DNA from: Ptychomitrium polyphyllum
Lineage: Eukaryota
Length of the DNA: 64,000 bases
Assembly (NCBI GenBank): GCA_973851085.1
Contig: OZ316775.1
Location: forward strand, 5,332,001-5,396,000
Reading direction: 5' to 3'
Shown: positions 1 to 64,000 of the stretch, in pieces
Numbering within the stretch: position 1 is the stretch's first letter
Layout: the number at the start of each line of letters is the position of its first letter
Position numbers and translations under genes: made by a program
Notes under the pieces: generated by a model
Seen by the model: only the letters and a program-made list of their open reading frames with translations
Told to the model about the DNA's origin: nothing
Databases searched by the model: none

Positions 1-1209
1 CAATTTTTACTAAAAACGCAATGCATAGTTGTTTCATCAATTTTTACTAAAAACGCAACCCATTGCCTATGTAAAAGAATGTATTGCAAAAAAACTCACC
101 AATGTTGGATAAAACTTTCAAAATCTGAACAAATGCTGAATAATTGTATTCAGGAATAAAATGAAAGGCCGTTACATAAAAGCAACATTGCTAATCAGTC
201 TTACTCCGCTATGATAAAAACACAAGGTCAAACCGGCCAGCTTCTCAATTCGATTTGTTGAAAGACAGCAACAAACATCCATTTGATTCAAATTCAAGTA
301 TTTTGGAGTACACAAACGCCTATATAACAAACTATAAAACAAAGGCAAACTAACATCATGAGATTCTAGCTCTACTGCAAACAATTTCGACAAAAACAAA
401 TGTACAAAAACAGACACTAGTTCAATAAGACCAAGCCCAAATGTAGAAGAAACCTTCTTATTCCATCCAGCCCATGAGGCAGGGAACTTTTACAAAACTT
501 CCGCGGAAGAAGAACCCAACGGCCTACCATAAGACTGGACACCGGCTGACCGTGTATCTTGTATCTGGGCACGTGGGAGAGGTGGAGTTTTCTGTCACAA
601 CTATGCTCCAGCCCTCCTCAAGAGACAACCCCAACTGTGGCATCATGTTTTAATTGTACAGAGCACCGTGTAACCCGACAAGAGAGAGAGAGCCCACATT
701 CAACCTCTCAGTTGTACCTACTATGCACTAGACACTACTACTAATCGATATTCTCCGCAACTAAATTGAAACGCCCTGTAGCCACGGAACGGGGAAAGAC
801 ACTAAAATATTGATCAATCTGACGGAAACCTCTCGGCTCTAGCAACCCGGACTTCCCAGCCCACCTCGACCTCTTCCCCCTCCCGTCTGGCCCTCTCTTT
901 CTCTGGCATCCTTATTCCCCAAAAATTGGAAAAGGAACACCATCTTCTCACGGTTCCTTTAATCTCGATCATCGACCCTCTTCAGCCTGTACCTGCACAC
1001 TATTTTTCAATGGAATTTGCTATACACTCGGCTGACCAGCAGAGCTCACACCACTTTGCGTGGAATCGCACAGGAAAAGTGGCTCGGACGCAGCCTGTTG
1101 ACGTGATGTATCCATTCATACCTTCGACTCCTGGTACATCGCGACACCACCATCAAATGACAACTGCTACTAACATGACCTCCCCGTCCCCCCGGCAACT
1201 GTTCGCGCG

Positions 1210-1236
1210 CCCCTCCCCCCCGCCCCCTCCCCCCCC
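1210..1236 (-). other. G-quadruplex-forming motif in the ECT 3'UTR
   Basis: mRNA sense reads G8-A-G5-C-G7-A-G4, starting 12 nt after the stop codon. Confidence 0.6.
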
Positions 1237-1247
1237 GGCGCGCACTG

Positions 1248-4200
1248 TCAACTACCCCCATCGCCCACTGCCACAGCATCTTTAGCTTCACTTGACGAAC
1301 CGTTCTGTTCCTCTACCACGTCTGTTCCTGATCCCGGACATGCCTGCTCTGTTTGCCCCGTATTAGGAATTTCCTTCTCCCCTTGCCTCATCGCCACTTC
1401 CGCATCCCCCATGTTGGATAACTTATCGGACAAGCTCGATCTAAGCTGCGATACACTGTCATCGGAATCACCACTTCCGCTTCCACTCGTCTCAACAGTC
1501 GAAGCGAGTGGGTCAGCTGCATTTCTCACCACGGGTTTCCCATCCCCTATACCTTCTACAAGCTCATCACGCTTTGCCTGAGTGAGCTCTCCCGCCGTGG
1601 AACCCGACTCCAACTCGTTGCCTTCTGTCCGCCCACCTCCCTGCGATTCAAAATCCGCCACCTCACCACCAACTCAGTATGCGCAATCACATGGCCACCA
1701 GAACAGCCGCTGCACATCACCGTCCAAGGTGGCTACTGATACCATCGAATCCCTAGCCAAACCTCAGGTCCAAGGCTAAACAAATCAAATGCCGCAGCAA
1801 GACATAAGTATTGTCCACAAGGCTCATTCCTCGTTATTAGCCTAGCTCAACTCCGTCACAGCAGCGCACAACGCCACTCCATAACTTCAGCATAACTATT
1901 CAACTATTCAGGGCCATGTCAAATCTCACGCCCTTGCACTGCACCTCCGACAAATACCGAAGTTGCACCCACCAAACACAAGGTCTCACGCGCCATACCT
2001 GACGATGCTGTTCCCGCTGCTGCTGCGTCTGCTGCCTGGCTCTCTTCTCCGTCAACGCTCGTTGCCGGTTCTCGTAGAATTGGAAATCGTCCAGAATTGA
2101 CGTCTTCGAAGCAAAGCTCTTGAAGATATTCAGCATTCCTATACCTTGTTCGAACTTCACCTGCGCATTGCATACAGAACACGTCGTCAGCTCCACTTCT
2201 TGGAACGCCACCATTGTAATGACTCTTGACTATCTTCCAAACAACCCTCCACATCATCGCATAAGCATCCGCCATCATCTCCGTCGCCCACTCTATTGCA
2301 CCACTGCTTTACAAATCACATCGCCCTGACACTGTTTAGATCAATTTAGGAGGAACAAACCGGAGAACGCAGAGTATGACATCTACACCCATTTTAGGAT
2401 GAACATGGCGGTGGCAGAAACACATAGACATCTCGCCCGTTTCGCGGGTCCACAAACAATCCATTGCGCTCATCACCTCAAGCAGTCACTATCCGCTCGC
2501 CCCGGAGCGCTGGCAGGAGGCCCCGGATGCAAGCTGCAACGCCGCTCAGCAACCGTCTCACGTCCGCACATCTACCGAAGCCTCATTCGAACAACTTACC
2601 TCCTGGGTGTCCCTGCTATTCGTCACGGGCTTGTTATCGTTGTTTTCCAATATGATGTGTCGAAACTGGCAGTTCGGAATGTCCTTTATTATGTGCCATG
2701 TCACGGGGAACCGACCGTTCCACTTGTCCTGCTGCCAGTAGTCCACACTCTTTGAAAAGTCGACGGGGCCTGTCATCTCCGCCACGCCACAGAACTGCCC
2801 GCTCGCATTCACCTGTCCAACATTCACGAAACTAATACATCAGAAACCACACTCGCACATACAACGACGCCAATGCGGCCGTCCTCTTACAACCTCGGGA
2901 AAGCTGTAGCTGACACCGGCCAGACCACCGCTGCCCATACAAATCAAAGATCGTTATCATCAAGTACAAGCATGCCATCTTCCATATGCAACAAACTACT
3001 AATTCCCAAACAGCCAACCAAAACGACGAACCACAACCCAGCTGCACCCGAATCCCGAAACCGCTACCACCTAGCTTACCGAAAAGAACAGAAACACCGG
3101 GCATGAGCCCTTCGTGCCCCCGCTACACTTCGTCATAGCCTCCTGGTATGCGGCATCGAGCCTCTTGTTTCCCACCGGAGTGCTCGCCCACACGTTGTAC
3201 TTGATACTCTTATGCACATCATCCTCGCTGTAAGACTTGATCACGAAGAACTTGGCGTGCTCGTAGCTCGTCACGAACTCGGCCTTATTGTATTGCTCTC
3301 TGTTCGCGAACGGGCTCAGCACGTCCCCGTTTCCCGACGACCCCGCACCCTGCCCTCGAGTGTGTCTCACAACGCCTGGAATGGTCCGTTGGTTCCTCGT
3401 CCTTATGGTTCGGGGTCCTCTGTTCTGCTCGTTCAGCGGATCCAGACCGCCGTTGCTGTTGCCCACAGCCCCACCGCCTCGCCCCCTCTGCTTTCCCTTG
3501 TCGCTACCCACCCAGGCCCCACGCCCATTCGCCCTCCCATCCACGGCCATGTTCCCCATGCCACGGCCTCTCCCTGGCCCATTCGGCCCGTTCACAACTC
3601 CTGAAAGAGGAGGATAGCCCCTGGCCAGTGCCCCAGGCCCCAGATTCGGCGATGCCAACCCGGACGGATTCCTCGACTGCTGAGATGACTGTATCTGTAT
3701 CTGCAACCGGACGATCTTCCAAGGTCAATACCTCCCTGCAGAAAGCCTTGCTATGGAGGTACTCTTATATTCCCACCAGACTGTGTAAACACTCCGAACA
3801 AGGACATTCCACTGCGTGCTACCTCTCCCACACAAGGCCCACAGTGCGATGTTCATCTGCGCTGCTCTGATGCAAAACCAGGTGCCAATATGAGGCTGTC
3901 TCATGCACCATCCTGCCACACAGTAGGATTTCCACCATTCTCTAGTTCCCTCATCCGTTTAAGCCTTATCAACATTGCAACAAAAGCTTACCTGCAATGG
4001 GGTCATCCGTCTCACTGGCTGAGCCGGGAGTCCTGGCGCTGAAAACTGTTGAGACCCCATCGAGTGCATCCCTGCAGCCGGGATCCCCGGTCTCTGCTGA
4101 CCTTCTGTGATCTTTGTCACGTCCGCCCACGAAGGTGCACCAGCCCGGAGCCCCTCGTATCGTACATCCTGAGAACCACCTGGACTGTGGATCGCCAGCG

Positions 4201-7200
4201 GTAACACGCCTCTCGAATACGGTCCGTGCGGGGGAACCAGTGCCATGGCTGGGTAACCCGGTCTCGGACCGCCGTTCTTGCCATCCACTCCAGGAGGCCC
4301 GGGCTCGCCGTTTCCTGACCCGCCCCCTTCGCCACCACTCATCGCACCTGGTGATCCCATATACCCAGCACCAGGGGACATCGGCTGCTGGTACAGGTGG
4401 CTCGGGTACTGGAACGCCTGAGGCCCATACAGCTGCCCATCCGCACCCATCGTCGGCACAGGCGTCCCCGGAGTGTATGGGCTGTAAGAAGGCTGGGACG
4501 CGTACCCGAACCCGGGGGCATGCATGAACACGGAGCCACCGCTATCGCTGTATACACCCTGCACATCTCAGACACTCGCATCAGACTCCGTACAGCACTC
4601 CAAGTAAACCCCGAGCACACGCTGTGTGCCGGTGCAGCACGACATAACAAAGCGCAACAACGCTAGCGATCACTATTGGAATCGCTTCGCATACGCGATT
4701 TCCACTCCGCTATCACACAACCTGCACCAGCCAATTAATCGTCTGATAACAGAAGTCTCTGCCCCAAACAGGATCCCAATGCTTGCGATGTACACTTACC
4801 GGGGATGGGATCTCTACTCCATCGACAACATATCTCGAGTACTCGTCCCACTCGCCTGCAACCGGAGCTTCGTATCCTGCGGACGACATGCCAACATGAA
4901 ATGTCAATCAACTAGCTTGGCCAAGTGAATCGCAGAGTATGGATCATCAGAGCACCCGGGTAACCGCGTCGCTGCGTCGATTTGTCGAAAGTGGAGAGAA
5001 TGTTCTCGCAGCTACTTATCATATGCAGAAATCGCACGACTGTCTTGCGATAGGTATTTGTCCCAGTGCTTCGCCTCTACCAACTGTCCCTTCTGCCATT
5101 GCCCATGGCTACATAGGAGAGACACCACAGTTTCATTGTAGCCAGACAAGAGAAGATCGAGTCACGACCAACCTCCGTGCGGATAGTCGTATACATAACC
5201 ATGGGTAGCATAGCCGTTCATGCCACCAACGTAGTACATTCCCCCGGCAGACCCGTCGGGTACTCCATTCGTACTTGCTGCGTCGCCAGTCCCCACCGAT
5301 GCAGAGGCATCTCCACTTGCATCAGAGGAATCCTCATCATTAGTCGGAGGTATCTGCATTGGCACAGCAGCACTGGTCACAGATCTAAAGACTGAGATGC
5401 CGATGGTATCCTCAACCAACTAGGATCCCAAGGTTCTCGAGCCTGCACCGAACTGGAATACCAGATCTGCATGCATGGGATGACGTAACCCTCAGCAAAC
5501 AATTCGCTAGGACGCTCATTCTGCCAATATTGCATCTCTACTCTTCCAATCCTTCGCCGGTACAACTCGGCCTTCAAGTACCCAACCACCGGCTAGCTCG
5601 ACACAAGCTGCAAAACACGTTCGACTAATTGGAAGCCTCAGCTGCCATCACTGATCAAGGACCTCGATACACAGGTAAGAGAATGAATGCTACTGTCGTA
5701 AGTGCGACATACCTCCCGAGTGACGTTCGCTTGCTTCGGTGTGTCAACTTTCAGGTTGTGCAGCAGTTCGCTCACTTCTGATCATTAGGTCGGGTTAAGT
5801 AATGCACAGCGACCAAGATTGAACTGTGTTCAGGACGGGAGTCTCTACACGGCAAGTGCAGAGTGCTAGGAAAGACATTCAGCAACAGCATCCCCAGTCT
5901 AAAATCCAGAGACAGGACGCCAAATCACACTGACAAGAGAGTACGTCACGGTTTGATTTGTTTGGAATCACGCTATCTTTATTTGACGGGAGTATCGTAA
6001 GTAGAGCAACAGAGGGTGTTTTATGAAGATTTTAAAGGTTTCAGATATAAGCAGCTTAGTCAAACACGAATTCAAGCGCGTCTTCGATACTTTTAGTATC
6101 CGTTTGGATAGCATCAGACCAGTGACTGACAGAAATTTTCAGAGGCGTACTGTATAGGAGTTGCATGTGCTTGACTTTTGCACGTCATCAATACAAGAGG
6201 TACAGACAGCGTCTCATGACAACCCAAGGTTGTATTGGATGGCACCGACTCTAATTCCTCTTACTCACCATCTTCGTCTATCGCATCTTGTCGTCCAGGA
6301 ATGACGTTATAATTTTCGTATTTGATTATATGATTCATACATGATGTAATTGGTTGTTTATCTTTCTGTCAGTCTACCGATCTGAGAAAGCGCCTCAACT
6401 CACAAGATTACTAAGCTTCGATTTACTCGAAAGGCATCCGCAGATGTGTTCAAGAACTGAGAACGTGAAGAGGATGGTCGTCGCATTTGCTCCTACAAGA
6501 CCGTCAACAACCATCCCTACTCTAAGCATATCGCTAGTTCGCAACATAAAATGTTGTTGACGCCATTAAGCGTACGTCGTCACGAATACTTGGCGCAAGT
6601 TTCAATCGATTATGGCAGCTTTAGCAGCATGCATCTTGCCCTAAGTATGCCATTAAGATCTTCTCATGTACGTAGAACATGCCAAGTTGGATTGGAAAAT
6701 GTTTTTCTAAAACGCATCGATGATCAAAGTATAAAGAACATACTTTAAGTCTGAAAGCTTGGACTTCACATCCCAGAAATTCCAGTAACGCAAACCAGTT
6801 GCGACAGAAAAGTTGTCATAACAACTTAGGAATCCGTTCGGTGATTGTAAACGAAACTCAGCAACGTTCCTTCACGAAGTTTTACAGTGGCAAAGTTCAT
6901 GAAGAGACAGTGCCATCTCAGAAGATTTGACTTCGCAACGAACTACCGTTTTTCCTATACCGAAATAACTAGTGTTTTACAATTAGTGTAAAACTCGGTG
7001 CTCACTCTAGAACGACACTAACGGCACAGAAGATAATATGAAAAGTACTGAGGATACCTAAGACCTGACCAAACGACCTGAAGAAAACCAGGAGAGGTGA
7101 ACAGGGTTTCTTGGAAGTATGTATTCCCTAAATGCCGCAGTTCGCTTATGAAACAATTAACTATGATCAAAGCCTTCAATGACGAAAAATTACACTCTAC

Positions 7201-7709
7201 AACGCGACGTTGCCATTACAGGAGAGCCTACAGCAGAAAGACGAATTCTGACGCAAGCTTACACAAGTCTTTGAAGCAAAGACTTACAAACCGATCGCTT
7301 AACGACGATCACTTCGCCGTCACTCGTTACTCCCCTTTCTTTCCAAAATGCAAGTCGCAAAGAGAGCGCTACTTCTTTAAACACCCCTTCATCTTGAAAT
7401 AAAGCTCGGCTTCTTGAAGACATAAAGGCCGAGTTCTTTTCGAGTATATCAAACTCTGTCCAGAAACGGCAACCCTGGCATTATAAGAAACTCGCGGTAA
7501 AGAAGTCCAGGCTCACTGTCACGAAACTAAAGACAATACTGCATTGTCGTACAACGAGTTTCCCAATATCAGACATCGCAGCGTCACCAGCGACGTACGT
7601 CAAGCCCGACAATCACCGCCAAAGATAACTTCCTACCCCAGGTCCTCTACTGCACGTTACAAGGAAGAAGTAAAAGGATACGTTCAGCGGGCTGAGCGAC
7701 TACCGCCAT
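1248..7709 (-). CDS. ECT: YTH-domain m6A reader (plant ECT / YTHDF family), 9 coding exons, about 768 aa
   Basis: Exons: 7709-7682, 5777-5713, 5353-5173 (in-frame alternative acceptor at 5419), 4876-4800, 4558-3992, 3700-3080, 2812-2600, 2160-1999, 1640-1248. All introns are GT-AG, phases are consistent, total 2307 nt. N-terminus [21 protein letters not shown], motif [10 protein letters not shown] and a Y/P/Q-rich IDR. YTH domain [25 protein letters not shown]...[13 protein letters not shown]...DYWQQDKW...NSRDTQEV with the aromatic-cage tryptophans intact. Confidence 0.95.
5778..7681 (-). other. U12-type (minor spliceosome) GT-AG intron, first coding intron of the ECT gene
   Basis: 5' splice site GTATCCTTTT at 7681. 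Branch site TTACTTAAC about 16 nt upstream of the CAG at 5780-5778, with no polypyrimidine tract. Splicing joins C+AA = Gln in frame. Confidence 0.88.
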
Positions 7710-9199
7710 TTCTTACAACTCGCCAACCTTACAACACCACCACCGCAGCAGCCGACTCAGGTTCCCCGCACTTCCACCAATTGGCCAACTCGCGAACCCG
7801 CCACCACTGCCAGCTTAAAACTATTAATTAAAATCACGTCGTCGCCCGGCCCCAAACCGCACGACCAGCTTACCGCTCCTCCGCTCTCAATCCTACACCA
7901 AACAACTCTACCACGCGCCACAATTCACGACTCCTGCTCCCCAACCTCACCAGCCAGTCCACTCCACAGTAGCGGCCTCGTCTCTCCAAAACCTCCACCG
8001 AATTCCCCCCGGAGCCGTCAGCATTCGATCACCCGCCCGCGCCTGCCGTCTCCACACCAGCCAACGAACCTCAACCTCCCCCGATCCCCCGCCTCACGCC
8101 CTCCCCGTCAACCAACAGTACTCAACCACCTCCGCACCATCCAGCCCGCTCGCCTCCCGACCTCACGCCAGTTCACCAAAACCCTGCCTCGCCGCTGCGC
8201 TCCACAGGAGCCTCCCCGGCGCTCATTCCGACTCAAGACGCTGAACGATGGCTTCCGCGCCTCGCTGCCGGGGAGTCGATCGACGCAGCAGCGGCGACGA
8301 GAGACGAGAGTTCGAGGCGAAATGACGGGATGGCGGGGCAAGTGTGGTCAGCGCCGGCTCCGTGCATCCAGACAGAAAGAACGGGCCCGCCTGCGTTGAG
8401 ACCAGCACTGTGGTGCAGCAACACATGAGAGCACTGGACAATGGACAATAGCCAACAATAGCCCTGCACCAGCCTTTGAACTCGAGCCCCCCAAGTCTAC
8501 ACTCCCCTTTCAAGTTTCAACTTTCAACTCAGTCTCAGACCAGCCCTTTGCCACCAGAAGGCAACAATCTCCCCCGCCCTTCTCTCCCGAGCCGCTCCAC
8601 GTTGACTGCCTGCTACCGGTGGGCCCGGTCACCCCTCTCCCTTACGCCCTAATGGGGTCCACCGTATTTGCGCTTAAGCCGTAATTCAACTGCCCGGTCG
8701 ACTCGACTCTATTTTTCTGTTGGGGTGTTGGTACCCTATCACCTTCTTGTTGCCCGGGTCTCGCCCTGTTTTCCGCATTTTGTCAGTGATGTGCCCGGGT
8801 ATAGGCTTCGTAGGGCGCCGGTACCTTTCTTGTGGTAGCTAGGCTAGGGTCGGCCGCCGGCCCGGCTTTGAGAGTCCAACATGATCCCCGTGATTTTCTG
8901 GAGCTCTTTGCTTCTTCATTCTTTTCGCCGAATCGTTGGCCTTCAATCCTGCAGCTCTTCGGAATTATGAATCGTAGCATGCATGATGATGAGCTTGGGG
9001 GTCGTTTCACAAAAGCGGTAGGAGTGATAATTTGGCTTTTGTGATTGGTCACTTTCAGCCTATAATTTTCACTTGAATCATCAAAACCTGTCCTCTTCAT
9101 TTTCCTTCTCTGTACTCAGTGATAAGTGTAGTATTAGGTGATAGTTAAGGAGCGTATTTGTTGGATTTAAATTGATATTTGGTTTATTGTGCCTCTTAT

Positions 9200-12100
9200 C
9201 ATTAAGTGCAAATTGATGTTATGGGTTAATTATTGTGATTGCTTATGGCCATTATTCAAGGTTTAATTCATAAGTGTAATAGTATCCTATCATTGACGAT
9301 CTTTTATTACATGTTCCATATAGTTAATGTTTAGTGAAATAATATCAAGTTTGTTAAAAATTTAATGAACTAAACACCATATAAACTTCTTTTATATGAT
9401 TTGTATCACACAAAACCAACACATTATACATCACATTGTATTATAATCCACAACTTCATGATGACAACCAATAATTCTATATCATACGATTTATATATTT
9501 TACAAATCATACAAGCACTGTGGAATTTATATGGCATTTTGATTGATATACTTGCCATATTGGTTTTTTTTGCCATGTCACATACCACCTTTCATTGAAA
9601 AAAATTTAAAAAAATTCTTTGTATGTAGTTCAATTTGAACTTTAAAAATCAATACAAATATTTTAGTTATATACTAATTCCATTTGAGTTTGTTTTTCAA
9701 AACCATACCTATGAATTAGGTGTAAATTTTATCTTTCTTATTTCATTATAGCAAAACTATAGCAAGAATTTAAAAGAAACAATTTAATTTTTTTAATTGA
9801 TGAATAACTTGAAATTTGAATTCATCAATAGCATAAAAATTATCAATGAAGCTCCATTAATAGTAGTAAAATATTTTTGCACCATTTTAAAGAAATCAAT
9901 AAGCAAATTATAAATACAAATAAAATGTAACAACATACATCTAACCAAAAAAATTACTATAAATAAGTCTTGTTATGATTTGAAAATTTCTTTTGTCACT
10001 AAAGTATTATTTTTTGATATAAAATATCATTTGATTATCATCAGTTACCTTTACAATTATCTTTTTATTGGACATTGATTGAATTTTCGAAACGGTATTA
10101 ATTTCATTTTATAATTACAATTGTTGGCATGTCTATCTACCATGGCATTTTATATTTAAATTTGAAGACTACTTTTGCTTTAAAAATATTTATAACACAT
10201 CTTAAGGAATTAGTTCACATCATATGCATTCATAACTTAATTCAAAACATCCTTGTGATTTTTTTTCTTTAATATGACACATTTGAAAAACAGATTAAAT
10301 ACTATATTATTTGTGGTTCCAAATACCAAATGCCAATTTCATTTGTTTGTTGTTTAAGTTTTTTGTATATTGACATAATCTCTAGGTGAATTCAAAGCCA
10401 TTCTATTAACCAAAGCAATAAAAGGCAATTTATTCATATACTTTTTGCATACTTGTTTCTTAAAAAAATAGAAACAACATGATTAATTATACCAAATCTT
10501 GGAAAAACTAAAATACAAAGCTTGAAATTGGGATAGATTTTGCAATTCCTAACAAAATCCTTATTGAATCCAACAAATTTAACACAACTTTGAAATTAAC
10601 AAGAAAACATGGGTTTTGCAATGCTATGTACAGTTATAGACAATTAAAAATGTAAAAATCTTCTTTGACATCAAAATTGTAATTCAAATCCAATTCTAAA
10701 TTTTACATTCTAATGTCAAGGATTGCATCAACAGATGTAACTATACAAAATCAATTCAAGACTAAACATAAAAATCTCAATTAAATAACAATTCAAATTG
10801 GTTCTTTTAATTTGTATATTCAAGGAATCTTTATTAAACTTCAAATCTAGAATTTTTTTGAAAATATGGCAGCTAGTAGGATTTTTTTAATTTTTTACTC
10901 ATCATTTTATATGGTTGTATAACTCTGTATGAAAAATTAAGTTTCAATGAAAAATATTAAAGGATTCAAAAAAAATATTCATAAATCATCAGATAGTCTT
11001 GTATATATTTTTATATCCTTAAAATTAAAAAATCATTTTAATATACATTTATCAAATAACAAGGAGTCGATTGGAAGCTTCAATAAACATCTTAATTGTG
11101 TAGTTTTTGGAAACAATCATGGAATAGAACATTCGGCATAGGTTTGATTGTATAATTTACATGACATTCAGACGTATGAATAAAATAAACTTTTCATTGC
11201 CTAGTTTGTAGAACAGGTTTATAAAAAATAATAAGAGGTGGGATAGAAAAGAAAGAAGGAAGAAATATACTTGTAGAATAATTAATTATTTTTTATAAAA
11301 GCAGAAAAGGTCAAGAAAAAGGGTATTATAATATAATTTATTTTGATGTAGAATGAAATTGCAATTGGATAAATTATTCAATCTTGGAATTTATTTCAAA
11401 CTTTAAGATGAGGTAGAAACTACATTATGTATTGTTGAAGAGTGTTGGAGACTTGACCACATAAAAAACTTTGTAATTATATTAAAAATTTATAAATACT
11501 TAATTTTCTAATTAAATGAAGATAAGAAAGAATTGGTTGGAAAAAAACAAATGTAATGGATGAAGAGGTTTTTTATTATCCACTTAATAATTAGTAGATG
11601 ATGGATAAAGAGTTTTTAAACTATTTATTTTAGATGATGGATGAATAGGTTATTATTTTTTATTGCATGAATGAAAATACATGCTTATATGTATATTTTT
11701 TTGTGTCTTGATGAATTAAAACAATATACATAGATACATACATAGTAAATGCATCCATAACAAATGTATAAATTTATTGAAGTATCATATTATTGAATAT
11801 AATTTCCAAAGAATTTTTACAAGTTCTTGCAAATCTCTACAAATTTCCATGTAGTTTTTAATTACGTAGGAACAAAATGTATTTTTTGAAATTGAAATCT
11901 TCATTACTACTAATAAAATGTATTCATATTACCCTGAAAATATGACAAATGAGGATTTCAAATGTTATATTGTTGTATGTTCTAATTGTATAATTGTAAG
12001 AAAAAATTTTGAAATAAAAAGTGTGATTATACAAAAATGTGTTGCAAAATCAATATTGTACTATTATCGAGTGTCATTTTATTGAGCTCAAATAATTTAT

Positions 12101-15100
12101 TTTTCTTAATTACAAATTTTTAAAAAATTATATCAATTTTTTTTTTTTAAACTTAATTTTTTTGTAGAGAAGAAGCATGTATAAGTGAAATGGAAAAAAC
12201 ACAATAAACTTGTAATGTAATTTTATAAAAATGTATCCAAGTTATAGAGAACTTATTATATATGAATTTTCTTTATTTTTTATTTATAAAGCCATTGAAG
12301 CTTTGTGATGGAATCAATGGACTTTGCAATATATTATCACGGTTTTGTTCATCATAGGCTTGAAATATAAATGATTACAACCTCTACCAAAAAATTATGT
12401 ATATTTATTATTTATAAATAGATGCATATGTTAATTTACATGTTATTTTTTCATTGCATTATGATACATTTAATATATGTATACTTTATACATTGATGTT
12501 TCAATAAATAACCTTTTTGTGCGTTTATATGAAGTAATGTAAAATTATTGAATTTTTTTTTTTTAATGTCACATGATACATTCAAATGGAACTATTGTAT
12601 TGTTTTTTTAACAATTAATGCTTAATTCACAAATATTTTATTTCATATAAATTAGACACTTCGAATTTCAAATTTTTAGAGCTTCAAACACATATGTTAT
12701 TGGTAATTTTTGAAAATTATATTAAAATAATATTTTCTTGCCTAATTTGGAATAGGAAAATGGTAATTTGTATCATAACAAGGAAATTTATTTTTAAAAA
12801 TTATTTCATTATTAAATTATTGCACAATTAAACTCTATATAAACGTTATATATTTTTTTACTTACTTTTAAAGGTAATGTTCAAAATAAATTCTAGTATC
12901 AAATACAAATTAATTTTTATGATACTTAGTATATTCTATAATAGATGACAAATTCACCAACACAAATTGGATGCAATATGTTTTAAATAGCATAAGATAT
13001 AGGAATATTAAAGTTTATTAGAATATAAGAAGTACTATATAATCTTTAAAGCTCCACAAATTTCAAAATGGAAGTGTAATAATTTGAAAGGATTTATAGA
13101 AATCATAATTTTTTATTCAAAAAAATTTGGTTATGTTGTAAATGTGAATATATTTGGAAAAACTATTCTAAGACACAATTGTTTATTTACTATTCCAATA
13201 TTTCATGTTTTATATTTTGATTTTTTGATCAATAAAACATATGATTTTAATCAATACTAAAAGTTTAAGTACTAAAGAAAAAAAATGGTACTTCTAATGA
13301 ATTTTCAAAAGTCAATAATTTTAATGTATTTGATAAAGGTTTTATGCAAATTCAAAACTTCTGATTATTCTAAGATCAATACAAAGTGGAAATGCTTTAC
13401 ATCTTTTTTTTTCAAACAAACTTTATAAAATTTACATGATATAAGAAAGTGATTCCTTGGACAAATTTGCATATCACTTATGCCATAGGCATAGATTTGG
13501 AAGACATTAAGCAATACAAATATTATGTGAGTTAAGAAAATATTATTAATAAACTTAACAAACGTCCTTAAAGAATGTTCTTAGATTACTTTTTAAATAC
13601 CTTAAATTCATTATAATATAAAAATTCATAATTTTATCAATGATTTTTTATCATGGTTTTAATCATTTGTTTCCAAATGATTTTTTTTTATTGGCCTTTT
13701 TGTATTGCAATTTTGAAAGTCACATTCTATAATATACTTAAGTTTTTTCAGATATAAATGTTCATTAAAGTTTAATGTTCTATAGTTACAATTAATATAT
13801 TTATTCTCCACTAATTTTTCATTCCTTTAAATAAATATGATAAAATCTTTAGTTGCAAATTTAAAATGCCTTTCATTCAAATGCAAAGGTTAAGGCCCAA
13901 TTATAATGATACAAGTATCTAAATTAATCTAACATACATAAGGTAGAAATGCCTATTTTCAATATACTCAAGCAGAATTAGGGAAAATTGAAGATAATAG
14001 GTGACAAAGATTATGATTTAAGTATAAAATAATGTTATTTTCAAACATTCATAGATTGAATTATGAATTCTAAAATTTTCATGTTTTATTTTATTAAAAA
14101 AAAAAAAAAACTACTAGTTTATAGAGATTGTTGTAAATGTTGTATTTCTTTTAATATACTTTAGCCTTGGGTTTGTACTATTGATGAAATAAAATAAGAA
14201 TGTTAAAGTATTTCTTCTTGACAAGTAATAAACCTTCAATTAATCTATCTAAAATTTAAAGCAAAGAACCAAAATAATTTGAAATAAAAATAAAAATAAG
14301 AATTCAAGAATTTGTTTATTTAATAAATAAAGTACCACAATAATTGAACATTTTGAATTAATTTCTTTATTATATGGTATAATATATATACATGGAATTG
14401 AATATTTATTTTATTTGTATCAAATTAAAAATAAGTAAAATTTGGAGATTTGAAAGATTAAAATGCATTTTTTTTTGCATTGTTTATGTGTTATTTAATC
14501 TCTATTTTTAAAATTTGTTTATGATTGTAATATAAAAATTGAACATTTATAATTTCATATATGTTGATATTGAGATTATTCTTTAAGTACTTAGAGAATG
14601 TTTTTGGCTTTTATCAAAAATCATATCTTCTATTGTAATTAATATAAATATTCTTTAGATGATCTATTTTTAATGTTTTTAAAAGGGCCTGTTTATATCA
14701 ATGGCCAAAATATTAAATCAAATTCAAATGTCTTGCCAAGGTTTTTTGCTTTGAAAGTGTTCTCAATAAAGCCAAATAGTTTAATGTCACAATCTTTAGC
14801 ACTAATATAAAGTAAAAATGATCCACAAAATGAATCAAATCATTTGTCAATACAATAAATTTATCAAATTATCCATTAAAAATCCATTCAAACAAAAGTA
14901 ATTATATATGAATTAAAATTTAACCTATTAATATAATTAAATTATTTTGATTCTACATATGGAAAAATATTTGGAATACAAAAATTGTTATTAAAAATCA
15001 TTGGCATTAGAAGTTGCTAAACAATATTAAATTAGCTTTTCAATACTACTATAGCAATTTCCAAAAAAAATATAGTAGATGAAAGAACTAACAATATAAT

Positions 15101-18100
15101 CTAATTCAAAAAAATCTAACATTTTTAGTGGGATAAACCTCCTAAAAATAATATTTTATTTTTATCTTAAATGTTGTCTATTTTTCAATGTGGTCTTCTA
15201 AAAATTTAATCACAATTACATACTTCAGTTAAACTATAATTTTAGAACCTCCAATCTATGGTTGCATATAGGCAAAACGTAAATTTCACCTCATTTTACC
15301 TTCCTATAGCCTTTTGACTTGAAAAGTTTTAAGTAAAGTCAAAATTCAATGAATTTTTAATTTAAACAATTATAATTGGTTGGTAATTTCTATTCAAATC
15401 CTTTTGCCTCTCATGTAACATAACATACTTTATTATCTTCTATAAACACCATTTTTTGAAATAATCCATCTTTCAAAGGTTTAATTCTTTCTTAATGAAT
15501 GTTTATTTATTAACCTTTCAAAGAACTTGTATGTGAAGTCACCAAACTAGATTCATACACATCCCACTAATATTTATTAGTAGTTCCCTACTTGTTGAGG
15601 AAGTGTGAACAGCTCCAAATGCTGAAGAATGCCCATCAGATCATTGTGGCAAAGTTTTGAAGCTTGAATATACTGGTAGAGAGTTAGGAAATCTTTTAAA
15701 AAGGAATATCATAGTCATAATGGAGGAGCCAGGTTTGAATTGTCGCTCACAATGATATAGACCTTGTGCTTCAACAGACTAGAGTTAATATTCATTGAGT
15801 GCTGTTGACTGGTCCAGTTTTGCACAGAATAGGTCACATGTGAAGAATCCAAGATCATTCAACCCAATAAGAATGGGAATCATCTGCAAATGACGCCACT
15901 GTTAAGTTTGAGCTCTTATAAATCAGGAGTTTGATCTTCAAGGATAAAACTGGTGCCCTCACTCATCAACCACAACTGGATTCAGCCAGGTCGAGGATTC
16001 TATAAAATTAGTGCTTGAAGGGGCCAACATGATAGCAGGCCCTTTCCTCGACAGAAGATTCTACCTTGGTATGGAAACAGTCCTATCAATTAGGGTGCCC
16101 TTCATGCAGGCCCACAAATCTTTCACATGTTGTTGTATGAGATGTATAGATACAAGGGAACTTCTGAGAGTCTAGTTACTTTTGGAGTCAACAACTGGTT
16201 GAATTTTCTTGTCGCAGTGATGAAGTTAGAATTTTGCTCCAATTATCTTAAACAAAGGAGTTAACTCCATCATGTAACATGAGATTTGGTACATAAGATG
16301 TCTCCAAGCCAATCAAACTGTTTTTAGTATTTTGAAGGGCAAAGAAGAGGTTGTTAGAGCTAATGTGTCAATGTTAGTTTATTAACAACTCAATGAATAA
16401 CATAAGAATGGCTTTAAAAAGGGTTGAAGGACTTGATTGGCCTCCATAGAAATGGCTTCTAATCTCCATGAAAACCGGCCCTAATTTAACTAAAGAAAAC
16501 ATCTTGAAGGAATACATCTACCTCATAATTGCAATTTTAGATGTTTTTAAGAATTAGGACAAAGTAATCCAATATTAAGAATGCTTTTTGATTGTGTGTA
16601 CATTTGAAACATGTGAAGGAAGATATCTAAGTTAGTATCTACAAAAAAAATTTAATATGCCATTCGGTGGTGAGGGAATTTTTATTAGCACCATTTTTCA
16701 AAAAAAGGCCCATGCCTAATGAGATCATTTTATGCTAATTGTAACCAAAATATTACAAAAATTTAGAATTGGCCAATTTTAACAAAAAACAAAAGAAAAG
16801 AAGAAATTAGTTTCAAGATTTTTTTCTTTGTAGTGATAGTAGCTTCATATTATACTTGATTCTAATTTTTAGCTATCCAAGTTTTTAGACTCAAATCACT
16901 TCCAAACTTTATAATTCTTCCTCTGATTAGAATGAAGCCTTTAAATTTTATTCATAACATCACATGTCACTATAGAAACATTTTCAAAATTCTAAATCTA
17001 AAAGATTGACCAATTGTGCATAATAAATTAAAGTGTTTAATCTAAGTTGTACTAATTAGATATTCAAAGAAGTCTCTATATTTTGTCAAACAATATGTTT
17101 TTTTATTTATTCAAATAATAAGCATCTAAATTTGATTAAATAATAAGCCCTTTCATTTGATTTAGTTGTAAATCTCCACCTTCTCAATCACCAATATAAC
17201 ATTTAATTATATTCCAATTTTTACAACTAAGTTTTCCAAAGCTACCAACTTTGCTATTGATTCTCAACTAACACAACTAATACATAAATTAAAATAATAC
17301 CATATTAATATCAATTCAATTATATAAATAAAAATGATGATAAATTCATACAAAATGCATATATTTTAACTACTAAATGGCCCACATTACAATATCTTTA
17401 TACAAAGATATTAAATATGGAGCTACTAGGACCTATTTTGGAAGCTTTGTACTACTAATCATTACTTGGTTAATATGAAGATAATCAAATATAAAGTGTA
17501 GGGGCCAAAGTTTGTTTGTTTTTGTATGCATTGTTGGAATTTGCACTTTCAAGTAATGCCGTATAATCTATAAACTTTAAAGCCTACAACTATGATCTAC
17601 ACATCAAATTCAAAATAGACTTTTTAGTTGTATTTTTCAAATCTTTGAATATTACAATTTCAACACTTCAATCACCTCTTTTTGTCTTTAAAAAGTAAAA
17701 AATTGATAACAAATGGTAGAAATAACATCTTGTAGTGAATGTATATAGGCATGAGTCTAATTTAATGATTGGTGTACAAATCATATTGATGGTTAATTAA
17801 ACAAGGATTTTACAATAGAACCATATTTTTTTAATTCAAAAATCATTGCTTTAAAATGAAATTCCAAATCATTCATTAGTGAATCTACTAGTTACCTTAA
17901 GATGATGGAGCTAATTGGTTGAACTCATTTTTTTAAAAAAGTGTTAGTTATATTATAGATTTTTTAAGTACCACTTTATAGACCTTTTGTTTTTGGCCCT
18001 AAACCACCTTGAAATGAAACATAAATAATCTAAAATATGCTAATTATAGATTGAATGTTGCATGACCATTTATTAAGAGATAATAAAACCTTCTCTTGTT

Positions 18101-21100
18101 TTAAATTAATGAAAGTAAATAAAACTAATGCTCTTCGAAATAGTTTGTGGGAAGGCATTGGTTATGGTTCAATCTATTTTTGGTTTCATGGTGATTCATT
18201 GATAATCTGTTTGTACGGGTGAAATTGAGGGGTTATACCTTAATCTGTTGCAGCTTATGCCTGATGCTCTGGTGGATAAGTTTAAACTTAGTGCTATCAG
18301 TAAAAACAACTATTGGGTTGCAATCTGCCAAGGTAGCAACATCCACAATATAGATAGATAGGGGTGATATCACAAGTTGTCAGAACCTAGGGATGATGCT
18401 TCACCAGTTTGTTCCATTTGAGTAAAGCCCTGGTGAAACCCAAGACATGATCGACGATGTGGACAGGTGAGCAACACTTTTTCATGATCATCGCACATCG
18501 GCATTGATTGGAGGACAGTAGCATCTTTGTGTTATCTTGGTCATTCATTTTGCAGACCATTTTTATGGTGCAAACAGAACCTCAAGGCTTTTGCTCATGG
18601 CGGGAAAGATGTGGGTGCCTCCCTGAAGATCGGACCGGGCTGATGCACAACCGGCACCTTCCCAGGTTTAGCTGACTTCGGTGATGGCTCCTGTGTTTTC
18701 TGCCCAAACCTAACATGATCCAATCCTACTGATTAGAATTCATATGGGCAGGGTCATCTCTGAGCAGCCTGGAATGGAGCCATGACTGATGGGGCAAATA
18801 ACTTGCAATTCACAAGCCCGCACAGTGTGCAATTTTAGCCTAATAGGGCATACCAAATAATGTAATTTCATCTTGCAATTTTAGTTTGCTGGATGTTCAT
18901 ATTATTATCCCATTCATTTAATAAATGTTTTTACATCAATGTCTTTAGAATTTTGAAAAAACATGTTATGTTTTATATCTATTAATTTTAAAATACCACT
19001 TTTGGATATTAGACTAAATGTGTAAAAGTATTGATTGATTGCTCCTTAATTAGTAATCTATTCTAAAACTCAAGATATGGATTCATTATAAATATGGTAA
19101 TAGAAATCTTTTCTTTAATTTGATTTACATAAAGGTAACATATTCAACATTGATTTTAAAAAAGATACCAAAATACACAAAGAACATTCTATTATAATAC
19201 AAATGGAAAAATAATAACAATATGATTTAAAAAATAATAATTCTATAGCTTGTGTGGTAGATTTTCCACCATATATAAGGCCTCTTTCCATGTTTTGGTA
19301 GGCAAGTGAATCACACAGTTGAGGGGCATGTTTTAAAAATTTTGTGGGCATTGGTTGAAAGTACATGAATTAATGACAATTTCTTCTTTCTTAAAACAAA
19401 GCCAAAATTTCAGTTTAACAATATAAACCCTCAATATAATTATCATTGAATGATCAATAAACCTTGAACTTATATTGAATCTTTGTGCACTTCTTATAAT
19501 AAGAATTGGTAGAAGGTGTATTATTATTATTTTGTTTTACTGTGCTAAGCTTGCATGGAAGAACCACATGCCTTAGTTTGAGCAAGGACACTCTTATATT
19601 TTATTTTTCTAGTTTCATTCAATAAGATTTTTGGAGCAATTCCTTGAACTTTGCAAGAATTATGAGTTTCATTTGAGCTTCTAAATGGATAATTCACTCT
19701 TAATATAAGAATTTATTTCATTGTAAAGCCTTAAATATTCAACAAAACATTAGAGTTTATAATATTGACATCATCAACCACATATATAAAATATAACGTT
19801 ATAACATTGAATACATTGACAGCATGGTTTTAAAACAAATTAATACACATATAAAAAGCATTGTACAATTAATAAATGCAAATATACAGCCAATGATATT
19901 ATGGTTTGTAGTAAATTATATTTATATATAAATTATACTTTTATTATAATTCTAAATTTTTATGCTTTCCAAATCTTTAAATGGAACAACCAAAATTTCA
20001 TTGCTAATATTGGACATATGTATAGTCATTTAAAAATAGGGATGGAACCCTTTCATATAATTACATTGTAACAATCATAATACAATAGTTATAATAGTGC
20101 ATATGCATAGTATTAGAATCAATTATTTAATTTGACATCATTTTTGTACCTCACACTCTCAACATACTTCACACTCTTGTCATGCTTAACATGATCATTT
20201 TCCATACACCATCAAATCACAATTGCACAATGAAGGTGCCATCACATGTATTTTACAATTTTCTTATTTTAATAATAAAAAATATGGACCAAATTACTTT
20301 TATTTCTCAACCCAACATGTCTTCTCACCCTTTACATCCTTGATGCACTTTATTAAGTAATTACTAAAAATTGCCCTACATACTACGTTAAATATGACAT
20401 TTAAGTTACCCAAAACTATATATTGTCTATCCAAAAAAATCTATTAACATCTAAATTTATCTACAAACTACTTATGTATAAGGTATAAGATCTACAATAT
20501 TTTATTTTGTTAGATGTTCATGAATCAGTAAGACCACACCAAATGCCTACAAGAATGTTTAGCAGGTCACTACTAATTAAGTATTTTTCTGTCATTCATG
20601 AATCATGATACTGGAAGTGATGGCCTTGGCTGTGCCAAATTGAATCCCATTTTTACAACAGCCCCTGATTGACACAAAGGAAATTATGCTATGTACACGA
20701 CATTGCCAGGACCTTCCAAGATGGAAATGGCCAGTCCTTTGGGTGAAGGTGAAAGGGACTGGGAAGTGAATTAATGCATACTCCCACTACCAGTAACTTA
20801 CTATGGATGACATTGTCAGCTCTCACACAATACTTACCATAAAACCTCCCCTACCTGTCCTCCGAAAGCAACATAAGATGTGATGCCTTATTACTTATTC
20901 TCTTAGATTTGGCATGTGTAGTCCTCTTCATCTGTACCAGTGCTACTCCTACGTTCTTCAGACTGTTTTGTGGCTATGGGAGGGCCACTTACAGGCCCTG
21001 CTTTCCATGCGTTTTAAGAGCAAAGATGGACACCAGATGCACAATGTGAAGCAAGGGTGACCCGCTTTTTAAATTCTAAGTTTTATTTTTATTAGGATTT

Positions 21101-22600
21101 CCATATCTGGTCAAGTTTTCATGATGAACAACTACAACTGCAGAATTTAACCATTTTTTTATTTGAAAATTGAGCACCTAGACCCAACTGTCCAACTAGG
21201 AGAAAATTTATGTATCCTTTGCCATTGTTGTCATTGCAGAACAACCATATCCACCCCAGAGATACTTGAGGTACAGTAAGACTCTCGCTCCCAGTGCTGG
21301 GGTCCTTGCCTGTCTAGATGTCCTTTTGAAACCCATTTGCAGGTTGAATGTTTATCGAGGGTTTGTTTTCTTTAAAAATTGAAATTAAATTTTGTTTTTT
21401 GTTTTTGTTTTGTTTTGGGGAAATTCTAAAGTGGCAGCACAACATAATATATGTTGTAACCAGATGTTTCATATTTCCCCATCTACATTAAAACTTGGGA
21501 GTATTTCAATTTCATTATCCATATTTCCTTCAATTTTCCCTTAAACCTTGGTGCTGAATTTGCTGGTGCCTTATTGCATTTAAATGGTTTTCAAATACAA
21601 CATTAGGCCATATAACTCTTGATTTTTTAATATTGGTTTTATTATTAGTTAATCATTCATTTTGTATAAAAATATGTTTCATAAAATTTTATAATAAACG
21701 ATATCATATCTATATCTTTAATGTGGTTCAAAATTTCACCTACCACATACTTCTGTAAATCCTAAAATCCTAAAACTAAACAATATGTCAAGTTATAAAT
21801 AGAAGATTTAGAAAAATTAAAGAATTTATAGTCTACATCAATGATTTGTTTAAAGACCTAGGTGTTTGGATGCATTCATTTCAATAGCTAGATGTTTATA
21901 ACAATATAAGACATTGCATGTATTGTGTTAATAATAATTATTTCTTTAATAAAATAAATTTTAATAATTTACACGTTTTATTCTTTTGAATTATTGTAGG
22001 AGTTGCATAACATTCTTATCTTATGAGTATGTACATTTATAAGCATGAAAGTTAGGTGAGTTGCTAAGATCCCTTTTTAAAAGCATTATTGTTTGTTTCT
22101 TAAACTTTTTAGATGCAATATATAATAACTTAATATATTGAATACCTCTATAAGTTTGAAAGTGCACTTAGAATTTATGAATTAATTATAAAAAGTAGAT
22201 CCAATAAGTATGAACATATTGGATACAATTTTGAAACATTAAAATGCCTTTAGTTTTACAATGCAATGTATTACAATATGAGTCTTGGTTTTAATTTTTT
22301 TATAAAAGAAGTTGCAATTAAATGAAAGTTTATCATACAAAAAAAATTCCAATGAAGACAAAATAAAGAAAAAAATGGAGAAGTTTGGAGGATCAAAATT
22401 GCAAATTAAAAAATGCATAAATTAAGTTTTTTTAGAAAATAGAGAATTGAAATTGAATGAGAATTAGAAGTTATTCAATTGGACTCTACTCTATAAATAA
22501 GAGTCATTTCAAACAATTATTTTGGCTTTAGATGAGAGAGTGACATGATTATCAATCAAAAAATACTTTTAAAAGAAAGAAATTTAAGTGGCAATTCTTT
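9200..22600. repeat. Very AT-rich, CpG-depleted intergenic DNA, probably heavily decayed transposon relics, with three GC-richer islands (about 15.5-16.5, 18.1-18.9 and 20.5-21.4 kb)
   Basis: Almost no ORFs over 60 aa and extreme AT content. No family could be assigned by eye. Confidence 0.45.
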
Positions 22601-22879
22601 TAAAAACTTTAAACTCCAATTAAAAATTTAACCACAATTAGTCCTAACTTGATTAAAATAATATTGTTAGAATCTTGTATGATGTAATGTTTTTTTTCTT
22701 TCAAAATCACTTTTAAACTGGTATTGGTAATACTACCAAATACTAATATTGGACAAGCGCCTTTTACAATGCCATAGTGTTGATTCATCCAAAAAATTAG
22801 TTTATTTCTACTTATTATATGGATTACTTAAGATAAAAAGATCATTCCTACATAGTTACTATTATTGGCCTACTAGATC

Positions 22880-23229
22880 TTCTATCCAATACTACCAAAG
22901 TCCTTCTACCAATATTATTGTAGTTCCTCTATTAATACTACTGGATGATAGTTATTAATTTATTGATTCAAATAATGGATGTAAGTCTAAAATTATAAAA
23001 TTTGAAATATAGTAAAGAAATCTTCAACAAAGAGACTAAAGAATGTAGTATAATTTTTTGGAAACCAAATTTTTCATTTAAGGTTAAGAAGGTGTATTTT
23101 CCTATAATTTAATTGAGTTGTAATTGATATGTAATAATCTAAAGATTATCTTAAATATGTTTTTTTTGTCATTCCAATGAGCTTTCAATTGCGAGTATTC
23201 TTTTTTTTTGGAAGTTATTGACTTTAGCA
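22880..23229 (+). repeat. Old LTR-like repeat (family C), left copy; direct repeat of 46010-46338
   Basis: Colinear similarity to 46010-46338 (e.g. aatgagctttcaattgc, ataataatctaaa), ending in ...tagca / ...taaca. Also similar to the reverse complement of the solo LTR at 26181-26750. Left boundary uncertain. Confidence 0.65.
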
Positions 23230-23558
23230 TTTGACATCCATGTGTTGAAGAAGCAAGAAACAAGAAGTGGACACACAGTGGTTTTCAAGAATTAGCTTCC
23301 AAAGACTTAATGATTAATAAAAACTGATACAAAGACAAGAACAAGGATACGCTATGACATGATCTACAATTTTTATTGGCAAGACCTAGGTATACCTTCT
23401 TTTGCCTCCTATTTATACTATGATAATTGTATTTCCTAGTATGTTTCTAAATAAGCTTCCTATAAAGCTTAAGAATGTTCTAAAAATCCATGGAACCTTC
23501 CTAAGAAATTTCCTAAGGAGATGGGACCTTTCTAAGAAGTTTTTAAGAGGGTGGAACC

Positions 23559-24128
23559 TGTCACGGACATAGATCATGCAACATAGTCCTTAGAACATTC
23601 TAGAACCTTCTAGTATACTATAATAGCTTCTTAGAATACTTTTAGATGTTTCCATAGTCTTTCCATGTTCTTAGGAAGCTTCCTAGGAAAGTTCCTCCAC
23701 CTTAGGAAACTTCCTAGGAAGGTTCCATCATCTTAGGAAACTTCCTAGGAAGGTTCCACCCCTTTAGGAAACTTCCTAAGAAGATTCTACTACCTTAGGA
23801 AACTTCCAAGGAAGGTTCCAACTCCTTGAAAGACTCTTAGGAAGGTTCCAACATCTTAGGAAACTTCTTGGGAAGGTTCGCTAGACTTCCAGAACATTCT
23901 TAAGCCTTGTAAGAAGCTTCTTTAGAAGTATCTCAGGAGATACAATGTCATAGTATAAATAGGAGACAAAACAAGGTATTCCTTAGTTTTGCCAACACAA
24001 GTTGTGGATCATCTTGAATCCTGCCTTGTTCTAGTCTTTGTATCAAGTTTTTGTTAATCATTAGCTCTTTGGAAGCTAATTCTTGGGAAACACTTCGTTT
24101 GTGCTTCGTGTTTCTTGTGTCCCTAACA
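23559..24128 (+). mobile_element. Solo LTR, family A, inserted in opposite orientation into another family A LTR
   Basis: TGTCAC...CTAACA termini, perfect 5-bp TSD GAACC (23554-23558 / 24129-24133), TATAAATA at 23954. Confidence 0.93.
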
Positions 24129-24430
24129 GAACCTTCTTTAGAAATTTTCCAATGATTGGAATGGCTATGGAAGCATTGAAAGTATTAGTAGAAGCTACTA
24201 CAACGTACTAAAGGGTCCTAGAATATTCTAAAGATTGCGTTGCATGATCTATGTCCGTGACATCACCTCTACCTTTAGCAACAAGTCCCATGAAGAGCTC
24301 TTAATGTGGCTTGCTCACCACATCTCTATAAATTCCAAAAAATAATGACAAAGAAGGAAAATAATATATTCTGCTCATTGTTCTTTTCCACTATTTCAAT
24401 TGGTCCTCATAAGAAGCGTCGGTGATCACT

Positions 24431-27400
24431 TGTCATGGATGTACATATTGGAAGCATCTAGAAAGGTTCTTAGAAGGTTTATTAAGGCTAAACAAGCTTC
24501 AAAGGAAGTTACCTTGGCTTAGAAAGCTTCCAATGAAACAATTCAAGGTTTCTTGATAACAAAATAATGTAGTAAAAGCTTCTCAAGAAGCTTCCAATGC
24601 TTGTAGTTCTACTAAATATAAAAGTCAAGGTTGAAGCAATCTTTAATTTTAACAATTCATCTCTTAGGGCCTAGCGTAGACCTTCTGGCCTTGTCTTTGT
24701 ACCTTGTTATAGCTCTTTATTTCTAATATACCTTAGACATATATTGTTCCATATTTTAAAATTCTAAATCTTTGTTTTGTCATTATTCTGTCCGTCATAG
24801 TTTATAAAGACTATCATACAATAATATTTGAGCTTAGTCTTTCTTAATAGAGAGTGAAACACCCATATTTTTGAAATTTCAAAGTATTGAAATTTTATAA
24901 ACCAGCTTCAATTTATTACCTTGTTTTAGCCTCAACGATATCCTATGGACGCTTTGTGCGTTGGTTTAGTGAAAACATTGCTCTCAGGACAAGCAATGTC
25001 TTGGTTTGCATCACTTTTTGAAAAGAATTCTTCCATACTTAGTATCTTTGATGCGTTCCTAGCTGCATTTTCAGAAGCATTTGATGACTATGACAAGCTC
25101 CATTCTGCAACCACTAAGATTTTCACTTAGCGCCAAGAGTCACATTTGATGTCAATATATGCATCAAAATTTTGACAACTTGCATGCAACATGAACTGGG
25201 GAGAATAAACGTTAATGAGTCCAGTTCATTGTTGTATATGTGACGAGGTTAAGGATTTATTGCTATTTATGGCAAATACCTAGATACTTAATGAGGCCCA
25301 TCACTCAAGCTTTGAAGTGCAATAAGTGTCTATTTCAGCATAGGTAAGATAAACAAGCTTTGATTATGCCGCGACCATTTTCCAACTTTTCAGTAGTCTT
25401 GGCTCCGTCCATTTTTTATAAGTATTTGGAAGCGGGAGCCATGTAGATTGATACGGTGTGTTTCAAGCTTTTTACTAAATATGAGAAAAAGCAACAAAGA
25501 GAGCAAGGATTGTGTTTGAATTGTGAAAAATCTGGCTATAAGGTTGATAAGTGCCTTTAGAATCCCTATGTATATATTGGATGAGAGGTACAACCACAAT
25601 GCCAAATGCTTTGCAAAAAAATGAAGATGTCTAGCCACAATAGGGACCGTGTGGCTGGATTTGCTTACTTTGCAAGAAAAAAAAGGTCTTATCTTTTTAG
25701 CCCACCTTTCCTCTTATTATACTATACCTATTTTTTTAGGTGTTTAGAAGCTCAAAAACCTTGCTTTGCTAAATTTAGGAACCTCTTCTTGCTTTATTGA
25801 CAAAGAATTTTGAAAAATCCATAAGTTTCCTTTTATTACAAAGCCCTAGCTGGTCCATGTAGAAGTCATAGATGGCCAGCCTTTGTTTTCTAGAGATATT
25901 ATTTATGAAACCAATCCATTAAAAGTAACTTTGAACAACCATAATAGCCAAGTAATGTTTAATGTCATTAAGTCTTTTTTAAGTTTCATCATCCTAAGGA
26001 TTTCTTGGTTGGAAAAGTACAACTTGCATATGAATTGGACATCTTGTAAAATAGAATTTTTGACACTAAAATCTGTAGTTACCAAGCTTAGAGAGGAAGT
26101 TCATACATTTGACAAGTATAGACCAATAAATCTCTCTTTATTAGAACTAGAGCATTTATGAGGGCAACAAAAGATGGCGCTATTACGGTCTATAATGGTT
26201 AAGGTCCATAACTACCAAACAATCAATAACTTGGTAGTTGTTTATTAGAAATACTTGTCAAAAATAAATTAACTATACCACTATTATGATTGGTAACTAC
26301 CAAGTACTATAATATTTGGTAGTTTCTTATTAAAGAGTTTAGATCTAGAAAAAACAATCTATATGAATTCATAGTTGATACTACCAAATGGAAGAGACAT
26401 AGTAATAGTAAGGAATAAATTATAAACTATTATAAAATTGGCCAAAATAGACAATCCCTCATATAAATACATACTCAATGACAAAATTGATAAATGAATT
26501 AAAAGATGGAGTGTATAACTTATTTCATAGGATAAAGCTAAATACAATACACCCTCAATTTTCTTGGTTGAGTGTTTAAGTACTAGATTAAAGATCCTAT
26601 AAAAGTAGATCTACATCTGTTTGTTTGAACTAACAGACTGCTATTACCATCCGGTATTTATTGTTGAAAGATATCTGATAATACCGATAGGGCGAGATTG
26701 GTAGAAAAAGTCTGATAGTACCATATCTAACACTCGATAGCCTAGTAACAAGCGCTTCTTTTACTATGTATGCAACTCCAATGTTCATAGATATAGCTTT
26801 ATCATTAACCACTTTAGAAAAGTATAAGGAATTCAACAATGTATTTAAAAAGAAAAATGAAAATACCCTACTAGAATATTGTCTCTACAACTGTGCTATA
26901 CACCTCTAAGATGGTGCTGAGCCATCATTTGGACCTATCTCAAGTTTATTCCAACACAAGCTTTTGACATTAAGAGAGAATATTGATGAAAACTTAGCCA
27001 AGAATTTCAATATTTAACATTCAAAGTTTCTTGCTAGTGCTTTTATACTTTTTGTAAAGAATAAAGATGGATCTTTACGAATGTGTGTCAATTACCGTGG
27101 CCTCAATAAAATGATGTTGAAGAACTGATATCCATTGCTGTTGATATTTGGGCTTTTTGATCAACTTGGCCAAGTAAAGATCTATACTAAAATAGACCTG
27201 CTAGGAGCCTACAACTTAGTGCGCATCAAAGAAGGAGACAAATGCAAGACAACATTTTGAAGAAGGTATGGACATTTTGAATATAATCTCATGCCTTTTG
27301 GACTTATCAACGCACTCGCCATTTTTCAACATCCAATGAATGATATATTTTGAGAATACCTCAATGATTTTGTCGTATGCTATTTGGTTGATATCTTGAT

Positions 27401-28210
27401 CTATTTAAAGAACTCAGAGGAATATGAACAATATGTCCGCATAGTCCTACAAAAATTACAAAATGCTAGTTTACATGCTAAGCTGGAAAATGTGGCTTCC
27501 ACAAGTTTCAAGTAACATTCCTTGGCTATATCATTTCAAACAAAGGACTATTGATGGATCCAAAGAAGGTTGAAGCAATCAGCAATTGGACAAGTTCAAA
27601 ATTGGTCTGTGATGTCCAATGCTTTTTTAGATTTTCAAACTTCTATAGAATCTTTATCAAAGACTATTTTTGAACAGCTGCACTAGTCACGCGGCTAACA
27701 TGCAAAGAAAAGCTTCAATGAAGATCCAATGTCAAAGATCCATTTCACAGTTTGAAGCAAGTTTTTATTATAGCTCCTATTCAAATCCATTTGGATTTTT
27801 CAAAGCCATTTTATATGATGATAGATGCTTCGAACTTTGCATTAGGAGCAATTTTGTTGCAACCAAGAAAAAAAAAAGACTCCATTCGATTGCATTCCAT
27901 TTGAGAAAATTTCAAGCTGCAAAAATCAATTATGAGATCAACAACAAGAAACTCCTTGCAATTGTGGATTCCTTCCAAGAATATTGCCACTTGTTCAAAA
28001 GTGTTATGCGTCCAGTTTTTGTATATACGGACCACAAAAATCTAGAAATTTCATATCCGCCAGCATTTTGAATTATTGCCAAGCCCATTGGAGTATGCCT
28101 CTATCTCAATTTGATTTTTGCATTGCATATCAATCCAAAAAACAGCAACGGTTGACAGATGCTTTATTAAGGAGGTCATAACTTGTGACAAAGAAAGGAG
28201 AGGCAGCATA
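24431..28210 (+). mobile_element. Ty3/gypsy family B element, 3'-truncated (5' LTR, gag, PR, RT, RNase H pseudogene)
   Basis: LTR 24431-24799. Gag LLSGQAMSWFA. RT motifs [40 protein letters not shown]. RNase H NYEINNKKLLAIVDSF and VYTDHKNL. Many stops and frameshifts. Confidence 0.88.
26181..26750 (-). mobile_element. Solo LTR (family C-related) inserted between PR and RT of the family B element
   Basis: Termini t(a)ttac...gtaaca, TSD GGCGC/AGCGC (26176-26180 / 26751-26755). The host sequence resumes after it. Reverse-complement similarity to 46010-46338. Confidence 0.8.
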
Positions 28211-28663
28211 TGTTACTAACAAAGTAACCACAAGATAAAGCTCCAGGATTTTAGAATGTGGAACAAGATAAGTCCACGTATATTAGAGGTATAGAGCTAC
28301 AACAAGGAACAAAAGACGAGGCCAGAAGGTTTGAGCTAGATCATAAGAGATGTATTGTCGAGACTAAAGAGCTCTTTAGCCTTGACTCCTATATACACTA
28401 GAACTACAAGCCTTGGAAGTTTCCTGAGAAGCTTCACCTACATTGCTTTGTATTCAAGCAATCTTGAGTTGCTTCCTTGGAAGCTTCCTTAGTCAAGGCA
28501 ACTTCCTTGGAAGCTTTTTAACCCAAAGGTAACTTCTTTGTAAGCTTTGTAAGTCAAGGAAACTTCTTAAATTTTCTAAGAACCTTTCTAGATGCTTCTA
28601 ATATATATGTCTGTGACATCACCTCCCTTTCTAGCTCCAAGGTCTCTAAGGAGTAACAAATGC

Positions 28664-29014
28664 TTAGAGTTGTAAAAAGTTAAAAATTTGTCGCATGGTA
28701 TGTACAATATATTTCAATTGCCTTTCTTGATTTAAATGGTTAATGGGTCTTTGTAACCATCGATAGTATCCAACGCCTTCTACTTGGAATCAAGCATGAA
28801 CTTCAGGATCTTTGTTGTGAAAGCGTCCTTCAAAAATAGCTTCTGAATAACTTTTGTAAGCCCACTTCACTTCAAAGACAATTACCAATGATCTATTGTT
28901 GGATATCTTTTGAAGTCTTCTTGGTCCAATTTGTTCTTTATCACGAGGTCATCGATGAGAGCCACTTGGTTGGATTGGCACCACTGGCATGGTATTTACA
29001 TCTTGACTATCCAT
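28664..29014 (-). pseudogene. Extra 3' ORF (ORF3) of the family B chromovirus, 116 codons plus stop, unknown function
   Basis: ATG-to-TAA frame with no frameshift and only two internal TGA codons (CGA decay). Protein-level similarity to 39718-40176. Confidence 0.75.
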
Positions 29015-29845
29015 ATCTAATATATCAAGCTAGTTTCAAAGAACTATGATAAACTTCAAAATACAAATAATTAGTTTTTAAATCATGTCTGGGACTTTGG
29101 AAACTTATGATCTAGGAATTGCTTTCTCTCTTGCTTAAAAGCCTAAGCATGAAGAACCTTCAAGGTTATACAGCCATATCGAGCCACTGTTCCATTTACT
29201 GCTACTTTTTGTTTGGATGGATGTTGTTAATATAACTCACAAACTTTTATTAGTGAATTGGCAAGATTGTTAGTTAGCTCCCATATACGTTCATTGATGT
29301 CATATCCGTACCAATGTGCCAAGTATTCCAGCTTTTTATGTGTTATTTGTGAGTCAAGCACTTCTTCCACTTCAAATTCATAATGATCGTCAATTTTGAC
29401 CATAGATGGTGGCGGTTGCCTTTGTCCAAGGATACTTAATTCCTTATAAGTCTCCAAACGTGAAACGTGGAAGATGCGATGTACTTTCATTGATGTTGGT
29501 AGTTCCAAACGATATGCCACGTGGTTGATTTGTTTTTCGATTGCAAATGGTCCCAATCTGCGATAGTCCAGCTTGTCACATGGCCTACTAATCTTTATGT
29601 TGTGTCAAAGGAGCCATACCTTCTCACCAACCTAGAATGGAGGTTGTTCCTTCCTTGTTGCATTTGCTGCCGTTTTGTATTGTTCTTGAGCTTCTTCTAG
29701 TTGAGTCTTCATGGTTGTTTGAAGCTCTGCCATTCTTTTCGCAAATTCTTCAGCTGCTAGATTTTCAAATCGTGGAGGCTTAACATATCCATTTTTGGAT
29801 GATGTCCATAATTGGAGTAAAATGGCGTTTGTAAGGTGGAAGCGT

Positions 29846-31382
29846 TGTAGTGATGTATTTAATTGTATAGTTTAAAATTTGAATATTATTTGTTATTTGG
29901 TATATTTGAAAAAGAATATTAGGAAAAATAAATAATTAGATTAAAAAAAGGTTGTGATGAAACCACAATTTATATTTGTCCTGGAGGTGAAATCGCATCT
30001 TGTTTTAGCTCAAGGTAAATATGCCGATTGACTATAGTTTTTCCTGCTTGCCATTTTTACTAGCAATATCAAGTCAAGTCCTATTATTATAACTCAACAA
30101 ATCCGATAAGAATCGAATTTGGACCGGTTTAGCAGCTGGAACTTATCCAGTCAACCAAGTTCATGAATTGGTATCTAATCCTACCTTGACAGTGGTTTTA
30201 TTTTTAACTTGTTTCTTGTTGAATTTCAATATTTTTCTTATTTAAATTTTTTTTTTTTATAGCTTTTTTAGTTTCTATTTTAGATTTGTGAAGGCTTATT
30301 TTTTCTTCTTTATAGTTGGAATTTAGAAGTTTCAACCAAAAGAAAAAAAAGAAAAAAAAGCTAAAGAAAAGGATTCAGGTTGTTTTTTATTTGAATATAT
30401 GATTAAATAAGAATTTGATACAAAAGATTTGGGGTTAATGTGGAGAAATATAGCTGATGCAGAGTGATAAGGGGCGGATGTGGCGGTTTGACTACCGCCC
30501 TCTTCTTCTCTCTCAGCTTCTTTCGCTAGAATAAGAAGGCAGCCCATCTTTGGGTGAACTTTCATAGTATACTTCTTCAAATGGATTTATTTTTGTTGGA
30601 TTTTCTTCTTTTCTTTTTAAACTTTTCAAAAAGCCATCATATGCTCCATTTGGAGTTAGTATGTGGTCGTGGCTTTAGTTTAAATAAAGTTAAGTTAGTT
30701 GCCTTGAGTTTCTGAGGGCAGCTATTTGAATGTTTGTAACTTATTATAAAAAAAACATCTTTTGTAAGTGAAATTTTGAGAAAAAAGTTTAGATTACTTC
30801 AAAAAGATGGTATCAAAAATTGGTGAGCATTGGACTTCTTGAGCAAAAGATACAAAGAAAAATGAAACCGGGGCTTAGAGGGCAGTGTATAGTAGAATTT
30901 GGAGTTGCACAATTTGGGTCATTGTAGATGATTGAAAGGATTTATAAGGTTGATCTTTTGAAAAGGTGTTAATTATAAGATAGATATTATGTACACAAAG
31001 TTTAAAGTTTGAATTTGCGATAAAAGAAGAATCATGAAGTGGTAAAATGATAGGGTTATAGAAGTTGTATCAATGAAGAATATAAACTTTGAAGTTATGG
31101 ATTTTAGAGGGTACTAAGGATTTATTAACTAAAATTTATATATAGCATACTGAATGTTTTAAGAAGGTTTTGTTAAAGTTTTAGATGCTTTGGATTAGTT
31201 TGCTAGAAGTTATGACATGTTTAGCATTTGGGATTTTCAAGGCAGCATAAAGGGAAAATTTAGGTTAGGATATTTGCTTCATTGGATGTTAAAAATAGAA
31301 ACTCTTCATGAGTCTTGACCTTGATCAATTAGATGCTAAAGAAAACCCTGTATTTCCTATAGCTATCACTTTCACCACGACA
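29846..31382. mobile_element. Unclassified TG...CA-bounded insertion of about 1.5 kb (possible large solo LTR or non-autonomous element)
   Basis: Imperfect terminal inverted ends tgtagtgatg / caccacgaca, near-TSD GCGT/GCGC, no coding similarity seen. Confidence 0.55.
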
Positions 31383-34300
31383 GCGCATTTTGGGATAAAT
31401 TATAAGTATGTCCAAATTGTTACTAGGCGCCACCTTGGAGGTGTATGACACAGTTGTTAGGAAGATATTCTGGCAAGATGTCTGCATTTTTCTTTTCAAA
31501 GACATCGTTGAATTCCTTATACTTTTGTAGAATGATTGAGGATGGAACCACAACTTTGAACGTTGAAATTGCATATATTGCAAAAAAAACACATGTCTTT
31601 GCTACTTTCATAAATGCTTTAGCTCTAGTGAAGAGAGGCTTTTTAGATGTATAAGATGCTTCAGCTTCCTCCATAGGCTTAGTAGTTACAGTTTCTAATG
31701 ATGGAAATTCTATTTTGTAGGATGCCCAATTTATCTGCAGGTTGTACTTTTCAAACCAAGAAAGTCCAACAATGACGGAGACATAATGACATTAAATATC
31801 ACTTGAATATTATGATTGTCCAATATAACTATTAATGGATTGGTCTTATGAATATCATCTCTAGAAGATAATGGTCGACCATCTATGACTTCTGCATGGA
31901 CAAGTTTGAATTTTATAATAATATGAAATTTATGGATTTTCAAAAATTCTTCTTCAATAAAGCAAACAGAGGCTCCAAAATCTATTAGAGCAAGGCTTTA
32001 GAGCTTCTGAACACCTAAACAAACAAGTATAGTAAAACAAAAAGAAGGATGGGCTAATAGAACAAGACCTTTGTTTTCTTACGAAGGAAGCGGATTCAAC
32101 TACACGGTCCTTATTGTGGCTTGGCGTCTTTGTTTTCCTGCAAAACATTTGGCATGGTGGTTATACTTCTCATCTAATATGTACGTAGAGGTTTGTCTAG
32201 GCAGTTATTAATTTTGTGACTAGATTTTCCACAATACAAACACAACACTTGTTTCTTTTGTCGCTTCTTCTCATGATCGATAACGGGTTTGAAGAACACC
32301 GCATCAATCTGCATGGCTTCTGCTCCCAAATACTTATTAAAGATAAACGGGACTGCAGCTACTAAAAAGTTGGTATAAGACCGAGGCGTAATCAAAGTCT
32401 ATTTATCTTGTCAACATTGAAATAGACGATTATTGCACCTCAAAGCTTGGTTGATGGCCTCATTAAGTGTTTGAAGGTCTAGCATGGATAGCAATAGATC
32501 CTCAACCTTGTTGCATACACCCCAACAAAATTGACTCATCAACGCTTCTTCTCACCAATTGATGTTGCATGCAATTTGTCAAAATTTCGATGCATAATTT
32601 GACATACAATGTGGCCCTTGGTGCAAGGTACAAATCTTAGTAGTTGCAGATTGAAGCTTATCATGGTCACCAAATGCTTCTGCAAACGCGGTTAAGAACG
32701 CATAAAAGTTGCTAAGTATAGAGGAATTCTTTTCAAAAAGTGGTGCAAACCAGAACAATGCTTGTCCTAAGAGCAATATTCTTACCAACTCAAAATGCAA
32801 AGCGTCCATGGAATACCGCCTAGATTAAAGCAAGGTAATAAGTTGAATTTGGTTTACAAAGCCTCGAAATTTTGAACGCGTACCATCAAACTTCTCTGGA
32901 AGGCTGATTCTTGGTTCTTTGGTCATTCGCATTGAATTTTCGGCTTGAATTTGTCCATAATCTACCAAAGCAGGTCTAGACAATGAAACAGCTAAGTTGA
33001 TTTGAAATAGCAACTGCAGTGCATTTGTTGTTTAACCATTGTGTATGGTTATATACAGTTTTTTGTTTTCCTTGGATAAAGTCTTAGTCTTGATCCTCAA
33101 TACTTCAAGGGCATTAATAATGGAATCTAACTTGGCTACTTTTGAATTAGTTGTATTGGTTGTTTCACTTTCTGATTTAGAAATAAACTAAAAGTAGATA
33201 AAACATATTAAATATGCAAGAAACGAAAGAAAATTCAAGAAGAAATATCAATCTAATGGAAGATAATCCGCAATCCTTAGAGTGCTATAGTGCTTTTGAG
33301 AAAGAAGGGCAATCCGCTTCCTATCAAGAAAGACCAAGTTATGATATTCTTGTATGGCAATCTTGACAAACTGTTACTGATAGAGTATTTACAAGATAAG
33401 GCTTTAGGATTCCAGGATGTAGAACAAGATAAGTATAAGTATATTAGAGGTATAGAGCTACAACAAGGTGAAAAAAACATGGCCAGAAGGTCTGAGCTAG
33501 ACCAGAAGAGATGTATTGTCGAGACTGAAGAGCTCTTTAGCCTTGATTCCTATATATACTAGAATTATAAGCCTTGGAAGTTTCTTGAGAAGTTTCACCT
33601 ACATTGCTTTGTACTCAAGCAAATCTTAAGTTGTTTCTTTGGAAGCTTCCTCAGCTAAGGCAACTTCCTTGGAAGCATCTTAACCCGTAGGTGACTTCCT
33701 TGGAAGCTTCCTAATATAAAGGTAATTTCCTTGGAAGCTTCCTAAGCCATGGCAACTTCCTTAGAAGCTTTCTAAATCTTCTAAGAACCTTTCTAGATGC
33801 TTTTAATATGTATGTCCATGACAAATGCAAGCAATTGTCCATTGATAATTGCAATAGGTATGGTGTGAGCTAAAGAATCGGCTCAATTGGTCAATTTTCA
33901 TCAATTGTTAATTATTAGCATTAATTGCTAGAAAATGGACTTTTAATAGTACTAATTAGAATCATTCTAGTGACTAACTAATCTTAAGGGTGGTTAGGCT
34001 AGTTTAATCCATGAAAAATATCAAGAAATCATGGAAGTTATTATTTATGGCAAAAAAGTGAATTAGTGGTCAGACTTAATTAGTATTTTAGAATGATTAA
34101 TCACAAGGGGTTGTGGTTAGATTAGCAAGTTGAACAAGGAGGTCCAAAAGGAATTTCTTCCAACTAAAAGAACTAAAGATTACTTGCTATAACCAAGTGT
34201 AAACAAAGTACAAAAAAAAAAAAACAAAACATTGCAAGTAGTTAGAACCAAGTCATTGATAAGATACAAAAATTTAGTAAGAAGTTATTATTTAGTTAGT

Positions 34301-37300
34301 GGAAACTTAGATGAATTAGTTGAAGTCAATTGTAAGTAGGTGGAACATAAGTTAAATTAGTATGACCATCCAAGTTAGTGCAAGGAGTTAGAAATGGTTG
34401 AGGTTGGTTAGGATTCCACCTTGTCATTGAGATAAGGCGGCTTAGTTTAAAATTAGGTGCTGGGGTTTAAAATTTAAGGCACAATGCTAAGACATTGAAA
34501 AGTGACTGAAAAAGAGAAAAGGTGGCCAAAGGGAGAAGTAAGAGAAGAGAGTGAGGGTGAAAGTGGGGAATGCTAAAACTTTAACAAGAGATTGCAAACA
34601 AACAACAATAGTTATGATAGTGGAATTTTATAGGAAGGAAGTAGAAAAAGTAAGAATTCTAATAAGCTAAGGATTGTCTAATTTCAATTAAAGACAAGGT
34701 GGTGGCGGTGTTTTTAATAGACGAAGGTTGGCTACAGTTGCAATTCAAGATATTCAACTTTGGAGGAGCAGATCATTGCGCATACAATTTCAAACTGAAA
34801 AAGTAGATCAAGTTGTGAAAATTTTATACATACAAATATCACAAGATTTGGAGCTATAAGGCGTAGATGGTGGGCGATTTGGTGCGACAAGGTCTACACC
34901 TGGCGATTTCATTGCGCCTACTTAGGGTTGAAACATGCTCCCAAATTTAGATTGTTTTTTTTCTTGCCTTTTGAGAACAGGTTTTGAAATTTTGAAAGAA
35001 GTTAGATCTAGTAGTTGCAGTTTTATAGACACCAAGATCATAAGATTTGAAGCTGTGAGGTTCTATAAATACCGAGATCATAAGATTTGAAGCTGTGAGG
35101 CACTGGTGGTTTTTGATTTGGTATAAGGAAATCTTGCTGCCTTAAGTGAAAAGTATTGTGAGATTGAGTAGAGTAATAATTTGGTGGTTAGTGGTTTGGA
35201 CCACTAAATAAGAAAAAATATTTTCTTAAATCAAGGCCAATCAACTGACTAAAGTCTTCTAAAATATTAAGTCATTAGAGTTGTAATAAACAAGTAGTTA
35301 TTTAAGATATAGCTATTTTACTACACTTCTAGTTAGATGTTCACTAATGTATGAAAAAACTTGAATAATTATGAATTTGAGCCTAATCTAATTAAATCTT
35401 ATCTTGGACTACAACGCAACTTAGATAACCATAATCTAATTAAAACTGTGCAAACTAAATTGGCCTTTTGTATAGTGAAGGTTAATTTAGGCTTATATAT
35501 GGGATGTTTTTTGTTCATAAGCACCATGTGTTGTTTGGTTGCAAAATCCTTATCTATGAAGCATGCCATTGCACTAGTGTTTAAAAGAGCTTCAATAATT
35601 ATTACATCATCTAATAATTTAATTTTGATAGAAAATGTAAAGTAAAGGATAGGAGTTGGAAACAATAAGCGACCTTGATTTGATGGTCGTTTATTTTTAG
35701 TGTCAAGTAGCATGGTCTCTTTTGTGACTTATCATTCTTATTTTCCAACAACAACATTGTGCTTTGAGTTTTAAAGTCAAATTCTTTAATTTGGCGATCT
35801 TGCTTTTAAAATCTAGACTTGCTACAATACAAACATAAGTTTTTTTTTAGATGTTTTTTTTTTTTTTTTGAGACAAACGTTTAAATTGGTCAACATCAAT
35901 TTTCATAGGTTCTGGTGCTTGTAGTTGGCTTTCCAATACTTTTGAAGAAGTGGTTGCCATGCCTTGATGTATTAATCGCCATTCCAAGCGTTATTCTTGG
36001 CGCCTCTCAAATAATCTATTATCACATGCTATTGCTTGAGTGATGAATTCGTCCAACGTTTCAACCTTTGGCATTGTGAGTAGCAGGTCCTTCATATTTT
36101 CTTTCAAGTTCCATAAGAATTGTGTGACTAAGGCCTTATCATTCTAATCAAGGTCGCAAGCTAATTGTTGAAACTTTGCAGCATATGCAACCATCGAGCA
36201 TTGTCCTAATTGTAGACTTTGGATTCTTGTTTCACTCATTCTTTTTTAGTTGCTGTCTCTAAAGGTAAATGTCAACGTTTTCATAAAAACATATAAATTA
36301 TTCAACAATATTGAATTCTTCTTTATCAATGATGCAAACCATGATAGTGCATTATTTAATAGAGGAGTGGTTAAAAATTCTACTTGAGTAGTGCCATTAG
36401 GATGATAAAATTGATGAAAATTGAGGAAGAACCTTATTTATTGAATGAAGCTTCTCAACTTTGATCTTGGTCCTTCAAACTTATCTGGCATATTAAGCTT
36501 TGGCTCAACATGGTTTTGATCTAAGACCTATCTTCCAATATTAGCCCCTCACACTCAAATAATTTCTCAATATAAATTTTAAATATGACCATTGAATTCT
36601 TCAGCCTGACAAGTATGTTATTTTATATTATTTGTGATATTGAAGCAAGCAGATTCCATTTGAATAGTATTTAATAACTCTTGAAGGTTTACAATAGTTG
36701 CAAATTTATTCTTTTGTGTTTCTTGTATGCTATCCATACTCAGTCCAATAGACTTTGTAAATGAAGAAGAAAAAGAAGAAAACAAAGAACTAACTTAGAA
36801 GAGGGTAGTCCTCAATTTCTAATGATTGTTTATATTTTCAAGAAAAAATACTATATAATTAAAATTGTCAAAAACAAAAAGGCTATCAATATCTTCAATG
36901 AAGAGTAATGTGTGTCATTTGAAAGATTAGTTCTTTTTAAAAAGAAGTAGCACTTTCTTTTAGTAGAAGAAATCAACTTATGGTGTTAACTTAGAAGAGA
37001 GTAATCCACAACTTCTAAAACACTATGGAATCTTAAAAAAGATGGGTAATCCACTATCTTCTTCAAAGAACCTTAGATCTAACAAAGATGAAGAATAGTC
37101 TTGCCAAATTGTTAAGAACACAAAAAACAAGAAGGAGATATGAATTGGTTTCTAAGAACTAGTTTCCACAGTGCTAATGATTAATAAGAATTAATACAAA
37201 GACTAGAATAAGAGCACAATACAATATGATCTACAATTTGTATTGGCAAGACCAAGGTATACATATTGTCTTGCCTCCTATTTATATTATAACGCTTGTA

Positions 37301-39029
37301 TATCTTAGAATACTTCTCTTTAAGCTTTCCATGAAGCTTAAGAATATTTTAGAAGTCTATGAATCTTCCTAAGAAGTTCCTCAAGGAGGTGGATCCTTCC
37401 TAAGAAGTTTTGCAAGGGATGTAATCTTCCTTAAAAATCTCCCAATGATTGGAATGGCTATAAAAGCATTGAAAGTATTTTAAGAAAATCCTATAATGTA
37501 CTTGTACTACAAAAGGTTCTAGAAGATTTTAAAGATTATATTGCATGATCTATATCCATGATACATGCTGAAAATCAAAACTACTAAACAATCAAATCCT
37601 ACAATATTCTTAATGATTGTTATCTTAATCCTAATGGCTCATTACACATTGTCTTTTTTTCTTTTCAAATTTTCCTCTACCCCATTAGCGGTCTTTATAT
37701 ACGTTTAGCTCCTTCTTCTCCTCATTGCTATAGAGCATATTTTCAACCTTCATTATTTTGTCTACATCTTTACTATTAGATGCTACCAAGTTTAAATCTA
37801 CTCTAATTTGTGGTCATGCTTTAAATTATCTAGTAGTAGGAATTTGGAGGGACTTTATTCTCATACTTGTGAATCAACTCCAACTTAAGGCAACTTTTAT
37901 AGCTACCAATCCTATTGAATTAGAGATTTTTTAATATAAGATTATCAGCGTATGTCTAGCTACCATTGAATCAACCTTTACATCATGCCAATTCCATTTT
38001 CAAATTTTAAACATTACTATTGAATAGAACAATAAGGATACCGTTTTTGGTAAACAATTACATATTACCAGTAGATTTATTTGAGATACTTTACATCTTG
38101 AAGATTGTACAATAACAATTGTACAATACTTGATAACTCTTGATAAGTTTTTAGCAATAATCGATCCTGCATCATGTGCAAAAAAAGCTACTTTTTAGGA
38201 TGTAAACTTGGTAACAAGAAATATCCACATCAAATACAAAACAAATTGTGGAGTCATTTGAAGCCTTCATCCCGATGTACAAGAAGTGGTAGAACTAACT
38301 AGCATTCCAAACTCCATCTTTGACAACCTCCGTAGACACCACTTTATTTGGTAACATAAATTTATTTCTTCCTTCTTTTATGTTAATTTCTGCTCTTATT
38401 CTTCTTCCTTTCCACTTACATCTTTCTCCTGCAATAGTATAAATAGATAACCTCTCTACCAAACCTCCTTTGCCATCTACAATACCGCTAATACTAAAGC
38501 ATTACATCCTACTAAGTTTTACCTTAACTTCTACCCAAACTCCCACTCCTCCTATTACTTCCACCAATTCTTTTCCACTGACTCCCTTTTTCTGCTTCTA
38601 CCAACTACCTTCCCTTCCAACTTATTTCTCCACTTCCCTCTGTTATCATTCCACTCCCTCCTACATTCAACAAAGACATCCTTTATATCAATTACAACCT
38701 TGACAACCTATAGTAGACTATTTAGTACTACATCAACGCCTTACCACTCTTAATAGAGGCTCAAGCTACTTTTGAGTAATTGGTTTTACACGCAAAACCA
38801 ATTTCTGACTGATTCCTTCACCATATCAAATAGCAAGTGTGCACACTTACATTAGAATTACACCAAAGTCAACACCAAATTTAGATTCGTTACCAAACTC
38901 TCTTCCAAACTACACCTTGCTCCAAAGCAATTGTCTAACATTTAGACGTAATCTCTTCCATACCTACTTGATACCAAACTTCAATAATAAGCCCAACAGC
39001 TTACTACTAAATGCGCCCACTATGTTAGC

Positions 39030-39662
39030 TGTTAGAGACACAAGAAACAAGAAGCTTAAACAAATTGTTTCCCAAGAATTAGCTTTTAAAAAACTAATGA
39101 TTCACAAAAACTTGATACAAATACTAGAACAAGGCAAGATTCAAGATGATCCACAACTTGTGTTGGCAAGATTAAGGAATACCTTGTCTTGCCTCCTATT
39201 TATACTATGACGTTTGTATCTCTTAGGATATTTCTAAAGAAGCTTCCTATAAGGCTTAAGAATGTTCTCAAAGTCTAAGGAACCTTCCCAAGAAGTTTCC
39301 TAAGATGTTGGAACTTTCATAAGAAGCTTCTAAAGAATTGGAACCTTCCTTGGAAGTTTCTTAAGGTAGCGGAACCTTCTTAGCAAGTTTCTTAAAGAGG
39401 TAGAACCTTCCTAAAATGATGGAACCTTCCTAGGAAGTTTACTAAGGCGATGGAATCTTCGTAGAAAACTTCCTAAGAAGTTACCTAAGATGATAGAACC
39501 TTCCTAGGAAGTTTCCTAAGATAATGGAACATTCCTAGGAAGCTTCTTAAGAACATGGAAAGACTATAGAGACATCTAAAAGTATTCTAAGAAGCTAATA
39601 TAATATACTAGAAGGTTTTAGAATGTTCTAAGGACTATGTTGCATGATCTGTGTCCGTGACA
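39030..39662 (-). repeat. 3' LTR of the family A element (633 bp, about 9 U3 repeat units)
   Basis: TG...CA, adjacent to the PPT, homologous to 45048-45525. Confidence 0.93.
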
Positions 39663-39717
39663 TCTCTTCCCTCTTTAGCGACAAGTCCCATGAGGAGCTC
39701 TTTTCTTGGCTTGCTTA

Positions 39718-40176
39718 TCACATTTATACAAATTCCAAAATTTGTCAAAGGAGTGAAGCAATAAACTCTGCTCGTTGTTCTTCGTTCACTAGTTCAACTG
39801 GTCCTTGCAAGAAGCGTCGATGGCCACCAGCCAAGACTTTTGTTGTTGAAATGTCCCATTCCAAGATCTGATCTTAATTAAATCCTTCAAAACATCCTCG
39901 AAACAAGATTTTGGATCCTCCAAAAGTGACTCTTCCAATTTCTAATAAGATAACTAGAGCGCGAGCATCTGAATCAAGACTGGAATATGAAGGGCGACTA
40001 GTCAATACTTCTGCACTAGGTTGTACTCAACGTTGGGATGTCCCTCTCATATCTTGACTTAGATCCTCCGTTACCAAGGGCTAAGAAAGTTGAGTTGGCT
40101 CAACAGATGCTGTTATCGATGAAGGCATGGCCGACTACTCTTCACACATATCTATGATAACAGGAAGATTTGACAT
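39718..40176 (-). pseudogene. Extra 3' ORF (ORF3) of the family A chromovirus, about 152 codons, unknown function
   Basis: Single frame from ATG 40176 with no frameshift and 6 internal stops. The C-terminal ~80 aa align with the family B ORF at 28664-29014. Confidence 0.72.
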
Positions 40177-43100
40177 ACTAGCTAGGATCTAAAGATGATC
40201 TATCTTGGAAATAATGCTGCATACAATTGGAGATTTGGATATCTCTCCTTCCTTCTTATACTTGTCTATGAAGGAAAAACTTCTTTGTGAAGCTAACGGC
40301 TATTGATGACACATCATCACTGACCTGGTTTTGAGGATACCTTTGATGAAATTTGCATAGTTTCTCAGATGCATTTGTTACGTTCATTGAAGGTTTCCAT
40401 GTTCACTCATTGATACCATACCCTTGCCAATGTATAAGGTACTCCACACATCCGTTCTTGATGCGTGAATCTAAGATCTCTTCCACTTCATATTCAGTTT
40501 CATTATTGATTTCCAACGGAAAAGGCAGAGGGACAATTCTCTCTAGTATACACAATTTGTTATAGGTTTCCAACAACAATACGTGGAATACTGGATGAAT
40601 TTGCATGCTTGGCGGTAGCTTTAGGCGATAACTAACCGGATTTGTCTGTTTGCTGATTTCAAACAATCCCAGCCTTTGATAGTCCAACTCCTTTGATGGT
40701 CTTTTTGTTTATATATTTTGTCGTAAGAGCCATACGCTATCTCCAACCTTGAACTTTGGATGGTTCTTCCGATGGCGTTTTGCATAAGTTTTGTAACGAT
40801 CTTGAGCTAGTTGTAACTGAAAAGCAATTTCTTGATGGATTTTAGCAAGTTGAGTTGCAAAATCCTTTGCTGCAGGACTTCCAACATACTTCACTTGAAA
40901 TGGATCTACTAGAGGATGATGGCCATAGTTTGCAAAGAATGGACTTTGAGTTGTTGAAGAATGCATCGTATTGTTGTAAGCAAACTCTGCCAAAGGCAAG
41001 AGGTCCATCCAATTGTATTGTTGGTAGTTTATGCTATAACAAAGGTACTGCTTCAAAATTTGATTTATACGTTTGGTTTGACCATCAGTTTGTGCATGGT
41101 GTATTGAAGAAAGGTTGATTTTTACACACAACAGCTGGAATAGAGCCTTTCAAAAGTTGGAAATGAACTGCGGCCCTCAATCGGATACAATATCATTTGG
41201 TAGTCCATGTATGCGGTAGACATGATTTAGGAACAACTTGGCAGTTTCTTCTCCCATTACCGTCATGTTGCATGGAATGAAATGTGCCATTTTGACAAAT
41301 TGATCCACCACTACCAAAATAGAATCCTTAGAATCGGAGTAGCGAAGGTCCGAGATAAAATCCATTGACAAAGACAACCATGGACTTTTTGGCACTGAAA
41401 GCGGATGGAGGAGACCATGAGGTTGGTGTCTTGGTACTTTGGCCCTTGCACAAGTGTCGCATGATTGAACAAAGTCCTTTACATACTTCAACATTTGTAG
41501 CCACCAATAGTCTCTAGCAATCAATTCCATTGTTTTTTTGAATTCAAAATGTCATGCTGCTGGAAAATCATGACGTGCTTGAAGGATCTTCAACCGCAAA
41601 GGGCTCGGAGGTAGGTACAAAAGTGCTTTATAATAAAGTAGGCCCTCTTGGAATTCAAAATCCTCATCGCTATTTGAAGGATTTCCATTGTCTTTGAGGC
41701 GTTTCTTTATATTTGAAACAAAGACGTCATTCTTTAAAGCCTTCCGAATTTTGCCCAAATGGAATGTTGTTGTAATAATGGCTGCTTTTAATTGAAGATT
41801 CTCAGGCTTCAACAAAATAGTCTTTTTTTGATTCAAAACATCATTTCCAAATTGAGGAGCTAAATAAGATCTTTGAGATAAGGCATTTGGCTTACCTTGC
41901 AAGCTACCAAAACGATAGGTAATGACAAAGTCAAATCAGGAAAGTAATAATATTCCACCTTGCTTGACGGCGATTCAAAACGCACGCATTCATGAAATAC
42001 TTCAAGTCCATGTGGTCTGTGTATATCGTGATGGTATGTTGAGCTCCTTCCAATAAGTGTTGCCATTCCTCAAATGCATCCACAATTGCAAGTAGTTCTT
42101 CATCATGGATATCATAGTTGATCTTTGTCGCTAAAAAATTCCTTGAACAAAACGCAAGAGAGTGAAGTCTCTTGTCTTCATCATATTGTGAGAATACTGA
42201 GCCAAGCACAAAATCTGAGGCATCCACTTCCAAATAGAAAGGCTTTGATGGATTTGGATGAATAAGAATTGGAGCCGACATGAATGACTTTTTAAGACTT
42301 TGAAATACTTTTTCCGCCTCTTCATCCCAAATGAATTTTTGCTTCCCCGTAAGACGTGTTAATGGTGCCGCAATCTAGGAATAATTCTTGATGAATATCC
42401 TGTAGAAGTTTGCACATCTCAGGAAGCAATGAACATTTTGAATTGATCTTGGTGTACTCCACTCCATGACAGTGCTTATTTTTTTCTTATCCATATGGAT
42501 TCCTCCTTTGGAAATGGTGTAGCCTAAAATTCAACCGAGGATCAAAGAAAAGGCACTTCTCCAATTTGGCATATAATCCTTGCTGGCGTAATTTTTTCTA
42601 AATCCAGTCGCACATGACATTCGTGGTCTTGTTCATCTTTTGAATATATTAAAATGTCATCTAAGTAGATGACTATAAAATCATCCAGATACTCATGGAA
42701 GATATCATTCATCATATGTTGAAAGACTGCAGGAGCATTAGTAAGGCCAAAAGGCATGACATTGTATTCAAAATGACCATACCTAGATTGAAAAGTTGTC
42801 TTCCATTCGTCTCTTTCTTTGATGCGTACAAGATTGTAGGCTCCCTTAAGATCAATTTTGGAGAATATCCTTGCTTGGCCAAGTTGTTGTAGGAGTCCTG
42901 AGATTAATGGTAATGGATAGCGATTCTTTTTTGTTACTTTATTGTGGCCTCGATAGTCCACGCACATACGTAATGATCCATCTTTCTTCTTTACAAATGG
43001 AACAAGTGCTCCAGCAGGTGATTTAGAGTGTTGAATGAAACCCTTTCCAGTTTTTCATCAATATATTCTCTCAAGGCAGCCAACTCAGTTTGTGATAAGT

Positions 43101-45033
43101 TATAAATACGTCGAAAAGATGGTTGGGCTCCTCCTTACAACTCAATGGTACAATTGTAAGGCTTTAGTAACATGTCCGCATTCTTCATTTCAAAAACGTC
43201 TTTATAATCTTGATATTGACAGGGTATGTTTTGATTAGTTTTTATTGTAAAACTAGACATTGGCGTGGCATAAATGGCATAGATTGGTTCATCCTTTGCC
43301 GCTCTCATGAATGCCTTAGCTCCAATAAATGATGGTCCAAGATTTCTTGTACTTTGACGTCTTTTCCTTAAATCCACACTTCATGAGCGCCAGTCAATGT
43401 CTGGATTATGTAATTCAAACCAAAGAAGGTCCAAAACAATAGGATTTGTTTGGCATTGAATGATGTTGAAGGCAATTTTAGATGCCTGGTCTCTTAAAAC
43501 AAACCTCCAAAAGTTGAGTTTCTTCAATAACGTTGCCAGACGCAAGAAATCGTCCTCAATAACTTCAACAGGTGCGGGATATTTTTTGTTCACAAGCACC
43601 ATGTGATGTTTTGTTGCAAAATCCTTGTTTATGAAACATGACGTTGCACGAATGTTTAAAAGAGCCTTACTAATTATTTCATCATCTAACAACATAATTT
43701 TGATAGGAAATGTAAAGTTTGATGTAGGGCTTGAAGGTAGTATGAAATCTTGATTTGATGGTCGTTTCCTTATAGTGTCCAATCACATGGTCCTTACTGT
43801 AACTGGATTGCCTCATTTTTCAACTCTGCCATTGTGCTTTGAGCCTTAAAGGCAAATCCTTTGATTTGGAAATTGCGCACTTTATGTCCAGACTTGTCAC
43901 AATACAAATATAGGTTTTCTCTTTGACCCCTTTCTTTTTCTTTTGGAGTCAAACATCTAAGCTAGGCAGCATAAATTTGCATAGGTTTTGGTCCTTGTGG
44001 TCGGCTTTCTGATATTCTTGAAGAAGTGGTATCCATGGTTTGATGTATTGATCACCATTCCAAGCGTTGTCCTTGGCGCCTTTCAAATAGTTTATTGTCA
44101 CATGCTATTGCTTAAGTGATGAATTTGTCCAATGTTTCAACTCTTGGCATAATAGTAGCAAGTCCTTTATATTTTCTCTTAAGCCCCATCAGAATTGTGT
44201 GATCAAGGCTTTATCATTCCAATTAAGGTTGCAAACTAATTGTTGAAACTCTGCACCATATGTAACAGCTGAGCGCTGTCCTTGTTGGAGACTCTGGATC
44301 CTTGTCTCAACCACCCTTTCTTGGTCGGTATCTCCAAAAGTAGATGTCAATGCTTCTATAAAAGCATTCAAGTTGTTCAATAATGGTGACTGCTTCTCCA
44401 TAGTGGTGCAAACCACGATATTGCATTGTTTGATAAAAGAGTGGTTACAAATCCCACTTGATTTGTGCCATCAGGATAGCAAAATTGATGCAAACTGAGG
44501 AAGAGTCTTACTTGTTGAACAAAGCCTCTCAATTTTGATCTTGATCCATCGAACTTATCTGGCATGCTAATCTTTGGCTCTGCATGGATTCGACGTAAGT
44601 CTTCCCTTCCAATATTGGCCTCTTGCAATCAAACAACCTCTTGATATAGGCTTTGAATATCACCATCGGATTCTTCAGCTTGCCAAGTATGTTGCTCCAA
44701 ATTGTTGGTGGTATTAAAACAGGCGAGTTCCGTTTGAACTGTGTTTAATAATTCTTGAAGGTCTGCAATAGTTGCAAACCTATTCTCTGATGTTCCAGGC
44801 ACATTATCCATTTCTTAAGTTTGTCATAATTAAAAAGACTATGAATACCTTCAAAGGAAAAAAATCCACGTCCTTTGAAAGAAGTAAGACTTGGTTCTAG
44901 AAGGAGAAATGAACTCTATGGTGCCAGCTTAGAAGAGGGTAATCCACAACTTCTAAGACGCTATGGAATCCTAAAAAAGATGGATAATCTACAATCTTCT
45001 TCAAAGAACCTTAGTTCTAGCAGAGATGAAGAG

Positions 45034-45045
45034 TAGTCTTGCCAA
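45034..45045 (-). promoter_or_regulatory. Self-priming primer-binding site (complementary to the predicted 5' end of the element RNA)
   Basis: TTGGCAAGACTA (minus strand) is the exact complement of LTR positions 45192-45181, which begin 30 nt after the start of the TATA box. Confidence 0.8.
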
Positions 45046-45047
45046 AC

Positions 45048-45525
45048 TGTTAGGAACACAAGAAAGAAGAAGCTTAAACAAAGTGTTTCCCAAGAATTAG
45101 CTTCCAAAGAGCTAATGATTAACAAGAACTTGATACAAAGACTAGAACAAGGCAAGATTCAAGATGATCCACAACTTGTGTTGGCAAGACTAAGGAATAC
45201 CTTGTCTTGCCTCCTATTTATACTATGACGTTTGTATATCTTAGGATACTTCTAAAGAAGCTTCCTACAAGGTTTAAGAATGTTCTGGAAGTCCAAAGAA
45301 CCTTCCCAAGAAGTTTCCTAAGATGTTGGAACCTTCCTAAGAAGCTTCCAAGGAATTGGAACCTTCCTAGGAAATTTCCTAAGATGGTGGGACTTTCCTA
45401 GGAAGCTTCCTAAGAACATGGAAAGGCTATGGAGACATCTAGAAGTATTCTAAGAAGCCATTATAGTATACTAGAAGGTTTTAGAATGTTCTAAGGATTA
45501 TGTTGCATGATCTATGTCTGTGACA
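45048..45525 (-). repeat. 5' LTR of the family A element (478 bp, about 4 U3 repeat units)
   Basis: TG...CA, TATAAATA at 45222-45215, followed on the minus strand by the PBS at 45045-45034. Confidence 0.93.
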
Positions 45526-46009
45526 TTAGCAAGCGTAGAATAGTAATGTACTTCATTGCCAAACTTACTACTAATACTAGAAGGCATGCAAACTACTTAT
45601 AAAAAACCGCCATTGCTTTTATAATGCCTAAACCGCCTTGTAGAAGCAAAATGACATCATCTACCATTATCAACAAAACTTTTTAGATTGGAAGGACACC
45701 AACCCAATGACGGATTTTTTCTCCTTACTTAGTTTCTACAATTTAAATAACAAAGTCTTTAACAGCTTGACAACGGCAACCAATTAAGCAATAATCAAGC
45801 TGCTCAACACTTCCAAACTAATATTTCCTACCACTTCTTGCTTGGTATTAATAATAGCCAACCCTTTTCTATTGTCTTCTTATTTCTTGCAAGCACAAAT
45901 CTCTCTACTTATCTTACAATGCAAGGTCTACATTCTTTTCTTACCTACCAAACAAACACTACCATCTTCCCTACCAATTTTGTAGCAACTTCTATTTGAC
46001 AAATTCCTC

Positions 46010-46338
46010 ATTACCCGATACTACCAGACTTTTCCTATTGGTACTATTGTACTTTCTCTACCGGAAGTATTAGATGATAGTAGTTAGTGTATTAGTTCAA
46101 ATAATAGATGTAGATCTAGAATTATAGGATCTAAAACATAGTATATAATCCCTCAACCAAGATATTTGAGGATGTGGTGTATTTTTTTTATTAATCAAGT
46201 TTTTTTTTAAAGGTTATTAAGGTGTGTTTTCATATAGATTAGTTGAATTGTTATTAATATATAATAATCTAAAAATTGTCTTAAGTATATTTTTTCTTCA
46301 CTTTTAATGAGCTTTCAATTGCAAATATTCTTTTGTTT
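46010..46338 (+). repeat. Old LTR-like repeat (family C), right copy
   Basis: Direct-repeat similarity to 22880-23229; ends ccttaaca. Confidence 0.65.
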
Positions 46339-48189
46339 GGTAGTTACCAACCTTAACAACTAAGAATGCCACTTTGAACAAGTCAAAAAATTTGTAGCAA
46401 TTTTTTTTCTATATTAGCCTTTTGAAAGCCATTTTAGTTCTTGAAAACGTTTTTTTAATTAGAATTCCATATTTAGTTGGCTCTTTTGAGATCAACTCTT
46501 TAAATAAAATATGTAACAATACAATGAAAAATGCCAATTTTATGATTCATTTTGTATCAAAAACATGATACATTTAATATTGGTTTGCAATTATTTAACA
46601 AGTATTTTAATTATATTTTATTAGATAGATATAACAATATGAAAAATGTGATAATTCGAAATAAAATATTATGGAATTTGTTCTGGTATTTTCATATAAA
46701 CAGAATTCAAGAAGAAAGTGAATGTAGAAATTTCAATAATATGTAGCATTAATGAAAATGGAATTTTGAAGATTTACCATAATTTCATAATGATAACTAC
46801 AATTTACTTCTGTACAAAGTACACATAACTTCATACAAATAAATATGCTTGAACTTTAGAAGTGCACTTGAATTCATGTTTGTTATAGTAGACAAAAGAT
46901 ACAAGGAATTGGAAAATAAATAAAAATAAATCCGTGTAAAATATTTAAAAATATTTGATTCATAATTATAATAATTTTATTTATCTTGAATATTATTTTT
47001 TAATTAAAATTTAATTAATGAAGTATAGAACATATTTGAAATTTAGTCAAAACTAGATAAAAATCTTAAAGTAATAAGAACAAGGTGGAATTGGAGGATT
47101 TTTTGAAGTTTTATAAATCAAATATAGCTTTATGTGTTTATGTAATTCCTTTGTTATTTTATATCAACTTCAAAAGTTATTTTAATTGGCATTCTATTTA
47201 TTAACACAACTTTTAAATGATTTTGTTCAATTTTAGAAAGAAATCATTAATTATTATATAAATTTAAAAGCTTTATGGATGAACTTACAACTTGTTTTTG
47301 TAGAAATGGATAAAAAGAAAGTTACATACCAATAAATTAAAAAATTTCATTTAGGTCTAAATTTAGCTTAAATATATGCTTTTGAACTTATTCAATAGAA
47401 TTATTGGAAGATAAAACAACTCTAATTTGGCAATCCTAGTAGAAGCTACAAAAAGACATTAAAGGTCTATTAGTTGCCTTTTATAGTGGTATTTTTTTGT
47501 TTAAATCCATTATATAAGCAATAAATTATAATAATAGATTATTTGATTAAAAAAAACGAATAATAAAAAAAATTGATTTTATTTGTTGTTTTTAAGTCCC
47601 TACTATAAAAATTAATGTTCATATACTTAAAGATTTAGAGCTTTTGATTCTATTATAAATATAAATTTTATTAAATGGCATAAATTTCTTATGGAATTTA
47701 AAAATAAGCTGGCAAAATATTGGCAAAGGTTTTTGATGGTAGAATTATCAAATTAAAATATTATTTAATGAATAAAAGCCATTAGGTACTAATATAGATA
47801 ATTTTGAATGAGAAATGATTTTTAACATTATCAACCATCACATAGTACTATTAATTTAAAATAAAAATTGCTCAAAGGTTCACAACTCAAATATAGATTG
47901 CCAAAAAAATGATCTTTAATGGTTTAAGATAAAAATACATCTTGAAAAGAAGCGTTAAAGTAAAACCATAAATGATGTTTTGAAATAAAATTCAAAGAAA
48001 TGAAGACACTTACTAAAAGGTTAAAAAATAAATAAAGATAGAAAAAAACCATCAATTAAAATAACCTCTAATAATAACTAGTTTATATTAATCATTACAA
48101 GAGTAAATTTTTTTGTGTTAAGTTTTTTGTTCAATATCAAGATTTTTTTAATTTATTTAAGTAAAAATATTAATATGCTTCCAAAGTGT

Positions 48190-48920
48190 TGATTGTCTGA
48201 TTGTGCAATTGATCTTCAAAATAAAAGACAACCACCATTTGGGCCAATTTACATTTTATCAAAAATTTAGTTACAAATGACAAACGTATATAAATGTTAG
48301 TCTTACCAAAAAATTTATTCAACATTCATATTTCTTTTGTAAAATGATTATGATGGCTTGTAATGTATGATTCAACAAGCTCATAATTAAAAATCAAAGT
48401 CTTTTAATTAATATTGAATATTTTTAAGAACTTTAAGAACATACAAAAATTGACTTATGTTTGCTTATAGTCTAATTTGCATTAAGAAAGATGACAAATG
48501 GTGTATAATTTTTTGAATAAAGTATGGTCATTTTGAATATAGTGCTATGCATTTGGCATTATCAATAATTATACTTTTTATTAATGTAAAATAAACGACA
48601 TTTTTAAAGAATATCTTGATAAATTTTTAATTATTTACTTAGTTCACATACTAATTGTTTCAAAAAACAAATAAAAACTTTAAAAACATGTTTGAGTTAT
48701 TTAAATTTGACCATGAGAAATTGATCTTTTAACAAAGTTGGAAAAATGTGAATTTTAGTAGTGTCAAGTATAATAGGTAGGATAAGCCATTTTTTTGCTT
48801 GATGTCTTAATGGATCTAAGAAATGTACAAATCATTGTTACTTAAATAACACCATCTATTCTTTTAAATGTACAATGTTTCTTGGATTTTGCAAAGTTCT
48901 ATAAGATTTCATTACAAATG
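48190..48920 (+). mobile_element. Highly decayed Ty3/gypsy reverse transcriptase fragment
   Basis: Residual motifs CAIDLQNKRQPPFGPIYILS, TKIDL, YGHFEY, EYLDKFLIIYL and MDLRNV (cf. MDPxKV). Confidence 0.75.
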
Positions 48921-51900
48921 ATACTAAAATTGCTTTGACTATTAAAGAATATATAGAAAATTATAATTATTACTTTGTTGCCTAGTTCTTAAAGTTTAAA
49001 CAATTGCAATAGGTTCTATAGTATAAATGAGGCTATGAGCATTTTAGAATCAATAGTAAGTCACTATAGTAGAAATTTTGAAAATAACTAAGGATTCAAC
49101 TAAATTCTTTTAGATGAAAAACTATGATAGTTAAAGCTTTAAAGAGGGATAAAGCCTTGGTGCTTGCACTATAGTTTTGAAAGTCTTCAATTGTATTGAA
49201 TCTTGAGCTTTTGTCTTGTTTTATTGCTTCATTACAATTATATATTCATTTCTATTATGAAAAGTTTGAATCGCAAGTATAAGTAGATCAACTATGAGTA
49301 ATTAATAATGATTATAACATGGTGATGCGGAGAATGTATATGATGGATTTGAATATAAAATAAGTTATAATAAAAGATTAGCTTTTATACTTGAATTAAA
49401 TTAGATTTTAGTAATCAATCATTGTTTTAGAAGATAGAAGCCATATAATTAATTAAAAATATGTTAAAGTTAATTTCTATTGTGAGCAAATTTACATTTT
49501 TTGCCTATTAAGTAATGAAATCATAATAGGTGAATAATAATATGTTAGCTAGTATAACGTCTTTGAGTAAGAAAGAACAATAGGAAATTTGATTTATGGA
49601 TGATAACATGAAGGCTTTGTAGATTGAAGCAATTGTGAATTATAATTAATGCAATTTTTAGTGAATAAGTGTGAGATCTAATAATAATTGCAAGCTGATT
49701 AGAAGTAGTATTTATCAAAAGATCAAATTTATAGTAACTTTAGTATGATATGAATGTTGAATATGAAAATTGAAATTTTATCTTGTTGAAAATTTTAACA
49801 ATTTTAAAGACTATGCATTGATACTTTGATTATAAGTAAATATTTCTTGATGAAAGAAGTAGCTATTAGAGAATATTTTGATATTGAAAAAATTGATCAT
49901 AAAAAAGGATTCTAATGTACCAATGGAAATAACTAGATTTATTATCTATTAGATATTATATATGGAAGATGCAAACTAATATGTTGGTTCAATCTATATA
50001 AATTTCTATAAAAAAAATCTTAAGTTTTTTATCAATTGGTTTGTGTGGTTGGAATTAATTTATTCTTTATCTAAGTTGTACACTTTACATTGGAATTTAG
50101 ACTCTCAAAACCTTAGAGTTATTCCATATATTCTGACTCATTTATTCTTGTAAAAAAATCAATTTTCAAAATTTTAAATTTCTATTGAGATTATAAAAAT
50201 TTTACTTACAATTGCATTACCTTAATATGTCTTATAGACAAGATAACTTTGATATATAGATTGTCTGATCTTAAGATTAAAGTGCTAATTTTGGATACTT
50301 TTACACAACTCAAAATGAACAACTATGCAGGCAATGCAGCATAAGAAGCTGGCTAATCAATTCTAAACTTCTGGACCACACTGCCCATTTTTCCCAAATC
50401 ACAGGAAGCAGAAGTGACCATCAATGCCTGATTTCCCAGACAATAGAAGCACTAAGAGCAAAAGAATATGTTGTCATTGCACTAGCTTAATTTTGATATT
50501 TCAAGTTTAGGATCTGATACATCATGCAACCACCAGACTTTCATCTGAAGGACAATTCTTGGTACCCTTACATAAAAAATGTTCATCATGGGCATGAACA
50601 AGGATGTAGTAAATTGATCAAATTTAGTATACTATTCATCAGCCTTAAAGAAAGTCAGCTTCATGAATGGTTCTAAAATCAAAGCCACGGTATTGAAAGA
50701 CTACAGACACAAGTATGCAAGCTACAGTTCATTGCAGCCATTAAGGCATTCAGGATATATCCTACATCATAAAGTATTGAAGGCCTACACTGACTTTTGA
50801 ACATTCAGTATTGTACATGCAATTTGTATTGCTTGACATGCATAGAATGGTAGCATTCCATTATTGAGACGAAAGTAGACCATCAAGTGATTCAAAAATG
50901 CTATAACAATTTACTCATGATAAATGTTTTCATAAATTTTTCTATATTCTAGCCTCCATAACCTTGTATAAAAAGTTCATACCGGTGACAATGAATGCCA
51001 ATTTAATGCAGCAATTGAATTATGCAGGAAAAAAAACAACCCCTCCAGTAATTATCTATCAACCAGGTCTTGAACGTTAAATTCACTTCCTTTTTGGTTC
51101 TATTTAACTTTTTGAAGGAGATACCCAACACGTTAAAAACCTAATTACTGGGATACCATGTGAACAATTGTTTTTATGGATTTTGGAAGTTCAACACTAG
51201 TTGCTTCTCACAATGGAGAGGAAAAATTCTTCAATGTACTGTCACACATTCCGTTGTCACTTCAGAGCCCATTCGTATTTTTGGTGATTCTTGCTGTGAT
51301 AACTGGAAAAACTTGAATCTAAAGCTGCTATTTTACAAACAGTGCATGATCAGATGCTGCATATCTATTGACTGAATTAGTTTGAGACCAATTCAATTTG
51401 AGGTGATGCACATTACAATGAGTCGCCATCTACAGTAGATTTGCTGTACATTATCACTTGTCACTTAGCCAGCTCCAACAAAGAATGCAAGGCAAGAAGA
51501 ACATTCTATTGACTCCTAAGTTTAAAATCTTGTCAATTCTCCATTGTCAGAACTGTTTTCCTGTTAATCGGTTGAAAAACAGATCCAGGTTTCGAGGAGA
51601 GCCCTGGGGCACTTCAGAGATGGATATTCTTTGGACAGATAACAAATTTCGCACCTTGGTTACTCTGAACTCTTGTACATGGTAACTGATAAAGGCATCG
51701 TGCTGCATGCACAACAAACGAGCTGCTCTACTGTACTGTAGTTCCTATCGTGACAAGTCGAATGAAAAATAGACACAATCTCATGTAGGTAGACATTCAC
51801 AAATGCAACATCTGAAACGTCAACACTTGTAACAACTGACGTAGAGCGAGCTCCAACGAAAATTGCAATGCAATGGAAAAGGAGGTGGAGCATTTCTTAC

Positions 51901-52944
51901 CCATTCACCATGCTTCCGTTCTCAACTGCCAAAATCTTTACTTGCAGAATTATCCCTTTCAAATCACAACTTTTCAATGGTACATCCTGGTTGGCAATAC
52001 AACAAACCAGTAAACCGTGCGATATCTCCAAGTTAACACAAAGCCAACTGTAAAATCGATGATATGATACATTTGTACTCAATGGTAGTACAATCGAAAG
52101 AATTCGGTACCTTCTGACCTGGAATTTGGGGGCTTCAAGGACACAAGCTGTAAACTTCACTACGACCTGACACCGACTTCATAATCTCCAGCAGTGGTTC
52201 AGCTCCTTTGCAAAGATGACGAAAACTAGTGAAGGCGAAGACTAATTCTTTTCTTCCTCCACCAGAATCTCAAAAATGGTGGACAATACCAGCAACTTAT
52301 TGGCATTCAAGATCCATCACAGCTTCAGAATACACGTGCAATATACCCGGAGTGCCTAAAATGCAAAAGAGAATCCAGCAGCAATATGGTTGAACTGATG
52401 GCAACTTGACAAGGAGGTATATGCTGAGGCAGTCTTGCTACCTTTCGAATCCTTTCAAAGTGAACACCTGCTGTAGCTGTTGAAGATTGCAGTTGAAAAT
52501 CTTCTAAAACACAATCTATCATTTCCCCAGGCTTCGCTCCGAGATGAGTTGCTGGGTAACTTAATTGTAACAGGCACTGCTGGGTGTATTCTTGAAACTT
52601 CCCAGTGCTGCAAGTATTGCCATATTGCTGAAACAGCAGTAAGCCAGGTCAGTAGCGCTCTACAAATACAGGCTCCAGTAGTCAACTCGAAAGAAAGCAG
52701 TAGACCAAGTAGGTTGTGAAGGTGACCAATACCCCAATTGGTTATATGTAGGCTTATCCCCTTCCATGGGTGACGCTATTTACCTCTCTTCCAACGGCCA
52801 ATACTTTTCAGTACAAAAACTTGCTATCTGATGCAAACCTGAGACTGGAGCATTACCAGAAAACAAGGGTTGCATATGGAACGAAAAGCATCCTCGATCA
52901 CACCCCAAGTCTACGAAAAGCTCAGGCTTAGAAGAGAGATCCGG

Positions 52945-54873
52945 TTATTTGACAAAAGCTTTTTCTGATGCTCTGAGTAGCAACAAAGCATACAGCTGCT
53001 CATTCCAAATATCAGGCACACCAGGAAGGCACCAATGAGCACAGTCCAAGGGAGGACCTCCACGGCTGTAGTTGAAAATGTGGCCATCAGGTCGAAAGGA
53101 TGATAGCCTTGTGATATTGAGTAAAGTAGCTCGCACATGCAAAGTGTCCCACACGTTATCCAGCACACCAGATTGCATGTATTGCCCGAGGGGCTGAAGA
53201 TGGGTCTCATTCATGATGGGAAAGGCGCTGTTTAAGCAAGACTTTCTGAACCAGTGACTGGGTTCAAAGCTTCGAAAAAAGACGTGCGCAACATCTGGGT
53301 TAAGTTGCTCGTTTACCCAGGCAGCCCAAGTTGCTACAGCAATTCTGTATGCTTCTTCCATCTTCATACCAAGACGAATGCTTGACCCCACTTGAAAGTA
53401 GCATCCCCTGCCATACCCGTGCTGGTTAGTTCTTCATATTCAGCAACGATAAGCATCTTGCAAGATCAAGCCTTTCTTTCTGTTCACAATCAGAGAACAC
53501 CGAAACTTCCAGTACTACAACAAAAACAAGCTATAACGTCAATTTCAACACTTCTATAATTCACTTTAAAAACAGATAGAAAGAACCTGGAGCTAGAGTC
53601 TTACGAACGGTAGGTTTTTGTAGTAGTCCACCAGTGGCCAGTATTGAAGACAAGAACATCGGCCCCTTCCCATTGACTACTAACGGACTCCAGCTCATCA
53701 AGCTTTAGTGTTGCCACTGCTCGTTTGGGTGAATGTCTAGGAGGACGACCTAGTCGCACAAGCCAAGGAGATCTATAATATTCCACGGTTACATTGAAAC
53801 CAGGAAACCTTACTGCTAGATAAGGAGCTGTTTTCGTGATAACTCTGCCGCCAGTTTCCTTAACCAGAGTCTTATCATGGGCTCCAGCCATTAAAAGACA
53901 TACAAGAGACTCCCACTGGGTCCTGCCCATAGAGTCTCCAACGAATGCAAGCCGCTTATTCTTAAATCTTGTGAGCATGTCCTGAGCATTGAATCTGATC
54001 AACCAAAACGTCCTTTGTAAGTATAATTTGCATTAAGCTCGATTTTCAAAAATAAAGGGGTCAAAGATCATGGGGTAGCAAATCGATCGATCTTCAAAAC
54101 CACTAGACTAACGCAATGGTACTTCTGCAGCCATCAATTATTTTTCTAGCTGCATATCGCCAAATTTCTATTTCACGATCGCCCAACTGCATGTATACCA
54201 ACATTTCAATTCCGATACAAGTGATTTTTTCGGTTGTCCAAGAAAAAAATAACATTATGGAGCTACAAAATGAAGGTCACATAGCACCTAACTAACTGTA
54301 TTTGGTTAATTCTAGGTATTCAGTTAGAAGTAGGGTTAAATTTTCTATTTAAAATAACTCATAAAAAATGCTCCCGTCCAATCTCTCAAACCAACGCACA
54401 AACGTTTTAATGCTTCAGCAACACAATCAGCTACTTGCTTAGTCTATTTCAAGATTGAAAAAGTACAGAAAGACTGACCTTGGCATATTACAATCACGAG
54501 GCTGCCAGCGCCAGTTCCGGTACAGCAGATCTGCCCTTCCATTCTCAGCACATCGAAATCCTGGCTCAGCAAACGAGCAATTTGTATACAAAGGATATGC
54601 TTCATCATACACCCAGCTTCCAGTGAATAGGTCACACAAGGGAGACAACATGGGGAGCCCGTTCATTGGCCCCAGGCTTACAAGAGGAATGAGGGCATGC
54701 CAAGGCCTGAAGATGGAGTCCAAGATAAGCAGCGACAGTATGAACAAAATTGTCAGGAAGATGAGAAACGTGACCCTAGGGCGGAAGATTACACTCATCG
54801 AGCGCTGCATCCTTTCTCCTATACTCCGCCATCGAGAGCTTCGGGCCACAGACAAAACAGCAATCCGACCCAT
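52945..54873 (-). CDS. TBL: Trichome birefringence-like (PMR5N + PC-esterase/DUF231) polysaccharide O-acetyltransferase, 415 aa
   Basis: Exons 54873-54479, 53994-53605, 53407-52945 (GT-AG, phases 2/2, 1248 nt). N-terminal TM helix, CDLFTGSWVYD...CAENGR..LYRNWRWQPRDC, GDS motif (FVGDSMGR), FNTGHWW and DxxH motif (DCAHWCLPG). Confidence 0.95.
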
Positions 54874-56139
54874 GGCGATCACTCGAGACGCTAGAGAAGT
54901 TAGAACTTCGTCTGACTTGGAAAGAAATAGGCATTCTTATCATCTGGATAAGTGCAAACAAAGTTGGCAGACCACTGCTACTGCTTACTGCCCTCCAAAG
55001 CGCAAGACATGAATTATTGGATCTGCATGAGGACCGGGTTAATAAGGTGAGTAACAAAATTGAAGAAAAATGACAGAATTTACGCCCTTTGAAAGACAGA
55101 GCGAGAGTTTCTTAGATCATCAAGGGGTTCAACTAACGGAGCAGAAGGAAGCTCAGCTCCACGAGAAAGCAAAATCATCACCTTAGCTCAACGTTGGCGA
55201 GTTACTCACATCGTGCATCAAACAATGTAAGATCAAACCGCCACACCTGGCATATCATGAACTCAGCATCCCAAGCTGAGTTCATGCAAATCCATCAAAC
55301 TACCACAAATAAAAACCGCAACCCTAACCAGACCTTTCCACACAAATCGCCAATCAATACTCTCTCCCACAAAACAACTACCCAGCCTCACACTTGCTTA
55401 AAAAAGAATCGAAAACGACGAAAATTTTACCAAGCGATATCTCCCAAACGACTCATACTCAGCGCTGGTGTCAAATCATCACGAAAAAGCGCAGAACTCA
55501 TCAGCTCGAAAAGCTGCCCTACACACTCAACGAGCGAGCAAATGATGAAATTTCGTAGACTTAATTGAAAATGAAGGCACGAAAAGAAGTTGGCTCAGCA
55601 AGCGCTTTCCTGACCGATTCAAGGTCCGCGCCATGTGCATACTCCCGCCAGTGCAGAAGCCAACGAGCCAACGAGCCAACGAGCCTCGCTTAAAGTTGCG
55701 CTGTCACTGCATTGAGCAAGCGACCGAGCAAATGACGAGGAGCTTGTCTAAAGGGACACAATGGGGATGATGTCGGTCTGGAGTTCTGATCGAGCACTGC
55801 AGACGAGATACCACGAAAGGAACAGTAAACTCTGCAGTGGCCAAGCCACCAACATGAATCAAGAATCTGTTGCACAGCCCACTAGAATCTAGACAGCGCA
55901 TCCTACCCTCACTGCCTTCTCGAAGGTAGACTCTATGTAGTCTAGATAGGGCATGCTACCCATAATGCTCTCTCTTCATTTGCTCTGATCGAGTAAATGA
56001 AACTGATCGAGCAAATGAAGAGGAGCTTTGTTCAAGGCAGAGTACTCTAAGTAATCTAGATAGCATACTGTGAGGAGCATGAGGTGGGGCTAGGGCAATA
56101 GTACAGTGAGCTGAAGCAACAACAGTCGATCAGAGATTC

Positions 56140-56316
56140 TCCCTCTCACTCTCTCACTCTCCCTCACACTCGCACACTCTCTCTCACACTCTCACACTCT
56201 CACACACTCTCACACTCCCACTCTCACACTCTCTCTCACACCCTCTTACTCTCTCTTACTCTCTCTCACACTCTCTCACTCTCTCACTCCCTCTCACTCC
56301 CTCTCACTCCCTCCCT
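56140..56316. repeat. Compound (CT)/(CA) microsatellite (GAGA-like on the minus strand) upstream of TBL
   Basis: ctctcacact-type units repeated imperfectly over about 175 bp. Confidence 0.85.
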
Positions 56317-56646
56317 CGGAAACGAGAAGAACAGTGAGATTCCAGTCCGAGGAGCCTGGCCTCTGGGACTCGGCCGCGGCGGCACACTAGACTTGCACCA
56401 GCACGGCCTGCAACACCACAGCTTCCTCGCCTGCATCGCTACTACTCCACTGGCATGAGCAGTTTCTCATCCGTCTCCGTCTCCGGCCGTGGCAGTGGTG
56501 GCAGTGGCAGTGACCCCATGAATGAGCTTTGAGGATGGTCATCCATTCTTCTGTAGTCTCTGCCGATGATGAATTCGTCTATAAATGGAGCTCTCATCCT
56601 CATGGGCGAGTGAGTACCTGCGTTGCACTTCTAGGAACACTCCTGG

Positions 56647-56741
56647 TCATGGCACTCAGATCTCTCCTCTACATGAGCTTCATGAGCTTCATGGCACTCA
56701 GATCTCTCCTCTCATGAGCTTCATGAGCTTCATGAGCTTCA
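56647..56741. repeat. Compound tandem repeat (catggcactcagatctctcctct x2; catgagctt x5)
   Basis: Directly visible in the sequence. Confidence 0.85.
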
Positions 56742-59700
56742 GTTGTCGACGTTTTCATGTCCGTCGCCAATACCTGTGCACCATTGGTTACTACACTTTG
56801 GTTACACTCACTCCTGCAATGTCCATTGGTGTCCTTTTTGTATTAGAATGATAATAATGACAACAACAATGACAATACTAATAGTGGCAAGGACAATACT
56901 AATAGTGGTAATAGTGGTATTACTGATAGTAGGGTGACTTTTAAAAGAATAATATTTCTTGAATATTAGAAGACTTAGTGAAAAGCTGTAACCTTAGTTT
57001 TGAAGTGTAATGTACACCTTAAAATGTCCACAATGACAAATTATCATTGTTTTGGAGCTTTTTGTCAATACTTAGATGTTTAAGGATTAATAAATTAGCA
57101 TCACGTCAACGTAAATTAAACAAAGAAGTATAAATGTTTATAACAATGACAATGAGGATGTGCAAATAATATCCTAAAAAAGAGCTAGATTTATATTTAG
57201 TCAAATTGCACATAATTACATCTTTTCTATAGATAAAAAAAATGCAAAACAAAACTTGATTAAATTAAAGTAATGACGTTTTTTTATTACTTTTATCTAT
57301 CTAAACAAAAAAAATGTACAAAATTGGAAACAATGCATTTTCATGAATCAACTTGAATAAAAACAAAGCCTATTTTGGAAAATTTACACTTTCTATCAAT
57401 TAACAACAATTCACTTCTTCCACAAACAAACATCTACTTACAATAATTCACTTTTTCCACCGACATTCCTTCCACCAATACAAGAACCTTATTCAATTTC
57501 AAAACTATTTGAATTTTCAACTCGTTTTAATTGTTGTTAACACTAAACCATCATTTTCAATACCAAAAATATAACCAAAGAAAATCTAATTGAAGGACAT
57601 CATATATTTGAGAGGTACAAAAGGATGATTATAAAATTTCCAACCTTTCAAATTGCTCCTAGTATATTTTCCGTATTATATAAAAAATAAGTCATTATCA
57701 TATAGACATTTAATAATATGTTTTTATTATTATTTATTGTTCAAATATTCAATTTATAAATGAAATAAGAACTAAGAAAATAAATTCATGAATAAATATG
57801 GAATAAGAACCATATTAGCAAACTATCATTTTTCCTTTGTTATTTTTCCTTAGAACCTTTATACAAGCCAATTAGCTTATTATTGAAAATTTTACTTAAA
57901 TGTCATTAGAACTTTGTTCTTAAATATTATAGCATGCATTGTAAACAAAATTTCCTTAATAGAATTAGTTTTCTTAAACAATGTAGGTATACTCTAGCAA
58001 CTTAGTGCAAATGAAGCATATATAAGTATTAAATTTTTTGTACAAGTTACAATTATAAAGTATAAGTCTAAGCTATAGTGTACAAGTTGCAATTCTACAA
58101 ATCTATACAAATAGTTGCCAAAACTTCCATTATATGCTATAATAATGCTTTATTACTTCATATCTTGGTATGAAAACTTCATTTTTCTTCCAAAACCTAA
58201 TATTAAAAGAATCATAATAAGATAAAGATAATTAGGAAAAAATTGAGGGAAAATAAAATGCAATTGAAGGGAAATGGATATAAAATGAAAACTAAAAGTT
58301 TAAAGAAAAGAAATGACTATAAAATGACATCTTATAATTTTTAATATGACAAGAAATCATGATCATGAAAAAATGTCAAATAATTATATGTTGAAACAAG
58401 AAAATGCTCAATAGTGATTTGTTATGGATTAAAATGAAATTTGTTATTGATTTGCTAAAATCTCATTTTTTATTTCAAATCACAAGGTTAAATAATATAA
58501 GCCAAATCTAAGGTGTGTGAAATTATTTAAAATTTTTATTTTGAAATCATCAAAATAATACTTGTATTTCTTAACTAATTAATTAAACAAAACAAAAATA
58601 TTTCAAATACTAAACTCTAAATCAAATTTTAGAAAGTAGATTGATTTATCTGAATAATTTGGTCAAAAAGATGTAGAGATTGTCATGTATCTAACAAACT
58701 CAAACTCAAACAAGGTCGTCAATCTGTTAATGCACTTACTCATTTGAGTGAAGGGCTTGGCACATCCTCTCTTCTTTTAGGGGTTGAGCTAAACATTCAA
58801 TAACATAAAACATTGCCTAGCACTAGATTTCCCATGGCATCATACTGTTAATCTTGAAAATAATAAACATGACAAATCCAGAGTGGAATGCAGAGTGCCA
58901 TAAGTCATGACAACTCCTGCTTTTGGAGCTACAGTCGTCAATCAAAACTTATAAGAACTGCACTTTCTTCAAGCTCACAATTTGGCCAGAGCTACTGTAA
59001 CTTGGTGACCAGGTGAACATAGATCTTTAAGTGCAGCTTTTCACCAACACATTACAGTGTGCAGCAGATTGTGAGATGTGGTTGGGAGGAAGTCAGTCAC
59101 TCTAAGAGAGTCTAGCTAGAGAGAGTAAGCTTTTAGGAAATTTACATAGCATGAGAAAAAAACAGAAAAGCTTGAAATTAATGATGAAAGGGCAGAATTT
59201 CATTTCTTCCAATTATAGAGGTCAATTATAGTGGGGCCAAGTCAATAGCATCACAATCAGTTACACCTGTAACTTCCGTAATCAGTGCACTAAGTCCTGA
59301 ACAGCAAAGCAAATATTCTGTCACGATTGTCACCCTTGCATAGCACTGGACAGAGTACTCCCGTATCTGCTCCAAACATCATTGCCTCTTCTCTCCATGT
59401 GCAGTCCTCAACACACAAAGATGGCTGGAATTGACTCAAGACCCAATCCTAAATCCTCAGCCTGACAGGTTCCAGTTGGAGTCTACATACTCGTAACCAA
59501 GATTCACACTGCTTTTACAGATACAGCTGTCCTAGAAAAAAGAGAACCAGCTTTTGCACCAGGACATCACCACAACATCACCCATAACATCACCTCCTAG
59601 GTTCCGCACAAACTTTGTTCTAAGGTTCACACTAACCACAGTGCACTACACTCCAGGAAATATGCCCTTGCCGAGACAAATATTTATACAAATACCACGC

Positions 59701-60383
59701 AAAAAATCACTACTGTGATACCCAACCCAGCAATATTGTCAAATTCAATAGCTTTTATAAAGAGCTTTTAGCTCTTCTCCATTCCAAGGTCTGCAGGTCT
59801 CACAGCACATGTACTGGCCGACAGCAACATCAACTTCCCGAGCAAGCCGCAGCTGGAGTAGCTGGAACAGGCTGTAATAGGAAAAAACCACAAAATTTTA
59901 GATCAGAACTGACTAGAGCCTATGAACAGACAATCTCACAATCTGGGGAGTTAAGAGTGGGAACAATGTGAGGAGCAACCATGGGATGGTTACATCATGG
60001 CTCAGATGATATCTCCTTGTCCTTTCACATTCATCTTGTGACTCTTGGGCCCACAAACCCACAAATACAGTGGTTTTGATTGCCTTGACTAGGAATTGAC
60101 TTTGTGAGGAACTTTGGTTGTATCGGAACACAGTGCTGCATAACACCTACATCTTGAAAAGAAGCAGCCTAAGAATTCATCAAGCTCAACTCTAAAATTC
60201 TATCGATGTAGCATTTCACGGTGGAAGGTAGCCTTGTAAGATATTAACATTAAAAAATTGCCTGCAAGCACTAGGATTGCAGTCGATCGACCTTCCTAAG
60301 GATACAGAACACTTGGATTGAGGAGCCCCAAACCAGGAATCCTCACCATAATGTAAACCAATAACACGGCCAAGGAAGCATAT

Positions 60384-63326
60384 TTAACGAGGATGCACTA
60401 CCCCAGTTTCCCGCAAATACTCTACAAACTCGTCAATCAAATATGGCCAGGCGCCTTCAGCATCATAATTCGAAAGTGTAGGATCGATCGCCTGTGTAAC
60501 AAACCAACAAGCTATTAGTTGGGCATTGCAAAATATTCAAATTAAGTGGTACGAGCGCCAACGTGTTGTTTTCTGTCGATTAAACAACTGCTGCCGACAC
60601 ACAAGGTATCTAACATCCAGACAGCACTTGATGCACAGGTTGGAACTTGGAAGAAAGTAGCTAAGAGTGCTATCAGTCATCACCAGTTCTCAATAAGAAC
60701 CAAACAGACCATGATCTGATGATCCTACTACAAGCAATAATATTCAAGTGATTAGGATTTGCAAATGAACACGAATGGTGACGTAGACTAACCCTGGAAA
60801 ATTCAAGAAGTTGAGCCCAAGTATCCTTTGAGATGGCTTTGTTATGCTTAGCCTGTACAACCAAACCCTGCATTCAGAAGAATAGAGGAATTGCCTAATA
60901 AAAAGACAAAAAAAAGAAGTAAGGTGACCACAAGATTTGCCCATACAGTTATATGATGCAGAAAACGTACTTGCAGGAACTGGCACCATGGTTCTACGAG
61001 AGGCCATACGCGCTCTGCAAATAGTAGCCGCCACATGCCTAGAGCAGTATCCAGCGCCAGTGATTTTTGGCCCTGTGTGATCACGACAAGGTTTTGTGAT
61101 TAATCAACTTCGAGCTTCAAGTTGACTTGAGTTCACAGACACTACTTTGAACAAGTGCAGTACACAAACAGAAAGATGAAAGAAAGAGACCGAATAAATC
61201 AGGGTAAACAAAACGCTAGCATAGCAATTCAAAGGTATATGATCCAAAGAAGAAGCTAGCCATACTTCATAGTTCGGGAAGTATTATACAAATAGCAAGC
61301 ACTCTCGGGGTGCAGCGAAGCTACATGACATGGATGCTTCCAAGTCGGACTAGTAGATGAGATTGTGACTTTCTAAAAGACAATGCACAGTTTGCCCTTA
61401 CCTTCTAATTACAGGAAACAAAGCAATAGACACAAATTACTCATTTAGATGATGACAAGGTACTAATGCTGACCTTTTCTTTGGCCCAACTGAAGGCGAA
61501 GTTGTAAATCTCCCGAAATTTGTCTGCAGAGAGGAAAAGTCAGTAAGCTCAGGCCAAAATTCCTGACAAGACGTAACAGTAACTTACGATGGACACCTCC
61601 AAATCCCGTCTCCTTCAAAGACTTCATAATTTCATTTTACTGAAGTCCGTGTCGGAAAGGACGTTGTAAATAACAAGTTTCTAACAAGAACATTTTGCAC
61701 ATCTAAATCTGATTTCAGGACAACGTTTCTTACTTTCGTCTTTCAGCTCTGCTCGGATGGACGGAATGAGGGACTTAAGTTTGTCGAGTGAGTCCACCCT
61801 GTCACGAACAACAACCCCCGACTTCATCAAACACTGAGAACATGGCCGGCATTGCTCCAAGGACGACTGCAAAGACTGACAAATATCCCTTGCGACGAAC
61901 TCACAAAGTCCTAATGCCGCTACATCTATGGAGGATCTAAATTTTGTTAATGCAACGCACCAAGCCCGTGTAACCATCTATAAGCAACATGCTTTAAATA
62001 ACCACTAAAAAAGTTCGCACCAAAAAAGACTGCACTCCGGTCTTTGCAATACCAGATTCAGATTTACATACAAAATTACAAGTTTTACAATTTTAAGATG
62101 AATTAATGCAGTTACGTACGATACTGTATACATGTACAACTACAAATAACTAGCTCTGCAGCAAATAGTGGAAGAAATAGAGACCATTTCTCACCCTAAA
62201 GATTGGAGACCGCCAATAAACTCCTGCTTTGAGAACTCGCACATAGTGGCAGCTTTCATATGCCAAGAGATGACAAGCTGCGAGTAATTAAGAGTTATAG
62301 TTAAACATCTGTCAGTTACTGAAACAAGGACCAAAAATACTGAAGCAGGCATTACTGACGGATGAGCTGTAAAGACTAGTTATATTTTAATCAACACAAG
62401 TATTTGCAACGTTTCCAACGCTTTGGCAAGCTCAATATTTGGTAACTGAGACCCAAGAAGATGCTTACCATTACGACATCTCCAGGGTCTACCTGCATGC
62501 CATGGAATGCAGAGATCAAAAGACTCGTCGATATTTAGTATAATATGTAGGCATGAAAACAGGTACAATGATCAGGGTTGCCTAATTTGGCTTCCCAACC
62601 TCAAACTAATACCAAGTAGTACTCCCTCAAAATCCACACTCAGAAACTTCAAATTTGGTGGGAGCACATCTCTATGTACTCAACCAATATTTGGCTCCCA
62701 AATCAACACTCGAAAGTGATTATATTGTTGAGAAGCAAGCTAAACTGTTTCATTCAGATTTTGGTTTACTTCACAAATTCATAAATAAATCCTTACCTGT
62801 AAATCATCACAGAAGGCTGAAACCCCATCGACCATAATCATATCTGAATAGGCATCTGATCACATCAGAAAAAGAAAAAGAGAATATCCATCAGAAGAAA
62901 GGGATGTCACGTCTGAAAAAAGGAGTAACAACAATCTCTCGAGCTTCTCATTATACCTTTGTATCTGAGATAAAACTCTTCGAGATATCGAGGGTCTGTG
63001 AGTGGCCTCGCAGGTGGCTGGTTGTAAAAAATTTCAAAAGCTCCTTCTAAATTCCAATCGCTGGCCTTCAAAGCTGTCAGGGCAGCTTTCTCGCTGCAGC
63101 AAAGAAAACCTTAGTAAGAACCATAATCGTATCTGACCACCACACAGTCATACGAGGGTAGAGCACCCAACGAACACAATATTGAAGCTTTTGAATCGTA
63201 TAAAAAACATCCAAGGCGCCAAAGAAGGACCAAGCAAGACGCTAAAGTGGTGATAGAAGTGTACTTTGCTCCAGCAATAGTCATGAACTGCTGGACCTTG
63301 TCCCGATGCCCCCTGCCAAGCTTGTT
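60384..63326 (-). CDS. DCN1: DCN1-like protein (UBA-like + PONY/cullin-binding domain; neddylation E3), about 250 aa; ATG exon upstream and unresolved
   Basis: Exons: 63326-63265, 63093-62957, 62855-62797, 62492-62469, 62277-62195, 61798-61734, 61523-61474, 61072-60971, 60852-60793, 60491-60384 (750 nt, phases consistent). Motifs [80 protein letters not shown]. Candidate ATG|GT at 63825-63823. Confidence 0.93.
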
Positions 63327-64000
63327 CTGCACATAAGCACAGACCCGCATAGAATCTAGTGAGCATCTGCACAGATAATTTAAACATTACAGATCGAGAT
63401 TCCAGCTCGCAATGAATTAGCCACTTCCGTAACCAGAGTCCTAGATCATACAGCATCAAAGAAAAGCTGGGAAGCAGTAGGGCTTCTGAAGCAGCTCTTC
63501 CATGTCCCAAATTAGCTTCTCAAGAACACCAGCGACATTCGAAGATTCCACTGGACTTGGCTTTTTTAGGTTAAAATAGTCCAACTATGGTGTCCTGATC
63601 ACCGGTCACAATTGAGCCACTAAAATTCTTGCATATCAAATTTGGTGCACTCCCCGTCTTGAAACCAAACTTATCTCGTTTCCAAACCTACACGGTACAA
63701 TGAAGAAAACTTGACAATGCATCTGTTCTTGATATGCTGGCAACGGCACCCAATCAAGTAATCCACCAGAAAATCCATCAGAAATATCCGTGTCCACGGA
63801 CATACTCAAACTGTGAGCGCACCATTGCGAAACCACATGCAAAAAATTAGGTCGCAAACAAACAGATACCCATCACAGTCTTCACACCCTACCAAGCCCC
63901 TGCCACACACTCTCACGGCCCAGTTCCATCCACTGACAAATAACTTACCAATCTCTACTCTCCACAGTAAAACTCTCACAATCACCCAACCGCCACGGAT

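What the first reader, a model, noticed from the sequence alone, without database searches (positions are those of the whole stretch)
39715..40176. Unannotated third ORF between chromodomain and PPT, conserved as protein across two divergent chromovirus families
Seen: in the full-length family A element, the ~650 bp after the chromodomain holds one sense frame from ATG 40176 with no frameshift. It ends ...RALVILLEIGRVTFGGSKILFRGCF...KVLAGGHRRFLQGPVELVNEEQRAEFIASLL*QILEFV*M*. The same position in family B (29014-28664) reads ...RSLVIVFEVKWAYKSYSEAIFEGRF...QVEGVGYYRWLQRPINHLNQERQLKYIVHTMRQIFNFLQL*. Two ungapped blocks (25 and 40 aa, about 9 and 12 identities plus many conservative changes) and the terminal stop line up. 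Family A's internal TGA and TAA fall exactly on family B's R and Q, as expected from C>T decay. A third partial copy (24316-24430) ends LEFIEMW*. Knowledge: chromoviruses are normally described as gag-pol only, and 3' extra ORFs are known from Athila, Tat/Ogre and SIRE lineages. Inference: a selected accessory gene in the env position, with a variable low-complexity N-terminus, a conserved ~80-aa domain and no clear TM helix (so not a classical Env). Anti-silencing, targeting or movement roles are speculative. Internal stops hide it from the ORF track. I cannot confirm it is absent from the literature.
Basis: partly seen in the sequence, partly recalled or inferred. Interest (0 to 1): 0.88.

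Follow-up and report, generated by a model that had tools for sequence, protein, structure and literature searches.

The report
Hidden third gene in moss retrotransposons
Moss chromodomain retrotransposons carry a small third gene between the integrase and the 3' terminal repeat; it is conserved as strongly as the integrase end, and its protein, which resembles no known family, likely enters the nucleus and regulates the element's own transcription.

Summary
The finding holds. A sense ORF (115-152 codons) lies between the chromodomain and the polypurine tract in two divergent Tcn1-like gypsy elements of the window (40176-39718; 29014-28664) and, as a fragment, in a third. The window copies are decayed (6 and 2 internal stops), but intact relatives are common: 336 database proteins, among them 'hypothetical proteins' of Physcomitrium patens and Ceratodon purpureus. 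Two metagenome contigs show the intact ORF at the same place, one in an element with open gag and pol. Between them dN/dS is about 0.08 in the core, as in the pol C-terminus (0.09). The protein has a disordered N-terminus (Arg cluster, acidic-hydrophobic LxLSQ-like motif) and an ~80-residue beta-hairpin/helix domain. No Pfam, PHROG, NCBIfam, PDB or fold match is significant, and it has no transmembrane helix, so it is not Env. A two-domain version, possibly a domesticated moss gene, exists. The main survey lists no extra ORF in 1,500 Tcn1 elements, but it counted only ORFs of 250 codons or more. Function is inferred: a nuclear regulator of the element's LTR (about 35%). Expression and binding are untested.

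The parts
39718..40176 (-). ORF3 of element A: 152 codons plus stop, 6 internal stops, no frameshift; conserved core about 39721-39978
   Evidence: 89 of 153 columns identical to intact P0133; profile hit 109 bits
28664..29014 (-). ORF3 of element B: 116 codons plus stop, 2 internal stops
   Evidence: 72 of 116 identical to intact P0019; profile hit 130 bits
24315..24430 (-). 3' fragment of ORF3 in a third, A-related element; frameshifted and cut by an LTR inserted at 24431
45048..45525 (-). 5' LTR of element A (TG...CA), with a 31-bp tandem array of GAAnnTTC palindromes
   Evidence: 39 of 479 compared sites differ from the 3' LTR
45034..45045 (-). 12-nt primer site complementary to the 5' LTR (self-priming type)
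43872..44580 (-). gag of element A (matched part; decayed)
40334..43839 (-). pol of element A: PR, RT, RNase H, integrase, SH3, chromodomain (about 40334-40492); decayed, 12 stops in 1172 aligned codons
40177..40330 (-). spacer between chromodomain end and ORF3 ATG; YAG trinucleotides just upstream of the ATG (candidate splice acceptor, untested)
39663..39676 (-). polypurine tract of element A
39030..39662 (-). 3' LTR of element A; 5-bp target-site duplication GCTAA at 39025-39029 and 45526-45530
29206..29843 (-). integrase C-terminus, SH3 and chromodomain of element B
28211..28632 (-). PPT and 3' LTR of element B
33372..33823 (-). 5' LTR of family B (13.5% divergent from the 3' LTR; flanks do not form a target-site duplication)

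Best explanation
ORF3 is a protein-coding accessory gene of Tcn1-like moss chromoviruses, kept under purifying selection, and its product likely works in the nucleus as a trans-acting regulator that keeps the element's own LTR transcribed. Shown: position between chromodomain and PPT, intact copies in other elements, conservation across lineages only about 40% identical in the core, no TM helix, no known family. Inferred, step by step: (1) it is made from a spliced or internally started subgenomic RNA, because it lies 128-186 nt behind pol and has YAG sites just before its ATG; (2) the Arg cluster imports it into the nucleus; (3) the ~80-aa beta-hairpin/helix domain dimerises and docks on element DNA or chromatin, with the palindrome arrays in U3 as the first candidates; (4) the acidic-hydrophobic N-terminal motif recruits host transcription or chromatin factors. 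It would work like VANC or a retroviral transactivator without being related to them. Confidence that it is a real gene is about 0.97; the number below is for the mechanism.
For: Gene: 336 proteins among 4,339 candidates; 190 representatives at 50% clustering, E<=0.001. Intact ORF at the same position in L001 and L002; L002 has open gag (336 codons) and pol (1,217 codons). Core dN/dS 0.077 vs 0.092 for the pol C-terminus (L001-L002), and 0.08-0.19 with window B. Fixed lengths within families: 14 of 14 compared Ceratodon proteins 137 aa, 9 of 9 compared P. patens proteins 115 aa (shorter or fused cluster members were left out). Nuclear regulator: in 31 non-redundant N-termini an Arg/Lys cluster occurs in 23 (shuffles 6.6), [LVM][ST]Q in 22 (3.6), [LFW][DEQ][LF]x[LMV] in 15 (1.7). 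Maximum 19-residue hydropathy is 0.5-1.5 in 10 of 10 proteins tested. AlphaFold gives a beta-hairpin and a long C-terminal helix, both confident. The domain occurs as an old tandem duplication in P0098/P0134, as expected of a dimer module. All six LTR sequences counted hold GAAnnTTC arrays (3-17 sites, shuffle maximum 2-3), whereas internal regions hold 1 and 3. Precedents: Grande GENE23 is nuclear (PMC7264820, text read); VANC binds tandem repeats of its own element (PMC5735166, abstract).
Against: No transcript, protein or binding evidence was obtained. The core is neutral to acidic (net -6 to +1), unusual for a DNA-binding domain. Models are only moderate (pLDDT 70-72, pTM 0.53-0.56) with an unresolved middle loop. 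The motif patterns were chosen after seeing the sequences, and related proteins are not independent. The short B/A9RUF6 type lacks the acidic-hydrophobic motif. GAAnnTTC arrays are heat-shock-element cores (recalled), so host HSF binding explains them without ORF3. Selaginella SM-Tcn1 has only about 137 nt between pol and the 3' LTR (coordinates), so Tcn1 elements can do without the gene. Element A has more stops in ORF3 (6 of 152) than in pol (12 of 1172; Fisher p=0.012); stop-prone codons are 1.2-1.9 times as frequent in intact ORF3s as in L002 pol, which explains this only in part.
Confidence: 0.35

Rival explanations
1. ORF3 is a replication cofactor: it is packaged with Gag or binds integrase and helps nuclear import of the pre-integration complex, or chaperones single-stranded nucleic acid during self-priming and strand transfer (Vpr-like, or PUR/PC4-like).
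For: Arg cluster in 23 of 31 N-termini; conserved as strongly as pol; the hairpin-loop-short strand-helix order resembles PUR/PC4 modules (recalled), and PUR-alpha and COMM chains appear among weak Foldseek rows for both models; the elements are self-priming.
Against: Those Foldseek rows have E 3.9-6.4 and are no better than unrelated ones; SM-Tcn1 lacks room for the gene; the core is acidic.
Confidence: 0.22
2. ORF3 is a repressor: an EAR-like LxLxL motif recruits TOPLESS/HDAC to limit the element's own copy number, or to damp host defence genes.
For: Several N-termini carry EAR-like strings (e.g. LDLNL, DLELTL, LELSL in P0202, P0006, P0323; the EAR consensus is recalled); strict LxLxL in 6 of 31 vs 1.9 expected, reached by 7 of 1,000 shuffles.
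Against: Most members have W or F in the motif or lack it; these families reach very high copy number (21,502 contigs laid on 1.2 kb in run X1).
Confidence: 0.15
3. ORF3 is a counter-defence adaptor that acts on host proteins or small RNAs (silencing suppressor, or a Vif/Vpx-like bridge to a ubiquitin ligase) rather than on DNA.
For: Small, soluble, non-basic core with a conserved surface motif GHxxWLxGPxNxL and no catalytic signature; wide divergence between families.
Against: Strong purifying selection without a sign of an arms race in the pairs tested; no match among viral predicted structures (0 at E<=0.001).
Confidence: 0.2
4. ORF3 is an Env-like or cell-to-cell movement protein.
For: It sits in the env position and orientation.
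Against: 115-152 aa; maximum hydropathy 1.48 among 10 proteins; no Env or movement family among Pfam matches of 96 members; NLS-like cluster.
Confidence: 0.05
5. The similarity is chance or reflects conserved non-coding sequence.
For: Window copies carry stops; no RNA evidence was obtained.
Against: Score 88 vs shuffle maximum 50; differences fall mostly on third codon positions (11/11/42 in the L001-L002 core) while the adjacent spacers share only 64 of 136 aligned columns; 221 proteins with a full open core.
Confidence: 0.02

Closest known systems
Tcn1 clade of chromoviruses (Ty3/gypsy), incl. PpatensLTR/RLG elements and SM-Tcn1
   Same: gag-PR-RT-RH-IN-chromodomain order, overlapping gag and pol frames, self-priming site, 5-bp TSD, about 6.5 kb.
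   Different: Described as gag+pol only; no extra ORF listed in 1,500 elements at a 250-codon cut-off. SM-Tcn1 has no room for ORF3.
Sense 3' additional ORFs (aORF-3S, env-like) of Athila, SIRE, Bagy-2, Tekay
   Same: Same place and orientation, between pol and the 3' LTR (PMC7264820; Tekay 18%).
   Different: Much shorter (115-152 aa), no TM helix, no Pfam match; one homologous family across many element lineages, whereas SIRE eORFs fall into 19 unrelated groups.
Grande GENE23 and other antisense 3' aORFs
   Same: Conserved accessory ORF behind pol, nuclear product proposed to regulate transposition.
   Different: Those are antisense, in non-chromovirus Tat elements; no sequence link was found or directly tested.
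VANC anti-silencing proteins of VANDAL (MULE) transposons
   Same: Analogy only: element-encoded regulator and family-specific tandem arrays in non-coding DNA.
   Different: DNA transposon, unrelated protein; binding and demethylation are not shown here.
PUR-alpha / PC4 / COMM beta-sheet-plus-helix dimer modules
   Same: Order of secondary structure elements; weak Foldseek rows.
   Different: No significant score (E>=3.9; best VIA Z 5.1, to an unrelated chain); core not basic.

Membership tests
Tcn1 chromovirus (element A) | Ty3/gypsy domain order ending in a group I chromodomain with aromatic cage | tested here: met
   Pfam RVT_1, RT_RNaseH, Integrase_H2C2, SH3_Tf2-1, Chromo in order; EYEVE...YLIHWQGY in the translation
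Tcn1 chromovirus (element A) | Self-priming site complementary to the 5' LTR instead of a tRNA PBS | tested here: met
   12-nt match in A and in L002; none of 8 nt or more in decayed B
Tcn1 chromovirus (element A) | 5-bp TSD, 5.5-9.4 kb, gag and pol in overlapping frames | tested here: met
   TSD GCTAA, 6.5 kb; overlap seen in intact L002; ranges
Tcn1 chromovirus (element A) | RT/IN phylogeny groups with reference Tcn1 elements | not tested
Env-like aORF-3S | Sense ORF between pol and 3' LTR | tested here: met
Env-like aORF-3S | Transmembrane helix | tested here: not met
   maximum 19-residue Kyte-Doolittle mean 0.53-1.48 in 10 of 10 proteins; no TM helix evident in two models
Env-like aORF-3S | Expressed from a spliced RNA | not testable with these tools
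   no RNA holder listed; only acceptor-like motifs seen
PUR/PC4/COMM-like domain | Significant structural or profile match | tested here: inconclusive
   Foldseek 0 matches at E<=0.001; VIA best Z 4.2 and 5.1; moderate models
PUR/PC4/COMM-like domain | Homodimer | not tested
VANC-type anti-silencing protein | Binds motifs in its own element and causes loss of methylation | not testable with these tools
   needs ChIP/EMSA and methylomes
EAR-motif repressor | LxLxL or DLNxxP motif | tested here: inconclusive
   strict LxLxL in 6 of 31; looser motif in 15 of 31

The most novel reading that the evidence does not exclude
ORF3 is a sequence-specific trans-activator or anti-silencing protein of a plant LTR retrotransposon, with a fold not yet in the PDB; it binds the palindrome arrays of its own LTR, helped Tcn1 elements take over moss genomes, and was domesticated by mosses as a two-domain host gene.
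Probability: 0.2. Interest if true: 0.85.

Novelty: new variant of a known kind. Interest (0 to 1): 0.62.

Why it matters
Chromodomain gypsy elements make up much of moss genomes (RLG1 alone is almost half of P. patens class I sequence; PMC7466625) and are treated as gag-pol only. A conserved third gene means an unknown protein takes part in their life cycle. The role of extra ORFs in plant LTR retrotransposons is an open question (PMC7264820). Here the ORF is small, soluble, intact in many copies and present in two P. patens families, in a plant where gene tagging is routine, so the question becomes testable. It also explains a set of orphan 'hypothetical proteins' in moss annotations, and points to a possible domesticated gene (Ceratodon KC19_5G095800).

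Tried and rejected
No whole genome is held for the window. Sequencing runs: 4 of 5 listed hold the stretch; no RNA holder listed, which says nothing about expression. Family libraries: no convincing match in Pfam (13 and 96 members; best E 0.035), PHROGs (109 members; best E 0.009) or NCBIfam (best E 0.011). PDB by sequence: 1 match at E 0.89 and then 0. Fold searches: no match at E<=0.001 in PDB or BFVD; VIA best Z 4.2 and 5.1; this does not show that the fold is new. ESM Atlas: nothing usable for P0133; only its probable own cluster (52 members, Streptophyta, score 0.89) for P0022. No relatives in prokaryote genomes (0 of 157 pattern hits), IMG/VR (0 of 46; the one DNA-pattern hit L004 is unrelated) or GenBank phages. 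L003, 1 of 3 loci (E 1e-5), is a bacterial-looking contig without retroelement context and was dropped. An attempt to obtain PC4 and DUF3276 sequences for a profile comparison returned no loci. Covariation analysis (277 rows, effective number 124) was at noise level. L002 is not the RLG1 transcript family as far as the first 400 letters of that assembly and its primers show; whether RLG1 itself carries ORF3 is not established. dS is saturated in all pairs with window A (pS 0.77-0.83), so no ratio is quoted for them. Earlier scan findings: none.

Full report
1. Observation. A has six internal stops and B two. tblastn within the window aligns A and B over 84 columns at 25% identity, E=3.5e-5, while blastn sees only the PPT and LTR start. 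The local alignment score of 88 exceeds all 10,000 shuffles (mean 24.3, max 50) and the other 17 frame pairs (max 44). Copy C (24315-24430) is 78% identical to A in DNA, frameshifted, and cut by an LTR that starts at 24431.

2. The elements. Element A is full length: LTRs 45525-45048 and 39662-39030, target-site duplication GCTAA, 39 of 479 LTR sites divergent. Pfam gives RT, RNase H, integrase zinc finger, SH3 and chromodomain in gypsy order. A 12-nt stretch behind the 5' LTR is complementary to that LTR. Neumann 2019 gives self-priming, overlapping gag/pol frames, 5-bp TSD and a mean of 6,357 bp for Tcn1 (supplementary table), so A fits that clade on structure; no RT tree against references was made. 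B is rearranged: pol residues about 300-1000 are missing and the flanks do not match. Neighbouring YTH and PMR5/PC-esterase genes mark a land plant; a moss is inferred from where the homologues occur. Family A is very abundant in the runs that hold it (21,502 contigs laid on 1.2 kb in X1). That table shows 40 of 281 difference rows; two of A's stop codons (32 and 151) are among them, with 93-94% of X1 depth differing from the window copy. The other four stops are not in the shown rows.

3. Intact relatives. A profile of A and B found 4 open proteins among 44 candidates. The next round found 336 among 4,339 at E<=0.1, 120 listed, and a search of 1.84 billion representatives found 190 at E<=0.001, 150 listed. 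Of 327 proteins then held, 323 hit the core profile and 221 have a full, stop-free core. Organism names that appear are Physcomitrium patens (two families: A9RUF6-like, 115 aa; A9U498-like, 140 aa) and Ceratodon purpureus (137 aa, many loci), plus two bacterial MAG labels that are probably moss contamination. P0133 (151 aa) matches window A at 89 of 153 columns along its whole length; P0019 matches B at 72 of 116. A tree of 45 cores places A with P0133 (99/98) and B with the A9RUF6 type (96/92), far apart; cores of different families are about 40% identical.

4. Position and selection. Genomic context was available for only two relatives. In L001 and L002 (2 of 3 loci; L003 was dropped as unrelated) the intact ORF starts 128-130 nt after the chromodomain stop and ends shortly before the PPT and LTR. 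L002 is a 5,925-nt contig with overlapping ends that holds one LTR, open gag (336 codons), open pol (1,217 codons) and a protein identical to A9RUF6. Nei-Gojobori estimates for L001-L002: core 81 codons, dN 0.153, dS 1.99, ratio 0.077; whole ORF 0.109; pol C-terminus control 105 codons, ratio 0.092. With window B the core gives 0.08-0.19. dS is near saturation, so the ratios are approximate; pairs with A are saturated. Against the reading: A's ORF3 has 6 stops in 152 codons versus 12 in 1,172 for its pol (p=0.012); B shows no excess (2 of 116 vs 19 of 877). Stop-prone codons are richer in intact ORF3s (0.148 and 0.095 vs 0.080 in L002 pol), a partial explanation.

5. The protein. The N-terminal 30-70 residues are variable and predicted disordered. 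In 31 non-redundant members an Arg/Lys cluster occurs in 23 (shuffles 6.6), [LVM][ST]Q in 22 (3.6), [LFW][DEQ][LF]x[LMV] in 15 (1.7) and strict LxLxL in 6 (1.9); the patterns were picked after seeing the sequences, and members are related. The core has R[AS]LVIxLE, FEGxFxN, GHxxWLxGPxNxL and a helix ending IxxFL; it is neutral to acidic and has no TM segment. Two AlphaFold models (pLDDT 70 and 72.5; pTM 0.53 and 0.56) agree on a long beta-hairpin, a poorly resolved loop, a short strand and a 18-20-residue helix. Nothing significant was found in Pfam, PHROGs, NCBIfam, PDB sequences, PDB folds or BFVD. PUR-alpha and COMM chains occur among the weak Foldseek rows of both models (E 3.9-6.4); this is a lead only. 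Two proteins carry the core twice: Ceratodon KAG0576639.1 (231 aa) and a 299-aa protein, 70% identical to each other. Their first domains group together and their second domains group together (99/89 and 100/99), each cluster has one member, and a search for more found none among 7,998 scored candidates. That suits a single-copy domesticated gene, but its genomic context could not be seen.

6. How it likely works. A ribosome finishing pol would not normally reach an ATG 128-186 nt further on, so a subgenomic RNA is inferred; all four spacers examined have YAG sites within about 25 nt of the ATG, a weak sign. The Arg cluster suggests nuclear import. An isolated hairpin and long helix, and the tandem duplication, suggest a dimer. 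The LTRs carry family-specific tandem arrays of GAAnnTTC palindromes (10 and 17 sites in A's LTRs, 15 in L002; shuffle maximum 2-3; internal regions 1 and 3). I therefore rank first a nuclear trans-regulator that keeps the cognate LTR active (0.35), ahead of a replication/import cofactor (0.22), a counter-defence adaptor (0.20), an EAR-type repressor (0.15) and Env/movement (0.05). The arrays also read as heat-shock elements (recalled), which host HSFs could bind without ORF3. None of these steps was tested.

7. What is known. Neumann 2019 (PMC6317226; passages, section 9 and additional file 5 read; files 1 and 3 too large to read) counted extra ORFs of at least 250 codons and lists none for 1,500 Tcn1 elements, but 18% 3' sense ORFs for Tekay. 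Novikova 2010 (PMC2864245; passages, section 6, one supplement) describes SM-Tcn1 with gag and pol only; its coordinates leave about 137 nt before the 3' LTR. Its Figure 3 legend mentions an 'additional ORF with unknown function' in some element of a mostly fungal set, which I could not identify; its .DOC supplements were unreadable. Vicient and Casacuberta 2020 (PMC7264820; parts 1-2 of 3 read) review additional ORFs and name no moss or Tcn1 case in those parts. Vendrell-Mir 2020 (PMC7466625; passages and tables, sequences cut at 400 letters) has no occurrence of 'ORF' in its main text. Passages of PMC3350952, PMC9033089, PMC11899658 and PMC3729371, and the abstract of PMC5735166, were also seen. 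Ten searches returned no paper describing this ORF. Novikova 2008, Vives 2016, Lang 2018, Steinbauerova 2011 and Repbase were not seen and could mention it.

8. Verdict. A real, selected, apparently undescribed accessory gene family of moss Tcn1-like chromoviruses. Extra ORFs behind pol are a known kind of feature; this protein family, its presence in this clade and its possible domestication are new as far as I could check. New variant of a known kind; interest 0.62.

Noticed in passing
proteins P0098 (Ceratodon KAG0576639.1) and P0134: Two tandem copies of the ORF3 core, 70% identical between two sources, single-member clusters; candidate domesticated moss gene.
   Followed up: partly
window 39279-39560, 45298-45415, 23670-23879, 28472-28566, 33635-33775; L002 670-900: LTR U3 regions are built of 30-31-bp (shorter in L002) tandem units rich in GAAnnTTC palindromes, like heat-shock elements; L002 has 6 and L001 3 perfect three-unit sites.
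   Followed up: partly
L002 1-5925: Contig with 143-nt overlapping ends and one LTR: a one-LTR circle or a collapsed tandem/multi-copy assembly of an intact element. Behind the self-priming site lies TGGTATCAGAGC, which resembles a tRNA-Met primer site (recalled), then an 86-bp direct repeat.
   Followed up: no
window 23242-24850: Nest of LTRs: a solo A-type LTR (23559-24129, + strand) sits inside the 3' LTR of copy C, whose ORF3 is cut by a B-type element starting at 24431.
   Followed up: partly
window 29844-31378: 1.5 kb of AT-rich (30% GC) sequence replaces RT-integrase in element B; no match elsewhere in the window or to L002 proteins.
   Followed up: partly
window 35501-37561: Another truncated Tcn1-like element (LTR about 37110-37561, gag 36506-35871), 77% identical to A over 1.2 kb.
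   Followed up: no
window 48151-48908: Heavily decayed RT fragment (23 stops in about 276 codons) in very AT-rich DNA.
   Followed up: no
window 3074-3724 (-) and 52948-54936 (-): Host genes: a YTH-domain protein and a PMR5N/PC-esterase (trichome-birefringence-like) gene flank the retroelement island.
   Followed up: no
Ceratodon cluster of P0084: The same 137-aa protein is annotated under adjacent gene ids (e.g. M758_4G168000/168100, KC19_1G302500/302600), which may reflect tandem elements or several transcript models.
   Followed up: no
proteins P0075 and P0324: ORF3 homologues labelled as Gaiellaceae and Bacilli MAG proteins in NCBI; probably moss DNA binned into bacterial genomes.
   Followed up: no
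window 56119-56330: CT/CA microsatellite-like array of about 200 bp.
   Followed up: no
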